A stretch of 63,947 bases of DNA, filler included, from Sandaracinaceae bacterium (GCA_947483975.1; 3 parts of 3 records of this genome joined end to end with filler, not necessarily neighbours in it); one strand, 5' to 3'; positions 1 to 63,947 are shown, numbered from the whole stretch's first letter. Notes: generated by a model not told the origin, from the sequence alone. Made by a program: numbers and translations.

Positions 1-506
1 CACGGCGGCTCGCAGCGCCCCGCCCAGAGCCCGCGCCGCGCGAGGCGCGCCTCGTCCTCTGCGGGGACGTAGTCGGCTCCGTATTCGCGGTACGCGAACG
101 CCAAGCCCGAGCGCACGAGCCACGCGCCGAGGTCCTCGCGGCCCATGAAGCACTTGGCCACCGTGCGCCCGTGCACGTCGCTGCCGCCGGGCTCGCAGCG
201 CAGCTCTTGTCCCGCGATCTTCGCCGTGAGCGCGAGGCGCGCGTCCTCGCCCGCGAGCCGCAGCTGACCATGCGCGTCGGTGCAGGACTGCGAGCGCTCC
301 GGCGCGTCGACGGCGCTCATGCGGATGCGCACGCCGGAGACGACGAGGGTGTCGCCGTCGACGACGCGCGCGACGCCGCGGATCGTGCCCGCGGGGGCCG
401 GCTGCGCGCACGCCGACTGCGCGACGAAGAGCGCGAGCAGCGCAGAGGCGAGCGCGCTCACGCCGAGGAGCCGCGCGACCTGCGGGCCGCGGGTGAGCCG
501 GGTCAT
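1..506 (-). CDS. Secreted thermonuclease (SNase-like) family protein, 3' end truncated by window edge
   Basis: Not in the ORF track; translated by hand from ATG 506: MTRLTRGPQ..signal..VVDGDTLVVSGVRIRMSAVDAPERSQSC..DVHGRTVAKC..WLVRSGLAFAYREYGADYVPAEDEARLARRGLWAG. The DGDT, DAPE, GR and GLW motifs are typical of SNase. ATGA overlap with the upstream stop. Confidence 0.9.
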   Translation of the reverse strand, partial: MTRLTRGPQVARLLGVSALASALLALFVAQSACAQPAPAGTIRGVARVVDGDTLVVSGVRIRMSAVDAPERSQSCTDAHGQLRLAGEDARLALTAKIAGQELRCEPGGSDVHGRTVAKCFMGREDLGAWLVRSGLAFAYREYGADYVPAEDEARLARRGLWAGRCEPP

Positions 507-1822
507 AGGCCGCGCGGCGCGCAGCCCGTTCCGTCGAACGCGGGCACGACGAAGCGCAGCCGCTGCACGCCGAGCTCGCTGGTCGCGTCCCCGCGGAAGT
601 GCACGTCGAGCAGCACCTCCTGCGGCGTCGCGCGCTGCGGGACGAGGTCGGTGTGCACGTCCACGCGGAAGATCACGCGGGTCGCGCCGCGCACCCCGAG
701 AAAGCGCGCGTTCGCCACGTCGATGCCGTCGATGCCGCTCGCCGGCACTGCGCGCAGCGGGATGACGTCCTTGACGAGCGCGACCGAGTCGATGCCGTCC
801 ATCGGCGTCGGGTCGCTGAAGACGACGTCGACGTCGGTCGCGAGGCCCGCGCCCACCGTGCCGACCGCCTCGAGCACGCGCGCGACGAGGTCGGTGCCCG
901 AGCGCCCGATGCCGAAGACGAGCGGCTCACCGGCGCCGTCGACCGCGTCGGTGTCGCGGGCGAGCTGAAGCGCCGCGGGCGCGATCGAGGTGTCGCCGCC
1001 CGCCCAGAACGTGACGACGGGCATCCCGTGGGCGCGGAGCGCGGTGATCGCGTCGGTGTAGGACGCCGGCGTCGTGCCGAGCAGGCTCGGGTCGTAGGGG
1101 TCGGCGCCGCCGGGCCCGTTGTGCGAGGTGATGTCGGTGAAGATGAAGACGAGCGGCAGCACTCCCTCGCGGAAGCAGACGTGCCCGAAGGTCCCCGCGG
1201 GGCACGAGGCCGGCGGCACGTACTCCGAGAAGCCGCGGCGCCCCTCGCCCGTCGCGAGCTGATAGAGCGCCTCGACCTGCGCCTCGGGCCCATCGCTGCC
1301 GCCGTTCGCGACGAGCGTGCCGACGGCCGCCTCGAGCGTGTCGACGTCCGACGTCATCACCGTGCGCGTGCTGTACGGGGTGTCGCCGGTCGAGCCGTAC
1401 GGATCGACGGCGAAGTCGGCGAAGCTCGACACCGAGAAGCGCACGTCGGGGATCGCGTCCCGCAGCGCAGGCACGAGCACCGAGCGGATCTCGCGCTGCA
1501 GCTGGTCGATGACGCCGCTCATCGAGCCGGTGACGTCCACGACGAACGCGACGTCCGCGCCCGAGGTGCGCGCGTCGAGGGCGACCTCGACCGAGGCGAC
1601 GCCCGCGTCGACGTCGACGGGGAGCGGGATGCAGGGCGGGCCGCCGTCGAGCAAGCCCGCGTCGAGGTGTCCGAGGTCGACGCCGAGGTCGGTGCCGAGG
1701 TCGGCGCCGAGGTCGGGCGAGCCGCCGTCCGGATACTCGTCGATCAGGAGGCCGCTCTTGGCCCCGCAAGCCGACAGCAGGAACAACAGCCCCAGCGCGA
1801 GCGCATACGGTCGAGTAAGCAT
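503..1822 (-). CDS. vWA-domain lipoprotein
   Basis: Likely start MLTRPY (ATG 1822); lipobox LLSAC; D-L-G/D-A-G stalk; vWA MIDAS-like DVAFVVDVTGSM; GGSDGPE motif; FIFTD. Confidence 0.8.
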   Translation of the reverse strand: MLTRPYALALGLLFLLSACGAKSGLLIDEYPDGGSPDLGADLGTDLGVDLGHLDAGLLDGGPPCIPLPVDVDAGVASVEVALDARTSGADVAFVVDVTGSMSGVIDQLQREIRSVLVPALRDAIPDVRFSVSSFADFAVDPYGSTGDTPYSTRTVMTSDVDTLEAAVGTLVANGGSDGPEAQVEALYQLATGEGRRGFSEYVPPASCPAGTFGHVCFREGVLPLVFIFTDITSHNGPGGADPYDPSLLGTTPASYTDAITALRAHGMPVVTFWAGGDTSIAPAALQLARDTDAVDGAGEPLVFGIGRSGTDLVARVLEAVGTVGAGLATDVDVVFSDPTPMDGIDSVALVKDVIPLRAVPASGIDGIDVANARFLGVRGATRVIFRVDVHTDLVPQRATPQEVLLDVHFRGDATSELGVQRLRFVVPAFDGTGCAPRGL

Positions 1823-1945
1823 CTCGCCATCATCCCAGAGCGGTCGCGCGTTGCCCAGGGCGCGCCGAGGCTTTCCGCGTTTTGAGCCACAACGCGCGGG
1901 CGCGTCGTGATTCAATGGCCCTCGCGAATGCGAGTGAACGCTGAT

Positions 1946-2863
1946 TCAGAGCGCGAGATCGAAGCCGAAGCGCGTTCCCGCGCGGAAGATGTGCTCGGCG
2001 CTGAAGCCCTCGTGCGACGGCTGATACTCGTAGCCGCCCCAGAACACGAGCGTCGACATCAGGCTGTTGACGCGCATCCCGGCGCTGCCGTAGCCGAACG
2101 CGAAGCGGAAGCCCGGCGGCCAGAGCGGCTCGAGCCCGTCGAGGCGCGTCGAGACGGCCGCCTCGAGGTCGACGACCGTCGCGCCGTCGAGGAAGCGCAC
2201 GAGGAGCGGCACGCCGATGAGGAACTGCCCGGCGAGGACGCGATCGCCCGCCGCGGGATCGGCGCGGAACTCGGTGAGCGCGCCCAGCTCGACGCCGAGG
2301 CCGACGGTGACGCGGGGCGTGAAGCCGTACGCGGGGATGAGCTGATAGCCGAGGCCGGGGCCCGTCGTGAAGTGCCCCTCGCGGAGAAAGCCCGCGAGCC
2401 CGAGCACGATCTGCGCGATCAAGACGACGCGCCCGCTGTCCGACTCGACGCCGCGGAAGTGCGGATCCGGCGGACCGAACGACGCGCACTCGCCGGGGTT
2501 CTCCTCCCACCAGCGGAGCACGGCGCGGGCTCGCGCGACGCGCAGCCGCTTGTGCGGCAAGAGGCGCGCACCGGTGCTCGGCACGCCGCCCGCGCGCTCG
2601 ATTTCGCCATCGAGCCAGCGCGCGACGTGCGCTCGGACCTCGGGCCCCGCGCCGCACGCGCTGTCGATGGTCGTCGACGCGACCTGCTCGACCGCGAGCC
2701 GCTCGAGGCCCCAGCCGCCGCTCTCGCGCTCGCCGACCCCGCGGCGCAGATCGACGTAGAGGCCCCGCTCGGCGCGTCCCGCGGGCACCGACAGACACGC
2801 AGCCGACGCGGCGAACGGCGCGAGCAGCAGCAGGAGAGCGACGTGCGAGAGACGTTCAGACAT
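1946..2863 (-). CDS. Hypothetical exported protein with beta-strand-rich C-terminus (possible outer-membrane protein)
   Basis: Start MSERLSHVALLLLLAPF (ATG 2863) with hydrophobic signal; C-terminal alternating strands ending GTRFGFDLAL; high-GC3 frame. Confidence 0.6.
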   Translation of the reverse strand: MSERLSHVALLLLLAPFAASAACLSVPAGRAERGLYVDLRRGVGERESGGWGLERLAVEQVASTTIDSACGAGPEVRAHVARWLDGEIERAGGVPSTGARLLPHKRLRVARARAVLRWWEENPGECASFGPPDPHFRGVESDSGRVVLIAQIVLGLAGFLREGHFTTGPGLGYQLIPAYGFTPRVTVGLGVELGALTEFRADPAAGDRVLAGQFLIGVPLLVRFLDGATVVDLEAAVSTRLDGLEPLWPPGFRFAFGYGSAGMRVNSLMSTLVFWGGYEYQPSHEGFSAEHIFRAGTRFGFDLAL

Positions 2864-2878
2864 CGGGCAGAGCCCATC

Positions 2879-4168
2879 GTGCATGGGGCGCGCCTCGGCA
2901 CGCGAGGGAAATCGTGGGCGCTCGTCCGCCTCGCCGCGGCGCTCGGCTGCGCGCTCGGTGTCGCGCTCGCGGCGCCTCGCACGGCGTCCGCGAGCCCGCC
3001 CGATCTCTTCGGCTTCGGGAGCCGCTCGCCCGCGATGGCGGGCACCGGCGTCGCGTACGCGGACGACTACGAGTCGACCTTCGTCAACCCAGCCGGGCTC
3101 GCGCGCGTGCGGCAGCGCAGCCTCACCTTCGGCTTGCAGGGCGGCGCGTTCCGCTTCGAGCTCGACGGCGAGCGCCTGCCGATGTCGCCGGTGAAGGCGA
3201 ACACGATCGGCGGCACGATCCCGCTGCCGTTCGGCGGGCTGATGCAGGATCGCCTGACGCTCGGGCTCGGCTTCTACACGCCGCTCGACGTCGTGCTCGT
3301 CGGCGACCTCAGCTACGCAGACGTGCCGCGCGCCATCGTGCTCGACCGCGCGCAGTCGCTCGCCATTCAGTTCGGGCTCGGGGTCGATCTGCACGGCGTC
3401 GTCGACGGGCTGCGCCTCGGCGCGTCGCTGACCGCGCTCGGCTCGTTCGCGGGCTCGATCGTCGCGGGCATCGACGCGACCGGCAAGTTCGGCTCGGTCG
3501 TCGAGACGCAGGTCGTGTCGAGCTTCGCGCCCATCGTCGGCGCGACCTACGACGTCGGCGACTTCTCCTTCGGCGCGGTGTGGCGCGGCAAGATCGAGTC
3601 GGACTTCGTCTTTCACATCGTCACGCGCGACCTGCCGCTGACGGTCCCCGTGCTCAACATCGGCGGCATCGCGCAGTACGACCCGCACACCTTCGTGCTC
3701 GAGGCGGCGTGGCGCCCGACGCCCGCGCTGCTCGTCGCCGCGGGCGCGTCGTACGCGCTCTGGAGCGACTATCCCGGGCCGCTCGTCACGACGAGCCGCG
3801 GCTCCCCGCCGCCGCCCGCCGTGAATTTCTCGGACACGCTGAGCCCGCGCCTCGCCGCCGAGTACACGCTGCGGCGCCGGCACGAGGCGCTCAAGCTGCG
3901 CGTCGGCTACGCGTACATCCCTAGCCCCGCGCCGCCCGCGCGCGCAGAGGCGCGCTACCTCGACAACGACCGGCACCTGCTGACCGCGGGCGCGGGCTTC
4001 GAGCTCTCGATCGGCAGCCACGGCGAGCGGCTCTCGCTCGACGGCTACGTCAGCGCGAGCGTGCTGCCCTCGCGCACGCACGACGCGCCCGCGCCCGGGC
4101 AGACGGCCAACATGGAAACGAGCGGCTTCATCGGCATCGGTGGCTGGTCCCTGGGGGTCGCATGGTGA
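2879..4168 (+). CDS. FadL/OmpP1-family outer-membrane hydrophobic-compound transporter (copy 1)
   Basis: Signal peptide, then FGFGSRSPAMAGTGVAYADDYESTFVNPAGLA (FadL hatch with NPA motif); LRVGYAY..SP and C-terminal W. GTG 2879 start is approximate. Confidence 0.8.
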   Translation: MHGARLGTRGKSWALVRLAAALGCALGVALAAPRTASASPPDLFGFGSRSPAMAGTGVAYADDYESTFVNPAGLARVRQRSLTFGLQGGAFRFELDGERLPMSPVKANTIGGTIPLPFGGLMQDRLTLGLGFYTPLDVVLVGDLSYADVPRAIVLDRAQSLAIQFGLGVDLHGVVDGLRLGASLTALGSFAGSIVAGIDATGKFGSVVETQVVSSFAPIVGATYDVGDFSFGAVWRGKIESDFVFHIVTRDLPLTVPVLNIGGIAQYDPHTFVLEAAWRPTPALLVAAGASYALWSDYPGPLVTTSRGSPPPPAVNFSDTLSPRLAAEYTLRRRHEALKLRVGYAYIPSPAPPARAEARYLDNDRHLLTAGAGFELSIGSHGERLSLDGYVSASVLPSRTHDAPAPGQTANMETSGFIGIGGWSLGVAW

Positions 4169-5568
4169 GTCACACGAGCCTCGGCGCGGCGACGCGCGCG
4201 CTGCGCGCGCAGCCCACGAAGAAGCCGCTCTCTGCGCTGCTCCCGGCGCTCGTCGCGCTCTTCGCGCTCGCGCCGCGCGCGCACGCGAATCCGCCCGACA
4301 CCTTCGGCCTCGGCGCGCGCAGCACCGCCCTCGCGGGCGCCGTCACGGCCGACGTCGAGGACTTCTCCGCCGGCTACTACAACCCCGCCGGGCTCGCGCG
4401 CAGCGGACGCCTGCGCCTCGAGTTCGGCTACCTCTACGCGCACCCCGAGCTTCGCCTCGGCGGGCGCGACAACCAGGTGGACGACGTCCGCGGCGTCGTC
4501 GCGGGGCTGGTCGTCCCGGCGACGATCGCGGGCACGACGTTCGCGTTCGGCCTCACGCTGCACCTCCCCGACGAGCGCATCTCGCGCACGCGCTCGCTGC
4601 CGCTGACGCAGGCCCGCTGGGAGATGTACGACAACCGGCCGCACCGGATCTTCCTCGGCGTGAACCTCGCGTGGAAGCCCGTGCCCTGGCTCGCGATCGG
4701 CGGCGGGATCGCGTTCATGTCGACGAGCGAGACCAAGCTCGAGGTCGTCGGCGAGATCCCCGCGATCGGCGCGACGACGCGCTCGCGCCTCCACCATCAG
4801 CTGCGCACGGACCTGCTGAGCGTGCGCTACCCGCAGGCCGGCGTGCAGGTGATCGCGAGCGACTCGCTCAGCTTCGGGCTCACCTATCGCGGCGAATTTC
4901 AGCTCGGGCTCAAGCTCGACGCGGGCGTGACGGCGGACATCACGCTCGGCGAAGACGCGATCCCCGTGTACTTCCAGATCCTGACGGCGAGCATCAACGC
5001 GTTCCTCCCGCAGCAGGTCTCGCTCGGCGCCTCGTGGAAGCCGCTGCGCACGCTGCGGATCGGGGTCGACGTCACCTGGGTCGATTGGTCGGCCTACAGA
5101 GCGCCCGTCGGCACGACCGACGTCGTGCTCGATCTGCTCGTGCCGCCCGCGTTCTCGATGTTCGTGACGCAGCCCGGACCGATCAGCGGCTCGCGCCCGG
5201 TGCCCGCGAATTTCAGCGATCGCTTCGTGCCGCGCGTCGGCGTCGAGTGGCTCGCGGCCGAGACCGCGCACGCCGATGTGCGGCTGCGCGCGGGCTACTT
5301 CTACGAGCTGACGCCGGTGCCGATGCAGAGCGGGCTCAGCAACTTCGTCGACACGGACCGGCACGCGTTCTCGGCGGGCGCGGGCGTCGCGCTCCACGAC
5401 CTCGGCGCGGGGCTGCCGGGCGACCTGCTCTTCGACGCCTACTTTCAGGGTAGCTACTTGGTGCCGCGCATGATGACGAAGGCCTCGCTGCTCGACCCGA
5501 CTGGCAGCTACCTCGCCGAGGGCGCCATCTGGGCCGCCGGCGCGACGACGGGAGTGACGTTCGAATGA
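4162..5568 (+). CDS. FadL/OmpP1-family outer-membrane transporter (copy 2)
   Basis: FGLGARSTALAGAVTADVEDFSAGYYNPAGLA; LRAGYFYELTPVP; DTDRH; overlaps the stop of copy 1. Confidence 0.82.
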   Translation: MVSHTSLGAATRALRAQPTKKPLSALLPALVALFALAPRAHANPPDTFGLGARSTALAGAVTADVEDFSAGYYNPAGLARSGRLRLEFGYLYAHPELRLGGRDNQVDDVRGVVAGLVVPATIAGTTFAFGLTLHLPDERISRTRSLPLTQARWEMYDNRPHRIFLGVNLAWKPVPWLAIGGGIAFMSTSETKLEVVGEIPAIGATTRSRLHHQLRTDLLSVRYPQAGVQVIASDSLSFGLTYRGEFQLGLKLDAGVTADITLGEDAIPVYFQILTASINAFLPQQVSLGASWKPLRTLRIGVDVTWVDWSAYRAPVGTTDVVLDLLVPPAFSMFVTQPGPISGSRPVPANFSDRFVPRVGVEWLAAETAHADVRLRAGYFYELTPVPMQSGLSNFVDTDRHAFSAGAGVALHDLGAGLPGDLLFDAYFQGSYLVPRMMTKASLLDPTGSYLAEGAIWAAGATTGVTFE

Positions 5569-6782
5569 CCCCGACGAAGAACGTGAGCGAGGCGCAGGTC
5601 GGCCTGCGGTGGCTCTGTGGTCTCGGCGCGCTCGGCGTGCTCGCGGCGGCGCTCGCGCTCGGCGTGCCGGCGTGCGGCACCGGCGGCGAAGAGAGCAAGG
5701 GCGGGATGTACGGCTTGCCCGCCGCGGGCCTCGGGCCGTTCCGCCGGCTCGACGCCGAGGAGATCTCCGGCAGGCTCGCGGTCCGGAGCGTCGGCCTCGT
5801 CGAGAGCGGCATGGTCCTGCGCGGCGCGGGGCCGCAGCAGTGGCTCTTCTACGCCGCCGCCGAGCTCCCGCCCGCGCCGCCTCCTCCCGATGCAGGCGCA
5901 GACCCCGACGCGGCGGTCGACGGCGACGCGGGAATGGACGGCGATGCAGGCATGGACCGCGATGCAGGCATGGACGTCGACGCGGGAACCTCTCCAGATG
6001 CTGGAATAGTGGGCGACGCTGGAGTAGACGCCGGCGCGCCCGAGCCGAACCTCGACGAGTTTTTGCCGCGCCGAATCCTGCGCTCGAACGCGGCCGACGG
6101 GCCCTCGTACTCGGGCGCCTTCGTCGTCCTCGAGGCGAGCGAGGCGTGGGAGGGCGACGCGGTCTACGACCCCTGGGTCATCGCGCTCGCGGACGGCCGA
6201 GTGCGGCTCTACTACGCGGCCGCGGGCGGCATCGGCATCGCAGAGGCCGACTCCGCGACGGGCACGTTCGTGCGCGTCGGGGCCGCTCCGGTGCTGCCGG
6301 GCTTGCGCCGACCGACGCTCGCGCAGCGCCCCGACGGCGCCCCGGGCTACTTCCTCTACGCGGAGGACAGCGGCACGATCGTCGTCGCGCGCTCGACCGA
6401 TGGGCTCACGTTCGACGCGCCCGCGCCCGTCGACCTCGGCTTCCCCGCGCCCGACGGCGGCTCTGCGCAGGTGGCCGTCGGCAGCCCGGGCGCGGGGCTG
6501 CAGCACCCGCAGGTCGATCCCGCGCGCATCGTGCTCTTCTTCGAGTCGCGGCGCGCCGACGGGAGCCGCACGCTCGGCATGGCGGCGTCGCGCGACGGGC
6601 TCGCCTTCGAGCGCGCGACCCTGCCGCCGATGGGCACGGCGCTCCGCGAGCGCTTCCCCGCGCCCGACCTCGTCGACGCGCACACGACGCTCCTCTACTA
6701 CACCTTCGGCAACGTGCTCCGAGAGCACGCCTCGCGCGCGCTGACGGTGTCGGTCAGCCCCGGCACGCTGCGCTTCGACTGA
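5565..6782 (+). CDS. Lipoprotein with D-A-G repeat insert and probable beta-propeller (GH43/GH32-like blades)
   Basis: Lipobox VPAC; blade-like motifs WEGDAVYDPWVI..RLYYAA, ARSTDGLTF, ASRDGLAF; ATGA overlap with the FadL gene. Confidence 0.6.
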   Translation: MTPTKNVSEAQVGLRWLCGLGALGVLAAALALGVPACGTGGEESKGGMYGLPAAGLGPFRRLDAEEISGRLAVRSVGLVESGMVLRGAGPQQWLFYAAAELPPAPPPPDAGADPDAAVDGDAGMDGDAGMDRDAGMDVDAGTSPDAGIVGDAGVDAGAPEPNLDEFLPRRILRSNAADGPSYSGAFVVLEASEAWEGDAVYDPWVIALADGRVRLYYAAAGGIGIAEADSATGTFVRVGAAPVLPGLRRPTLAQRPDGAPGYFLYAEDSGTIVVARSTDGLTFDAPAPVDLGFPAPDGGSAQVAVGSPGAGLQHPQVDPARIVLFFESRRADGSRTLGMAASRDGLAFERATLPPMGTALRERFPAPDLVDAHTTLLYYTFGNVLREHASRALTVSVSPGTLRFD

Positions 6783-6812
6783 CGCGCAGAGCCCTGCTTT
6801 CATGGACGAGCG

Positions 6813-7610
6813 ATGAGCAACGACTTCGATCGAGGCAGCCACGTCGAGCCGCTCGGCGGCGGGCAATACCGCGCGCAGATCCCCGACGGCTGGCAGCAGG
6901 GCAAGGGCGCGTTCGGTGGGCTCATCCTCGCCGCGCTGCTGCGCGCGATCGAGCACGAGGAGCCCGAAAAGGAGCGCACGCTGCGGGCGCTCTCGGGCGA
7001 GATCTGCGCGCCCGTGCTGCCCGGCGAGGCGAGCATCCGCGTGGAGCTGCTGCGGCGGGGCGCGGCGGTGAGCTACTTCGACGCGCGCCTCTTGCAGCGC
7101 GGCGAGGTGCAGGCGCGCGTGAGCGCGATCCTCGGCGCGGCGCGGCCCTTCGAGCTGCGCGTACCTCCGCGGGTCGCGCCGGACCAGCGACCCTGGAGCG
7201 CGCTGCAGGTGCTCCCGATCGGGCCGCCGTTCGGGCCCGTCTTCGCGCAGCACTACGAGTACCGCCCTGCGGGCGCGCTGCCGCTGAGCGGCGGCAACGA
7301 GGCGACCGCGTGCGGCTGGCTGCGAGAGAAGAGCGCGCGTGAACGCTTCGATGCGCCGTCGATCCTCGGCCACCTCGACGCGTGGTGGCCCGCGGTCTAC
7401 GGCGTCGAGACGGTGCCGCGCCCGTGCGCGACCGTCAGCTTCACGGCCGAGATCGTCACCGACCTCGCGCTGCTACCGAGCCGGCAGCCGCTCTTTCACA
7501 CGGGGCGCGTCGAGGCGCTGCACGCGGGGTACTTCCTCGAGGTGCGCGAGCTCTGGAGCGGTCCGACGCTCGTCGCGCTCAATCAGCAGACGATGGCCGT
7601 CCTCGGCTAG
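6813..7610 (+). CDS. Acyl-CoA thioesterase, double hot-dog (TesB-like) family
   Basis: WQQGKGAFGG N-terminal motif, LRRG, LDAWWP and C-terminal ELW..LVALNQQ pattern. Confidence 0.85.
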   Translation: MSNDFDRGSHVEPLGGGQYRAQIPDGWQQGKGAFGGLILAALLRAIEHEEPEKERTLRALSGEICAPVLPGEASIRVELLRRGAAVSYFDARLLQRGEVQARVSAILGAARPFELRVPPRVAPDQRPWSALQVLPIGPPFGPVFAQHYEYRPAGALPLSGGNEATACGWLREKSARERFDAPSILGHLDAWWPAVYGVETVPRPCATVSFTAEIVTDLALLPSRQPLFHTGRVEALHAGYFLEVRELWSGPTLVALNQQTMAVLG

Positions 7611-7630
7611 CGTCGCCGCAGAGCGTGAAC

Positions 7631-8428
7631 GTGAGTAAGCTGCCGCCCGTGCCGAGCGATTGGATCCTGATGCGTGGGCTCGTGCGCGAGCAGCGGCACT
7701 GGGGGGAGTTCCCCGGCGTCTTGGCGCGCGCGCTCGGCGTCCGAGTGCACACCATCGACCTCCCGGGCGCGGGCACGCAGCACCGCGAGACCTGCCCCGC
7801 GTCGGTGCGCGCGATGGCGGAGGACGTCCGCGCGCGCTGGCTCACGCTGCGCGCGGACGTCGAGCGAACGCACGGCGACGCGCGCTGGGGGCTGCTCGGA
7901 GTGTCCCTCGGCGGCATGGTCTCGATGGCGTGGGCGGCCGCGCACCCCGGCGACTTCACGCGCGTCGTGCTCGCCAACACGAGCGCGTCGAACGCGGGCA
8001 AGCCGTGGGACCGCATGAAGCCGGGCGCGCTCCTCGGCGTCGCGCGCGGCTTCTTCACGCGCGACCTCGTCGAGCGAGAGCGCATCGTGCTCGACGCGAC
8101 GGTGCGGCTGCTGCCCGCGGCGGAGCGCGACGTGCTCGCGCGGCGCTGGGCGGGCTACGCAGCCGAGGCGCCCGTCGCGCGCGCGACGCTCGCGCGGCAA
8201 CTCTTCGCCGCCTCGACGTTCCGCGCCCCTGAGCGCCTCGGCGCACCGACGCTCGTGCTCATCGGTGGGCACGATCCGCTCGCCGCGCCCGCCTGTGGAC
8301 GCGCGCTCGCCAAGCGCTTCGACGCGCAGCTCGCGCTCCATCCGACCGCCGGCCACGACATCGGCACGGACGCCCCCGACTGGGTCGCCGAGCAGGTGCG
8401 CGCGTGGCTCGAGACGAGCGCGGCGTGA
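7631..8428 (+). CDS. Alpha/beta hydrolase (lipase/esterase-like)
   Basis: LMRGLVREQRHWG, DLPGAG, nucleophile elbow GVSLGG, acid D (GGHDPL), His (AGHD). Confidence 0.85.
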   Translation: MSKLPPVPSDWILMRGLVREQRHWGEFPGVLARALGVRVHTIDLPGAGTQHRETCPASVRAMAEDVRARWLTLRADVERTHGDARWGLLGVSLGGMVSMAWAAAHPGDFTRVVLANTSASNAGKPWDRMKPGALLGVARGFFTRDLVERERIVLDATVRLLPAAERDVLARRWAGYAAEAPVARATLARQLFAASTFRAPERLGAPTLVLIGGHDPLAAPACGRALAKRFDAQLALHPTAGHDIGTDAPDWVAEQVRAWLETSAA

Positions 8429-9198
8429 GCGACGACCCCGACGTCGAGGCGACGGAACGAGCCGTGGCGCAACTGCCCCAAGAGAAGGCCGCGTGGGCTG
8501 TGCGCGGCGTGTTCGTGGCGCTCTTCCTCGCGGCGCCAGCGCTCGCGATGCGCGTCCCCGCGGTGCAACAGGTCGTGGCGTCCCTCGCGCACGGCCTGCG
8601 CGACGGCGGTCCGCGCGGCATCGCGATCTACTGGACGGTGTGCGCGCTCGCGGGCGGGCTGGCCGCGCCGATCGTCATCTTCGCTGGCATCGCGGGCTTC
8701 GCGTTCGGACCTTTCGGCGGCATCGCCGTGGCGTTGCCCGGCGTCGCGCTGCACTCGTGCGCTGCGTTCCTGCTCGGGCGCACATTCCTCCGCGGGCGCG
8801 TCGAACAGAAGCTCGCGGGCAACGCGCGCTGGGCCGGCATCGACGGGGCGCTGCGCGCCGAGGGCTTCCGTATTGCCGTACTTCTCCGGCTTACGCCGGT
8901 TCTCCCGCAAAACCTGCTGAGCTACGCGCTCAGCGCGAGCGCGCTGTCGTTCCCGCGGTACGCCTTGGCGACGATACTCGGCCTCGCCCCGATGGTGATG
9001 GTGCAGGCGACCCTCGGCAGCCTCGTGCAGAACGCCGCGCAGCTCCTCAGCGGCGAAGAGGACTCGACGCGCGGGCTGGTCATGCTCGCCGTCAGCGCCG
9101 TCGTGTCGCTGCTCGCGCTCTACGCCGTCACGCGGGTCGCCTCGCGCGCGCTGGGTCGCGCGATGGAGCGACACAACGCCTCGAAGGACGAGCGCTGA
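8425..9198 (+). CDS. TVP38/TMEM64 (DedA/VTT domain) membrane protein
   Basis: Several TM helices; AGFAFGPFGG, AFLLGR, LLRLTPVLP..LLSYA; GTGA overlap with the hydrolase gene. Confidence 0.85.
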   Translation: MSDDPDVEATERAVAQLPQEKAAWAVRGVFVALFLAAPALAMRVPAVQQVVASLAHGLRDGGPRGIAIYWTVCALAGGLAAPIVIFAGIAGFAFGPFGGIAVALPGVALHSCAAFLLGRTFLRGRVEQKLAGNARWAGIDGALRAEGFRIAVLLRLTPVLPQNLLSYALSASALSFPRYALATILGLAPMVMVQATLGSLVQNAAQLLSGEEDSTRGLVMLAVSAVVSLLALYAVTRVASRALGRAMERHNASKDER

Positions 9199-9717
9199 TC
9201 AGCCGAGCAAGCGCGCGAGCTGCGCGTCGAAGCGCTCGCAGAGGAGCGCGAGGCTGCGCTCGTCGTTGAGCCGATGCCCCGCGTCGAGCAGCGTGAGCTC
9301 CGCGCGCTCAGCCTGCGCGAAGCGGAGCGCGCGCTCCACCGGCACGACCTCGTCGCCCCAGCCGTGCACGACGACGAGGTCGCGCGGCAGCTCGCCGAAC
9401 ACGCGCTCCTCGAGCCCGGGCGCGTCGAGCAGCACGGCGGGCGCCATGAGAAAGAGCGCGACCGGTCGCAGCTGCCGACACGCGACGAGCGACACATACG
9501 CGCCCATGCTCGAGCCGACGAGCACGAACGGCCCAGCGAGCGTGCGTGCGTGCGCGACGAGCCGCGCGACGCGGTCGAGGGGCGTCTTGTCGGCGCGGTA
9601 GTCGAGCGAGTCCACGCCCACGCCGCGGGCGCGCGCGACGGCCGAGAGGCGATCGATCTTCGTGCCGGTCGGACCGGACTCTTGGCCGTGCGAGCAGACG
9701 ACGTGGAGGGTTGCCAT
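9199..9717 (-). CDS. Small alpha/beta hydrolase (YqiA-like esterase)
   Basis: SHGQESGPTGTK, GSSMGAY, VHGWGDEVVP, AGHRL. Confidence 0.85.
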   Translation of the reverse strand: MATLHVVCSHGQESGPTGTKIDRLSAVARARGVGVDSLDYRADKTPLDRVARLVAHARTLAGPFVLVGSSMGAYVSLVACRQLRPVALFLMAPAVLLDAPGLEERVFGELPRDLVVVHGWGDEVVPVERALRFAQAERAELTLLDAGHRLNDERSLALLCERFDAQLARLLG

Positions 9718-9773
9718 GGGCGCGCACGATAGCGCGAAGCGCACGCCGGCCGCTGGCTGCTATCGTCTGCCGC

Positions 9774-10403
9774 ATGTCGCGCAGCTGGCTCGGACGAGCG
9801 TACGACCGTGAGGTGCTCGGGCGCGTGCTCGACGCGGCGATGCGCGGCGTCGAGCCGCTGCGCGCGAAGCTGCTCGCCGACGCGCGGGGGCGGGTCGTCG
9901 AGCTCGGCTTCGGCACGGGCTCGAACCTGCCCTTCTATCCCGAGGCCGTGACCTCGCTCGTCGCCGTCGAGCCGAGCGAGGGGCTCGCGGAGCTCGCGCG
10001 CGAGCGGCTGCGCAGGAGCGGTCGGGCGCACGAGGTCGTCGTCGGCTCCGCGTCCCGCGCGCTGCCCCTCGACGCGCACTCGTTCGACGCGGCGGTGCTC
10101 ACCTTCGTGCTCTGCAGCGTCAAGCGCGTACCCGACTTGCTCGCCGAGGCGCGCCGCCTCCTCGCGCCGGGCGCGCCGCTCTTCGTCGCCGAGCACGTGC
10201 TCGCGCCGACGCGGGCGACGGCCACCGCGCAGCGCCTCGTGCGCCCCGCTTGGAAGGCGGCGCTCGGCGGCTGTGATCCGGCGCGCGACACCCGCGCGTT
10301 GCTCGAGGCCGCGGGCTTCGACACGCGCGAGGTGCGCGACGAGACGCTCGCGCTGCCCTTCCCGGTCAAGAGCGGCCTCGTCGGCGTCGCGCGACCGCGC
10401 TGA
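9774..10403 (+). CDS. Class I SAM-dependent methyltransferase
   Basis: VVELGFGTGSNL, VEPS, LPLDAHSFDAAV, FVLCSV, EHV, GGC motifs. Confidence 0.9.
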   Translation: MSRSWLGRAYDREVLGRVLDAAMRGVEPLRAKLLADARGRVVELGFGTGSNLPFYPEAVTSLVAVEPSEGLAELARERLRRSGRAHEVVVGSASRALPLDAHSFDAAVLTFVLCSVKRVPDLLAEARRLLAPGAPLFVAEHVLAPTRATATAQRLVRPAWKAALGGCDPARDTRALLEAAGFDTREVRDETLALPFPVKSGLVGVARPR

Positions 10404-10419
10404 GGGAGCGGAAGCGCGC

Positions 10420-10489
10420 CGTCAGACGCGCTTCTTGGTCTTGAGCGCCTCAGGCGTCGTCAGACGCGCTTCTTGGTCTTGAGCGCCTC
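10420..10489. repeat. 32-bp exact direct repeat duplicating the 3' end of the helicase gene
   Basis: cgtcagacgcgcttcttggtcttgagcgcctc at 10420-10451 and 10458-10489, separated by aggcgt. Confidence 0.9.
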
Positions 10490-12457
10490 GGTCTTCGCCT
10501 TGGCCGCGTCGCTCTTTTCCTTCGGCTTGACCTGCTTGATCGTGACGTTCGGATCGCGCGGATCGGGGTGCTTCACCGCGAGCGCGAACTCGCGCGATAC
10601 ATCCTCGGCGATCTCGATCACGGTCGACGAGCGACCGATGCGGATCCCGCCGACGTCGCGGCTCTCGATGTTGCCGCGGCGACAGACCATCGCGAGCAAG
10701 CGACGAGCGTCGGCCCCGTGCTGCTCACCCCAGTTGATGGTGAAGCTCGCCCACGGACGGGCGGCCGCCTCGACGACGGCGACGCTCTTGCGGGCAGGCG
10801 GTGCCGCGACGGGCGGAGGCGGAGGCGCGACCTCCTCGACGGCGCGAGGAGCGACCGCAGGCGGGACGACGCGCGCACGCACGCTGCGCGGAGCGACGTC
10901 GACCGCAGGCGAGTGGACCGCAGGCGAGTGGCTCGCGGCCGGGTGGATCGAGGGCGGGCGGATCGGCGCGACGTACGGCTCGCGGGGGCGCGGCGCCTCG
11001 CGCGGGCGAGGGGCCTCGCTCTCGCGCACGGAGCGAAGCTGGATGGGCTCGCGCAGGACGCGCACCGGGCCCTGCGGACGCGCCTTCACGGGCGGCGGGG
11101 GATCGAAGCGGCGCACGTCGCGCGGCTCGGGCTCGCGCACCTGCGGACCGCGCGAGAGGAGGCGGGCGATCGTCCGCTCGACGGGCCCCGCCGCGATCAG
11201 CTTGCGCGCGAGCGCGGTGGTGCGCGCGGGAATGGGCTCGTCGTCTTCGCCCGACTCGCGAGCGAGCGCGGCGACCAGGCGCTCGTCCTGCGCGAGGCGG
11301 ATCTGCTCGGCGTCCGGCACGGACTCGAAGCGGAAGCCGACGCCGGCGCGCTCGAGCACGCGGCGCGCGCCGTTCATCTCGCGCGGCGTCACGAGCACGG
11401 CGCTCGTGCCCTTGCGACCCGCGCGACCCGTGCGACCGCTGCGGTGCGTGTACGAGTCCGGATCCGTCGGCGGCTCCGCGTGAATGACGAAGCTGACCTC
11501 TTGGACGTCGATGCCGCGGGCCGCGACATCCGTCGCGACGAGGATGCGCATCGTGCCGCGCTTGAACGCCGCGAGCGCGCGCGTGCGCTCTTGTTGCTCC
11601 ATCTCACCCGAGAGCGAGCCGACGGCGAAGCCGGCCTCTGCGAGCGAGCTCATCACATGCCCGACGTCGGCGCGCGTGCGCGCGAAGACGATCGTGCGCG
11701 CCTCGGGATCAGCGAGGAGCAAGTTCACGATCGCGGCGAGGCGCTCGCGCGGCTCGATCAGCACGATCACGTGGTCGATGTCGACGTTCGCGGCGCCGAG
11801 GCGCGTGCCCTCGATGTGCGCGGGGTTCGTCTGTACGCTGTCGGCGAGGCGCCGCACATCCGGCGGGAAGGTCGCCGAGACGAGGTGCGTGGTGTGCTCG
11901 TCGGGCACGCGCCCGAGGATCGACTCGAGCGCCTCGCGGAAGCCGAGATCGAGCATACGGTCCGCCTCGTCGAGCACGACGACGGCGACCTGAGAGGCGT
12001 CGATGGAGCCGCGATCGAGGTGATCGAGCAGGCGCCCCGGCGTCCCGACGACGATGCCTGGACCGGCGGCGAGCGCGCGATGCTCCTCGCGATAGCTCGC
12101 GCCTCCCGTGACCGCGGCGAGTTTCACGCCGAGCGCGGCGTAGAGCCACGAGAGCTCCATCTCGACCTGCCGCGCGAGCTCGCGCGTCGGCGCGACGATG
12201 AGCGCGCGCGGTCGGGCGATGCGATCTTTCTGCAGCTCGCCGATGATGCCGGGCACGTCCCGCAGCACGAAGCCGATGGCGAGGGTCTTACCGGACCCCG
12301 TCTGCGAGGTGATGCGCAGGTCGCGCCCTGCGACGTCCGGGTCAAGCACCGCCAGCTGCACTGACGTGAGCGAGGTGTAACCCTTTTGCGCGATGGCCTT
12401 CGTGAGGGCCGGTCCGAGTACTTCGGGAACTGCCGAGCTGCTTCCGTCCTGGATCAT
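10460..12457 (-). CDS. deaD: DEAD-box RNA helicase (DeaD/CsdA type, C-terminal DbpA RNA-binding domain)
   Basis: Q motif, SQTGSGKT, PTRELA, TPGR, DEAD, SAT, ARGID, HRSGRTGRAG; Pro-rich linker; DbpA-like C-terminus. Start probably ATG 12457. Confidence 0.9.
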   Translation of the reverse strand: MIQDGSSSAVPEVLGPALTKAIAQKGYTSLTSVQLAVLDPDVAGRDLRITSQTGSGKTLAIGFVLRDVPGIIGELQKDRIARPRALIVAPTRELARQVEMELSWLYAALGVKLAAVTGGASYREEHRALAAGPGIVVGTPGRLLDHLDRGSIDASQVAVVVLDEADRMLDLGFREALESILGRVPDEHTTHLVSATFPPDVRRLADSVQTNPAHIEGTRLGAANVDIDHVIVLIEPRERLAAIVNLLLADPEARTIVFARTRADVGHVMSSLAEAGFAVGSLSGEMEQQERTRALAAFKRGTMRILVATDVAARGIDVQEVSFVIHAEPPTDPDSYTHRSGRTGRAGRKGTSAVLVTPREMNGARRVLERAGVGFRFESVPDAEQIRLAQDERLVAALARESGEDDEPIPARTTALARKLIAAGPVERTIARLLSRGPQVREPEPRDVRRFDPPPPVKARPQGPVRVLREPIQLRSVRESEAPRPREAPRPREPYVAPIRPPSIHPAASHSPAVHSPAVDVAPRSVRARVVPPAVAPRAVEEVAPPPPPVAAPPARKSVAVVEAAARPWASFTINWGEQHGADARRLLAMVCRRGNIESRDVGGIRIGRSSTVIEIAEDVSREFALAVKHPDPRDPNVTIKQVKPKEKSDAAKAKTEALKTKKRV

Positions 12458-12561
12458 TTCGGCGGCGTCTAGCAGCAATCGTGCCTCGGCGCGACCCGAC
12501 CCGAGCGAGCATGCGCTGTTGCCTGCCCGCGCGGACGGCGGCCGACGTCCGGCGGACGAGC

Positions 12562-13713
12562 TCAGGGCGAGCGTCGAGGGCTGCCGGAGACGCTCCCCGC
12601 GCTCGATGGACCCGGCGTCTTACTCACCGCGGCGGGCTCGGCGAGCGCGGCGCGATTGCGCCCGGCGTTCTTGGCGACGTAGAGCGCCCGGTCTGCGCGC
12701 GCGAGCCAGGCGGCAGCGCTCTCGCCCGGCACGACGGGAGCGACGCCGGCGGAGACGGTCGGCCGCACGACCGTGTCGCCAGCGGGCACGGCCAGCGCGT
12801 GCACCGCGGCGAGGAGCCTGTCGGCGAGCTTCATCGCGTCGCGCTCGTGCGCGCCTTGCACGACGATCGCGAACTCCTCGCCACCGTAACGCGCGACGAG
12901 GTCATCGCGGCGCAGGAACGCGCGCGTCAAGCACGCCGCCAGCGCCTTCAGCACGAGATCGCCGACGGGATGTCCGAGCGAGTCGTTCACGAGCTTGAAG
13001 TGGTCGATGTCGAGCAGCAGCAGCACCGAGGGGCGGCCGAAGATCGTCGCGAGCGTCGCCGAGCGCTCGAGCTGAGCGTCGAGCGCGCCGCGGTTCGGAA
13101 GCCCCGTCAGCGGGTCGTGCTCACCGCGCTTCTTCGCCTCGTCGAGCGCTTCGCCGAGCGCGTCGATGCGCTCGCCGAGCGACGCAAGCTCGCCACGATG
13201 CCGCACGCGGCGCTCCTGAATCGCCGACGCGAGCAGGTCGACGGTGGAGAGCGTCTCGCGGCGCAGATCGTCAGTCGAACCGCTCGAGGCGATCTCGCGA
13301 AGCCGCTCGAGCCGCTCGATCGCCTGCCCATCGGCCGCGCCATCGAACGCGGCGATCCGCGTCAGCCCCTGCACGAACGCGGAGACGACCGCGCGCAGGT
13401 CGCCGAGCGCGACGTCGACGTAGTGCACCTCATCGCTGCGCTGCCGCTCGAAGAAGCGCCGCAAGCCTCCGGGCCCGCTCTCGCCGCCCTCGGGAGGCGG
13501 CGTTCCGTCGAGCAGGTGCGCCGCCCAGCGCTCGCACATCGACGCGAGCGCGGCGGCCGAGCGATCGTCGGTGTCGAACGCCTGAGCGCCATAGAGACGC
13601 ACGAGCGTCGCGACGAGCGCGATGCTCGCCTCGGAAGGCCCTGCCTTCGTCGGCGCGGGCTGTTCCTGAGCCAAAACTGCCGTTGTGCTCGACTTTTTCA
13701 GGAAACCGAACAT
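12562..13713 (-). CDS. Diguanylate cyclase (cytoplasmic coiled-coil + GGDEF)
   Basis: Start MFGFLKK (ATG 13713, GAGG SD); DPLTGLPNR, DIDHFK.VND..GH..GD, I-site RRDD, active-site RYGGEEF, ALY.AK..GRN. Confidence 0.93.
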   Translation of the reverse strand: MFGFLKKSSTTAVLAQEQPAPTKAGPSEASIALVATLVRLYGAQAFDTDDRSAAALASMCERWAAHLLDGTPPPEGGESGPGGLRRFFERQRSDEVHYVDVALGDLRAVVSAFVQGLTRIAAFDGAADGQAIERLERLREIASSGSTDDLRRETLSTVDLLASAIQERRVRHRGELASLGERIDALGEALDEAKKRGEHDPLTGLPNRGALDAQLERSATLATIFGRPSVLLLLDIDHFKLVNDSLGHPVGDLVLKALAACLTRAFLRRDDLVARYGGEEFAIVVQGAHERDAMKLADRLLAAVHALAVPAGDTVVRPTVSAGVAPVVPGESAAAWLARADRALYVAKNAGRNRAALAEPAAVSKTPGPSSAGSVSGSPRRSP

Positions 13714-13730
13714 TAACGCCTCGGCGCCAG

Positions 13731-13758
13731 CAAACGGCGGGGCGCCGGGAGAACTTGA
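13731..13758 (-). promoter_or_regulatory. Sigma28 (FliA)-like promoter for the DGC gene
   Basis: Minus strand TCAAG(13758-13754)-N15-GCCGTTTG(13738-13731). Confidence 0.55.
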
Positions 13759-13804
13759 TAGCAAGCGCTCCGGTCCCCGCGTACTCGATCTGAGACGCCC
13801 CCCC

Positions 13805-13832
13805 TCAAGAGATCGGCCGGTCCTGCCGATGG
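13805..13832 (+). promoter_or_regulatory. Sigma28 (FliA)-like promoter for motAB
   Basis: TCAAG(13805-13809)-N15-GCCGATGG(13825-13832), close to the sigma28 consensus TAAA-N15/16-GCCGATAA; 23 nt before the motA ATG. Confidence 0.72.
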
Positions 13833-13855
13833 CCACCCCGAGGCTTTGAGAGAAC

Positions 13856-14716
13856 ATGATCGCCGTCGTCGGAGCAATCATCGTCATCATCGCCGTGCTC
13901 GGCGGGTTCACCGTCGCCGGGGGCAAGATCCCGGCGCTGTTCCACCTGTCCGAGTTCATCGTGATCTTCGGCGTCGCCGGTGGCTCGGTGATCATCTCCA
14001 CGCCCGTCAAGGTGATCAAGGCGACGGTCGCCAAGATCCTGCAACTCCTGAAGAAGAACCCCTTCGACAGGACGCTCTACCTCGACTCGCTGAAGCTCCT
14101 CTTCGAGTTCTTCCAGGTCGCGCGCAAGGACGGGCTCGTCGCCGTCGAGGCGCACATCGAGGAGCCGAGCAAGAGCGCGATCTTCACGAAGTACAAGACG
14201 GTCACCGCACAGCATCACGCGGTCGAATTCTTCTGCGACTCGATGCGCTTGGTGATCGCCGGCAGCGTGCCGCCGCATGACCTCGAGGCGATGATGGACG
14301 AGGAGATCGACGTCCATCACCACACCGAAACCCTCACCGTCGACACCGTGCAGAAGGTCGGCGACGCGCTCCCCGGCATCGGCATCGTCGCGGCGGTGCT
14401 CGGCATCGTCGTCACGATGGCGGCGATCTCTGGGCCCGTGGAGATCATCGGCGAGAAGGTCGGCGCGGCGCTGACGGGCACGTTCCTCGGCGTGCTCGCC
14501 GCGTACGGCTTCCTCAATCCGCTCGCGACCGCGATGGAGCACCTCAACGCGTCCGAGGCCCGGTACTACTACTTCCTCAAGGCGGCCGTCGTCGCGAGCG
14601 CCAAGGGCTTCCCGCCGATCGTCGCGGTCGAGTTCGCACGCCGTCAGATCTCGGCCGAAGCGCGCCCGACCTTCCAGGAGATGGAAGCCGCCTGCAGCAA
14701 GAAGCCGAAGGCCTGA
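13856..14716 (+). CDS. motA: Flagellar motor stator protein MotA
   Basis: Four TM helices; ARKDGLVAVEAHIE (rotor-facing Arg/Glu), ALPGIGIVAAVLG, GAALTGTFLGVLAAYG, PIVAVEFAR..RPTFQEME. Confidence 0.96.
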   Translation: MIAVVGAIIVIIAVLGGFTVAGGKIPALFHLSEFIVIFGVAGGSVIISTPVKVIKATVAKILQLLKKNPFDRTLYLDSLKLLFEFFQVARKDGLVAVEAHIEEPSKSAIFTKYKTVTAQHHAVEFFCDSMRLVIAGSVPPHDLEAMMDEEIDVHHHTETLTVDTVQKVGDALPGIGIVAAVLGIVVTMAAISGPVEIIGEKVGAALTGTFLGVLAAYGFLNPLATAMEHLNASEARYYYFLKAAVVASAKGFPPIVAVEFARRQISAEARPTFQEMEAACSKKPKA

Positions 14717-14719
14717 CGC

Positions 14720-15703
14720 GTGGCCCGCCCCTCCCGCGACACACCGATCATCATCCGCAAGAAGAAGGTGATGGGCCACGCCCACCACGGCGGCGCGTGG
14801 AAGGTGGCGTTCGCGGACTTCATGACCGCCATGTTCGCGCTGTTCTTGGTACTGTGGCTGGTGAACCAGAGCGCCGACGTGAAAGCCGCGATCGCGAACT
14901 ACTTCCAAGATCCGATCGGCTTCGAGCAAGGCGGCTCCCTTCAGCTCTCGATCACGGCGGCGTCGTCTGCGGAGTCGAGCCGCCAGCTCAACGACATCGT
15001 CGCGATTCGACGCCGCGCCACGCTCCGAACCGCTGGCGAGCGGATTCGACGTGCGCTGATGGGGAGCCCTGCGCTCGCGCAGATGGCCCGCAACGTCACC
15101 GTGGAGATGACCCCCGAGGGGCTCCGCATCGCGCTCACGGAGGACGAGGGCGCGACGTTCTTCGAGTCGGGCAGTCCGATGCTGGAAGATCGCGCAAAAG
15201 AGATCCTCACGGTCGTCGCGAACGAGCTCGCCACCCTGCCGAATCTGGTGCTGGTCGAAGGCCACACCGACGCTCGCCCGCTGCACCGCAGCGACGGCTA
15301 CTCGAACTGGGAGCTCTCGACGGATCGCGCTCATCAGGCGCGGCGCATCCTCGTCGGGCACGGCGTAGACGAGGCTCGCGTGCAGCAGGTTCGTGGCTTC
15401 GCCGATCGCGATCTGCTGGAGCCGAGCAACCCGCTCTCGCCGCGCAATCGGCGCATCACGATCACAGTGCTCGACATGCCGACTGAGGCGGCAGCCGGAG
15501 CCGACGGGGGCGTCGACGTGGTCGGGGCGAATGCGGGCGACGCAGCCGTACGCGCGGCGACGGACGCAGCTGCCGGCGTCGGCGACGGGGGCGCGCCGAG
15601 CGAAGCGGACAAGGACGCGGGCGCGGCGGCGGCGATGGGCGCCGCGGCGACGACCGACGCGGCGGTTCATGCGGCGTCGGACCGCGAGGGGGCCGCACCA
15701 TGA
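14720..15703 (+). CDS. motB: Flagellar motor stator protein MotB with Ala/Asp/Gly-rich C-terminal tail
   Basis: HHGGAWKVAFADFMTAMFALFLVLWL (proton-binding Asp); OmpA-like PG-binding domain EGHTD..NWELSTDRA..NRRI. Confidence 0.96.
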   Translation: MARPSRDTPIIIRKKKVMGHAHHGGAWKVAFADFMTAMFALFLVLWLVNQSADVKAAIANYFQDPIGFEQGGSLQLSITAASSAESSRQLNDIVAIRRRATLRTAGERIRRALMGSPALAQMARNVTVEMTPEGLRIALTEDEGATFFESGSPMLEDRAKEILTVVANELATLPNLVLVEGHTDARPLHRSDGYSNWELSTDRAHQARRILVGHGVDEARVQQVRGFADRDLLEPSNPLSPRNRRITITVLDMPTEAAAGADGGVDVVGANAGDAAVRAATDAAAGVGDGGAPSEADKDAGAAAAMGAAATTDAAVHAASDREGAAP

Positions 15704-16899
15704 GCCGCACACAGCCCACCGTCCTGATCATCGACGACGACGCCGATCTGCTGAAGATGACGGCGCTCGTGCTCGAGCGCGGCGGCGGTTGCCACGTCGA
15801 GATGGCTGAGAACGGTCAGCGCGGCGTGGAGGCTGCGCACGCGCTCGGCGCGAAGCTCGACGTCGTGCTCTGCGACTACTCGATGCCGGTGCTCGATGGA
15901 CTCGAGACCTGCCGCTTGATGCGCGCGGACCCCCTCCTCGAGGGCGTCGTGTTCGTGATGTTCACCGCGCACGCGGAGACGCAGCTCAAGATCCGCGCGC
16001 TCGACGCGGGCGTCGACGACTTCCTCGCGAAGCCAGTGGGGCAGGCGGAGCTCCTCGCCAAGACGCGCTCGTCGCTGCGCATGAAGGGTCTCTTCGACCG
16101 CGTGCGCGAAGAGCGCTCGCTCGCCGAGGCCCAGCACGCCGCGACGTCGCACAGCTTCGGTCAGCTCGTCGACCTGCTCGGGCACGTCGTGGAGCTGCGT
16201 ACTCCAGGGGCCGCCGACCGCGGAGCGCGGCTGGCTCGCGCGGCGAAGGCGATGGCGGAGCGGATGCAAGTACCGGCGGACCAAGCGCGCGCGCTCGAGA
16301 CCGCCGCGCGGCTGTTCGAGGTCGGCAAGCTGATCGACGCAGACGGCCCCGCGATAGACAGGTTCTCGGTGTCGCCGGTCCAGCGACGCGGCGTGCTCGC
16401 GGCGGCGGTGCTCGAGCGTGTGGTGGCGCTGCGCGCTGCGGCGGAGGTGCTCGGCTCCATCGGCGAAGCCTGGGACGGCACGGGCGGGCCCGATCGGCTG
16501 CGGCAGAGCGTGATCCCCTTCGGCAGCCGGATCTTGCGCGTGCTGATCGACTTCTTCTCGGAGCAAGACCGCACGAACGTGAAGAAGGCGGTCGAGGCGA
16601 TCACGACGCGCGCCGGCACGATCTACGACCCGCTCGTCGTCGGACATCTCGTGCAGCTCGCGCGCGCTCCGGAGGCTCGCGCATGGCGGGCTCACGGCGA
16701 CCGAGTGCCAGTGCGAGCGCTGGCCGAGGGCATGGTGCTCGAAGAGGACCTCCTCACCTCGTCGGGCATCAAGCTCGCCGCGAGCGGCACCCGCCTGACG
16801 CGCGGAGTGCTCGACTTGATCCAACGTCGCCACGAGAACGAGCCGTTCTTGCACGGCGCGGTCGTGAGACGCGGCACGGGCGGCGAGAGCGAAGGCTGA
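15700..16899 (+). CDS. Response regulator receiver + degenerate HD-GYP domain protein
   Basis: Intact REC domain (IIDDD, LCDYSMP, T, AKP). HD-GYP fold recognisable, but LHDIGK is LFEVGK and HHERWDGTGYP is IGEAWDGTGGP. ATGA overlap with motB. Confidence 0.85.
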   Translation: MSRTQPTVLIIDDDADLLKMTALVLERGGGCHVEMAENGQRGVEAAHALGAKLDVVLCDYSMPVLDGLETCRLMRADPLLEGVVFVMFTAHAETQLKIRALDAGVDDFLAKPVGQAELLAKTRSSLRMKGLFDRVREERSLAEAQHAATSHSFGQLVDLLGHVVELRTPGAADRGARLARAAKAMAERMQVPADQARALETAARLFEVGKLIDADGPAIDRFSVSPVQRRGVLAAAVLERVVALRAAAEVLGSIGEAWDGTGGPDRLRQSVIPFGSRILRVLIDFFSEQDRTNVKKAVEAITTRAGTIYDPLVVGHLVQLARAPEARAWRAHGDRVPVRALAEGMVLEEDLLTSSGIKLAASGTRLTRGVLDLIQRRHENEPFLHGAVVRRGTGGESEG

Positions 16900-16920
16900 G
16901 GGCCGACGACGACCGAGGGC

Positions 16921-17742
16921 TCAGCCGCCGGTCAACAGCTTGGCGCGCTCGTACTCGAGCTCGCCGCGGGCGAGCCACTCGTTGGTCAGCCCCGCGTCGA
17001 TCCCGATGGCGACGAGCGCCTCGGCGGGGGAGCGCGCATCGACGCGCTTCTCGGCCACCTGCGCGAGCACATCCGCCGCCGAGACGATGCGGGGGAGCAG
17101 TCGATCTCCCGGCTGGTGGTGATAGAGGCAGACCTCGGCGATCTCCGTAGGGAGCTGCCAGGTCGTGACGAGCGAGTGGCCCGCCGCCGCGTGCAGCGCG
17201 TCGACGATCTCGGACGCCTGCTCGTCGCCGCCCGCCGAGGGCATCCGCTTGGCGACAAGCTTCCAACATCGCGCGCGGCCGAGGTCGTGGAGCAGACCCG
17301 CGAGAAAGGCGTCCTCTGGATCGGCGGAGGCGACGCGGGCGAGCGCGCGAGCGAGCGAGGCAGTCGCCACGCCGTGCACGAAGTCGCGCGTGATCTCCCT
17401 CGCAAAACGGGGCACGTCGACGATCATCGACGCATAGGCCGTCTGAAAGAGCACGTCGCGCGCGGCCGAGCCGCCGATGTGCGAGATCGCGCGGCGCGGC
17501 GAGACATGCCGTGCCCCGCGCGCGTAGAGCGCGGAATTCGCCACCGCGAGGATGCGCGCCGCGAGAGGAGGATCGCTCTCGGCGAGCTTCACCGCCGCAT
17601 CGAGGTCGAGGTCGCTCGCGCGCGCGATGCGTAACGCCTCAGCCGCGCTGCGGGCCAGCTGCGGCAAATCGCTCGTGCCGCGCGCGAGATCGCGCTCGAC
17701 GAGGTCGAACAGACTGCCCGAGGGGTTCGTACTGACACTCAT
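16921..17742 (-). CDS. HDOD-domain protein
   Basis: LPQL, DPPLAARILAVANSALY, AISHIG, AFLAGLLHDLGR, WQLP..IAEVCLYHH; ATGA overlap with the upstream gene. Confidence 0.9.
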   Translation of the reverse strand: MSVSTNPSGSLFDLVERDLARGTSDLPQLARSAAEALRIARASDLDLDAAVKLAESDPPLAARILAVANSALYARGARHVSPRRAISHIGGSAARDVLFQTAYASMIVDVPRFAREITRDFVHGVATASLARALARVASADPEDAFLAGLLHDLGRARCWKLVAKRMPSAGGDEQASEIVDALHAAAGHSLVTTWQLPTEIAEVCLYHHQPGDRLLPRIVSAADVLAQVAEKRVDARSPAEALVAIGIDAGLTNEWLARGELEYERAKLLTGG

Positions 17743-18752
17743 TCCTGGTCGCCTTCCGTCGAGACGGGACGTGGAGGATAGCGGCTCGGACCCGCGACGA
17801 CGACCCGATTTCGCCCGGCTCGCTTTGCTTCGTAGAGCGCCGCGTCGGCGGCCTCGAGGAGCCGCCCGCGAGAGAGGCGCGCGCCCCCGACGGCATCGCA
17901 CGAGGCGACGCCGACGCTGGCAGTGACGACGGTGACGCCCGCGTCGGGCGGCATTTGAATCTCGTGGATCGCTTGCCGGTAGCGCTCCCCGATCGCGCCC
18001 GCGACCTCCGGGCGTGCCCCGCGCGCGACGACGAGAAATTCCTCGCCGCCATAGCGGGCCGCGAGGTCCCCACGGCGCGCGCGCGCACCAAGCCGCGCGG
18101 CGACGGTCTGCAGCACACGGTCACCCGCGCCGTGACCGTGCGTGTCGTTCACCACCTTGAAGTGATCGAGGTCGAGCATGACGACCACGACCGGCTCGCC
18201 GCTCTCGAGCGCGTCATCGAGCGCCTCGTCGGCGGCGCGGCGATTCGCCAGCCCGGTGAGCGGATCGCGCAGCGCCGCGTCACGCAGCGAAGCGCCGCGC
18301 TTGCGCACCCACGCGAGCAGCTCGCGCTCGCGCCGATTGCGCAGCTGCACGTGCACGCGCGCGCGCAATTCCGCGAGGCGCGACGGCGTGACGATGTAGT
18401 CGTCGGCCCCGCACATCAGCCCGCGCACGACGCTCTCCTCGTCGCCGAGGCCGCACGTGACGAGGATGATCGGCGTCAGCTTCATCTCGTCCATCATGCG
18501 CAGGTCCGCGCAGATCTCGAGGCCCGACGAGCCGGGCATCAGCACGTCGAGGATGACGAGGTCCGGTGGACGCGCGTGGATGTGCGTGAAGATGTGCTCG
18601 CCGTCCGGCAGCAGATCGACCTCGTGGCCCTCGGCCTCGAGCACGCGCGCGAAGAGATGACGTCGCGCCTCGTCGTCGTCGACGACTAGGACGCGGCGCG
18701 CGCGGTCGGGCGGCGGCGGGATGCTGAGCGCTAGCGGGATGGACGAAACCAC
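17739..18752 (-). CDS. PleD/WspR-like response-regulator diguanylate cyclase (REC-GGDEF)
   Basis: VVDDD..ILDVLMP REC domain; DPLTGLANRR, DLDHFK, RRGD I-site, RYGGEEF. Confidence 0.93.
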   Translation of the reverse strand: MVSSIPLALSIPPPPDRARRVLVVDDDEARRHLFARVLEAEGHEVDLLPDGEHIFTHIHARPPDLVILDVLMPGSSGLEICADLRMMDEMKLTPIILVTCGLGDEESVVRGLMCGADDYIVTPSRLAELRARVHVQLRNRRERELLAWVRKRGASLRDAALRDPLTGLANRRAADEALDDALESGEPVVVVMLDLDHFKVVNDTHGHGAGDRVLQTVAARLGARARRGDLAARYGGEEFLVVARGARPEVAGAIGERYRQAIHEIQMPPDAGVTVVTASVGVASCDAVGGARLSRGRLLEAADAALYEAKRAGRNRVVVAGPSRYPPRPVSTEGDQE

Positions 18753-19408
18753 GTGGGCTCCGGGGGCGACGGTGCAGGGTGCGCGTAATAGTAGCCCTCC
18801 TGCAAGTCGCAGCCGAGTTCTGCGAGCGCCTCGGCCTCCGCGAGCGTCTCGATTCCTTCGCCGACGACGAGCGCGCCCGAGTCTCCGCAGAGAGAGACGA
18901 GCGCCCCGACGAGGCGCTGCTTGCTCGAGGACGCGTCGAGGTCCCGCACGAGCGAGAGGTCGAGCTTGACGAGCTCAGGCGACAACGCCGCGAACGTCGT
19001 GAGCCCGGCCGAGCTCGCGCCGAGCCCGTCGAGCGCGATGCCGACGCCGGAAGTACGGAGCAGCTCGAGCTGCCGACGGCACGCTGCGAGGTCGCTCCCC
19101 GCGGTGCGTTCGCTTAAGACGAGCATCAGCTGCGAGGCCAGGCGCTTGGTCTTCAGCTGCGCGAGCAACGTGTCGTCGAAGAGTTCCTGGGTCGTCGGGC
19201 TGACGAGGAGCTTCGTCGCGGCGCTGCGGTCGTCGAGCACGCCAAGCGCGGACGCGAGCTCGGCGCGCGACACCCAGGCGTAGACGGTCTGCGCCGCGAA
19301 GCTGACGATCGGCCGATACGCCGTCGAGCCCAAGCGCCGTACCGCCTGAGCGGACGGCGCTCGCGGCGGAGGGGCCGCGGCGCGAACGATCGACAAGCGG
19401 GGTCCCAT
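18731..19408 (-). CDS. Stand-alone degenerate EAL-domain protein
   Basis: YRPIV, VKLDLSLVRDL, VGEGIET, CDLQEGYY retained; the EAL motif is absent and DDFGTG reads DGLGAS. Confidence 0.8.
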   Translation of the reverse strand: MGPRLSIVRAAAPPPRAPSAQAVRRLGSTAYRPIVSFAAQTVYAWVSRAELASALGVLDDRSAATKLLVSPTTQELFDDTLLAQLKTKRLASQLMLVLSERTAGSDLAACRRQLELLRTSGVGIALDGLGASSAGLTTFAALSPELVKLDLSLVRDLDASSSKQRLVGALVSLCGDSGALVVGEGIETLAEAEALAELGCDLQEGYYYAHPAPSPPEPTWFRPSR

Positions 19409-19430
19409 CTACGTCGTGCCTCTGACCGCA

Positions 19431-19458
19431 GGAGCGGCTGAATCGAGCGCTTCCTTGA
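19431..19458 (-). promoter_or_regulatory. Sigma28-like promoter for the EAL / REC-GGDEF / HDOD operon
   Basis: Minus strand TCAAG(19458-19454)-N15-GCCGCTCC(19438-19431). Confidence 0.5.
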
Positions 19459-19519
19459 GCAGGAACGACCCCGAGACAGACATAAGAGACAGTGCTGCGC
19501 AAGTTGTGTACGAATCCGC

Positions 19520-19547
19520 TCAAGCCTGGCGGCCATGCGACCGAAGA
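19520..19547 (+). promoter_or_regulatory. Sigma28-like promoter for fliC
   Basis: TCAAG(19520-19524)-N15-ACCGAAGA(19540-19547). Confidence 0.6.
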
Positions 19548-19616
19548 CATGGGTGCGACACGATGTCGGCCGGATGCCAAGACGGCGACCGGGAACCTCA
19601 AGGAAGAGAGATCACC

Positions 19617-20474
19617 ATGGCCCTCAGTATCAAGACGAACGTCGAATCCCTCACCGCCCAGCGCAACCTCTCGGCGACCTCCAAGGCGCTCGCGACGAAC
19701 TTCGGTCGTCTGTCGAGCGGCTTGCGCATCAACACCGCCGCGGACGACGCGGCCGGCCTCGCCATCAGCGAGAAGATGAAGGCCAACATCCGCTCGATGT
19801 CCCAGGCCGAGCGCAACGCGAACGACGGCATCTCGCTCCTGCAGACGGCGGAGGGCGCGCTCAACGAAAACGCGGGCGTCCTCGTCCGTATGCGTGAGCT
19901 GGCGATGCAGTCCTCCACCGACACCGTCGGCACCAACGAGAAGGCCCTGATCCAGAACGAGTTCACCCAGCTGACCTCGGAGATCAACCGCATCGCTCAG
20001 GTCACCGAGTTCAACGGGACCAACCTCTTCGCGGCTGCCGCCTCCACGGGCTTCGACTTCCAGGTCGGCATCGGCACGTCGGCGTCCGACAAGATCAACA
20101 CCGGTGCCGTCACGAGCATGTCCTCGGCCACGTACGGCGCCGCCGGTTCCACGGGCGGCACGGATCTCACCGCCCTCTCGGTCGCCTCGAAGACCGCGGC
20201 CGTCGCGGCCCTCACCGCGATCGACACCGCCATCGCGGCCACCTCGTCCTCTCGCGCAACCTTCGGCGCGATCCAGAACCGGCTGTCGGTCACGGTTTCG
20301 AACCTCCAGAGCGCCCGTGAGAACCTCAGCGCCGCCAACTCGCGTATCCGCGACGTCGACGTCGCCGAGGAGAGCGCGGCCATGACCCGAAACAACATCC
20401 TGATGCAGGCCGGCGTCTCCGTGCTGTCTCAGGCCAACCAGTCCCCGCAGGCGGCCCTCAAGCTGCTCCAGTGA
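19617..20474 (+). CDS. fliC: Flagellin (285 aa)
   Basis: MALSIKTNV..RLSSGLRINTAADDAAGLAISE..RNANDGISLLQTAEGAL; C-terminal GAIQNRL..ENLSAANSRIRDVDVAEE..ILMQAGVSVLSQANQ..LKLL; SD AGGAAGAGAG. Confidence 0.98.
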   Translation: MALSIKTNVESLTAQRNLSATSKALATNFGRLSSGLRINTAADDAAGLAISEKMKANIRSMSQAERNANDGISLLQTAEGALNENAGVLVRMRELAMQSSTDTVGTNEKALIQNEFTQLTSEINRIAQVTEFNGTNLFAAAASTGFDFQVGIGTSASDKINTGAVTSMSSATYGAAGSTGGTDLTALSVASKTAAVAALTAIDTAIAATSSSRATFGAIQNRLSVTVSNLQSARENLSAANSRIRDVDVAEESAAMTRNNILMQAGVSVLSQANQSPQAALKLLQ

Positions 20475-20478
20475 TCTG

Positions 20479-20626
20479 ACGCGCGGGGGTCGGGCGCGCT
20501 CGCCTGACCGCTCCTCCCCCCTGGGAAGCGCGGCTCGGCTGAGCCGCCCGACCTCCCCGCGCGTGTCCTCTCGCTCTCGCTTTTCTCCTCCTTTCTGCTT
20601 CTCTTCCGCCTCCTCCTCTCCGCCCC
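20479..20626 (+). terminator. Long stem-loop plus polypyrimidine tract between fliC and fliD (putative terminator/attenuator)
   Basis: Arm acgcgcgggggtcgggcg (20479-20496) pairs with cgcccgacctccccgcgcgt (20545-20564); a C/T-rich tract follows. Confidence 0.45.
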
Positions 20627-20636
20627 GGAGCCCCTC

Positions 20637-21998
20637 ATGGCCATCGCGTCGTTCAGCGGACTCGCCTCGGGCATCGACTCAGCGGCCCTGATCTCGGGCC
20701 TCGGCGCGGTTGCGCGGCAGCCGATCACTCGCCTGCAGACCAGCCAGACGACGCTCAAGACCCAGGCGGCCCGCGTCGACGACCTCTCGTCGAAGCTCAC
20801 CGCGCTCGCCACAGCGGCGCGCGCGCTCGACACGACGGACGAGGTCCTCGCCACCAGGGCGACCTCAGCCAACTCGAGCGTAGTCAGCGCCTCGGCGACC
20901 ACGGGCGCAGCGACGGGCTCCTACAACCTCCACGTCACCTCGCTCGCCAAGGCGACGCGCGCCTATACGGACCCGGTCGGCGCGGCCGATCAGGCGGGCC
21001 TCTTCGGCACGGGCACGCTCTCGCTGACGATCGGCGGGACGACCACCGACCTCAGCATCAGCGCCTCGGACACGCTCAGCTCCGTCGCCGACAAGATCAA
21101 CAACGCCGGCATCGGCGCCTCGGCGGGGCTCGTCTACGACGGCGCCAACTGGCGCCTCGCCGTCAACGGCACGGACACCGGCACGCCGAACGCCGTCACC
21201 TTCGGCGAGTCACCGGGGCTGACGCTCGGCCTCAACAAGCCCGCCAACCTCATTCAGCCCGCGGCCAACGCGGCGTTCGAGATCGATGGGCTCCCCGTCT
21301 CGAGCGCCTCGAACACGGTGACCACCGCGATCAACGGCGTCACGCTCGGCCTCGCCGGCGTGTCCGACGGGACGGCGACGACCGTCGTGCGGGTCGACCG
21401 CGACTCGGCGGCGCTCCAGACCAAGGTCAGCGCCTTCGTCAGCGCCTACAACGCCGTGATGAACGCGATCAGCTCCGAGACGCCGCAGGGCGGCATCGTG
21501 AAGGCCGGCGCGCTCGCGGGGGACTCGACGCTCCGAAACGTCCAGTCGGCGCTCCGGTCGACGGTCGGCAGCACGGTCGCCGGGCTGACGGGCGCGTACA
21601 CGAACCTCGCGTCCATCGGGATCTCGCTCGACCGCTACGGCACGATGTCCCTCGACACGGCGAAGCTCTCGACGGCGACTGCCAAAGACCCTGCGGGCGT
21701 GTCCGCGCTCTTCGCCTCGCAAACCGGCGCCACCGGCGTGATGCGCTCGCTGACGACGACCGTCGATGGCTACGTCACGAGCGGCACGGGCGTGCTCGCC
21801 ACGAAGGCGAAGAGCCTGCGCGACCGCGCGACGGGCCTACAGAAGACGATGGACGCCATGGAGCTGCGCGTCACGAAGTACGAGGACACGCTGAAGAAGC
21901 AGTTTGCGTCGCTCGAGTCCCTGATCTCCGGCATGAACTCCCAGAGCGCCCAGCTCGCCAGCGTCATCGCCAGCAACACGAACAACAACAACAAGTAG
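20637..21998 (+). CDS. fliD: Flagellar filament cap protein FliD
   Basis: SFSGLASGIDSAALI N-terminus; SASNTVTTAINGVTL, FVSAYN, LAGDSTLR, LASIGI, LKKQFASLESLISGMNSQ. Confidence 0.95.
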   Translation: MAIASFSGLASGIDSAALISGLGAVARQPITRLQTSQTTLKTQAARVDDLSSKLTALATAARALDTTDEVLATRATSANSSVVSASATTGAATGSYNLHVTSLAKATRAYTDPVGAADQAGLFGTGTLSLTIGGTTTDLSISASDTLSSVADKINNAGIGASAGLVYDGANWRLAVNGTDTGTPNAVTFGESPGLTLGLNKPANLIQPAANAAFEIDGLPVSSASNTVTTAINGVTLGLAGVSDGTATTVVRVDRDSAALQTKVSAFVSAYNAVMNAISSETPQGGIVKAGALAGDSTLRNVQSALRSTVGSTVAGLTGAYTNLASIGISLDRYGTMSLDTAKLSTATAKDPAGVSALFASQTGATGVMRSLTTTVDGYVTSGTGVLATKAKSLRDRATGLQKTMDAMELRVTKYEDTLKKQFASLESLISGMNSQSAQLASVIASNTNNNNK

Positions 21999-22047
21999 CC
22001 GAGCGCGCTCGGCTTCGCCCCCCACCGCCCCTCCACGAGGTAAGGCC

Positions 22048-22422
22048 ATGTCGTTCGCCGTCGCCCAGTACCAAAACGCCCGGGTAGATACCATCTCCCC
22101 CGTGCAGCTCGTCGTCGCGCTGTACGACGGCGCGCTCCGCTTCCTGCGGACCGCCGCCCTCGCGATCGACGACAACGACGTCGCCGCCAAGGGCGTGGCG
22201 CTCAACAAGGCGCACGCGATCATCACCGAGCTGATGGTGACGCTCGACCACGAGCAGGCCCCAGAGCTCTGTGGGCAGCTCGAGGCGCTCTACTCGTTCG
22301 TCCTCGACCGCATCGCGAAGGCGAACGCGGACCGCAACATCGAGATGATCGACGAGGCGGTACGGGCGCTCTTGCCACTGCGCGACGCCTGGGGACAGCT
22401 CGCGCGGGCGGGGCGGCCGTGA
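22048..22422 (+). CDS. fliS: Flagellin export chaperone FliS
   Basis: QYQ..ISPVQLVVALYDGALRFL..KAHAIITELMVTLD..LEALYSF..LRDAW. Confidence 0.95.
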   Translation: MSFAVAQYQNARVDTISPVQLVVALYDGALRFLRTAALAIDDNDVAAKGVALNKAHAIITELMVTLDHEQAPELCGQLEALYSFVLDRIAKANADRNIEMIDEAVRALLPLRDAWGQLARAGRP

Positions 22423-22766
22423 GCGCGACTGACCTCGAGACGCTGGTGGCCGCGCTCGAGGACGTCCACCTCGACGTCGAGACCGACGAGGTCGAGGGGC
22501 TGACGCTGGGGCTCGAGCGGCGTCAAATGATCCTCGATCAGATCCAGAAAGCTGACGGCTCAGGCCTCCTTCCCGCGGCGAGACTCGCCCTCCGGGAGCG
22601 CCTCGAGGCGGTGCAGGCGCGGGACGCGGCGGTGCTCGCCGGGCTGGTCCAGTGGCGAGCGGAGATCGCTGAAGCGCTTGAGGATTCCGGCCGGGCGAAG
22701 ACGGCGGTGAGGGGCTATCGGGCGACGGCGGATGTGCCGGAGAGCGGGACCCGTCGGACGGCGTGA
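22419..22766 (+). CDS. FliT-like helical protein
   Basis: 115-aa helical ORF overlapping the fliS stop, in the usual fliT position; LERRQMIL and C-terminal AVRGY. Confidence 0.5.
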   Translation: MSATDLETLVAALEDVHLDVETDEVEGLTLGLERRQMILDQIQKADGSGLLPAARLALRERLEAVQARDAAVLAGLVQWRAEIAEALEDSGRAKTAVRGYRATADVPESGTRRTA

Positions 22767-22811
22767 GTGAGGCGCGAAGGCTTGGGCACGGCGGTTGCTT
22801 TGACCCCGCTC

Positions 22812-23525
22812 ATGCCCACGACCAACCGCAGCTTCCCAGCCTCCGAACAGACCGTCACCGACGAGCGCGACCCGCAGCAGCGAATCCTGCGCGCGCTCAA
22901 CCGTACGCGCGCTGAGCTCGAGATCGTGCTCGGCGAGGTCACGAACGCGCGGACCGTCGAGCTCCGGCTCGAGCTCGTCGATCGCGCGCTGCGCCTGCAT
23001 TTCCTCGGCTCGCGCCTGAGCCGCCGGCTCTCGATGCTCGGCGAGGGCGGGCTCCTCGCGCTCTCGGCGATCCGCGAGACCGACGTCGCGTCGATCGTGC
23101 GTGAGTGCGCCGCGGAGGTCGCGCCCGAGTGCGGACGTCGGCAGATCTCGCTCGACCTGCGCCTCGACCCCGGGCTGCGCTCGACCTGGCTCGACGCCGA
23201 GCAGCTCTCGGAGGCGGTGCGCTGCTTGATCGACAACGCGATGGAGGCGCTGTCCGAGCAAGGCACGCTCTTCCTCGAGGCGCGGAATGACGCGCACGGG
23301 CTGTCCATCCTCGTGCGCGACGACCGCGGCGAGCGTGACGAAGCGGCGCCCCATGGGAGCGAGCTCTACGTCGCGGCGCGCTTCGCCGAGGCCCTCGACG
23401 GAGAGCTGATGCGTCATCCGGCGGGCCTCCTCGCCGACGTCGTGACCGAGACGATCTTGCGCATCCCGGTCACCCGGGCGAGCGAGCTGAGCGAAGCGAC
23501 CGCGCCGCGCTCGAACGCGGCATGA
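22812..23525 (+). CDS. Degenerate histidine-kinase-like ATPase (HATPase_c) protein
   Basis: DAEQLSEAVRCLIDNAMEA (N-box) present; G1 reads VRDDRG and G2 reads HGSELYVA; no clear phosphoacceptor H-box. Confidence 0.65.
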   Translation: MPTTNRSFPASEQTVTDERDPQQRILRALNRTRAELEIVLGEVTNARTVELRLELVDRALRLHFLGSRLSRRLSMLGEGGLLALSAIRETDVASIVRECAAEVAPECGRRQISLDLRLDPGLRSTWLDAEQLSEAVRCLIDNAMEALSEQGTLFLEARNDAHGLSILVRDDRGERDEAAPHGSELYVAARFAEALDGELMRHPAGLLADVVTETILRIPVTRASELSEATAPRSNAA

Positions 23526-24118
23526 GCTGCGCGCACGACATTCTCGCGGGGAGCCGCGCATTTCGCCCCACGACGACGGCGCCCTCCAAGGTCACTGCCC
23601 GCGGCCTGATGGTGCTCGCCCTGCTCAGCGCGGGGGCCATCACGCTGCTGCCCGCCGGCAGCGCGGCGGCGCAGACCCGCGGCTACGGCGTCACGCTGGA
23701 AGGCGGCAGCGGGCTCTCGATCGGGACCGGCTCGCAGACGGCGGTGCTCGAGCGCACCCCGATCTTCGTCGACGTCGGGCTGCGCACGACGCGCAGCGAT
23801 GTACCGACGCTGGCGTGGGGCGGCGCGCTGCGCGTCGAGGTCGACGGCCGAGTGGGAGTGGGCGGCGTCTTCCGGGCGGAGCTCGTGACGCCGCTCGGAC
23901 CGCTGTCGCTGCGCGCAGGGATCGGCGTACCGTTCTTCTTCGCGCCCTATGTGCTCGTCGGCCTGGAAGGCTCCCTCACCGTGCGCTGGCCAGCGACTGC
24001 CCCGGTCGCGGTGACGGCGTCGGTGCTGATCGACGCGTACTTCGCGGGCAGCGATCTGCCGCACGACGCCGCGCTCTTCATGACGAACGGAACCCTCGGT
24101 GTCGACCTCCTCTTCTGA
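23522..24118 (+). CDS. Hypothetical exported beta-barrel-like protein
   Basis: Signal peptide (alternative start ATG 23609); amphipathic strands; C-terminal F. Confidence 0.55.
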   Translation: MSCAHDILAGSRAFRPTTTAPSKVTARGLMVLALLSAGAITLLPAGSAAAQTRGYGVTLEGGSGLSIGTGSQTAVLERTPIFVDVGLRTTRSDVPTLAWGGALRVEVDGRVGVGGVFRAELVTPLGPLSLRAGIGVPFFFAPYVLVGLEGSLTVRWPATAPVAVTASVLIDAYFAGSDLPHDAALFMTNGTLGVDLLF

Positions 24119-24334
24119 CCGCGCGCTCATCCTCACGCTCGCCGCGCTGGCGCTCGCGCTCGCGCAGAGCTGCACACCGGATGCGTGCCTCCGACAGAGC
24201 GACTGCGCGCCTGCCTTCACATGCACGGCGGGCGCTTGCGTCGTGGACCCGATCGACGCGGGTCTCCCGGACGGCGCCGTCGTCGACGCCGGCCCAACCG
24301 ATGCCGGACCCATCGACGCGGGTCCGGTCGACGC
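24099..24334 (+). CDS. Cys-rich lipoprotein with D-A-G stalk, truncated at contig end
   Basis: LALAQSC lipobox; C.RQSDCAPAFTC.AG.C; DAGL, DAGP repeats running into the gap. Confidence 0.6.
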
Positions 24335-24434
24335 NNNNNNNNNNNNNNNNNNNNNNNNNNNNNNNNNNNNNNNNNNNNTTAATTAATTAANNNNNNNNNN
24401 NNNNNNNNNNNNNNNNNNNNNNNNNNNNNNNNNN
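24335..24434. other. Artificial contig linker
   Basis: N44-TTAATTAATTAA-N44 (stop codons in all six frames). Confidence 0.98.
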
Positions 24435-25889
24435 GTCCCAGCCGCGCAGGTAGCCGAGCCACGGGGTGGCGCCGGGCGTCAAATTGCCGAGCCACGCGAC
24501 GAAAGGGCTCCCGCTCGGCCCGAGGCCCACGCTCGTACCCGTGTTCGAGAAACCGCTGAGGCCGAGCCCCTCCGCGTTCGACCATGAGCCGCCGAGCTCG
24601 TCCCAGCGCGTTCCGGTCCACTTACGCAGGAAGACCCCGCCCGCGCCCGTCGCCGTGGCGAAGCTGACGACTGGGCGGTCGCTCGCGTCGAGCACCAGCG
24701 AGGGAGAGGACACGTTCGTCGTCTGGCTGAGGCCGTAGCCGTTGGTGGAGCTGCGCCCGAGCGCCGTCGTGTGCGGCACTCCCCAAGAGCTGCCGCCGAG
24801 CCCTTGCCAGAGCGTCGGCGTCGCGCAGTCGGCGCCGCCGTACCCGATGACGCAGGTGCACGCGCCGCTGGCGTCGACGACGCCGTGCCCGGTGCAGGTG
24901 AGCGCGTCGCTGAACTCGCAGCTCGCGCCGGCGAAGCCCGCCGCGCAGGCGTCGCAGCTCGCGCCGCCGTACCCGATGAAGCAAGTGCACGCGCCGCTCC
25001 CGTCGACGACGCCGTGCGCGGTGCAGGTGAGCGCGTCGCTGAACTCGCAGCTCGCGCCAGCGAAGCCCACCGCGCAGGCGTCACAGCTCGCGCCGCCGTA
25101 CCCGATGAAGCAGGTGCACGCGCCGCTCACGTCGACGACGCCGTGCCCGGTGCAGGTGAGCGCGTCGCTGAACTCGCAGCTCGGGCCGGCGTAGCCCGCC
25201 GCGCAGGCGTCGCAGCTCGGGCCGCCGTACCCGACGACGCAAGTGCACGCGCCGCTGGCGTCGACGACGCCGTGCGCCGTGCAGGTGAGCGCGTCGCTGA
25301 ACTCGCAGCTCGCGCCGGCGTAGCCCGCCGTGCAGGCGTCGCAGCTCGGGCCGCCGTAGCCCGTGACGCAGGTGCACGCGCCGCTGGCGTCGACGACGCC
25401 GTGCGCCGTGCAGGTGAGCGCGTCGCTGAACTCGCAGCTCGCGCCGGCGTAGCCCGCCGCGCAACTGTCACACGTCGCACCGGCGTATCCAGTCAAGCAC
25501 GTGCAGGTGCCATCGGCGGCGACCATCCCGTGACCGTGGCAGGTCGTCGAGTCCGTGAACTGGCAGCCCGTGCCGGTGAAGTGCGCCTCGCAGGTGCACG
25601 CGCCCGTCGCGCTCACGGTCCCGTGTCCGTGGCAGGTGACTGCGTCGCTGAACTCACACGCGGGGCCCACGAAGCCTGTCGGGCACGCGGCGCACTCCGC
25701 CCCTCCGAAGCCCGGATCGCACGCGCAGCCGCCATCGGGCTGCAGCACGCCATGACCTGCGCAGACACCCGCGTCGACGGCGGGACACTCCGCCCCGCCT
25801 GTGCCGTCCGCGCAGGGATCTCCGCAGCCAACGAGCACGACGAAGAGAGCGAGGCCGAGGGGTCCGTAGCGTCTGGTCAAGGCGTTCAT
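24435..25889 (-). CDS. Lipoprotein with tandem EGF/laminin-like Cys repeats and probable beta-propeller, C-terminus truncated
   Basis: Start MNALTRRYG (ATG 25889), lipobox LVGC; repeats CEFSDALTCTAHGVVDASGACTC..GYGG.SCD.C..GYAG.S; then W..LGGS repeats. Confidence 0.85.
24824..25700. repeat. 129-bp coding tandem repeat (43 aa): about 5 near-identical plus degenerate copies
   Basis: gcgtcgctgaactcgcagctc recurs at 24904, 25033, 25162, 25291 and 25420. Confidence 0.92.
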
Positions 25890-26289
25890 CTGTCCTCGTG
25901 AGTCGGGGGTTGGGGCGCTCTGGCGCGGTCCGGTCCTCTGCCCCCTCGAGCTGGCGAGAAGCACCCTCGGCACCAGAGACGAGCGGCGACGATGCCGTGC
26001 ACGCCGGATAATTACAACGAAAACCTGTCCCTGAATGGGGCCGTATCGTCGCCCGCGCGACGGGTACTCCGCATTGCGGGCGATTGTCGCGGAGAGCGCG
26101 TCCGGCGGCGCGCTCGGCGCGCGTGGGCAGGGCGTGTGTCCGCTCGGCTCGAGTCCCCTGGGGTGCCGGCATTCCCGCGATTGGCCACGTCGCCCCCGCC
26201 GAGCCGTGCCAGCCGCGCCGCCGCGAGCGCGGGCAGAGGGCGCCGCGCTCACTGAGCCGAGGTGAGCGCGGAGTGAACCGCGCGCTCGG

Positions 26290-28524
26290 TCACCGTCCCC
26301 GACGTCGCCGAGCGCGCCGGTTCGCCGCGCAGAGTCCGAGGACGACGAGCGCAGAGGCGAGTCTTCCGTCGTGCGCCGGGCCGCCTCGAGACACCTCGCA
26401 CTGGCACCCTGACTGGGTGAGTGGGTGTCTGCTGGCGTCGCCGCCGAGGCCGCCATCGGCCTCTACGCTGCCATCCGTGTCGAGGCCGCCATCCGCGAGG
26501 AGCGGGTCATCGTCCGCGTTGGGATCGAGCGGCCCGGGGCCGGAGGTCGGAGGCGGCCCTGAGGGCGTCGGGACCCACACGCCGAGGACGTCGACGATCA
26601 GGTCCGTTCGCGCGCTCGCGAAGACGCAAAGCGAACCGCTCCCGGTCGCAGAGACCGTGAGCGCGGCGACCGAAGGCTCGGCTTCGAAGTTGAGGCTCGA
26701 GGTGCCCGGCACGGCCATCCCGCAAGGAAACGCCGTGAGATAGCCGCGACTCCCGGGTGAGGCCGACGTGAGATTCGCGACCACAGCGCGCACATCGGCT
26801 GGCATTCCAGGCAGCGTCTGAAGCGGAATCTCGACGACCTGCCGCTCCCCGAGTCGGCCAGTGTAGAGGCTCGTCGCCGCGCGAGTGTCGAGCACTCGAG
26901 TCGGCTCCAAGGCCTGATACGAGAGCTCCCCAGTCGGGACCAAATACCCCGTCACGTCCACGACGACATGAACCGCTTGGGACGCCACGAGGCAGAGTTG
27001 TCCGGCGCCCAGCGCCGAGATGATGGTATTCGCGGACACCGAAGTCGCCGCGAAGTTGAGGTTGCTCGTGCTCGGCACTGCGCCTCCGCACGGGAAGGCC
27101 GTGAGAAATCCGCCCGTCGCTCCGCCGATCACCGCGACGGACGCGACGACCGCCGCCGCGCCGCTCGGCGCCCCAACGTCCACTGCGAAAGGCTCCCCCG
27201 GCGCGAGCGGGGTGCCCGCCGAGCGAGTGTCGAGCGCGCGCCGAGGGCCCGCCGTCTGGAGGCCGAGGCCCTCGGTCGCGAAGGCCCCCGTCCAGTCGGC
27301 GATCACCTCGACGTCGCTGTTCGCGCGGAACGTGACCCCGCTGCCGCTCCCGAGCGCCGCCGGCGTCGCGTTCGCCCGCACGCGCGGAGGGTAGAAGTTC
27401 AGCGTGGAGGTCTCCGCCGCGGACCCGGCTGGACGCACTCCCACATAGCCACTCGCGGTCAGGGGCACGGCGGTGAGGTTGAGCCAGACTGACGTCGCGC
27501 CCGCAGGCAGCGTAGTCCAGTCTGCGAAGGTGCCTGTGCGCGTGCTCGTCAGGGGCCCAGTGGTCGCGCCGTCCGAGCGCATGAGTCGCGCGCTACCAGC
27601 GCCGGTGCGCGTGTCGAACAGGCGCTCTGGCGTGACGAACTGAAAGCGCGAGAGCTCACCGACCCGCGTGATCATCGGCAGCACGGCGCCGGCGTTTCGC
27701 GCCGCCTCCGTGGGCTCAGGCGGCGTGGGCAGCCCACAGCGAGGCGGACCCGGAAGGCAGATCTCACCGCTCGCCGCACAGTCGATGAACGAGCAGTCCT
27801 CGTGGACCACCGCCGTCCCGTAGCAGACGACCGGACACGTCGCGGCGGGCGCGCCCTCCGTGAAGAAGCGCGTGCGTCGCGCCGCCCCGTCCACGCTCAG
27901 CTCCGTGTGGATGTGGTTGACGTGGTGATCCGTGCGATACGCGCCGCTGCTCGTGCGCGTGTCGGAGATCTCGCTGAAGCCGTGCTCCCCATTCCAGTAG
28001 ATCCCGTCCCAGATGACGCGCTGAATACCGATGTACTCGGCATTCTCGATCAGCCAGTTGGCGACAGCATCTCCAGCCGTGTTGTCGGCGTCGCCAGCGA
28101 TCGTCGGGATCATCAGATCGATCGCGCGCCCGACCGAATGCACGGACAGAAATGCGGTGCTGTCAGGGTTGCTGTTGCGCCTGCAGGTGTAGGTCCCGCC
28201 CGCGCGCACATAGGTCCAGCGGCTGCGAATGTAGACGTCGAGCTCCGACGTCCCAGGATGCGCGCGGACGCACGCGGGATGTGTGCAAGTCCCGACCCAC
28301 GGATTGGTGGACGTGCAGCTCCCGAGCGGCAACACCGCGGGCGGGTTGACGACGTCCACATACTGAGTGGCCGCGATCGCCCGCGTGCTCGCCGGTGGGT
28401 TCCAATCGCCCGGAATGATCAGGTCCGCGCTCTGCCCACCGACCGGCTCCTGCGCACAGCCGACGGCGCAGCAGACCAGCCCGAGCACAGCGCCCACGAC
28501 TCCCGCCTGCCTCGCTCGCGACAT
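26290..28524 (-). CDS. Surface protein: M15/LAS-like Zn peptidase domain + three P.R..DTR repeat domains + MYXO-CTERM
   Basis: Lipobox AVGC; SVHSVGRAIDL and HHVNHIH; repeats PERLFDTR, PRRALDTR, PTRVLDTR with G.LT.FPC..STLNF; tail SGCQC..hydrophobic..RRARRRR. Confidence 0.8.
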   Translation of the reverse strand: MSRARQAGVVGAVLGLVCCAVGCAQEPVGGQSADLIIPGDWNPPASTRAIAATQYVDVVNPPAVLPLGSCTSTNPWVGTCTHPACVRAHPGTSELDVYIRSRWTYVRAGGTYTCRRNSNPDSTAFLSVHSVGRAIDLMIPTIAGDADNTAGDAVANWLIENAEYIGIQRVIWDGIYWNGEHGFSEISDTRTSSGAYRTDHHVNHIHTELSVDGAARRTRFFTEGAPAATCPVVCYGTAVVHEDCSFIDCAASGEICLPGPPRCGLPTPPEPTEAARNAGAVLPMITRVGELSRFQFVTPERLFDTRTGAGSARLMRSDGATTGPLTSTRTGTFADWTTLPAGATSVWLNLTAVPLTASGYVGVRPAGSAAETSTLNFYPPRVRANATPAALGSGSGVTFRANSDVEVIADWTGAFATEGLGLQTAGPRRALDTRSAGTPLAPGEPFAVDVGAPSGAAAVVASVAVIGGATGGFLTAFPCGGAVPSTSNLNFAATSVSANTIISALGAGQLCLVASQAVHVVVDVTGYLVPTGELSYQALEPTRVLDTRAATSLYTGRLGERQVVEIPLQTLPGMPADVRAVVANLTSASPGSRGYLTAFPCGMAVPGTSSLNFEAEPSVAALTVSATGSGSLCVFASARTDLIVDVLGVWVPTPSGPPPTSGPGPLDPNADDDPLLADGGLDTDGSVEADGGLGGDASRHPLTQSGCQCEVSRGGPAHDGRLASALVVLGLCAANRRARRRRGR

Positions 28525-28584
28525 GAGCCGAAGCCTATCACGCCCGAATCCAACCCGTCCCCGCTCCCATCCCGACGCCCGAGT

Positions 28585-28700
28585 GAGCTTCCACTCGCGC
28601 CCCACCGACGCCGACCGACCTTCCTATCCCGCCTCATCGACGCCGGCCAACCTTCCTATCCCGCCTCGTCGACGCCGGCTGAGCTTCCTATCCCGCCCCA
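28585..28700. repeat. 32-bp intergenic minisatellite, about 3.6 copies
   Basis: Units begin at 28585, 28617, 28649 and 28681; core cttcctatcccgcctc.tcgacgccggc; no spacers. Confidence 0.85.
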
Positions 28701-28794
28701 AAATCCTGCGAAAGCGCCCCCACTTCCGTCCACCGGCGCCGCGACGCCCACCGCTGGAAAAGCGCCTCCCAGCGCCATACCAACTGTCCTCGAA

Positions 28795-28820
28795 CCCCCC
28801 TTTCAAGGGGGGCTGGGGGG
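28795..28820. repeat. REP-like palindrome/hairpin downstream of fabH
   Basis: CCCCCCTT-TC-AAGGGGGG followed by CTGGGGGG. Confidence 0.55.
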
Positions 28821-28828
28821 TCGCCTTT

Positions 28829-29863
28829 TCACCACTCGATGATCACGGACCCCCAAGTAAATCCGCTGCCGAAGGCCACACAGGCCACCTTCATGCCGCG
28901 CTTGAGTCGACCCGATTCGACTGCCTCGTGCAGCAGGCTGGGGATGGTCGCCGCGGTGGTGTTGCCGAAGCGCTGGATGTTGTGGATGAACTTGCTGTCG
29001 GGCAGCTTGAGGACTTCGTTCTGGATGTACTGATTGATGCGCAGGTTCGCCTGATGGAACAGGAAGAGATCGATGTCGTTGCCGGTGATCCCGGCCTCGA
29101 TGCAGGTCTCCATCAGCACGGTGACCATGCGCTCGACGGCGTGCCGGAACACCAGCTTGCCGTCCATCTGCGCCCACATCATCTCGGGCGCGACCTGCCC
29201 GACGCCGTTGGCGTCGAGGGGCATGAAGGGCTTCTTGCTGATGTCCCAGATGGGCTGAGAGAGCTTGTCGGCAAAGCGTCCATCGGCGCCGAGCTTCCAG
29301 GCGCGCACGCCGCGGTCTTCGTCGGTCGCGCTGAGCACGACCGCGCCCGCGCCATCGCCGAACAGACACGAGACCATGCGGCCGCGCGTCGTCAGATCGA
29401 GCGAGTGCGAGTGCAGCTCTGCGCCGACGACGAGCACATGCTTGTAGACGCCCGCCTTGATCATCGCGGTCGCCGTCGAGAGCGCGTAGACGAAGCCGGA
29501 GCACTGATTGCGCACGTCGAGGGCGGGGATGAACTTCGCCTTCGGCCCCTCGCAGAGTCCGAGCTTCTTCTGCAGATAGACGCCGGAGCCCGGGAAGCAG
29601 TGATCGGGCGACAGCGTCGCGAACACGATCATGTCGAGGTCGTGCGCCTCGAGGCCCGCGTTCTTGAGGGCGATGCGCGTCGCCTCGACGGCGAGGTCGG
29701 AGGTCGCGACGCCCTCGTCGGCGTAGTGGCGCTCCTCGATGCCGGTACGCTGCACGATCCACTCGTTGGTGGTGTCGATGCCGTACTCCTTGATCAGGTC
29801 GTCGTTCGTGACGACGCGCGGAGGAGCGAAGAAACCGGTCCCGGAGATGTAGGCGTTGGGCAT
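28829..29863 (-). CDS. fabH: 3-oxoacyl-ACP synthase III
   Basis: EWIVQRTGIEER, catalytic Cys (NQCSGF), LFGDGAGA, His (FHQAN), Asn (GNTTAA), FGSGFTWG. Confidence 0.95.
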   Translation of the reverse strand: MPNAYISGTGFFAPPRVVTNDDLIKEYGIDTTNEWIVQRTGIEERHYADEGVATSDLAVEATRIALKNAGLEAHDLDMIVFATLSPDHCFPGSGVYLQKKLGLCEGPKAKFIPALDVRNQCSGFVYALSTATAMIKAGVYKHVLVVGAELHSHSLDLTTRGRMVSCLFGDGAGAVVLSATDEDRGVRAWKLGADGRFADKLSQPIWDISKKPFMPLDANGVGQVAPEMMWAQMDGKLVFRHAVERMVTVLMETCIEAGITGNDIDLFLFHQANLRINQYIQNEVLKLPDSKFIHNIQRFGNTTAATIPSLLHEAVESGRLKRGMKVACVAFGSGFTWGSVIIEW

Positions 29864-29992
29864 TGGAGTGAACGGGAGTTCATCCCCAAGGCCCGCGCTA
29901 GTCAAGCAGGAACGCAACAGCGCGAGCGTCGTCGTGCGAGGTCGCCGGGGCGTGCCTCACCCCGGGACGCGCTCGCGCTCGCGCGACCCGGG

Positions 29993-30754
29993 CTACCAGC
30001 CGACTCGTTGATCCAGATAGTGCGGCAGCATCGCGCGCCAGGTGGTCCAGTCGTGCTCCATGTCAGGGCCCCAGAGGTCGAGGTTGTGCCAGATGCCCTT
30101 GTCCCAGAGCTGCTGCGAGAAGCGCTGCGTCGCCGCCGGGATCTCCCACTTGCCCGTGCCGCAGAGCAGGTGGACCTGACAGTGGTTCTGCACGAGCTCG
30201 AGCTGCGAGCCCTGATAATCGCGGAGGAACCACATCGGGTTGTTGTAGTAGATCTCGTCGCTCGAGTGCCCGTGCAGGTAGCTGCCCTCGAGGTCGTAGA
30301 AGCCGCTCATCGCGATCAGCGTGTCGAAGAGATCCGGGCGGCGGAAGAACTGGTTGGCCGCGTGGAACGCGCCGAAGCTCGCCCCCGTGATGCCGATGCG
30401 CGCGCTGTCGTCCCGCACGGCGCGACGGATGTGCGGCACGACCTCGTCCTCGACGTACGACGCATAGAGCGCCTGCAGGCGCGCCTTCATCGGCACCGAG
30501 ACGTTCTTGTTCATCCACGCGCGAGAGTTGATCGACTCGATGGAGAAGACGGTGACGCGCCCCGCCTTGATCAGCGGCTCGATCGCCTTGATCAGGAAGA
30601 AGCGCTCGGCGTCGAGCAGGTCGCTCTGCGCCGTCGGGAGCAGCAGGAGCGGCTTGCCGAAGTTGCCGTAGCGAACGATCGGCATCCAGGTGTTCAGGCG
30701 TGGGCTGTGCCAGCCGAACATCTCGCGCGGCAGGTTCGGATCGACGTACTGCAT
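29993..30754 (-). CDS. Putative esterase (alpha/beta hydrolase)
   Basis: YGNFGKPLL, GASFGAFHA, SGFYD, IYYNNP, LDLWG..HDW..W. Confidence 0.85.
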   Translation of the reverse strand: MQYVDPNLPREMFGWHSPRLNTWMPIVRYGNFGKPLLLLPTAQSDLLDAERFFLIKAIEPLIKAGRVTVFSIESINSRAWMNKNVSVPMKARLQALYASYVEDEVVPHIRRAVRDDSARIGITGASFGAFHAANQFFRRPDLFDTLIAMSGFYDLEGSYLHGHSSDEIYYNNPMWFLRDYQGSQLELVQNHCQVHLLCGTGKWEIPAATQRFSQQLWDKGIWHNLDLWGPDMEHDWTTWRAMLPHYLDQRVGW

Positions 30755-30818
30755 TCGGGAATGAGCTCCGTTTCGGGGGTGATGCGAGCGAGTTACGAGC
30801 ACGAACGAGCGAGCGCGA

Positions 30819-32030
30819 TCAGGGGGTCCAGAGGCCGACGCTCGCGCCGACCCAGCTGAGATTTCGGTTGTGATCGACGCCGAGGAGCTTGCCGCGCGAG
30901 AGGCGCACGAGCGGCAGGATCGTGCGGAGGCGGTCTTCCTTCGGGTCGTGGATCATCATCACGCGCACCTCGGCTTTGACGCCGAAGCCGCCGACGGACT
31001 CCGGCGCGCGGATCGCGTCGGCGTAGGTGATCTTCTCTTGGAGGAGCCAGCCCGAGCGCTCCTCGACGGGGAGCGCCTCGAGCGCCTCGAGCGTGACGTC
31101 GACCATCACGCCCGTGCCGGCGAACGAGTAGAGCGGCTTGAGCACATAGCGCGAGAGATCGAGCGAGCGCGCGTCCACGTCCGACACCAGGCGCGCCTTC
31201 GGCACCGTCGGGTGATCGAGGAACGGGAGCGCGTACTTCGACCAGAGCCAGTACCAGTTCGGGTGCGAGCACCAGCTCACGTCGAGCGGCTCGCGCCAGT
31301 CGAAGGGGACCTGCACGTTCTTCGCCTCGAGCTCGTCGAAGACCATGCGGTTGAAGATGCGCTTGACCTGAACGCGCTGACCATCCTTGCGCCGGTAGAC
31401 CTTGCGGCCCTCGACCTCGAGCGTCGTCACGCACACGGAGTCGAGGCCGAACAGCGTCTTGGTCGCGACGAAGTCCGGGACGGTCTTCTGCTTCTCGGGG
31501 GCGTAGTCGACGAGCACGACCTCGTTCGGATCTTCGCCGCCGTGCAGCGCGCGGCGCACGCGGTCGAGGGCCGTCTCACGGTCGTCGCCGAAGCAGCAGG
31601 TCCACGGGCCCGCGAGCTCGGGCTGGTCCGCGAGCGTCTCTGCCCAGGCGTCCGCGAGGAAAGTCTCGAAAGCGTAGAGAGACGGGAAGGCCTGGAGCTC
31701 GACGAGTCGCGGGACGATCTTCCCCGTGCCGTCATCGGCGAGCGCGAAGTCGACCTGCACGCAGTCGGGGAGGGCGGTCGTGCCGGGGACGTCGTAGCGC
31801 GCGGGCACCGAGCCGCGCAGCTTGGCGAGCGTCGCGGGGACGAGCAGCTGATCGGTCAGCGCCTCGGCAGAGCTCGAGAGCGCGTGCCGGAGCTCCGGGT
31901 CGAGAAAGAGCGGCGTCTCCGCGATGCTGAACGGCGTCGTGCCGACGCGCGCGGCGAGGCGCTGCTGGAGCTGGTCGAAGAGCGCCGGGCTGAAGGCGCG
32001 GTTGAACGTCGAGCGAACGGAGGAGTGCAT
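30819..32030 (-). CDS. Conserved protein with glutathionylspermidine-synthase / circularly permuted ATP-grasp-like motifs
   Basis: QVDFAL, LVELQAFPSLY, VLKPLYSFAGTGV, LLQEKI, AEVRVM. Confidence 0.6.
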   Translation of the reverse strand: MHSSVRSTFNRAFSPALFDQLQQRLAARVGTTPFSIAETPLFLDPELRHALSSSAEALTDQLLVPATLAKLRGSVPARYDVPGTTALPDCVQVDFALADDGTGKIVPRLVELQAFPSLYAFETFLADAWAETLADQPELAGPWTCCFGDDRETALDRVRRALHGGEDPNEVVLVDYAPEKQKTVPDFVATKTLFGLDSVCVTTLEVEGRKVYRRKDGQRVQVKRIFNRMVFDELEAKNVQVPFDWREPLDVSWCSHPNWYWLWSKYALPFLDHPTVPKARLVSDVDARSLDLSRYVLKPLYSFAGTGVMVDVTLEALEALPVEERSGWLLQEKITYADAIRAPESVGGFGVKAEVRVMMIHDPKEDRLRTILPLVRLSRGKLLGVDHNRNLSWVGASVGLWTP

Positions 32031-32048
32031 ACGAAAGACAGCTCGAGG

Positions 32049-32789
32049 TCAGGCGCCGGGCGGCATCGAGCCACCGGGCGGAGCGCTGGCGCCGCTCTTG
32101 GCCATGCGCAGGTACATGTGCGCGGTCTTGTTGTCGGGATCGACGAGCGTCGCCGCCTCCCACTGCCCGACCGCGCCGGGCTGGTCGCCGAGCGAGAGCA
32201 GCACCACGCCGAGCGCGATGCGGGCGGGCACGTAGTTCGGCCGGGCTTTGACCGCCTCGTCGAGCTCGAAGCGCGCGGCGTCGCTGTCGCCCTGCTGCCG
32301 GTAGAGCCCCGCGAGCTTCACGCGCAGGTCGGAGAAGTGCGGGCAGAGCAGGATCGCCTTGCGATACTCGTGCATCGCCTCGGCGAAGAGGCCCGCGTCG
32401 ACGTACGCCTGCGCGACCTCGCCGTGCAGGTTCGCGATCTTGCCCTTGACGAAGGGGTCGAGGTGCCCGGGCGAGTCGGCGCCCTTTGCGAGCGCGGCTT
32501 GGTAGATGCGCTTGGCCTCGTCGTAGCGCCCGAGGTCGTTGTAGGTGACCGCGAGGTTGAGCGCGGCCTCAGTGTAATTGGGGTTGATCTGCAGGGCCGC
32601 CTCGAACGCGCCCTGCGCATCCTCGAAGCGGCCGCGGTCGTGATGGACGACGCCCATCATGTTGTGGACGTCGGCAAAACCAGCGTCGCGCTCGAGGACC
32701 TGCCGGAGGTAGTGCTCCGCTTTCTCGAACTCCCGCTTCTCGTAGTGCTCTCGACCCAGGGAAAGGAGCTGCTTGGTACGTTCGTCCAT
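32049..32789 (-). CDS. TPR-repeat protein
   Basis: FADVHNMMG, ALQINPNYTEAALNL, PHFSDLRVKLA repeats. Confidence 0.88.
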   Translation of the reverse strand: MDERTKQLLSLGREHYEKREFEKAEHYLRQVLERDAGFADVHNMMGVVHHDRGRFEDAQGAFEAALQINPNYTEAALNLAVTYNDLGRYDEAKRIYQAALAKGADSPGHLDPFVKGKIANLHGEVAQAYVDAGLFAEAMHEYRKAILLCPHFSDLRVKLAGLYRQQGDSDAARFELDEAVKARPNYVPARIALGVVLLSLGDQPGAVGQWEAATLVDPDNKTAHMYLRMAKSGASAPPGGSMPPGA

Positions 32790-32867
32790 CGGCCGTCGCA
32801 TCGTATCCCGGCAAGCGCGCGCGGATCAAATGCGGCGTGAGCGCATTCCCCCGCGCCGAGCGGATTC

Positions 32868-33701
32868 TCAGCCGCCGGTCGCGGGCGCCGGGGCGACCGC
32901 CTCGTCGAGGTAGCCGTGCGCTTGCGCGGCGTAGCCCGAGCGCGGGAAGCGCCGGATCAGCTCATCGAACGTCGTGCGCGCCTGGGCTTGGTCGCGCATC
33001 TGCAAGTAGGTGCGCCCGAGCAAGAGCAGCGCCTCCGGCTCGATCTCGCTGCCGCGGTAGGCGCGCAGCAGCGTCTCGAGGCGGCCGACGGCGGCGCGAG
33101 GCTGGTCGCGGTCTAGATAGAAGTTCGCGACGTAGAGCTCGTGCTTGGCGAGCAACGTCAGCGCCTTGCCGGCCATCTGCGTCGCCCGCGGGAGGCGCGA
33201 GTCTTCAGGGAAGTCGAGGATGAACCGGCGCAGCTGTCGGAGCGCGTCGCGCGTCGGCGCCTGGTCGCGCTCCTCGGCCGGAGGCGAGAGGATGAAGTCG
33301 CTCGGCATCTGCTCGAAGTACGCCTCGGCGGTGCGAAAGCGCGCGTACGGAACCTCGGGGTGCGACGGGCGGTAGCGCACGAAGGCGCGGAAGGCGGCGA
33401 TCGCCTCCACGAACTTCTGTTGCTGCATCAAGCAATCGGCGAGGCGCAGCTCCGCGAGGCTCGCGAACCGGCTGTACGAATACTCGCGTCGCACGCGGCG
33501 GAAGATCGGCTCAGCCTCCGGGCAGTTCTCGTCGCGATAGTCCGCGAGGCCCGCGTCGTACAGCTCCCGAGCGCTGTCGCCGTAGCTCAGATTCTGCGCG
33601 CGCTGAGCGCCGCCGCAGCCGGTTGCGGCGAGCGCGAGCACGCCGAGCGCGGCACAGAAGAGCGCGCGGGCGGGCACAGAGGCGGCGAGGGCAGGGCGCA
33701 T
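32868..33701 (-). CDS. bamD: Outer membrane protein assembly factor BamD
   Basis: Lipobox ATGC; YSRFASLAELRLAD, FVRYRPSHPEVPYA, ERDQ, LAKHELYVANFY. Confidence 0.92.
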   Translation of the reverse strand: MRPALAASVPARALFCAALGVLALAATGCGGAQRAQNLSYGDSARELYDAGLADYRDENCPEAEPIFRRVRREYSYSRFASLAELRLADCLMQQQKFVEAIAAFRAFVRYRPSHPEVPYARFRTAEAYFEQMPSDFILSPPAEERDQAPTRDALRQLRRFILDFPEDSRLPRATQMAGKALTLLAKHELYVANFYLDRDQPRAAVGRLETLLRAYRGSEIEPEALLLLGRTYLQMRDQAQARTTFDELIRRFPRSGYAAQAHGYLDEAVAPAPATGG

Positions 33702-33792
33702 CGGGGGCGGAACCTAGTCGAGCGCGCCCCGCGCGGCAACCGGCGGGCCCTCCCTGAATGGCGCGCGTCGCCGCTCGTCATTCATGCTACCG

Positions 33793-35160
33793 ATGGCGGA
33801 ACGCTCGCCCTGGAGGGTCCTCGTGCACGCTCGTCTCCTCGCTGCGCTCCTCGTTCTCTCGGCCGCCGTGGCCTCCGTCTCGCTCGTCGGTACTGCGCAC
33901 GCGCAGGAGAACGAGCTTGCCGGCATGCGTGCCGCGACCAAGGCCGCGCGCAACGACGCGACGGCCGCGAACGCGCTCGGGCGCGGGCTGCTGCGCGCGG
34001 GGCGCTACCGCGAGGCCGAGACCGAGCTGCGCCGAGCGGCGCGGCTCGCGCACAACGCGCCGGAGGCCGTCTATGCGGTCGCGAGCGTCGCGTTCGCGCA
34101 GGGCGACTATCGGCGGGCGCAGACCGCGTGTCGGCCGCTCGCGGGCGGGGCGCGGGGCGCGGCGCCGAGCGTCTGGGCGCGCCTCTGCAACGCGCGCACT
34201 TTCCTCGTGTGGAACCGCAGCTCGCGCGCGTTCGAGGAGCTCGACGCGGCCCTCGCCGCCGAGCCGCAGAACGTCGACGCGCTGCTCGCGCTCGGCGACG
34301 CGCATCGCCTCCGCGCCGATGTGCCGAACGCCGAGCAAGCCTATCGACGCGCGGCCGAGGCGGCGCCTGCGCGCGCGGAGGCGCACCTCGGGCTCGGACG
34401 GCTCTATGGCGCGGCCGGGCGTCGTGACGAGGCGGTCGCAGAGCTTCGCCGCGCGGTCGCGCTCGACGCGAACGATCCGGACGCCGACTTCGAGCTCGGT
34501 CGGCTGCTCGGCGGCACGGAGGAGGCGCAGCAGCTCCTGCAGAAGTCCGTCGCGGGTCGCCCGACCTGGGCCGAGGCGCAGGCTGCGCTCGGTGATTCGT
34601 TCCTCGCGAGCAACAACCCGACCGCGGCCGAGACCGCGTTCACGGCGGCGCTTCACCTCAACGATAGGCTCGCCGTCGCGCACACCGGGCTCGGGCGCGC
34701 GAGGGCGACGCGCGGCGATCTCCCCGGCGCCGAGGCGTCGCTGCGGCGTGCGCTCGAGCTCGTGCCGAACTCGCCGGAGGGCGCGCGCGCGCTCGCCGAC
34801 ATCCTCGGGCAGAAGCAGGACTACGAGGGCGCGTTCGAGCAGTACCGCCTCGCCGCCGACCTCGACCCGCGCAACCCCGCCGCGCTCCTGCAGGCGACGC
34901 GCCTCGCGCTGACGGTCAACCGCGACGTGCTCGCCGCAGCGTTCCTCGACCGCCTGCTCGAGGCGCACGCCGATCTGCCGGAGGGCCTCGCGCTCTACGG
35001 CGATGTGATGAAGGCGCGCTCCGATCGCACGGCCGCGCGCGGCTACTACGAGCGCGCTCTCCGTGCGGGCGCGCAGCTCAGTGACCGCCCGCGCGTCGAA
35101 GCGGCGCTCCGCGAGCTAGGCCCCGCGGCGCCGGCTCCGCGTCCGCGCCCGACGCACTGA
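33793..35160 (+). CDS. Secreted TPR-repeat protein
   Basis: Signal peptide ending AHA-Q; many TPR motifs (AEAHLGLGRLY, AVAHTGLG). Confidence 0.85.
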   Translation: MAERSPWRVLVHARLLAALLVLSAAVASVSLVGTAHAQENELAGMRAATKAARNDATAANALGRGLLRAGRYREAETELRRAARLAHNAPEAVYAVASVAFAQGDYRRAQTACRPLAGGARGAAPSVWARLCNARTFLVWNRSSRAFEELDAALAAEPQNVDALLALGDAHRLRADVPNAEQAYRRAAEAAPARAEAHLGLGRLYGAAGRRDEAVAELRRAVALDANDPDADFELGRLLGGTEEAQQLLQKSVAGRPTWAEAQAALGDSFLASNNPTAAETAFTAALHLNDRLAVAHTGLGRARATRGDLPGAEASLRRALELVPNSPEGARALADILGQKQDYEGAFEQYRLAADLDPRNPAALLQATRLALTVNRDVLAAAFLDRLLEAHADLPEGLALYGDVMKARSDRTAARGYYERALRAGAQLSDRPRVEAALRELGPAAPAPRPRPTH

Positions 35161-35369
35161 GCGCTCGGCTCAGCGTCGTCGGCGTCGAGGGTCAGCTGCG
35201 TGCGGCTACGCTGGCCTGACCCTGCGAGCCCGCGGCTGGCCCTCCGCCAGCGGGTGGTTCAGCGCCGCGGCGGCCTTCGCGAGCGCGCGGCCGGCTTGGT
35301 CGATTGCTCGGGCGCGGCGCGGGCTTGGTCACGACCGCGCGCACACAGCCAGTGCGCCGCCCGGCGGGG

Positions 35370-35783
35370 TCAGGTCGCGGGTCTGCTTGGGAGCGGTCCG
35401 GGCGACGGGCGTCCCGACAGCAGCTTCCGGAGTTGCTGCACGAGGCCGGTGTGGAGGTCGCCCTTGTGCACGATGGCGTCGACGTTGCCGCTCGCGAGCA
35501 GCGGCTCGAGCTCCTCGTGCGGCGCGCTCGAGATGACGACGACCGGGATCTCACGGAGCGACCTGCTCTGTCGGAAGAGCTTCGCGAGCGCATCCCCCTG
35601 CATCGCGGGCATGTTCAGGTCGCACACGACCGCCTCGATGCGCAGCTCCCGCATCGCGCGCGTCGCGCCGATCGGCGATGCGATCGCGTGGCAGGTGAAC
35701 CCCGCCGCCATCAGCAGCGCGCTGGTCACCTCCCGCGCGGTGCCGTCGTCGTCGATCACGAGAATCGTCTGTCCGCCGGCCAT
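35370..35783 (-). CDS. Single-domain response regulator
   Basis: ILVIDDD, VCDLNMPAMQG, VISS, HK. Confidence 0.9.
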   Translation of the reverse strand: MAGGQTILVIDDDGTAREVTSALLMAAGFTCHAIASPIGATRAMRELRIEAVVCDLNMPAMQGDALAKLFRQSRSLREIPVVVISSAPHEELEPLLASGNVDAIVHKGDLHTGLVQQLRKLLSGRPSPGPLPSRPAT

Positions 35784-35977
35784 TACTGCGCGTCTCCTTC
35801 ACCGGCGTCGTCGGGCACGACCGGGCCGCATTCGTCGGGGAATCGCTCCGCTGCGCGGTCGATCGTCGCGCAGTCGAAGGGCGGCGGGTCGGGCGCTCGC
35901 TCGAGCCCGCAGCCGGAGGCGCATACGAGCGAGGTAAGCAGTAGGAGACGAAAAATCCGCTCAGGGGTCAAGATCAT
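35783..35977 (-). CDS. Small lipoprotein (64 aa)
   Basis: Lipobox ASGC; Cys pair FDC..DEC; overlaps both neighbouring genes. Confidence 0.6.
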   Translation of the reverse strand: MILTPERIFRLLLLTSLVCASGCGLERAPDPPPFDCATIDRAAERFPDECGPVVPDDAGEGDAQ

Positions 35978-38255
35978 ACTGCAGTCCCAGGAAGCCTACG
36001 AGCGGGCTCGTGTTCGGCATGAACGCGAAGATCTCTTCGGAGGAGTCCTCGTTCGGCGCAGCGAGGACGTTGGGGAGGAACGGGTTCACCGCATACGAGA
36101 GCGAGGCGCGCAGGCGCAGCCCCTTGAGGCCTGGGACGGGCGAGGTGAAGGTCAGCCGCAGGTCGAGCTGCTCCTCGGTCTCGTGCGGATTGAGCGTCGT
36201 GAAGTCGGTGTACGCGAGGCGACGCCCCGCGAAGGACGACACGAGCGCGAGCGTCGCGCCGCCCGGCACGAACGTGTACGCGATGCGCGCGTTGCCGAGC
36301 CACACCGGCGTGAGCGGCAGGCGGCTGCCGTCGAGGCGCGTGTCGGCGAGGTTGAGGCTGCCGCCGACCACGAGGCCCGCCGTGGGTCGCAGGGTGAACG
36401 AGAGTGAGCCGCCGTATGAGCGAATCGCGCCGCCGTTGACCCAGCGCAGGATGTAGGTCGGGTCGATGGTCGAGGCGAGGTCGCCTCGGGCGAGCGCAGC
36501 GTCTACCTCGGCTCGGTCGGCGAAATTGGTGTCGATGATGCCGTCGTAGAACGACGCGAAGCCGCGCAGCGAGAGCGTCGCCCAGCCGACGCGCTGCTGC
36601 CACTCGAGCTCCGCAGTCCGCGCGGTCTCGGGCTCGAGCCCGAGCGCCTTGACCCGATAGGTGGGATCGAGCTGGTTGAGCTCGAACGGCGTCGGCGCGC
36701 GGAACGCCTCCGCGTAGCTCGCGCGAATCGAGCTGCCCGCCGCCGGGATGAACGTCGTGGCGAACCGCGGCGAGACGCGCGCCCCGAAGAGGCTGTCGAG
36801 GTCCATCCGCGCGCCGACGTTGAGCGCCAGCCACTCGAGCGGCTGCCAGAGTTGCTGCGCGTAGACCGCGCCGAGCGCGCTGACGGTGTGCGTAAACGGT
36901 AGGTGAGTCGTCGGGGGCAGCGCACCCGTCAGGCGGTCGTAGTAGTCCGCGGGGCGTGCCGTCGCGTCGCGCCCGCGCACGTCGTAGCCGATCGTCGTGA
37001 CGAGCGTCCCGTCGAGGCGCCAGTCGGTCGTGAGCTGCTGCTCGAGACCCGCCGTACGTCCGCGGCTGCGCTGGACGTAGGCGCAGCCGTCGATCTGCCC
37101 GGGCAAGCACCAGAACGGCGACGACCAGCTCGTCTCCTCGGACCAGTCGCTCAGCCCCGCATAAAAGCGCGTCGTCAGCGAGACGTGCGGATCGAGGAGC
37201 GCCGAGTGACGGAGGTCGGCGAGGAGAGAGGTGTGCTTCTCGCTCGAGCTCGGGGCGTCGAAGATGGAGACGAGCGGCATCCCGCGCTCGTAGTGGCTCG
37301 CCTGCAGCTCCAGCTTGAACTGCCCGAGGCGCAGCGCCGCGACGACGCTCGGCGCCTGCATCGTGTGGTGCGTCACCCCGCCCCAGGTGGTCTCGCCGGG
37401 CTCGATCTGGAACGCGTCGCTCGTCTGCGGGTGTACGCGGTACGAGTTCGTGTGCTCCTCGAGCCACTCGGCGCGCACGGTCAGCTCCGCGTCGGAGCCG
37501 TGCACCCGGAACTCCCGCGCGAAGCCGAGCCCGAACCGGTAGCGCAGCCCGAAGCGGTCCCCGGCTTGCGTCGGCAGCCGCACGGCACCGCTCTCGGCCG
37601 CTGGCGGCATCACGCTGAGCTCGGCGGTCGCGTGCACGCCAGGGTCGTCGGCGGCGCGCCGCGTCAAGACGTTGATCACCGCGAGCATCGCGTTCGAGCC
37701 GTACATCACCGAGCCGGCGCCGAGCATGACCTCGAGGTGATCGATCGCCTCGAGGGGCACGCCGAGCCCCTCGTGGACCTGAATGCTGCCCGTGTCCGAG
37801 GCGTTCATCACGTTGCCGTCGAGCAGCACGAGCACGTGCCGCCCCGCGTCGCGCAGCAGCACGCCCTGCGCGCCGACGTCGCCGCCGGTCGTGTAGTCGC
37901 GCACGCGCGAGGTCTGCACGCCGACGCCGAGGAACACGAGCGCCTCGTCGACGCTGCGGATGCCGTAGGTGCGCAGCTCTTCCGCGGTGATCGTGAAGAC
38001 CGCCGCGGGCGCCGTGCTCGCGCGCTCCGCGCCCCGCGACGCCGTCGTGACGACCGACTCGTCGAGCAGCGAGGAGAGCCCGCCGAGCTCGACGGGCGCC
38101 TCGCTGGCCGCGGGCTCGCCGGCCTCTCCGGTTCCCGCGGTCGTCGCTGACGTGTCCTGGGCGTGGGCGCTCGACGCGAACAGCACGAGGACCAGCGCGA
38201 CGGTACTTGGACGACTCACTGAACGACTCACTGCAGGACCCTCGCAACGACTCAC
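35961..38255 (-). CDS. TonB-dependent receptor
   Basis: VVTTASR..APAAVFTITAEEL plug; VLVLLDG; IDHLEVMLGAGSVMYGSNAMLAVINV; SPRF, AFRAPT, LEPETA. Three in-frame GTG starts are possible. Confidence 0.9.
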   Translation of the reverse strand: MSRCEGPAVSRSVSRPSTVALVLVLFASSAHAQDTSATTAGTGEAGEPAASEAPVELGGLSSLLDESVVTTASRGAERASTAPAAVFTITAEELRTYGIRSVDEALVFLGVGVQTSRVRDYTTGGDVGAQGVLLRDAGRHVLVLLDGNVMNASDTGSIQVHEGLGVPLEAIDHLEVMLGAGSVMYGSNAMLAVINVLTRRAADDPGVHATAELSVMPPAAESGAVRLPTQAGDRFGLRYRFGLGFAREFRVHGSDAELTVRAEWLEEHTNSYRVHPQTSDAFQIEPGETTWGGVTHHTMQAPSVVAALRLGQFKLELQASHYERGMPLVSIFDAPSSSEKHTSLLADLRHSALLDPHVSLTTRFYAGLSDWSEETSWSSPFWCLPGQIDGCAYVQRSRGRTAGLEQQLTTDWRLDGTLVTTIGYDVRGRDATARPADYYDRLTGALPPTTHLPFTHTVSALGAVYAQQLWQPLEWLALNVGARMDLDSLFGARVSPRFATTFIPAAGSSIRASYAEAFRAPTPFELNQLDPTYRVKALGLEPETARTAELEWQQRVGWATLSLRGFASFYDGIIDTNFADRAEVDAALARGDLASTIDPTYILRWVNGGAIRSYGGSLSFTLRPTAGLVVGGSLNLADTRLDGSRLPLTPVWLGNARIAYTFVPGGATLALVSSFAGRRLAYTDFTTLNPHETEEQLDLRLTFTSPVPGLKGLRLRASLSYAVNPFLPNVLAAPNEDSSEEIFAFMPNTSPLVGFLGLQYDLDP

Positions 38256-38269
38256 TGCAGGACCCTCGC
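38211..38269. repeat. Nested 24-bp/12-bp direct repeats across the TBDR start region
   Basis: aacgactcactgcaggaccctcgc at 38222 and 38246; acgactcactg also at 38211. Confidence 0.85.
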
Positions 38270-38359
38270 GAGGTGGAAAAATACGAGTCGAACTGTAGCC
38301 GCTGCGCGCCGCGAGGCACCCCGGAATCCTACATTTTTGTGACCTTTAGCCCCCGGCGC

Positions 38360-39988
38360 TCAGACGCTGACCGACCCCTTGCGGAAGTCGCTGCTGCTGA
38401 TCTTGACGTTGACGACGGCGGGCTCCGGGCACTCGAACGCCTGGGCGAGCGCCGTCTGCACTTGCTCGGGCGTCTCGGCGTAGAAGCCGCGCGCGCCGAC
38501 GGCCTCCGCGACGAGGTCGTAGCGCGTGTAGTTGAGCTTCCCGGCGGGCGTGCGCGTCGCGCCGAAGGTGTCGCGCTGACCGCGCAAGATCTGGGTCCAG
38601 CCCGCGTCGTTGCCGATGACCGCGACGACCTTGATCCCTTGGCGCGCCATCGCCTCGAACTCGAGCCCGTGCAGGCCGAAGCTGCCGTCGCCGTACATCA
38701 GGATGACGCGCGCGTTCGGGCGCGCGAGCTTCGCCGCCATCGCGTAGCCGGGGCCGACCCCGAGCGTGCCGAGCGGCCCCGGGTCCATCCACACGCCGGG
38801 CCAGCGGACCGGCAGCGTGTACGCCGCGGTCGCGACGAAGTCGCCTCCATCGCCGACGACGATGGTGTCCTCCTCGACGTACTTCGCGACCTCCGCGCAG
38901 ACGCGCAGCGGGTTCGGCGGTGAGCTCTCCGAGGTGAGCTCCGCGGTCATCTTCGCCTGCTGCTTGCTCTCCTCGGCCCGGATCAGCGCGAGCCAGTCGC
39001 CGCCGCTGCGCTTCGTGACCGACTGCTCGAGCGCGGCGAGCACATGGCCTGTGTCTGCGGGGATGCCGACGGCGATGCTGCGGTTTCGGCCGAGCTCCTC
39101 CGGGTCGAGGTCGATCTGGATCACCTTCACGTCCGCCGCCCAGGTGCCGGTGCGCCCGTAGTTCACGCGGAAGTCGAAGGGAGTGCCGAACATCAGCACG
39201 ACGTCCGCCTGCGCGAGCGCCGTCTTGCGGGAGCGCGACATGAAGCACGGATGCTCGAGCGGCAGCGCGCCGCGCGCCATGCCGTTGAGGTAGGTCGGCA
39301 GCTCGTACTTGGCGAGGAAGGCGCGGAGGGAGTCCTTGTCGCGCGACCAGCGCAGCTGTGAGCCGACGATCGCCATCGGCCGCTGCGCGCCCTCGAGCAG
39401 CTTGGTCGCCTCCTCGAGCGCCTGCGCGCTCGCGGCGGGCGTGTGCTCGCTCCTGTAATTCGTGGGCCGCACGAGCTGCGCGTCGGTCGCGAAGTTCATC
39501 AGCACATCGAGCGGCATCTCGAGGAACACGGGCCCGGGCACGCCCGTCGTCGCGATGCGGAAGGCCATCGTCACGTACTCCTCCAGCCGCCGCACCTCGC
39601 TGACCGTCGCCGACCACTTCGTGATCGGCCGCATCAGCTCGACGTGATCCATGTCCTGCAGCGAGCCCATGTGCTTGAAGACCGTCGGACCCGCGCCGCC
39701 GATCACGATCATCGGCACGCCCGCGCGATAGGCGTTGGCGACGGCGGTGACGACGTCGGTGACGCCCGGTCCTGCCGTCACGAGCGCGACGCCGGGCTTG
39801 CCGGTGACGCGCGCCCAGCCGTCGGCGGCGTGCCCCGCCGTCTGCTCGTGCCGCACGTCGACGACGCGAATGCCCTCGTCGAGGCAGCCGTCGTAGATGT
39901 GGGCGATGTGCCCGCCAGAGAGCGTGAAGACGTGCGTGACGCCTTCGGCTTTGAGTGCTCGCGCTACGATTCGGCCGCCGTGCATCAT
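38360..39988 (-). CDS. ThDP-dependent enzyme, acetolactate synthase-like / 2-hydroxyacyl-CoA lyase family
   Basis: [50 protein letters not shown] ThDP motif. Confidence 0.9.
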
Positions 39989-40139
39989 CGAGTCTTCTCC
40001 AGGGCTCCAAAGAGCGTGACCCCCAGTCCCGAGCGGGAGAGGGGGTCACATCGGAGCACACAGAGTTGCGTACGCGCAAGCAGAGAGCACCGTGAGCGAG
40101 GCTAAGCGCCGCCGGCCGGGCGCCTAGGCCAGCCGGTGC

Positions 40140-41474
40140 TCAGTGACCGCGCCGTCCGCCGCGCGCAGCGCGACCGTGCCGCCCGCCTGCTGCCGTCGCG
40201 GGGGCAGTGCTCCCCCCAGACGCGGCCGCTGCGCCGCCGCTCGCGCCGTCCGGGTTCGGGTCGAGGTGTGGAGTGCCGATCGCGGGCACCGCCGCAGCCG
40301 CGGTGCGCATCGCCTCGGTCGCCCAAGGGCGGCCGTAGAAGCCGCCAGCGCGCACCTCGGCGGGGGCGGTGCGCTGATCCGCCGTCGAGTTCGCCGGGAC
40401 GATCACGTCGACGAGCACGGTGCGCGGGCCGAGGTAGAGACCCGCCGCCTGCTCGGGGTGCTGCACCGGGAGCCCGTTCGCGCCGATCGTGAAGCTGATC
40501 GTGCGCAGCGTCGTGCCGTTGTACCGGAGGTCGCAGCGCCACGCGCCCGCGTGCTCGGCCGCGTTCAGCGCCGCCTCGGAGCGCGTCGGCGGGAACGAGA
40601 GCGGCATCATCAGCTGGTATTGCCAGAACGCCATCGTCACGTTGCTGGTGCCGTTGCCGTCGGGGTTCGGGATGGACTGCGAGAGATTCTGGTAGCGGTG
40701 GCCGCCGTCCGAGGGGGCCTGGTCGTTCTGCGGGAACTCCACGGGCTGCCCGTTGACCGTGCAGCGGAGCCGCGCCCCGAGCACCTGGTCGCCGACCTCC
40801 GAGTTGGAGGCGACGGGGAGAATCAGCTGCATCGTCGAGGCGTTCGCGTAGGTCATCCCGTCTGGGAGGTAAGGGCTCGCCGCCTGGTACTGGTTGCGCA
40901 GCGAGGGGCTCCACGTGAGGAACGCGCTGAGGAGCTCCTGGTGGCGCGAGACGTAGTGCGTCGGCGTGAAGTGCACGGACGAGTTGCGGCCCGAGGAGTT
41001 GCCGACGGTGCGGAGGTTGAGGGTGTGCGAGCGCAGGAGCGTCTCTGCGTCGGTGCGCCCATCGACGATGAACGTCTCTGCGGTCAGCGTGCCCGTCGTC
41101 TTGATGCGCTGCGTGTTGTCGTCGCAGTCGCCGTACATCCCTGCCCACGCGGGCTCGTCGTCGCTGCTGAAGACGTCGCCCTCGCAGCGCGTGCGGCCGA
41201 CCTCGCGAGCGCCCTCCTTGAAGACCGTCAGGAACGCGCTGCCGCGCGAGAACGTGCCGAAGACGCGGTACTTCGTGTCGACGTGCTAGCCCATCCAGGT
41301 GCGGGCCCCGTTCACCGGTTCTTCGACGTCGGTCAGCTGAAACCAGGTGTAGCCCTCGTCGAGGCGCGGCGTCGGGGTCACGGGACCGGAGGACTGCGCC
41401 GAGGCGCCCGAGGCACCGAAGGCTGTGGAGGCGAGGAGGATGGCGAGCGTGAGGAGCGGAAGATGGCGTTTCAT
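40140..41474 (-). pseudogene. Secreted hypothetical protein interrupted by one in-frame TAG (41286-41288)
   Basis: ORFs 41286-41486 and 40140-41138 share a frame; after TAG the frame continues HVDTKYRVFGTFSRGSAFL..WAGMYGDC with no other stop; signal peptide MKRHLPLLTLAILLA. Confidence 0.8.
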
Positions 41475-41590
41475 GCGGAATGGCACCGTCGCGCGTATGC
41501 GTCGAAGCCCACGCGCGCAGAGGGGGTGAGTTCCAACGGATTTGTACGGCGCGACACCGTAACACGCCGATTTGGTTATCTCCTATCAGC

Positions 41591-42517
41591 TCAGATAATC
41601 CGCATCAGCCACGCCCAGAGTGGCACGGTGACGAGGGAGAGCGGGATGCCGACGCCGACGAGCAGCGTCGCGAGCGGCGGGTCGAGGTTCTCCTCCACCG
41701 CGAGCACCGCGCCCGTGACCATCGGGCCCATCGCGCTCTCTGCGACGATGACGTTTGCCGCCTCGTCGTGCAGCCCCGCGGCGCGCACGGCGAGCAGCAC
41801 GAGGAGCGGCGCGAGCGCGAGGCGCACGGCGAGCCCGGCCGCGAGCTTGCCGCCGTCGCGCGCGAGGGTGCTGCGGTCGAGGCGCAGCTGATAGCCGACC
41901 GAGAGGAGCGCGAGCGGGATCACGAGCGCCGCGAGCTTCTCGAGCACGACGAGGAGAAACGGGTGAAACGGGACTCCGTGGAGGAGCAGCGCGAGCACGA
42001 AGGCCAGGAACGGCGGGAAGCTCGCCAAGCGGCGCGCGAAGGCCCCCGGCGTAGGTCGCTCACGCCCGGCGCACGCGGTGGCGAGCGCGACGCCCGCCGT
42101 CGAGACGACGAGGAAGGAGCCCGCCTGGTCGAAGACCAGCGCGGTGCGCAGCGCGCGCGCGCCGTAGAGCGCCTCGATCAGCGGGAAGCCGACGAAGGCG
42201 GTGTTGGCGAGCCCCGTCGTCAGCACGAGCGCGCCGAGCGTGCCGCGTGACCAGCCGCGGGCGCGCGCGAGGGGCCACAGCACCGCGAGCGCGAGCGCGA
42301 AGAGGAGCCACGGCGTCGCGAGCGCGGCGAAGAGCGTGATGAGCCCCGCGCTGCCGTCGACGGTCAGGCGCGGGACGTAGAGGAGCGTGAGCGCGGGGAG
42401 GGCGGCGTCGATGACGACGCGCGAGAGCACGGCCGGCGTCGCTTCGGGGAAGCGCCGGCTGCGCCGCGCGAGGACGCCGAGCAGCAGGCAGACGACGACG
42501 AGGAGGACGTTGCCCAC
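41591..42517 (-). CDS. AEC family (auxin efflux carrier-like) transporter
   Basis: ALPAL, ANTAFVGFP, FPPFLA, PLALLSVG, SAMGP; about 10 TM helices. Confidence 0.9.
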   Translation of the reverse strand: MGNVLLVVVCLLLGVLARRSRRFPEATPAVLSRVVIDAALPALTLLYVPRLTVDGSAGLITLFAALATPWLLFALALAVLWPLARARGWSRGTLGALVLTTGLANTAFVGFPLIEALYGARALRTALVFDQAGSFLVVSTAGVALATACAGRERPTPGAFARRLASFPPFLAFVLALLLHGVPFHPFLLVVLEKLAALVIPLALLSVGYQLRLDRSTLARDGGKLAAGLAVRLALAPLLVLLAVRAAGLHDEAANVIVAESAMGPMVTGAVLAVEENLDPPLATLLVGVGIPLSLVTVPLWAWLMRII

Positions 42518-42526
42518 GGGCGCGGA

Positions 42527-43261
42527 TCAGGGGGGCGGGGGCGTCGGGGGAGCGGCGTGTCGGTGGTACGAGAGGCAGCAGCGGAAGCCGGCGATCGGCT
42601 CCTCGGGGCGGCGCCAGCCACCGCCCGGCTCCGTGCACGTCGCGGAGGAACCCGGCTGAAACGCGCTGCCGCCGCGCAGGCCGCGCAACCCGCCGCCGCT
42701 GCCCTCGTCGTCGAGCCACTCGATCGCGTTGCCGCTGAGGTCGAAGACGCCCTCGGGGGAGCGGCACTCCGGGAAGGTGCCCGACGCGACGACGTGCACG
42801 GCGTTGAGGTCGTCGGTGGACTCGGCGATGTTGCAGCGGCGAGGGATGTGCGTGTCGCCGTAGGGGAATTTGCGCGCGCGGTCAGGGCCAGCGCAGGCCT
42901 TCTGGAACTCCTCGAGCGAGCAGAGGCGGAGGTCTGCCGCGCGGCAGGCGCGCTCGGCGTCGAACCAGGTGAGGTCGCTCGCCGCGGGCGCGTGGGTCGC
43001 GGGCACGGCCTTGCCGTGTTCGATGCGCGCCTCGTGGCGGTCCATGCACGCGGAGGTGCCGGGCACGGCGACCATGCGCGCTGGGCATCGTTCGGTCAGT
43101 GGAGCAGGAGCGGGCGCCGCGGGCGCGCCCTTCGAGCCGCAGGCACCTAGCAGCAGCCCGAGCGCGAGCAGTCCGAGCGCGAGCAGCCGGCCGAGCCTGG
43201 GCGGTCGTTCGGCGCCGGGCACCAGCGGGCGCCCGGGCAGCGGACTCCTCAGTACGCCCAT
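42527..43261 (-). CDS. FGE-sulfatase (SUMF1-like) domain lipoprotein
   Basis: Lipobox LGAC; CMDRHE, LTWFDAERAC, RLC..EE..AC, FPYG, GVFDLSGNAIEW, RGGS, GFRCC. Confidence 0.88.
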   Translation of the reverse strand: MGVLRSPLPGRPLVPGAERPPRLGRLLALGLLALGLLLGACGSKGAPAAPAPAPLTERCPARMVAVPGTSACMDRHEARIEHGKAVPATHAPAASDLTWFDAERACRAADLRLCSLEEFQKACAGPDRARKFPYGDTHIPRRCNIAESTDDLNAVHVVASGTFPECRSPEGVFDLSGNAIEWLDDEGSGGGLRGLRGGSAFQPGSSATCTEPGGGWRRPEEPIAGFRCCLSYHRHAAPPTPPPP

Positions 43262-46200
43262 GAGGCGTTGATGTTGCGCACGACCGGACGAACGCCGGTC
43301 ACCGTCGTCGTCAGGACGGCCTCGACGCGGAGCCAGCGGTGGCTGCCGAGCGCAGGGCAGCTCGCGAGGAGGTCGGCGGGCGTGGTCTCGAAGGTGCCGA
43401 CGGCGCCGCAGACGGGCGCGGTCGAGAGGTCGGGGCGCGTGTCCGCGGCGCGGACCTCGATGCGGACGCCGGTGCCGGCGGGCGTCGTCGCGTCCCACAC
43501 GACCTGGTTCCAGTTGGCGGTCGCGTAGCCGGAGTCGAAGTCCTGGACCCAGCGGCCCTCGCGCGTCGTGATCGTGCGCAGGATCGCGCCGGTCATGTCG
43601 GAGTAGCTGTACAGCTCGCGGCCCGCGTCGACGGTGTACGTCGCGAGGTGATTGCAGGCGGTGTCGAAGACGTTGACCATGCCGCTGCCGAAGCGCATCG
43701 GGACCCAGATCCGGCCGAGGCGATCGAAGGCCATGCCGTGCGGGTTCGCGCCGGAGCCAGCGGGCGTCGCCGCGATGCAGCGCACGGCGCCCGTCGGCTC
43801 CATGCCGATGATCTGGTTGCTGCCGTAGCGGCTGCCCCAGATGGAGCCGTCGAGCGCGTTGACGGTGATGGCGGTGACGCCCGTCGCGGCGCTCGAGCCG
43901 AGGAAGGTCGAGCCGTCGGGGTTGAGCGCGTGGATGCCGTAGGCGGTGTTCGACCAGTCGCCGAACCAGATGCGACCCGCGGAGTCGGGCGCGATGCCGT
44001 AGCGCGCCGGGTTCGGGAAGGACGTGAAGGTCTCGGTCGCGATGTCGAAGCGCACGGTGCGCGGGTCGGAGGAGGTCCAGACGCGCCCGGCGCCGTCGGC
44101 CGCGAGGCCGTAGATGTTCACGCCGACGCTCCAGCTGCCGAGGATGCGGCAGCGCGCCGCGAGGCCTGTGCCGTCGACCAGCGTGCCGCTGATCTTGACC
44201 ATGCGGCCGTCGTTCCAGGTGCCCGCCCAGACGTTGCCGTCGGCGTCGATCGCGACGCCGCGCACGCCGCCCGTCACGTCCGCGCGACAGACGAAGTTGC
44301 CGTCGATGTCGAGGTGCACGACGTTCGACTGGTTCGGATCCGCCGCATTGCCCGTGATCAGCGCGCGGTTGCCGATCCACACGCTGCCGTCGAGCGGCAC
44401 GGTCGTGCGCGACGGGTCGACGCCGTAGGCGGGGCGCTGCCAGTTCTTGACGCCGGTGTCGGTGTTGAGCTGCGCGATCTCGTTGACGCCCTGGACGGCG
44501 ATGTAGATCGAGTTGCCCGTGAACGTCGCCTGGCCGAGCGTGATCGCGCCAGGCTCGCCGGGCGCCTCTTCGATGCCGTTGCAGGAGGTGCCGGTGCAGT
44601 CGGTCCACGGCGTCGCCCAGACGTGCGTGAAGCACGGCAGCGGCGGGCAGGTGCCGCAGGCGTTCGTGACGCCGTCGTCGATGACGCCGTCGCAGTCGTT
44701 GTCGACGCCGTCGCAGACCTCGACGGGCTCCGGCGCGCACTCGCCGCAGCGGTTCGCGACGCCCTCGTCGACGAGTCCGTCGCAGTCGTTGTCCATGCCG
44801 TCGCAGACCTCGACGGAGCTGCAGAAGCCGCAGCGATTGGAGCCCACGGCCCAGCGCTCGTCGGTCTCGCCGTCGCAGTCGTCGTCCTCGCCGTTGCAGA
44901 TCTCGGGCAGCGGGGAGATCGCTCCCGTGCAGGCGCTCCAGCGCGCGAACTCGGTGCCTTCGCAGGTCTGCGAGCCGGCGACACAGCGCCCGACGCCAGC
45001 CGTGCCCGCGGGCCCGCCGTAGCAGGACTGCATCGCGCTGGTCGTGCAGGCGCAGCCGTCGTCCACGGCGCCGTTGCAGTCGTCGTCGAGGCCGTTGGCG
45101 CAGGTCTCGACGAGCGCGGGCGCGCCGCACGCGCCGCACGCGTTGCGCACGCCCTCGTCGACGGCGCCGTTGCAGTTGTCGTCGCGGTCGTTGCAGACCT
45201 CGGTCGCGCCCGGGTGCACCGTCGCGTCCGTGTCGTCGCAGTCCGCGGGGAGCGTCGAGCCGTCCCCGTCGGCGTCCGCGCAGCCGTCGTCAGCGACCCC
45301 GCTGCAGTCCTCGTCGACGCCGTTCGCGCCGACGCCCGCCGCGCACTCGGAGGCGGGCAGGACCTGACCGGTGCAGGTGCTCCAGTGCGCGTCGCCGCCG
45401 GTCGGATCGGGCACGCAGTCGCGTCGCCCGCCCGCGCAGAAGCCGACGCCGCTCGTCCCGAACGGCCCCTCGTAGCAGGGCTGGTTCGTCGGCGGCGTGC
45501 ACACGCAGGGCTCGCCCGGGGCGCACACGCAGCGATAGTCGCAGTTGCAGTCCTCGTCGGTCAGGCCATCGCAGTCGTCGTCGAGGTCGTTGCCGCAGAG
45601 CTCCGTCGGCTCGGGCGCGCACTCCCCGCACGCGTTGCGCAGGCCCTCGTCGATCAGGCCATCGCAGTCGTTGTCGACGTGGTCGCAGACCTCGGGAGTG
45701 TCCTCTGCGACCGGCACGACCTCGCCTCGACAGACGAGCGGTGCGCCCGCGCCCGGACACACGCCCACGCCGCCGTGACAGAGTCCGACGCCGCTCGTGG
45801 CGGCTGGGCCGGAGTAGCACGCGATCCAGTCGCCGACGCGGCAGTCGCAGTCGGCCTCGTCGACGGTGCCGTCGCAGTTGTTGTCCACGGCGTCGCCGCA
45901 GACCTCTCTGGCGCCCGGGTGTGCGGTCGCGTTCGAGTCGTTGCAGTCGTCGCCCGTGCTGCAGCCCGCGATCCCCGAGTAGCCGTCGCCGTCGGTGTCG
46001 ACGCAGACGTCCCCCGGCGCGTCGCGCCCGGCGTCGGCGGGTCCGCTGTCGGCCAAGGCGACGCAGTGCCCGTCGAGGCACGCGAAGCCCGTGAGGCAGG
46101 GGACCGTCGACGAGCAGGTGGCAGCGGTGGGCTTGGCCCCACAGCTACAGCCGCCGAAGACCAACGAGAGCGCGAAGACCCAGGGTGCGAGCCACTTCAT
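43249..46200 (-). CDS. Large lipoprotein with putative metal-binding (MopE-like) Cys/Asp repeats and a Vgb/NHL-like propeller
   Basis: Start MKWLAPW (ATG 46200), FGGCSC; many E.C.G.DNDCDG..DEG repeats; PSRTTV, GVAID..GNVW blades; YSYSDMTG. Confidence 0.85.
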   Translation of the reverse strand: MKWLAPWVFALSLVFGGCSCGAKPTAATCSSTVPCLTGFACLDGHCVALADSGPADAGRDAPGDVCVDTDGDGYSGIAGCSTGDDCNDSNATAHPGAREVCGDAVDNNCDGTVDEADCDCRVGDWIACYSGPAATSGVGLCHGGVGVCPGAGAPLVCRGEVVPVAEDTPEVCDHVDNDCDGLIDEGLRNACGECAPEPTELCGNDLDDDCDGLTDEDCNCDYRCVCAPGEPCVCTPPTNQPCYEGPFGTSGVGFCAGGRRDCVPDPTGGDAHWSTCTGQVLPASECAAGVGANGVDEDCSGVADDGCADADGDGSTLPADCDDTDATVHPGATEVCNDRDDNCNGAVDEGVRNACGACGAPALVETCANGLDDDCNGAVDDGCACTTSAMQSCYGGPAGTAGVGRCVAGSQTCEGTEFARWSACTGAISPLPEICNGEDDDCDGETDERWAVGSNRCGFCSSVEVCDGMDNDCDGLVDEGVANRCGECAPEPVEVCDGVDNDCDGVIDDGVTNACGTCPPLPCFTHVWATPWTDCTGTSCNGIEEAPGEPGAITLGQATFTGNSIYIAVQGVNEIAQLNTDTGVKNWQRPAYGVDPSRTTVPLDGSVWIGNRALITGNAADPNQSNVVHLDIDGNFVCRADVTGGVRGVAIDADGNVWAGTWNDGRMVKISGTLVDGTGLAARCRILGSWSVGVNIYGLAADGAGRVWTSSDPRTVRFDIATETFTSFPNPARYGIAPDSAGRIWFGDWSNTAYGIHALNPDGSTFLGSSAATGVTAITVNALDGSIWGSRYGSNQIIGMEPTGAVRCIAATPAGSGANPHGMAFDRLGRIWVPMRFGSGMVNVFDTACNHLATYTVDAGRELYSYSDMTGAILRTITTREGRWVQDFDSGYATANWNQVVWDATTPAGTGVRIEVRAADTRPDLSTAPVCGAVGTFETTPADLLASCPALGSHRWLRVEAVLTTTVTGVRPVVRNINASWAY

Positions 46201-46312
46201 CCGGCGAGCATACCGGGCTCCGGCCTCCCGCGGGGAATGTGTGACGCGAATTTTGCGCGGGTCGCGCGGGCTGCGCATTCTCATTTCGGCGCGCGTCGCC
46301 TACGCTGCCGCC

Positions 46313-47500
46313 GTGATCGACCGGCTCGGGGAGATTCAGCTGGAGCTGCGCGCGCGAGGTCTCGCGGGCTGGCTGCTCTGCGACTTTCGTGGGCAGAACC
46401 CGATCGCCGCGCGCGCGCTCGGCGTGAGCCAAGTGCCGCTGACGCGCCGCTGGTTCTACTACGTCGCCGCCGACGCGATGCCGGTGCTGCTCGCGCACGC
46501 GACGGAGCTGGACGCCTTCACGGAGGCGCCCGGCGACCACGTGCGCTTCACGAGCTGGACCTCGCTGCGCGCGGCGCTCGAGCGCCTGGTGCCGGTCGGC
46601 GGGAAGGTCGCGATGGAGTTCTGCGCGATGGGGAGCAATCCGTATCTCTCTCGCGTGGACGCGGGGACGGTCGACCTCGTGCGGAGCTATGGCGCGGAGG
46701 TCGTCAGCTCCGGCGATCTCGTGCAGCACTTCCTCTGTCGGTGGGAGCCCGAGCAGCTCGCGGCGCACCGGCGCGCGGCGACGGCGCTCGGCGAGCTCTG
46801 CGCGGAGACGGTCGCCTCGCTCGGGGCGCGGCTGCGCGCGGGCGAGCGCGTGCACGAGCACGAGCTGCAGGAGCAGCTGATGCGCGGGCTCGAGGCGCGC
46901 GGGCTCGTCACGGAGGGGCGGCCGATCGTCGCGGCGGGGCCGCACACCGCGAGCCCGCACTACGTGCCGACGAGCGCGACGAGCGCGTTCCTCGAGCGGG
47001 GCGAGGTGGTGCTGCTCGAGCTCTGGGCGCGCGAGCCCGCTCTCGACGCGCCCTTCGCAGAGATGGCCTGGGTCGCGGTCGTCGAGGAGCGCGTACCGCC
47101 GCGCCTCGCCGCCGTGTTCGCGGTCGTCGTCGAGGCGCGCGACCGCGCGATCGAGCTGATCCGCTCGCGCCGCGCCGCGAGCAAGCGGGTGCTCGGCTTC
47201 GAGGTCGATCGCGCCGCGCGGGAGGTCGTCGCGCGGCACGGGCACTCCGGGCGCTTTCCGCACCGCACCGGGCATCACCTCTCGACGGTGGTCAACTCGG
47301 GCGACGCCGCGACGCTCGATGACCTCGAGATCCACGACACCCGCGAGCTCGTCCCGGGGCTCGCTTGGTCCGTGCATCCGGGCCTCTACTTCGAGGAGTA
47401 CGGCGTGCGCACCGCCGTCGACATCTACCTCGACGAGTCCGGCTTGCTCGTCACGACGCCGCTGCAGCGCGAGGTCACCGCGCTGCTCGCGCCCGCCTGA
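46313..47500 (+). CDS. M24 family (Xaa-Pro aminopeptidase-like) protein with altered metal ligands
   Basis: GWLLCDFRGQNP, TRRWFY, SRVDAGT, SPHY, HRTGH, HDTREL; ligand positions read E, E, H, H, A. Confidence 0.85.
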   Translation: MIDRLGEIQLELRARGLAGWLLCDFRGQNPIAARALGVSQVPLTRRWFYYVAADAMPVLLAHATELDAFTEAPGDHVRFTSWTSLRAALERLVPVGGKVAMEFCAMGSNPYLSRVDAGTVDLVRSYGAEVVSSGDLVQHFLCRWEPEQLAAHRRAATALGELCAETVASLGARLRAGERVHEHELQEQLMRGLEARGLVTEGRPIVAAGPHTASPHYVPTSATSAFLERGEVVLLELWAREPALDAPFAEMAWVAVVEERVPPRLAAVFAVVVEARDRAIELIRSRRAASKRVLGFEVDRAAREVVARHGHSGRFPHRTGHHLSTVVNSGDAATLDDLEIHDTRELVPGLAWSVHPGLYFEEYGVRTAVDIYLDESGLLVTTPLQREVTALLAPA

Positions 47501-47688
47501 GCGCGTCGAGCGCCGACGGGAGCGGCGGGCGTCGAGTGGGCGCCGCCTCCCCCGGGCCGAGCGCTCGCCTCCATGAGACTCCCGTGTGAATATGCGACCG
47601 CGGCGCGCCGTATCATTGCCGCTCGAGGCGCACGTTCGCCGTACACGACGGCTGGCTCGCCAGACCGCACGAAGAAGAGGAAAGCAAG

Positions 47689-48608
47689 ATGCGCAAAGCT
47701 CTGTTCGCGGCCGTGATCCTGGCCATCGCAGCCACCGGCTGCACCATCGAATACGCCGAACAAGGGCGGGGCACGATGTACTACGCGGACGCCTACGCGG
47801 CCCCGCAGGAGGTCGTCGTCACCAGCGCTCCGCCTCCTCCGCAGGTGACCGTCACCGCGCGCCCCGGCAAGCCCGACCCGAACGCGGTCTGGCTCGAGGG
47901 ACACTGGGCTTGGCAGGGCCGCTGGGTCTGGCTCGATGGCCACTGGGAGACGCCGCGCGTCGGCTATGCCTGGACCGCGCCGGTCGTCGTCACCGAGGGC
48001 GGTGGCTATCGATATCACGCGGGCTATTGGCGCCCGGCCGCGCAAGAGCCGCCGCCCGTCTACCGCGGCGGCGTGACGGTCGTCGGTGGCTACCAGGGTG
48101 ACGGCGATCACGGTGGGTATCACGGTGGCGGCTATCCGGGCGGCGGCACGGTGCAGGTGAACCCTGCGCAGCCGCAGCCGGGCACGACGACGGTGTACGT
48201 GCAGCCGCAGCAGCCGCAGCCGCGCCCCGGCACGACGACGGTGGTCGTGCAGCCCGCGCAGCCGCAGCCGCGCCCGGGGACGACGACGGTGGTCGTGCAG
48301 CCCGCGCAGCCGCAGCCGCGCCCGGGGACGACGACGGTGGTCGTGCAGCCGCAGCCGCAGCCGCAGCCGCCTCCTCCCTTCGAGAACCCGCACGGCGGCG
48401 TGAACGTCAACGTCAACGTGCGCCCCGGCGTCGTGCAGGCGGGCGTCGTCAATCCGGTGCAGCCGGTGCAGCCGGGCACGCAGATCGGCGTCGGCGTGCG
48501 TCCCGGCGTCGTGCAGGCGGGCGTCGTCAATCCGGTGCAGCCGGTGCGCCCGGGCACGCAGATCGGCGTCGGCGTTCGTCCCGGCGTCGTGCAGGCGGGC
48601 GTCGTCAA
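47689..48608 (+). CDS. Lipoprotein with WxxGxW repeats and Pro/Gln/Val-rich tandem repeats, truncated at contig end
   Basis: Lipobox ATGC; VWLEGHWAW, WLDGHW, YHAGYW; QPAQPQPRPGTTTVVV and VRPGVVQAGVVNPVQPV repeats. Confidence 0.85.
48150..48608. repeat. Coding tandem repeats (about 48-bp and 78-bp units)
   Basis: 16-aa unit about 4 times; 26-aa unit starting at 48421, 48499 and 48577; the contig ends inside the array. Confidence 0.85.
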
Positions 48609-48708
48609 NNNNNNNNNNNNNNNNNNNNNNNNNNNNNNNNNNNNNNNNNNNNTTAATTAATTAANNNNNNNNNNNNNNNNNNNNNNNNNNNNNNNNNNNN
48701 NNNNNNNN
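48609..48708. other. Artificial contig linker
   Basis: N44-TTAATTAATTAA-N44. Confidence 0.98.
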
Positions 48709-48854
48709 CCGTCCGCTACCCGGAGGCTGCGTAATGCTGTGTCCCGAGAGACCATCGGTAAGCCGTGTGCGGGAAATCCGCACGCACGGTTTGAAAGGGG
48801 GTCCTGCCCTTTCACTGATGAACTTCATCAAATGAAAGAGCAGGATCTACCAAT
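48709..48854 (+). mobile_element. 3' end of a group II intron (probable IEP C-terminus, domain V, domain VI)
   Basis: ORF tail VRYPEAA* (48711-48734); DV AAGCCGTGTGCGGGAAATCCGCACGCACGGTTT (48760-48792) with AGC triad and GAAA loop; DVI hairpin with bulged A near 48849; terminal AAT. Confidence 0.9.
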
Positions 48855-49821
48855 GAAGCAGTCCCGCGAGAGCTACGCGTCGTTCCTGGTGCTCGTGCTG
48901 TGTGTCGCGGGCTGCGCCTCGTCGTCGGGCATCAAGCCGCGCGACGGCGGGCGCCCGCTCGACGCCTCGGACGCGGCTGCGCCCGACGCCGGGCCGATCG
49001 AGGCGGTGTGCGGCGACTTGCTCTGCACGGACCCCGTCGAGGACTGCATGACGTGCCCTCTCGACTGCGCTGAGTGTCCCGTTTGCGACATGGCCCCAAC
49101 CTGCACGGGCGCGCTCGCCGTCCCGACGTCGAGTACGGCGCTCGACGTCTGCAACAACAACGATGGCAGCAGCGACCGCACCAACTACTCCTGCGGCACG
49201 GACCTCGGCGTCGCCCCGAGCGAGACGACCTGCGCGGACCCGCAGTTGCGTATTCGGGTCAAGCAGATCTCGATTCGCCGGGGCTTCTTCGACATCGAGC
49301 GCAACCTCTACTGCGTGATCAGCGCCGAGGACGGGCGGCACTCGGAGCTTCTCCTGACGACGCCGCGCGCCGTCGCGGGCAACCAGCGCACGACGACCAT
49401 CAACCTGCGCCCGAGCGAGAGCGAACTCTGGGGGCAGGGGGACCTCTATCGCAGCATCTCCAACATCACGATCACCTATGCGTGCTTCCTGACGTCGGAC
49501 ACCGCCGCCGCGCAGAGCGTGCTCAACGACATCTCGGACCGCGCCGCGATGGTGGCGGAGCACGCTGACGGATATGGATGGGTGTTCGGCACGGCCTCGG
49601 TACTCGGCACCATCATCGGCAGCTCGATCGGCACGATCGGCGACACTCAGATCCTCGACGTGCAGCAGACGATCGCGGCGGGCGCGCTCCTGCCGATGAC
49701 CAACGCGCGGAGCTGGGATATCCACAGTCAGGTCGGCAACATCGACCTCTCGGGCGCGTCGGACCTGCACCTCACGCTGGAAAGCTGGGGCTGCGCTGAC
49801 GTCCGGATGACGCTGCACTGA
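48853..49821 (+). CDS. Cys-rich lipoprotein, unknown function
   Basis: Start MKQSRES (ATG 48853), lipobox VAGC, DAG stalk, CGD..C..EDC.TCP.DC. The upstream ORF extension is just the translated intron DV. Confidence 0.8.
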   Translation: MKQSRESYASFLVLVLCVAGCASSSGIKPRDGGRPLDASDAAAPDAGPIEAVCGDLLCTDPVEDCMTCPLDCAECPVCDMAPTCTGALAVPTSSTALDVCNNNDGSSDRTNYSCGTDLGVAPSETTCADPQLRIRVKQISIRRGFFDIERNLYCVISAEDGRHSELLLTTPRAVAGNQRTTTINLRPSESELWGQGDLYRSISNITITYACFLTSDTAAAQSVLNDISDRAAMVAEHADGYGWVFGTASVLGTIIGSSIGTIGDTQILDVQQTIAAGALLPMTNARSWDIHSQVGNIDLSGASDLHLTLESWGCADVRMTLH

Positions 49822-49929
49822 GGGAAGCGCGGCAGTCGTCGTCGGGGCCCGCGCAGCTTCGGGGCGCTCGTACGCAGTAAGTCCCCGCGATCGGCGCGAC
49901 TACCGATATGCTGGCCGGCTGGGGCCCGC

Positions 49930-51360
49930 ATGAACACGTACCGTCGCATCGTCATCGCATCGTCTTTGTTCTTCGTCGCGAACTTCGCAGCGTGCAGCTG
50001 CAGCGCGGCGCCCGGCACGCGCGGGGACGGCGGTGGCCTCGGCTCCGACCTCGGCGCCCTCGTCGACGGCGCGCCGCGGACGGATCTCGGCGGAGGGGAG
50101 GCCGACGCGAACGTCGACGCACACATCGATCGCGCGGCATTTTGCATGGGGATGGGGCCGCCTGTGACCGTCGGGGATGACACCCTCGGGACGGTGACCT
50201 GCGCGGGCGCCATCGCGACTCGCGTGTTCAACAACTCTGTGTGTTCGTGCGAGGACACCGGCGTGATCGGCTATCTGCGCACGCGCTCGTTCGACTCGGG
50301 GATGGGTACGAGCGACACCGGCGCTGGCGCGCCCGTGGGCGTCGACCGGCAGTACACGACCGGCGGTTACGCCGACGTCGGCGGCAGTTTCACCGTCTCG
50401 GGGGCGACCGGAGTCGGGTTCGCGGGTTATCTCAAGGTCGGCGGCGACGCGCGCTTCGCGGGGGACGTGAACGCCGCCGGCTACATCGACATCGCGCGCG
50501 ACTTCTGGGTGCTCGGCAACGTGACGAACCTCGGTCTCTTGCAGGTCGCTCGAGACCTCCATCAGCCCGCCGGGCGCACGCTCGCGACCTTCCCGCTGAT
50601 CGGCGGCACGACCGACCGCGGGGCGTTCGCGGTCCCGCCCCCGTGCGACTGCACGCCGGAGCACATCGTCGACATCGACGCGATCGTCGCCGCCGGCGCG
50701 TTGCACAACGACAACGCGGACGTCGGGCTATCGACCTCGCTGCTCAGCAACGTCATCGGCATCGGCGTCGACATCACGCTGCCCTGCGGTCGCTATTACG
50801 TGGACAGCATCGGTGGGCTCGGGTCGATCACGCTGCACGTCCCCGGGCGCACGGCGCTCTTCGTCGGTGGGGACGTGAACGCCCTCGGCGTGTTCGACAT
50901 CGACCTCGGTACGTCGGGCGAGATCGACATCTTCGTCGCGGGGGGGCTGCTCTCGATCGGGGCGGGCTCGTATGGCGACCGCGCCCGACCCGCGCGCACG
51001 CGCATCTACGTCGGGGGCTCGGGCGACGTCACGGTCGTCGGCGCCTCGGGCTTCGTCGGCAACGTCTACGCGCCACACGCGCGCATCACCGCCCTCGGCG
51101 CGACGACGGTGTATGGCTCGCTCTTCGGCCGGCAGATCGACATGCCCGGCTATCTCGACGTGCACTACGACCGCGCGATCCTCGATGTCGGCGCGGACTG
51201 CCCGCCTCCGGACGGCGGCTGTGGGATGTGCGGGGGCGTCGGCTGCGCCGATCGCACCGCGTGCATCGCCGGCGTCTGCACGGCGTGCACCTCCGACGCC
51301 GACTGCTGCGCGCCGCTCGTCTGCTATCCGGACGGCACCTGCGGCTCGCTGATCCTCTGA
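49930..51360 (+). CDS. Lipoprotein with Gly-rich beta-helix-like repeats and Cys-rich C-terminus
   Basis: FAACSC lipobox; VGG/GDV repeats; LPCGRYY, GNVYAP.A; C..DADCCAPLVC. Confidence 0.8.
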   Translation: MNTYRRIVIASSLFFVANFAACSCSAAPGTRGDGGGLGSDLGALVDGAPRTDLGGGEADANVDAHIDRAAFCMGMGPPVTVGDDTLGTVTCAGAIATRVFNNSVCSCEDTGVIGYLRTRSFDSGMGTSDTGAGAPVGVDRQYTTGGYADVGGSFTVSGATGVGFAGYLKVGGDARFAGDVNAAGYIDIARDFWVLGNVTNLGLLQVARDLHQPAGRTLATFPLIGGTTDRGAFAVPPPCDCTPEHIVDIDAIVAAGALHNDNADVGLSTSLLSNVIGIGVDITLPCGRYYVDSIGGLGSITLHVPGRTALFVGGDVNALGVFDIDLGTSGEIDIFVAGGLLSIGAGSYGDRARPARTRIYVGGSGDVTVVGASGFVGNVYAPHARITALGATTVYGSLFGRQIDMPGYLDVHYDRAILDVGADCPPPDGGCGMCGGVGCADRTACIAGVCTACTSDADCCAPLVCYPDGTCGSLIL

Positions 51361-51376
51361 GCGCCCGCCGCTCGCC

Positions 51377-52474
51377 TCACGCGATCAGCTGATGGAGCAC
51401 CGCCTCCCACACGCTGGTCGCAGCCGTCAGCTCCACGACGAACACGGCCTCGGCCATCGCGCGGTCGTCGCGCACTCCCACGCCGCGTAGGCGTTTGGCG
51501 ACGCCGCGGGCGAGCGCCACGCGGGTCGAGATATCCGCGCGCCCCTGCGCGAAGGTCGCGCCGTACGCACACCAGTCCATGCGCCAGAGTTGGTCCTCGA
51601 CGTAGTCGCGCAGCACGGCGTCGCCGCTGCCAGGCGTTTGCGCGCGCTGCTCCGCGCGATCGAACCACTTCGCCCAGCGGCGCGTGCGCAGCGGGAAGCG
51701 GGCGCGCGTCTTCTCGCCCGCGAGCGCGAGCAGCACTTCGCCCGAGAACACGAGCGCCTCTCCGCACGCGGTGCCGTCGACGTAGGAGCGCAGCAGGTGC
51801 GCGAGGTCGGTCCAGGTGCTCGTGCGGAGCGGTCCGAGCGGCGCCGAACCGAGCACCGTCTCGGGGCGCTCGCCCTGCGCGAGTCGCGCGAGGAGGGCGT
51901 CCTCTTGCACGCGGTACGCGGCCCAGGCGATGCGGCTACGCGTCGTCATGCGGACGCGCGGGCCGATGCGCGCGTCGGCGTCCACGCGCGTCTTGCCCGC
52001 GGTCAGCGCGCGCTCTGCGTCGGCGAGATCGAGCGGCGGTCGGTCGCCGAGCGTGCGGCACGGGCAGCGATGCTCCGTCGTCACGCGCCCGCCGTCGGGC
52101 GTCGCGACGAGCCCGTACGGGAATCGCCGACACGCGTCGGGCTTGGCCTCGGGGCCATGGTCCGCGTGGATGGAGCAGCCCGCGCCGCCGCGCAGAAACA
52201 CGCAGCCACCGTCGGGCGTCGAGGCGAGGACGCGCGCGTCGAGCGTCGGCAAATACACCGTGGCGTCGTCCCGAAAACGCTCGACTTGCCTGCGCTCCTT
52301 GGGCGTCACCGGGCCGAGCGCGTGAGCGTCCGTGCAGCAGAGACCGTCGCCCGCGCAGGTGAAGCGAGCACCCGGGCGCGCGAGCAGCGGCCGCACCTTG
52401 GGCCCGGAGGGCTTGGCGACGCGCCTGGATTTTGCGGGCTTCGAGGGGAGGCGGGAGACGCGCGGCGTGACCAT
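51377..52474 (-). CDS. YkgJ/FliB-like cysteine-cluster protein
   Basis: FTCAGDGLCC..GCVFL..CSIH..KPDACRRFPY..CPC. Confidence 0.8.
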   Translation of the reverse strand: MVTPRVSRLPSKPAKSRRVAKPSGPKVRPLLARPGARFTCAGDGLCCTDAHALGPVTPKERRQVERFRDDATVYLPTLDARVLASTPDGGCVFLRGGAGCSIHADHGPEAKPDACRRFPYGLVATPDGGRVTTEHRCPCRTLGDRPPLDLADAERALTAGKTRVDADARIGPRVRMTTRSRIAWAAYRVQEDALLARLAQGERPETVLGSAPLGPLRTSTWTDLAHLLRSYVDGTACGEALVFSGEVLLALAGEKTRARFPLRTRRWAKWFDRAEQRAQTPGSGDAVLRDYVEDQLWRMDWCAYGATFAQGRADISTRVALARGVAKRLRGVGVRDDRAMAEAVFVVELTAATSVWEAVLHQLIA

Positions 52475-52592
52475 GACTGCGCCCCATACGCGAAGCGTGC
52501 GCTCGCTGGCAACCCGCTCGCGGCCTCGCGCGCGGCTCTGGCAGCGGCGCCGGGGAAGCGGTAGCCTGGCGACGCGCTCGTCGCGCGCCCCA

Positions 52593-53999
52593 ATGAGCCT
52601 CTTCGTCCGACTCGTCCGCGCGCTCTGGATCTTCTCGCTCATCTTCACGAGCTACCTGGTGCAGATGGGGATCGTTCGCGCTCTGCGTCGCTTCGAGCGA
52701 GACGCCGAGGGGCGCGAGCGAATGCGCCTGCCGCGCTGGGTCAAGAACCGCAAGAAGACGATCGACCAGCGGAACGCGCGGCGGCTCCTGCGCGGGATGC
52801 TCAGCCTGCGCGGCGTGTACATCAAGCTCGGGCAGGTGCTCTCGGTGATGGGCGGCTTTCTCCCGCGCGCGTACGGCACCGAGCTCGAGCAGCTTCAAGA
52901 CGCGGTGCCGCCGCAGCCCTATCGCGTCATCGCCAAGACGTTCGAGCTCTCGCTCGGCAAGCGCCCCGAGGACGTCTACAAGGACTTCGACGAGACGCCG
53001 CTCGCCGCCGCTTCGCTCGGACAGGTGCACGTCGCGCACCTGCACGACGGCACGAAGGTCGCGGTCAAGGTGCTGTACCCCCGCATCCGCGAGGTGATCG
53101 CCGTCGACATGCGCGTCGTGCGCCTCGCGCTCCGCGTCTACAAGTGGTTCTTCCCGTTCGGTGGGCTCGAGCGCGTGCACGATGCGCTCGTCGACCTCTT
53201 GCGCCGCGAGACGGACTACCTGCACGAGGCGCAGTGCATGGAGCGCATGGCGGCGAACTCCGTCGATGATCCCGACCTGCTCTTCCCGGTCGTCGTCAAA
53301 GAGCTGACGACGAAGGACGTGCTGACCATGACTTTCATGGAAGGCATCAAGATCACGAAATTCGATGAATACGAGAAGCTCGGCATCGACCGCGAGGCGG
53401 TCGGCACGAAGCTCGTGCAGACCTTCTACAAGTCGCTCCTCGTCGACCACTTCTTTCACGCGGACCCGCACCCGGGGAATTTCCTCGTGCAGGCGGGCCC
53501 GACGCCCGATCAGCCGAAGCTCGTCATCCTCGACTTCGGCGCGATCAGCGAGGTGAGCGACGAGCTCGTCGCGGGCATGATCGACATCCTGCAGGGCTTC
53601 TTCACGGAGGACTCGAAGCTCGCCGTCGTGGGCTTTCGGCGCATGGGCTTCGTGGCGCCGGAGGGCAACCAAGAGCTGCTCGAGAAGACGGTCGTCACGT
53701 ACTTCTCGAAGCTGCTCAAGGTGCAGGCGCGCACCGCGGGCGCCTTGATGCGCGCGAAGCCGGGGGACCTCGAGAAGCTCGCTGATCCGCAGGTGGAGCG
53801 CGCGGAGCTTCGCGAGCTGATGAAGTCGTTCCACTACCCGGACGGCTGGTTCTACGCAGAGCGCGCGAGCGTGATGATGTTCTGGCTCTCGGGGCAGATC
53901 GCGCCCGATCTCGACACGCTGCAGGTCGGCTTCCCGTACATCGCGCCGCTGCTCTTGCAGCGACAGATGGCGCTCTCGGCCGCGAACGCCGCGCAGTAG
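52593..53999 (+). CDS. ABC1/AarF/UbiB family atypical kinase
   Basis: YIKLGQ, LQDAVPP, AAASLGQVH, VAVKV, E.DY..E, FFHADPHPGN, LDFG. Confidence 0.93.
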   Translation: MSLFVRLVRALWIFSLIFTSYLVQMGIVRALRRFERDAEGRERMRLPRWVKNRKKTIDQRNARRLLRGMLSLRGVYIKLGQVLSVMGGFLPRAYGTELEQLQDAVPPQPYRVIAKTFELSLGKRPEDVYKDFDETPLAAASLGQVHVAHLHDGTKVAVKVLYPRIREVIAVDMRVVRLALRVYKWFFPFGGLERVHDALVDLLRRETDYLHEAQCMERMAANSVDDPDLLFPVVVKELTTKDVLTMTFMEGIKITKFDEYEKLGIDREAVGTKLVQTFYKSLLVDHFFHADPHPGNFLVQAGPTPDQPKLVILDFGAISEVSDELVAGMIDILQGFFTEDSKLAVVGFRRMGFVAPEGNQELLEKTVVTYFSKLLKVQARTAGALMRAKPGDLEKLADPQVERAELRELMKSFHYPDGWFYAERASVMMFWLSGQIAPDLDTLQVGFPYIAPLLLQRQMALSAANAAQ

Positions 54000-54028
54000 C
54001 GCCGCGCGTTCTGGTACCGTCGGGACGC

Positions 54029-55942
54029 ATGACCGACGAGCCGACGCCCGAGAGCCCGCCGACGCCGGCGCCTGAGAGCGTGTCGTCGGACGCAGCAGTG
54101 AGCGTGTCGTCGGACGCAGCAGTGAGCGTGTCGTCGGACGCAGCAGTGAGCGTGTCGTCGGACGCAGCAGTGAGCGTGTCGTCGGACGCAGCCGTGAGCG
54201 TGTCCAACGCCATGCCCGAGGGGTCGCCTGCGCCGGTCTCCGCGAACACACGCCTGCTCGGGCTCGTCGTGCTGACGGTCCTCGCGCTCGCGATGCTCCT
54301 GCTGTGGAGGAGCGCCGCGGGGAAGCCCGACACGACGCGCTCGCGGGCGGCGTGCGCCCTGGCCCGCCCACACTTCGCGGCGTTTCAGCGCTGCCTGCTC
54401 GGTGCGCCGCTCACGCCGGGCGAGAAGCCAGGGGAGCGCTTGCGCAACGTCGTGCTCGCGAACGAGACGCTCGCGCCCGACGCGACCTGGCCGCGCCGCT
54501 GCGGGACCTACGCGCAGGAGGTCGTGCGGCTGCTCAACCCCGTGCGCGCCGAGGACCCGCGCGTCGATCGGGTGGTCTCAGGGCTGTGGAGCGCGCACAT
54601 CGCGCTCTCTCATGGGCGCGCGCCGACGGGTGTGGACGCCGTGTGGGAGGCGGCTGAGCGCATCTCCGTGGTGGGCGCACCGGCGTCGTCCGACGTGCCC
54701 GCCGCGCGCGCGCCGCTGCATCCGCTCTCGGGTGTCGAGGCGAGCGCCGCGCTGCTCGGTCCGCGGCGCGAGCGTGTGCTCGGAGTCGAGGCCTCGCGGC
54801 TGCTGTTCGCTGGGCCGACGCTGCGCTTCTGTCGCGTTCAGGGCGCGCGCGCCGTGTGCGCAGACGGCCCCGCGCTCGAGCGCTCCGTCGGCTACTCGCT
54901 CGTGCCGAGCGCTGTCGGGGGCACGCAGGCGCAGCCCGCTGACGTCGTGCTCGCGCGCGCGAGCGGCGCGCCGGCACGCCTCTTCGACGCCGCGTCGTGG
55001 GCGGTGCTCGGCGCGCGTGAGCGCGTGTACGCAGCGTACTCGCAGCGCGGCGGAGTCGTCGTCGCGCGCGAGGGCGAGCGCACGCCCGGGGGCGTCGCGC
55101 GGTCGATCGTCTTCGAGAGCTTGGTCGACGCCGGCGCTCCGCCCGTGGAGGTGCGCAATCCGCTCTCCCTCGTCATGCCGCCCGAGGTCGTCGCGGGCTT
55201 CGTGTACTACGGCCACGCTGATCTGCGCGAGCGTGCGCCGAGCGCTCCCGCACCGACGCCTCGCGGCGTCGAGCTCAGCGTCGCGTGGCTCCCCGCGGAC
55301 GCGACCTCGCCTCGCCCGCCGCCTGAGCGCGTGACGCGCCCGGCGCTCCCGGTGCAGACCCTCGCCTGCGCGAGCGACACGGGGCGCGCGTTCGCGTTCC
55401 TCGATCCCGCCGCCGAGGACCCCGACGGCCAAGCGCCGCGCGCGCTCGAGGTGCGCTTCTACGATGCGCAGGGCGCGAGCCGCGCGGTCGTCCACGGCGA
55501 GCTCGCCGGCACGGGCGCCGCCATGGAGTGCCTCGGCGACGCGGTCTGGCTGCTCGCCCGCAAGCAGGTCGCGGCCGACGCGCACCGCGCCGTACGCCTC
55601 GGGGGCGCGCGCTGCACGCCTGCGGGTTGCGTGACGATGACCGCGACGCTGGCCCGCATGAACGACGTGCCGGACGCCGTCACCATGAGCGATGGGCGCG
55701 TGCTCGTCGTCTATCGCACCGCGGCGGCGGGCGGGCTCCGCGCTCGGATCGCGGCGCTCTCCGATCTCGCGGGCGCGCGCGAGTTCGTGCTCTCCGACGA
55801 GGCGGCGTACGGCGGCATCGAGACCTCGCGACGCTGGCTCGTGCGCGCAGACGACGCCGCACTGCTCGTGCTCGAGACGCGCGCTGGCATCGTCGCTTTG
55901 CGCATCGGCGCCGACGGTACGGCGACGCTCGTGCGCCCCTGA
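54029..55942 (+). CDS. Hypothetical membrane-anchored protein with N-terminal SVSSDAAV repeats
   Basis: 637-aa high-GC3 ORF; one TM helix after the repeat; Cys pairs. Confidence 0.7.
   Translation: MTDEPTPESPPTPAPESVSSDAAVSVSSDAAVSVSSDAAVSVSSDAAVSVSSDAAVSVSNAMPEGSPAPVSANTRLLGLVVLTVLALAMLLLWRSAAGKPDTTRSRAACALARPHFAAFQRCLLGAPLTPGEKPGERLRNVVLANETLAPDATWPRRCGTYAQEVVRLLNPVRAEDPRVDRVVSGLWSAHIALSHGRAPTGVDAVWEAAERISVVGAPASSDVPAARAPLHPLSGVEASAALLGPRRERVLGVEASRLLFAGPTLRFCRVQGARAVCADGPALERSVGYSLVPSAVGGTQAQPADVVLARASGAPARLFDAASWAVLGARERVYAAYSQRGGVVVAREGERTPGGVARSIVFESLVDAGAPPVEVRNPLSLVMPPEVVAGFVYYGHADLRERAPSAPAPTPRGVELSVAWLPADATSPRPPPERVTRPALPVQTLACASDTGRAFAFLDPAAEDPDGQAPRALEVRFYDAQGASRAVVHGELAGTGAAMECLGDAVWLLARKQVAADAHRAVRLGGARCTPAGCVTMTATLARMNDVPDAVTMSDGRVLVVYRTAAAGGLRARIAALSDLAGAREFVLSDEAAYGGIETSRRWLVRADDAALLVLETRAGIVALRIGADGTATLVRP
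54076..54205. repeat. 24-bp coding VNTR, about 5.4 copies
   Basis: gagcgtgtcgtcggacgcagcagt units at 54076, 54100, 54124, 54148 and 54172. Confidence 0.95.
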
Positions 55943-55962
55943 CGTTCGAGCGCTGAGCTGGC

Positions 55963-56961
55963 TCAGTCCCGCGTGAGCGCGGCGTGGAGCGCGCCGATCA
56001 GCCCGACGCGCGTATTGAGCACGACGCTGACGCGCGTCGCCTCGAGCAAGGACGACATCCTCCCCTTGTCCCGAAATGCCTGGAGAAAGCCGCCTTCGCG
56101 GAGCTTCGGCAGGAGACGCGGCGCGACGCCGCCGGCGACGTAGAGGCCGCCCTTCGGCAGCACCTTGAGCGCGAGGTTGCCCGCCTCGGCGCCGTACAAG
56201 CTGAGGAAGAACTCCACCGTGCGCACGCACGCCGGGTCGTCGCCGGCGAGCGCGCGCTCGCCGATGACCGCGCTCGGGTCCTCGACGGCCATGCGTGTGT
56301 GGGTGTCCGAGCGCTCCGGCACGAGGCCCTTGTGCACGAGGAAGCGATAGAGCGTGACGAGCGCCGGCCCCGAGACGACGCGCTCGTAGCTGACGCGCTC
56401 GTGCCGCTCGAGCAGGTAGCGGAGCAGCTCGATCTCGAGCTCGTTACGCGGCGCGAAGTCGCAGTGTCCGCCCTCCGAGGCGATCACCTTCCACTGCCCG
56501 CCGACCGGCAGCACGATCGCCTCGCCGAGCCCCGTCCCGGCGCCGAGGATCGCGATGGGGCCGCCCGGCTCGACGACGCCCTCTTGCAGCACCTCGAGGT
56601 CCTCGGGCGCGAGCCTCGGGATGCCGAGCGCGACGGCGTGAAAGTCGTTGATCAGCCGCACTCGACCGATGCCGAGCGTCCGCTCGAGCGCGCGCGCGTC
56701 GATGCGCCAAGGCAGGTTCGTCGTGCGCGCCGTCTGCCCGCCGTCCGCGTCGACGGTCATCGGCCCCGCGACGCCGATGCCCGCGTGGCTCACGGTCGGC
56801 AGATCCGCGCCGAGGAAGATGCCGATCAGGTCCGCGAGCCCAGGGAAGTCGCGGCTCGCGTAGCGACCGCTCCGCACCTCGCGCTGGAAGCCCTCGTCGT
56901 CCACCTCGTGGAGCGAGAGCAGGGTCTTGGTGCCGCCGACGTCCGCCGCGAGTACGCGCAT
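55963..56961 (-). CDS. glk: Glucokinase
   Basis: LAADVGGTKT, GVAGP, TNLPW, LINDF, GAGTGLG, SEGGH, SYERVVSG, GGLYVAGG. Confidence 0.95.
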   Translation of the reverse strand: MRVLAADVGGTKTLLSLHEVDDEGFQREVRSGRYASRDFPGLADLIGIFLGADLPTVSHAGIGVAGPMTVDADGGQTARTTNLPWRIDARALERTLGIGRVRLINDFHAVALGIPRLAPEDLEVLQEGVVEPGGPIAILGAGTGLGEAIVLPVGGQWKVIASEGGHCDFAPRNELEIELLRYLLERHERVSYERVVSGPALVTLYRFLVHKGLVPERSDTHTRMAVEDPSAVIGERALAGDDPACVRTVEFFLSLYGAEAGNLALKVLPKGGLYVAGGVAPRLLPKLREGGFLQAFRDKGRMSSLLEATRVSVVLNTRVGLIGALHAALTRD

Positions 56962-57014
56962 GGCCGAGACTGTACCTGGCGACGCGCCGCGCGGCCTGAT
57001 ACGAACGCGCAATC

Positions 57015-57632
57015 GTGCGAAGGCTAGGTGTCGACCCGGGGGATGCGCGCGTCGGCCTGGCGGTCTCGGACGCCGACGATCTGCTCGCGACGCCGCTCTG
57101 CACCGTCGCGGCGCGCGGGGAGGGCGACCCGGCCAAGCTGATCGCGGCCGAGGCCGCCCGCACGGGCTGCGAGGAGATCATCGTCGGGCTGCCGCGCAAC
57201 CTCGACGGCAGCGAGGGCGGCGCCGCGCGCAAGGCTCGGCTGCTCGCGGGGCGCATTCACGCGGCGACCGGGCTGCGCGTCGTGCTCTGGGACGAGCGGC
57301 TGACGACGGCCGAGGCGCATCGCGCGCTCGGCAACGCCGACCTGAGCGAGCGCGAGCAGCGCCGCGTGATCGATCAGGTCGCCGCGACGATCCTGCTGCA
57401 GAGCTATCTCGACGCGCGGGCGGCGCGCAAGCGCGAGGCGCGCGAGAAGAAGCGTGACAAGTCGGCCGCCGCGGGTCAGACGGAGAGCGAGTGGAGCGCA
57501 AGAAGCGAGGACGCGGCGAACGCAGCGAACGCAGCGAACCCGCCGAGCGAGGCGAGCGTCCCCGTGCCCGGAGGGAGCGGCCGACGCGGAGCCCCCGGAG
57601 CCCGCGACGCCCGCGAGCGTCGTCGGCGGTAG
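57015..57632 (+). CDS. ruvX: YqgF/RuvX RNase H-fold nuclease
   Basis: LGVDPGDARVGLAVSD, IVGLP, WDERLTT, IDQVAATILLQSYLD; low-complexity tail. Confidence 0.92.
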   Translation: MRRLGVDPGDARVGLAVSDADDLLATPLCTVAARGEGDPAKLIAAEAARTGCEEIIVGLPRNLDGSEGGAARKARLLAGRIHAATGLRVVLWDERLTTAEAHRALGNADLSEREQRRVIDQVAATILLQSYLDARAARKREAREKKRDKSAAAGQTESEWSARSEDAANAANAANPPSEASVPVPGGSGRRGAPGARDARERRRR

Positions 57633-58528
57633 CGAAGAACGCGGCGCGCGCTGCTGCGATCGGGCGCCTCGTCCGCGCGGGGGTCGCGGGGTTGCTCGCG
57701 GTCTTGCTCGTCGGCGGGCTCGCGCTCGGGCTGACGCGCGCGGGGCGGGCGCTCTTGCACCGCGTCGTCGCGATGTTCGGCGACGAGTCGCCGCGCGTGA
57801 CGATCCCCGAGGGCTTCAGCCGCTTCGACATCGCGGACCGCCTCGCCGCCCGCGGCATCTGCGAGCGCGACGCGTTCCTCGCCGCGACGACCGATCCGGC
57901 GCTGCTCGCCTCGCTCGAGGTGCCCGGCGGGAGCGCCGAGGGCTACCTCTTCCCGGACACCTACGACCTCGAGAAGGGCGCGGCGCCGGCGGAGATCGTG
58001 CGCCGCATGGTCGAGAACTTCCGCGCGCGCACGGGGGCGCTCTTCGCCGAGCACGCGGGCGCGCAGCAACCGACGCCGCACGACGCGCTCGTGCTCGCGT
58101 CCGTCGTCGAGAAGGAGGCGGTCGCCGCCGAGGAGCAGCCCGTGATCGCGGGCGTGTTCTGGAATCGTCTTCGCCGCAACGAGTTCACGCCGCATCGCCT
58201 GCAGGCGGATCCGACCGTCTCGTACGGCTGCCGCGCGCTGCCTGCGTCTGCGCCCTCGTGCGCTCGCTTCGACGGGCACCGCATCACCCGCACGATGACG
58301 AACGACGGGCTCAACCCGTACAACACCTATCGCAACGACGGACTGCCGCCTGGCCCGATCTCCAACCCGGGGCTCGGTGCGCTACGCGCCGCGCTCGAGC
58401 CCGCGCAGCACGACTACTTCTACTTCGTCGCGCGCGGGGATCACCGGCACACGTTCAGTCGCACGCTCGCGGAGCACGACTCCGCGGTCGGCGCCTATCA
58501 CGAGCGACTCGAGAAGGCGCCCCAATAG
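57491..58528 (+). CDS. mltG: Endolytic murein transglycosylase MltG (start uncertain)
   Basis: VTIPEG, EGYLFPDTY, LASVVEKE, LQADPTV, YNTY..GLPPGPISNPG, YFYFVA. Confidence 0.92.
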   Translation: MERKKRGRGERSERSEPAERGERPRARRERPTRSPRSPRRPRASSAVAKNAARAAAIGRLVRAGVAGLLAVLLVGGLALGLTRAGRALLHRVVAMFGDESPRVTIPEGFSRFDIADRLAARGICERDAFLAATTDPALLASLEVPGGSAEGYLFPDTYDLEKGAAPAEIVRRMVENFRARTGALFAEHAGAQQPTPHDALVLASVVEKEAVAAEEQPVIAGVFWNRLRRNEFTPHRLQADPTVSYGCRALPASAPSCARFDGHRITRTMTNDGLNPYNTYRNDGLPPGPISNPGLGALRAALEPAQHDYFYFVARGDHRHTFSRTLAEHDSAVGAYHERLEKAPQ

Positions 58529-58569
58529 CCAACTCCGGCTGAGCGCCGCCGCGCCGCCGACAGGGCGCT

Positions 58570-58797
58570 TCAGCGGCGTCGACGGGCAGCGACGACGAGC
58601 GCGAGCCCACCGAGCATCGCGAGCCCGGCGCCCGCAGCGCCGGCGGTGCCCGCGTGCGAGGTGCTGCAGCTGCTGTCCTTCGTCGTCGGCGCGGGCGCCG
58701 GCCCGGAGTCGGGCGGTGCGACGTCGGCGCGAGCCGTGGACGTGATCAGCACGAGGGCGAGGGCGAGGGGCGCAAGCAGGCTGGCGAGGTGGCGCAT
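58570..58797 (-). CDS. Minimal MYXO-CTERM protein (75 aa)
   Basis: Signal peptide ending [31 protein letters not shown]. Confidence 0.75.
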
Positions 58798-58883
58798 GGA
58801 GAGACTGTAGCGGCGCGGGCGGCGGGCGCGCAAGACTGGCCCAGCCTTGGAGCGGGGCGCGACGTGCGATACCGTCCGCCGCG

Positions 58884-59504
58884 ATGACCGAACCCGACGC
58901 ACGCAATCTCGCCTGGCATTCTGGGGAAGTCGGGCGCGACGACCGTGAGCGACTGCTCGGCCACAGAGGCGTCACGCTCTGGCTCACGGGCTTGTCGGGC
59001 TCGGGCAAGAGCACCGTCGCGCGCCGCGTCGAGCGCCTGCTCGTCGAGCGCGGCGTGCTCGCCTACGTGCTCGACGGCGACAACGTGCGGCACGGACTCA
59101 ACCGCGACCTCGGCTTTGGTCCGGCGCAGCGCAGCGAGAACATCCGACGCATCGCGGAGGTCGCCAAGCTCTTCACGGACGCGGGGCTCGTCACGATCAC
59201 TGCGTTCATCTCGCCGTATCGCGCCGACCGAGCGCAGGCGCGCGCGCTGCTCGGCGGCAGTGATTTCTTGGAGATCTACTGCGCGGCGACGATCGAGGAG
59301 TGCGAAGCGCGGGACCCGAAGGGTCTCTACGCGAGGGCGCGCGCGGGCGAGATCCCCGAGTTCACGGGGATCAGCGCGCCCTACGAGGCGCCCGAGCACG
59401 CGGAACTCGAGCTTCCGACGGGGCGGGAGGACGCCGACGCGAGCGCCCGGAAGGTGCTCGCCTTCCTGACGGAGCGAGGCTACATACCGGCCGCCAATGC
59501 TTGA
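58884..59504 (+). CDS. cysC: Adenylyl-sulfate kinase
   Basis: [48 protein letters not shown]. Confidence 0.96.
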
Positions 59505-59576
59505 GGCGCCGCACGACGCGGCGCGTCAGCGTGGAGTCGATTTGTCGCGGCGAGGGGCCGCGACCGGAGAACGCGA

Positions 59577-60443
59577 ATGAAGAAGCATCTGATGAACGTA
59601 ATGCTGTGCATGACCCTCCTCGTCGGAGGCTGCGGCGGCGGCGACGAGGTCGTGAACACGAACGACACGGCGACCGACACGACCGCGGGCAGCGAAGGCA
59701 CGGACACGACCGCCACGGCGGACGCCGTCGAGACGCCCGTCGAGACCCCCCCGCCGCCCGCCCCGGCGCGCGTCCGCGTGATCCACGCCTCGCCCGACGC
59801 GGCCGCCGCGGCCGTCGCGATCTACGTCGATGGCTCGGCGACGCCCGCCATCCCGTCGCTCGCCTACAAGGCCGCGACCGCCTACGCCGACATGCCCGGC
59901 GGCGCTCATCAGGTCGCCGTTCGCCCCGCGGCTGCCGCGGCCGACAGCGCGCCCGTGCTCCAGGGCCCGACGCCCGAGCTCGCGGCGGGCACGTCCTACA
60001 CGGTGATCGCGCATGGCCTCGCGTCGGGCACCCCCGCCCTCGCGCTCGCCGCCGCGGCTGACGACGGCCCCGCGCCCGACGCGACGCACGCCAGCATCCG
60101 CTTCTTCCACGCGCTCGTCGGCGTCGCGAACGTCGACGTCTGCGTCCCCGGCGCGACCGCGCGCGCGGCTGGCACGCCGGTCTTCACGAACGTCGCCTAC
60201 GGCGCGTTCGGCGCATGGGCGAACGTGGCCGCGGGCGCCGCGGTGACGCTCCAGATCCGCGCCGCCAACGAGGCGACGCCGTGCTCGGGCCGTCAGGCTG
60301 GCTCGGTCTCCATCACGCCGACGACCGGCGTGTGGACGGCCGTCGCGGTCGGTCGCGCCACGGGCCGCCCCGCGGTCGCGAAGGAGCTTCTGCTCGTCGC
60401 CGACGGCGCGTCGGAAGTGACGACGGTCGCGATCGGTCGCTGA
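59577..60443 (+). CDS. DUF4397-like lipoprotein
   Basis: Lipobox VGGC; RVRVIHASPDA..IYVDG and IRFFHAL..VDVC duplicated domain. Confidence 0.8.
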   Translation: MKKHLMNVMLCMTLLVGGCGGGDEVVNTNDTATDTTAGSEGTDTTATADAVETPVETPPPPAPARVRVIHASPDAAAAAVAIYVDGSATPAIPSLAYKAATAYADMPGGAHQVAVRPAAAAADSAPVLQGPTPELAAGTSYTVIAHGLASGTPALALAAAADDGPAPDATHASIRFFHALVGVANVDVCVPGATARAAGTPVFTNVAYGAFGAWANVAAGAAVTLQIRAANEATPCSGRQAGSVSITPTTGVWTAVAVGRATGRPAVAKELLLVADGASEVTTVAIGR

Positions 60444-60467
60444 ACAGCGCCTGATTCGGGCTCGTGA

Positions 60468-60507
60468 GAGCGGCGTGCACCATCCCGGTGCGCGCCGTTT
60501 TCTTTTG
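60468..60507 (+). terminator. Rho-independent terminator
   Basis: gcggcgtgcacc-atcc-cggtgcgcgccg hairpin followed by ttttctttt. Confidence 0.75.
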
Positions 60508-60563
60508 GTGCAGGCGTCGGCGTCGTACGCGCAGAAATCCCTGTAAATCGTTGGTTCGAGCGC

Positions 60564-60580
60564 TTGGTACGCCCCTCGCA
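60564..60580 (+). promoter_or_regulatory. Sigma54 -24/-12 promoter
   Basis: TTGGTACGCCCCTCGCA: GG(60566-67)-N10-GC(60578-79), upstream of an operon encoding a sigma54 activator. Confidence 0.7.
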
Positions 60581-60629
60581 AAGAAGCCCTCTCGAGCGTC
60601 GAAATCACGGCGCCAGGAGGATGCGGATC

Positions 60630-61481
60630 ATGTCGATGGAGCTTCGGTTCTGGGGTGTTCGGGGCAGCATCGCGACGCCGGGCGCTGAGACGGCGGGCGT
60701 CGGCGGCAACACCAGCTGCGTCGAGGTGCGCGCCGGGCGCACCTGCCTCGTGCTCGACGCGGGCACGGGCATCCGTCGCCTCGGCGACTCGCTGATGCGG
60801 GAGGGCGTCGACGAGGTGACGCTGCTCCTCTCGCACCTGCACTGGGACCACATCCAGGGGCTGCCGTTCTTCACGCCGGTCTACGTCCCGCGCACGAAGC
60901 TCGCGGTCGTCGGCGCGGGCGTGCCGAGCCTCTCGCTCCGCGACGCGCTCGCGCACCAGATGGTCGCGCCGGTGTTCCCGATTCGCCTCGACGAGCTGCC
61001 GTGTCAGCTCGGCACGCGCGAGGTCAAGAGCGGCGACACGCTCTACGTCGGCAACGCGTGCGTGCGCGTGCTCCGCGCGCAGCATCCGGGCGGCGTGATG
61101 GCGTACCGCATCGAGCACGAGGGGCGCAGCATCGTCTACGCGACGGACGTCGAGCACTACGCCTGCGTCGACCCCGCGCTCCGGGCCTTCGCGACCGGCG
61201 CGGATGTGCTCATCTACGACTCGCAGTACACGCCGGAGGAGTACTGCGGCGCCGTCGGGCGCGCGAAGCTCGGCTGGGGGCACAGCACCTACGAGGCGGG
61301 CGCGGCGCTCGCGCACGCGGCCGGCGTCGGCACGTACGTGCTCTTTCACCACGACCCGCTGCGCACGGACGCGGGCGTCGCGGAGCTCGAGCAGCGAGCG
61401 CGGGCGCACTTCGCCGACTCGGTGGCGGCGCGCGAGGGGATGAGCTTCTCGCTCGAGGCGCGCGTCACGCAGGCCGCGTGA
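60630..61481 (+). CDS. MBL-fold metallo-hydrolase (phosphodiesterase-like)
   Basis: [57 protein letters not shown]. Confidence 0.92.
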
Positions 61482-62989
61482 TGGGCGCGGCGATTCCGAT
61501 ATACTCGGGCGCGCCCCCCTCGATGACGCGCCTCTCGCTGCTCGTCGACCTCGCGTCGCTGCTCGCGCGCGAGGTCGACCTCGACGCTCTCCTCGCCACC
61601 GCCGGTGAGCGGCTCGCGCACGCGCTCTCCGCGGACCGCGCGACGGTGTGGCTCGTGGACGCAGAGAGCGGCGACCTCGTCACGCGCGTCGCGGTGCTGC
61701 CGGAGGTGCAGTCGCTGCGGCAGCCGCTCACGCGAGGGCTCGCGGGCTACGTCGCGAGCAGCGGAGAGGTGCTGCGCGTCGCGGACGTCGCGACGGACGC
61801 GCGCTTCGATCCGAGCGCGGATCGCGCGACGGGCTACCACACCAAGAGCGCCCTCGTCGTGCCGGTGCGCGAGCACGCGCAGGCGCCGGTGCGCGGCGTC
61901 GTGCAGCTGCTCAACAAGCACGGGGGGCAGGCGTTCGACGCGGACGACGAGCAGTACCTCGCCGCGCTCGCGACGCAGCTCGGGCGCGCGCTCTCGCTGA
62001 CCACCTTGCGCGCGGGCGACGCGGCGGGGCCCGGGCTCGTGCTGCGCGGGCCGTTCAATCACATCGTCGGTCGCAGCGCGGCGCTCGAGGCGGTGTATCA
62101 GCGCGTCGCGCTCGCCGCGCAGACCGACGCGACGGTGTTGCTCCGCGGCGAGACGGGCACGGGCAAGGGCCTCTTCGCGCGGGCGATTCACGTGAACTCG
62201 CCGCGTCAAGCGGGGCCGTTCGTCACGGTCGATTGCACGACGCTGCCGGCGCAGCTCGTCGAGAGCGAGCTCTTCGGGCACGAGCGCGGCGCGTTCACCG
62301 GCGCCGATCGCCGCGTGCCGGGGCGCGTCGAGCTCGCGGAGGGCGGCACGCTCTTTCTGGATGAGCTCGGAGACTTGCCGCCTGAGATGCAGGGCAAGCT
62401 GCTGCGCTTTCTGCAAGAGCGCACCTTCGAGCGCGTCGGCGGGCGCGAGACGTTGCGGGCCGACGTGCGCATCCTGACCGCGACGCACCGTGACCTCGAG
62501 ACGCTCGTGCGCGAGCAGCGCTTTCGCGAGGACCTCTACTACCGGGTGCGCGTCGTCGAGATCGAGGTGCCGCCGCTGCGCGCGCGCGGCGCGGACGAGG
62601 TCGAGGCGCTCGCGCGGCACTTCGCGGGGGTCTACGCGCGCAAGTACGGGCGCCCGACGACGCGCTTCAGCGACGAGGCGCTCGCGCGGCTGCGCGCGCA
62701 CTCTTGGCCGGGGAACGTGCGCGAGCTCGAGCACTGGATCGAGAGCGCCGTCGTGCTCGCGCCGGACGGGGAGCTCCGCGTCGGGCATCTGCCCGCGTCC
62801 CGCCGCGCGGCGGCTGCGGCTGAGAGCGCGGCGAATGGAGTGCCGCTCGGGTTGACGCTCGACGAGGCGACGCGGCGCTACCTCGAGGCGACCGTCGAGG
62901 CGTGCGGCGGCAACCGCAGCGAGGCGGCGAAGCAGCTCGGCATCGGGCGCAACACGATCACGCGCGCCCTGCAGCGGCGGCGCGCATGA
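61481..62989 (+). CDS. GAF-domain sigma54-dependent activator (bEBP, Fis HTH)
   Basis: GAF with D..TGYHTKS and [48 protein letters not shown]. Confidence 0.95.
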
Positions 62990-62997
62990 GGAGGCCC

Positions 62998-63947
62998 ATG
63001 GCGTCTTGGTCACGGATTGGGCTCGTCGCGGCGCTGTCGCTCTCGAGCGGCTGCGCTCACTCCTTCGGCTCGAGCGGCGCCTCCGAGCATCCCTACGTCG
63101 AGTGTCGCGACACGCTCACTTGCCGAGTCCAGGCGGCGGAGCGCGACAGGCAGTTTGCGGCGGCCGTCGCGGCAGAGCCGAGCGTCGTCCGACTCGACGT
63201 GGAGTCCGTCGCGGAGACCGTGCTCTTGAGGCGCTCGCGCAACCTCGTCTACGTGCTCGACCCGAGCCTCGCGGCCCTCGATCTGCGGACCGGCGACGTG
63301 CGCTGGCGGGTGGACGCGGAGGGCTCCGGGCTCGCGCGCGTCGGGAACTTCCTCGTCGTGAGGGCGCAGCACGAGCGCGCCGCGACGTTCGTCTTCGTCG
63401 ACCCCGACGCCCCTCAGGCACGCGCCGCGGACTGCACGGTGCGGCTGCCTGCGCCGGCGGAGGCCGAGACCTTCGGCGCGTGGGCCTTCGATCGCGGCGG
63501 CCAGCCCTACGTCTACTGGACGAGCGCGTGGTCGTACTCGGGTGGCACTCCGCCGGGGCCGGACGCGCTCGCGCGGGAGATCGCCGCGGACGCGTGCGGT
63601 GTGCTCCGAGTGGACGTGACGAGCTGCGCAGCCGCGCCCGAGGCGCTCGCCGACTTCCTCTTCCAGCCGCCCGAGGGCCGCCCGCCCGGCATGGGCGGCC
63701 GCCCCGTCTGCGACTACCTCTCGCCGGGGCGCGACCTGCCCGCGTTCGCCGCGTCGGCACCGAGCCCCGCGACGTCGGCGGTCGTCACCTCGGACGCGAG
63801 CACGCCGCCGACGCTCCGCGTCCTGCAGCTCGAGACGCCGCTGCCCAACGAGCCCTGCCGCCGCACGCTGAGATTCGTGCTCGAGGCGCGCGACGCGACC
63901 GCCGTCCTGTGGACGCACGCGCTCAGCGAGGTCGTCGACACCGGACG
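62998..63947 (+). CDS. Lipoprotein with PQQ-like propeller motif, truncated by window edge
   Basis: Not in the ORF track; ATG 62998 after GAGGAGG; MASWSRIGLVAALSLSSGC lipobox; LAALDLRTGDVRWR; frame open to the window end. Confidence 0.7.
   Translation, partial: MASWSRIGLVAALSLSSGCAHSFGSSGASEHPYVECRDTLTCRVQAAERDRQFAAAVAAEPSVVRLDVESVAETVLLRRSRNLVYVLDPSLAALDLRTGDVRWRVDAEGSGLARVGNFLVVRAQHERAATFVFVDPDAPQARAADCTVRLPAPAEAETFGAWAFDRGGQPYVYWTSAWSYSGGTPPGPDALAREIAADACGVLRVDVTSCAAAPEALADFLFQPPEGRPPGMGGRPVCDYLSPGRDLPAFAASAPSPATSAVVTSDASTPPTLRVLQLETPLPNEPCRRTLRFVLEARDATAVLWTHALSEVVDTG

Follow-up and report, generated by a model that had tools for sequence, protein, structure and literature searches.

Flagellar genes have been described in the Myxococcota for Anaeromyxobacter dehalogenans, whose flagellar cluster measures 55.7 kb and of which strain K, a sister strain of 2CP-C, swims (Thomas et al., 2008, PMC2330069). 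In the parts of that account dealing with the cluster, strain 2CP-C carries motA, motB and fliC in one large single cluster, chemotaxis genes stand between motAB and the fli genes, fliT and flgA are reported absent, and an ancient deltaproteobacterial origin of the cluster is argued (PMC2330069). Uncultured Myxococcota MAGs with ‘flagellar assembly’ have also been published. Shewanella is a well-known example of stator genes gained laterally. It is recognised that stator genes can arrive by lateral transfer and that a motor can run with a foreign stator, the cases presented in the relevant part of one review mostly being additions of a second stator that yield a hybrid motor (PMC9039648).

The locus considered here lies in a 63.9-kb stretch of DNA (the window), which consists of three contigs and the spacers between them, the flagellar genes being on contig 1 (Table 1). 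It is probably the filament-and-stator end of a native flagellar cluster with a foreign cassette of motA, motB and a response regulator (RR) gene, in an uncultured Polyangiales-like lake bacterium. The new point, as read from the sequence, is this mosaic composition, in which a native flagellum is combined with motA-motB, an RR and a promoter-like motif of Gemmatimonadota type. Like A. dehalogenans 2CP-C the organism is assigned to the Myxococcota, but the former belongs to a different class and is represented, in the account cited, by cultured soil and sediment strains (PMC2330069); by description, the window locus is set apart from it by c-di-GMP genes, a fliT-like gene and the Gemmatimonadota-type stator. 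Three loci of uncultured relatives (L139–L141 of G053, G030 and G029), from the order of the ‘Polyangiales’ MAG G001, come closer in layout, sharing c-di-GMP genes and a motB-motA pair beside fliC-fliD-fliS-fliT, and their proteins are of the same type as those of the window (FliC 54–60%, FliD 40–42%, FliS 52–54% identity). Their stators, however, are of other types (MotA 39–44%, or a weak MotA_N match) and on the opposite strand, and they are without a receiver plus degenerate HD-GYP gene behind motB. It is in twelve Gemmatimonadota loci (L002–L013) that the same motA-motB-RR order and orientation is found, those checked also having the promoter-like motif about 30 nt before motA and the same degenerate HD and GYP positions in the RR; the other flagellar proteins of these bacteria are of a divergent type.

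Table 1. Features of the window, in order of position.
Feature	Position	Strand	Evidence or remark
VWA-domain protein	503-1915	-	on contig 1, same as flagellar locus
GGDEF diguanylate cyclase (predicted)	12562-13713	-	Pfam GGDEF E=2e-40; intact GGEEF
One-mismatch sigma-28-like motif	13758-13733	-	upstream of GGDEF 12562-13713
Sigma-28 (FliA)-like motif TCAAG-N15-GCCGAT	13805-13830	+	ends 25 nt before motA ATG
motA, flagellar stator A subunit, Gemmatimonadota-like	13856-14716	+	TIGR03818, MotA_N, MotA_ExbB
motB, stator B subunit	14720-15703	+	MotB_plug 57.6 bits, OmpA 54.2 bits
RR: REC, degenerate HD-GYP, conserved C-terminal module	15700-16899	+	Pfam Response_reg, HD_5 56.3 bits
HDOD-domain protein, native type	16921-17901	-	Pfam HDOD E=9.6e-30
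Receiver-GGDEF diguanylate cyclase (predicted), native type	17739-18752	-	Pfam E=1.2e-41; GGEEF at residue 235
Degenerate EAL-domain protein	18731-19408	-	Pfam EAL profile positions 72-236 only
One-mismatch sigma-28-like motif	19458-19433	-	upstream of EAL protein 18731-19408
fliC, short flagellin, 285 aa	19617-20474	+	Flagellin_N, Flagellin_C
fliD, filament cap	20637-21998	+	FliD_N, FliD_C
fliS, flagellin export chaperone	22048-22422	+	PF02561 E=1.6e-34; TIGR00208 100 bits vs 53.75
fliT-like chaperone	22419-22766	+	PF05400 34.9 bits vs 29.5; L142/L143 58-59%
Conserved protein, faint histidine-kinase-ATPase-like stretch	22767-23525	+	HATPase_c E=0.027, below cut-off
Conserved protein, last complete gene of contig 1	23522-24118	+	position kept in relatives
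Artificial spacer, contig 1/contig 2	24335-24434	.	N44-TTAATTAATTAA-N44
Artificial spacer, contig 2/contig 3	48609-48708	.	N44-TTAATTAATTAA-N44

The initial annotation had read motA, motB, fliC, fliD, fliS and a fliT-like gene as intact, the stator pair as truly flagellar, a VWA-domain gene as lying on their contig and the codon usage as strongly biased to G/C endings, and each of these readings stands. Pfam and NCBIfam recognise the six flagellar genes within 13856-22766, all lacking an internal stop; MotA exceeds the cut-off of the TIGR03818 MotA1 equivalog model (340.9 bits against 303.8), and GC3 is 0.85–0.95 in flagellar genes and neighbours alike. Curated cut-offs are passed by MotA and FliS in NCBIfam and by MotA, MotB, FliC, FliD, FliS and FliT in Pfam, while NCBIfam gave no match to the FliT-like protein. 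MotA also matches MotA_N (E=4.9e-23) and MotA_ExbB (E=1.1e-9) and has R90, E98 and P222, in what we take to be E. coli numbering. MotB contains the plug, an OmpA-like peptidoglycan-binding domain and the transmembrane Asp, in the sequence FADFMT, which presumably corresponds to the proton-binding D32 of E. coli; the best NCBIfam MotB model scores under its cut-off (210.5 against 277).

The fliC reading frame extends over 19416-20474(+), with the true start at ATG 19617 preceded by a Shine-Dalgarno-like GGAAGAGAG, and its product consists of the conserved N- and C-terminal regions only. It is 73% identical to that of the ‘Polyangiales’ MAG G001, the nearest genome compared, and 76–82% to those of L142 and L143, two further loci of this kind, with a middle part that differs between lake populations. 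FliD finds matches in 20 of 60 relatives, at 63% in G001 and 36–44% (183–341 bits) in the other 19, and scores 64–108 bits in five of five Gemmatimonadota genomes. Behind the chaperone genes, the product of 22767-23525 has weak NCBIfam sensor-kinase matches over residues 98–186 and keeps its position in G001 (61%) and in L142 and L143 (66–67%). That of 23522-24118, for which the Pfam and NCBIfam searches gave no family match, occupies the same position in G001 (78%), L142/L143 (69–77%) and G053 (41%).

The stator shows a different affinity. MotA is 80% identical to that of G001, 60–68% to those of 12 Gemmatimonadota and 38–45% to 17 other MotA1-type genes from 200 genomes of the order of G001; for MotB the corresponding values are 74% in G001, 47–55% in Gemmatimonadota loci and 38–40% in G053 and G030. 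In a careful MotA+MotB tree the window and G001 form one group (100/100) placed inside the Gemmatimonadota, in a 13-row clade supported at 100/99 and a 12-row subset at 100/98, and the Gemmatimonadota appear as one clade in 0 of 200 bootstrap trees. The RR gene, which shares its first 4 nt with the end of motB, stands behind motB in G001 and in the Gemmatimonadota, the latter being 38–42% identical over its full length, and among 60 relatives G001 alone has a match at E<=1e-40. A motA-motB-RR cassette with its putative sigma-28-type promoter has, on these grounds, most likely passed by horizontal transfer from Gemmatimonadota into an ancestor shared with G001, and it probably serves as the stator. 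Since G001 shows one MotA_N-type stator only, the ortholog of the window motA, the event is read as a replacement, and in this respect it would differ from the cases in the relevant part of the review, as the RR and promoter appear to have travelled along (PMC9039648).

Transfer in the reverse direction, from Polyangiales to Gemmatimonadota, or from a third donor to both, is an unlikely though not negligible reading of the same block. An AU test keeps the tree in which the Gemmatimonadota are one clade with window+G001 as sister (p=0.106), and therefore the tree alone does not prove the direction of transfer. Furthermore, the MotA set was seeded with six query peptides, so that a nearer donor from some other phylum may have escaped notice, and an HDOD gene adjoins motAB in both phyla. 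Against this, the block occurs in the species genomes of 12 Gemmatimonadota that span deep branches, but in only one of 200 genomes of the order of G001; window+G001 nests in the Gemmatimonadota in all bootstrap trees; in L143, which belongs to this sub-lineage too, an ABC exporter takes the place of the block; and the Gemmatimonadota MotA is no outlier against its own FlgI clade. Acquisition from Gemmatimonadota is thus the direction preferred here. The HDOD protein of the window is not that of the Gemmatimonadota, with 32% identity to theirs against 40% to that of G053.

In the sigma-28 consensus a -35 element TAAA/TCAAG is separated by about 15 nt from a -10 element GCCGATAA, ahead of a late flagellar gene. 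The motif before motA is the sole exact match in the window, and it recurs at the same distance in G001 and in seven of seven Gemmatimonadota loci checked (TCAAG-N15-xCCGAT). One-mismatch matches number 3 in the window against 1.01 expected, a count that 9 of 100 shuffles reach and which is not significant. Upstream of fliC such a motif was found in none of the window, G001, L142 and L143. A FliA gene is present in G001. With a promoter of this FliA-like type, expression of the cassette would come under the late flagellar regulator of the host itself.

Five c-di-GMP-type signalling genes, absent from the initial annotation, occur among the flagellar genes. Both GGDEF copies have the GG[DE]EF motif and are predicted cyclases. 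The first belongs to a 490-aa ORF running to 14034 and overlapping motA on the opposite strand, with a likely start at Met108 (13713); in this ORF (12562-14034) the GGEEF falls at residue 384, and the G001 orthologue (66%) has the same position. The second, the receiver-GGDEF protein, is 78% identical in G001, 46% in G053 and 35% (partial) in Gemmatimonadota. Translation of the HDOD protein probably begins at Met54 of its reading frame (17742), and L142/L143 are 63–65% identical from residue 55 on. The EAL protein lacks the EAL motif where the catalytic site is expected, carries LDGLGAS instead of the DDFGTG loop, and is probably non-catalytic; its homologues in L142/L143 are 37% identical and none was found in G001. 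In the RR the receiver residues D13, D14, D59, T94 and K111 are invariant across an alignment of seven orthologues (A1). Its HD-GYP domain is degenerate in all seven, HD being FE in the window and G001 or HE in Gemmatimonadota and GYP being replaced by G-G/S/M/Q-P, and it is probably non-catalytic. Together with the HDOD protein, the degenerate EAL protein and the presumably phosphorylatable RR, the two predicted cyclases probably couple the motor to c-di-GMP and two-component signals.

The window itself holds, of the classes that make up a complete flagellum, the stator, filament, cap and chaperones, and contains no rotor genes. Basal-body, hook and export genes, for which a search had been advised, are present in the closest relatives directly beside the homologous locus. 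In G001, L142 and L143 the genes after the last ORF of contig 1 are csrA-fliW, flgL and flgK, and the metagenome contigs L142 and L143 continue as G001 does, L142 through FlgG. The G001 region C3:757-789 kb encodes CsrA-FliW, FlgL, K, M, J, I, H, A, G and F, then FliA, FlhG, F, A and B, FliR, Q, P, O, N, M-like and L, and in addition FlgE, D, FliI, H, G, F, E and FlgC, all classes being represented. In G001, FliG, FliM-like and FliN are 27–36 kb from the orthologous motA, FliJ was not identified, and FlgB and FliK are only suggested (Flg_hook in the FlgD ORF). Because of the synteny with these three relatives, the organism's own hook, rod, ring, export, switch and sigma-28 genes are expected just past the end of contig 1.

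In classical myxobacteria, homologues of stator proteins power gliding, and the locus might be a remnant or serve another use, such as secretion, surface sensing or a gliding stator in the manner of AglRQS, with no swimming. This seems improbable, more so than a reversed transfer. Relatives G151, G155 and G096 do have a flgI that is split or contains a stop, but in the window all genes are intact, MotA passes the flagellar equivalog model, and G001 keeps every structural class, flagellin, cap, hook, rings and switch, together with FliA. The flagellar genes also appear to be maintained, with dN/dS values between the window and G001 (0.23–0.30 for MotA, MotB and RR, 0.33–0.53 for FliS and FliD) like those of four flanking genes (0.27–0.49), NG86 estimates being rough at a GC3 of about 0.9. 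Lake water is, furthermore, a habitat where swimming is useful. Leaving out four rows of possible sources, the stretch was seen in six lake-water or freshwater runs of three studies. Contigs of another study span the motA-motB, motB-RR and RR-HDOD-GGDEF junctions; the left GGDEF/motA junction is spanned only in a run of the possible source's study, and in two runs from another study the sequence breaks off at 13159 and at 13946. A working flagellar stator is thus the favoured function, and the organism may swim or have a flagellated dispersal stage.

Mis-binning of contig 1, with Gemmatimonadota or another ordinary taxon with flagella as its true origin, against which the initial annotation had cautioned, is excluded on present evidence and has hardly any probability left: the best non-Polyangiales MotA matches are all Gemmatimonadota, and both phyla are GC-rich so that composition cannot separate them, but contig 1 is collinear with the 792-kb long-read contig L001 of G001, a genome on which contigs 2 and 3 also find their places. 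The whole 20 kb aligns with the interior of L001 at 71–79% nucleotide identity, and from FadL2 to the last ORF 17 of 19 genes are in the same order (61–80% amino acid identity), a weak FliT and the absent EAL gene being the exceptions. Contig 2 corresponds to G001:C3:694-705 kb (77–83%), which lies about 32 kb from the match of contig 1 on one and the same G001 contig; the counterpart of contig 3 is G001:C2:25-35 kb (70–82%). On both flanks of the foreign block the best matches are Polyangiales relatives, whose type of FliD, FlgI and FlhA is also the one present here. MYXO-CTERM matches number 18 in G001, three of them on contig C3, against none in 14 control genomes and in one genome each of the Gemmatimonadales and Bryobacterales; among the 21 window proteins scanned there was none. 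The earlier guess of a Polyangia-like lineage is upheld by the collinearity of all three contigs (70–83%) and by MYXO-CTERM in G001, whose public title reads ‘Polyangiales bacterium’, and contig 1 can be assigned to an uncultured lake-dwelling Polyangiales-like Myxococcota.

A recent origin of the entire flagellar system, beyond the stator, from Gemmatimonadota is likewise contradicted and can be given almost no credence, since although MotA, MotB, RR and putative promoter are all Gemmatimonadota-like, G001 FlhA, FliF, FlgI, FlgK, FlgH and FlgG are only 29–46% identical to those of Gemmatimonadales G002, and FliD is weak in all five Gemmatimonadota. FlhA of G001 is 65–71% identical to that of 11 relatives against 46% in Gemmatimonadales, and FlgI of G001 belongs to a clade of 13 relatives (SH-aLRT 99) that a branch of length 2.07 sets well apart from five Gemmatimonadota, with a Pfam-model score of 416 bits against about 250 in Gemmatimonadota. 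FlgI, FlhA, FliD, FliC and FliS all group with Polyangiales relatives. The proposal of a long-resident system accordingly survives for filament, cap, P-ring and export gate and fails for motA-motB.

The view of myxobacteria as non-flagellated, from which the initial annotation started, is not supported, as the A. dehalogenans cluster already indicates in the account cited (PMC2330069). In the samples compared, FlgI occurs in 72 of 200 genomes from the order of G001 and in 164 of 401 from its phylum, whose naming as Polyangiales and Myxococcota rests on the public L001 title and MYXO-CTERM. Intact flagellar genes thus appear common in this phylum and are less surprising than first thought; with the P-ring gene present in about two fifths of the Myxococcota species genomes sampled and in over a third of those from the order, the textbook-style view is to be revised. 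Gliding and pili would not be the whole motility story in the phylum, and its planktonic freshwater members probably swim. The locus offers an example of modular motor evolution, in which rotor and filament are native and the stator, regulator and promoter appear to stem from another phylum. It also points to a conserved, uncharacterised response regulator, always behind motB, as a possible motor regulator. More speculatively, motA-motB, RR and a FliA-type promoter may form a self-contained, transferable ‘stator cassette’ that displaces the resident stator across phyla, as it would have done on passing from Gemmatimonadota to a planktonic Polyangiales lineage, with the RR as a MotAB brake or recruitment factor, switched by phosphorylation, perhaps sensing c-di-GMP, and acting on MotAB rather than on the switch complex. 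If this were true, the promoter would be read by the FliA of any host, and the stators of distant flagella could be displaced.

The GC content is ca. 0.70 all along the window and, for this reason, reading frames were picked by GC3 and then searched with Pfam and NCBIfam. All six flagellar genes named in the initial annotation, motA, motB, fliC, fliD, fliS and a fliT-like gene, are present and intact, with five signalling genes, absent from that annotation, interspersed among them. Between the window and G001, the long-read MAG of the closest relative, dN/dS is 0.23–0.53 for the genes of the locus and 0.27–0.49 for their neighbours. The two ORFs closing contig 1 matched no Pfam or NCBIfam family above threshold.

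Features of the flagellar locus on contig 1, and the CsrA-FliW reading frame in relatives
Feature	Position	Strand	Remark
GGDEF cyclase	12562-13713	-	
motA	13856-14716		MotA1 equivalog model, 340.9 bits (cut-off 303.8)
motB	14720-15703		
Receiver + HD-GYP-like protein	15700-16899		Directly behind motB
HDOD protein, receiver-GGDEF cyclase, truncated EAL protein			Among the flagellar genes
fliC	ORF from 19416		Real start ATG at 19617; 285-aa flagellin
fliD	20637-21998		
fliS	22048-22422		
fliT-like	22419-22766		
Two conserved unknown genes	22767-24118		End of contig 1
CsrA-FliW ORF, G001	L071:1356-1958	-	
CsrA-FliW ORF, metagenome contig L142	L142:7983-8573		
CsrA-FliW ORF, metagenome contig L143	L143:9805-10395		

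The N44-TTAATTAATTAA-N44 spacers at 24335-24434 and 48609-48708 mark the window as three contigs of one bin. A MotA scan of species-representative genomes returned one match at 80%, located on a 791,775-bp contig (L001) of G001, which is titled “Polyangiales bacterium”. Contig 1 is collinear with this contig: in the part that begins with FadL2 and closes with the last ORF, 17 of 19 genes keep their order at 61–80% amino acid identity, the FliT match being weak and the EAL gene absent in G001, and the DNA aligns nearly end to end at 71–79%. Contig 2 maps to 694–705 kb of G001:C3 (77–83%), ca. 32 kb from the place of contig 1 on the same contig, and contig 3 to 25–35 kb of G001:C2 (70–82%). Since all three contigs map to G001, the bin is coherent and comes from a relative of that genome, and contig 1 is not mis-binned. 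MYXO-CTERM sorting signals, which we take from the model description to be specific to the phylum, number 18 in G001, three of them on C3, and zero in one Gemmatimonadales genome, one Bryobacterales genome and 14 control genomes; a scan of 21 window proteins with NCBIfam gave no Myxococcota-specific match. The Polyangia-like lineage first proposed is right, given the collinearity with G001 and the sorting signals of the latter.

Other features of contigs 2 and 3 were recorded. Contig 2 encodes two large cysteine-rich proteins of secreted type, one with EGF/teneurin-like repeats and cut by the contig start (24387-26456, minus strand), the other with five MopE-type metal-binding repeats and a beta-propeller (43249-46284, minus strand). 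On contig 3, 62100-62780 matches ca. 25 places in G001 at 67–73%, including the sigma-54 activator that ends the flagellar cluster, which indicates a large NtrC-type activator family. Such families are typical of myxobacteria.

The basal-body and export genes were sought in G001 and in metagenome contigs. The contig of G001 that bears the homologous locus continues beyond it with CsrA-FliW, FlgL, FlgK, an FlgN-like ORF, FlgM, an FlgJ-like gene, FlgI, FlgH, FlgA, FlgG, FlgF, FliA, FlhG, FlhF, FlhA, FlhB, FliR, FliQ, FliP, FliO, FliN, an FliM-like gene, FliL, FlgE, FlgD, FliI, FliH, FliG, FliF, FliE and FlgC, with a sigma-54 activator at the cluster end. L142 and L143, metagenome contigs of relatives (ca. 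73% nucleotide identity), carry a homologue of the window's last gene and then at once csrA-fliW, flgL, flgK and flgN, L142 continuing with flgM-flgJ-flgI-flgH-flgA-flgG. By this synteny contig 1 breaks right at the expected start of the hook-associated and basal-body genes, which in the window organism would lie just past its end. Beyond the cluster and its activator, at the extreme end of the 792-kb contig of G001, lies a DDE transposase (G001:C3:790246-791724), and this is probably the reason for the break in the assembly. CsrA and FliW are normally encoded by two adjacent genes. In these relatives they form a single 200-aa ORF (CsrA residues 1–52, FliW 75–187), with 197 residues conserved across the three genomes; a fused pair of regulator and antagonist would be unusual.

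The flagellum itself is of the relatives' type. The FlgI of G001 falls in a clade made up of 13 relatives (SH-aLRT 99) and well separated from five Gemmatimonadota, and its FlhA shares 65–71% identity with 11 relatives and 46% with Gemmatimonadales, to which FliF, FlgI, FlgK and FlgH are 29–37% identical. The window FliD scores 183–341 bits in 19 relatives versus 64–108 bits in all five Gemmatimonadota. Gene by gene, HDOD, receiver-GGDEF, FliC, FliD and FliS are closest to relatives, and MotA, MotB and the receiver + HD-GYP protein to Gemmatimonadota. After G001, the next 12 MotA matches are all Gemmatimonadota (60–68%); below these come Acidobacteriota and a single Chloroflexota MAG (34–54%). 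A MotA1-type gene occurs at E ≤ 1e-20 in only three of 60 relatives, with 79% identity in G001 and 44% and 39% in the other two; it occurs in 18 of 200 genomes of the order sample, the 17 besides G001 at 38–45%. A single MotA_N-type gene is present in G001. G053 and G030, two of the relatives, resemble the window in having c-di-GMP genes and motB-motA next to fliC-fliD-fliS-fliT, but their stators are of types of their own and lie on the opposite strand; in L143, from the same sub-lineage, an ABC exporter occupies the position of the stator block.

In a tree of MotA and MotB (25 rows), the window and G001 (100/100) lie inside Gemmatimonadota, in a 13-row clade supported at 100/99, and within a 12-row subset lacking the deepest Gemmatimonadota row (100/98). 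The alternative, with Gemmatimonadota as one clade, appears in none of the bootstrap trees; it is not rejected by the AU test (p = 0.106), which does not decide the direction of transfer. The stator block is read as acquired from Gemmatimonadota in an ancestor of the window organism and G001, a direction suggested by the tree topology and by the distribution (12 Gemmatimonadota species against one of 200 order genomes). The long-resident system of the initial annotation thus holds for the flagellum, with FlgI, FlhA and FliD of the relatives' type, and fails for the stator, whose MotA and MotB are Gemmatimonadota-like. As a separate case, MotA, MotB and FlgI of a Candidatus Limnocylindrales MAG (Chloroflexota; L044/G070) all nest inside Acidobacteriota clades, owing either to transfer of an entire flagellar system or to mis-binning of the contig.

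The block includes a promoter motif. TCAAG-N15-GCCGAT, which fits the FliA promoter consensus, has its sole exact copy in the window ending 25 nt before motA, and recurs before motA in G001 and in seven of seven Gemmatimonadota loci at equal distance and with a similar spacer. With fliA present in G001, the cassette seems to have brought along a promoter that the late flagellar sigma factor of the host could read. The GGDEF and EAL genes, on the opposite strand, each have a one-mismatch copy a short way upstream; the number of copies in the window is not significant (3 versus 1.01 expected, reached in 9 of 100 shuffles). Before fliC, a sigma-28-like motif with at most one mismatch per half is found in the relatives' locus L139, and none in the window, L001, L142, L143 or L140.

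In the response regulator that follows motB the receiver is complete, with D13, D14, D59, T94 and K111 invariant in seven orthologues. None of the seven retains the HD and GYP positions, therefore the protein is probably not a phosphodiesterase and is more likely to act as a phosphorylation-controlled binding protein. GGEEF is kept in both GGDEF proteins, and the EAL protein is of a degenerate type; these features and the HDOD protein suggest that the motor may be under c-di-GMP control, as found in many bacteria.

Beyond four rows that are possibly the source, three studies contribute six metagenome runs, of lake water or fresh water, in which the stretch is present. Among the runs found for 13800-22800 there is no RNA run, which has no bearing on whether the genes are expressed. 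Contigs from these runs are short, none spanning the whole stretch, and they cover all 30 bins and bridge motA-motB, motB-response regulator and response regulator-HDOD-GGDEF; the GGDEF/motA junction is not bridged in the runs of one study (P3). Given a planktonic life, swimming would be plausible. The middle of fliC (19650-20050) differs from contigs of two runs (X6, X7) at dozens of positions and by small indels, with little difference in flanking genes, which points to an exposed flagellin part that varies between lake populations.

FlgI, which to our knowledge has no injectisome counterpart, is present in 21 of 60 relatives of G001, 72 of 200 genomes of the order sample and 164 of 401 of the phylum sample, many of them incomplete MAGs. 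Six relatives (G033, G035, G036, G050, G057, G059) make up another flagellar clade, distinct from the first (FlgI SH-aLRT 99), their FlhA being 51–55% identical to that of G001 versus 65–71% in the main clade; therefore at least two flagellar lineages coexist in the order of G001. Split or stop-bearing flgI copies (G155:C108:17975-18639, G151:C76:51591-52727, G096:C314, G069:C3:1942416-1943445) possibly reflect ongoing flagellar loss, or else assembly errors. Away from its flagellar cluster, G001 has a second FHIPEP gene (42% to FlhA; C6:7362-9371) and a second YscJ-type gene (C9:60444-60947), and relatives have FlhA paralogues at 38–43% whether they carry FlgI or not (G016, G026, G034, G013, G017 and others). 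These extra genes probably belong to non-flagellar type III systems of the kind known in Myxococcus.

A literature search turned up neither a paper specifically on the flagella of Polyangiales nor one on a link between Gemmatimonadota and Myxococcota stators, and five papers mention flagella only in passing or in reference lists (PMC11821767, PMC10576062, PMC11613949, PMC10196010, PMC13055281). Elsewhere in the phylum, Anaeromyxobacter dehalogenans 2CP-C is described as having a flagellar cluster of 55.7 kb that includes motA, motB and fliC, and strain K as swimming (Thomas et al. 2008, PMC2330069). “Flagellar assembly” is given for uncultured Myxococcota MAGs in a preprint of 2021, and according to a 2025 study (PMC11937823) flagellin genes are highly expressed in marine MAGs, Myxococcota being pooled there with Bdellovibrionota. 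The initial annotation, which started from the view of classical myxobacteria as non-flagellated, is wrong about rarity, in view of the cluster published in 2008 and the frequency of FlgI in the phylum sample. Flagellated Myxococcota are a known kind, to which the Gemmatimonadota-type cassette of stator, regulator and promoter is an interesting addition.
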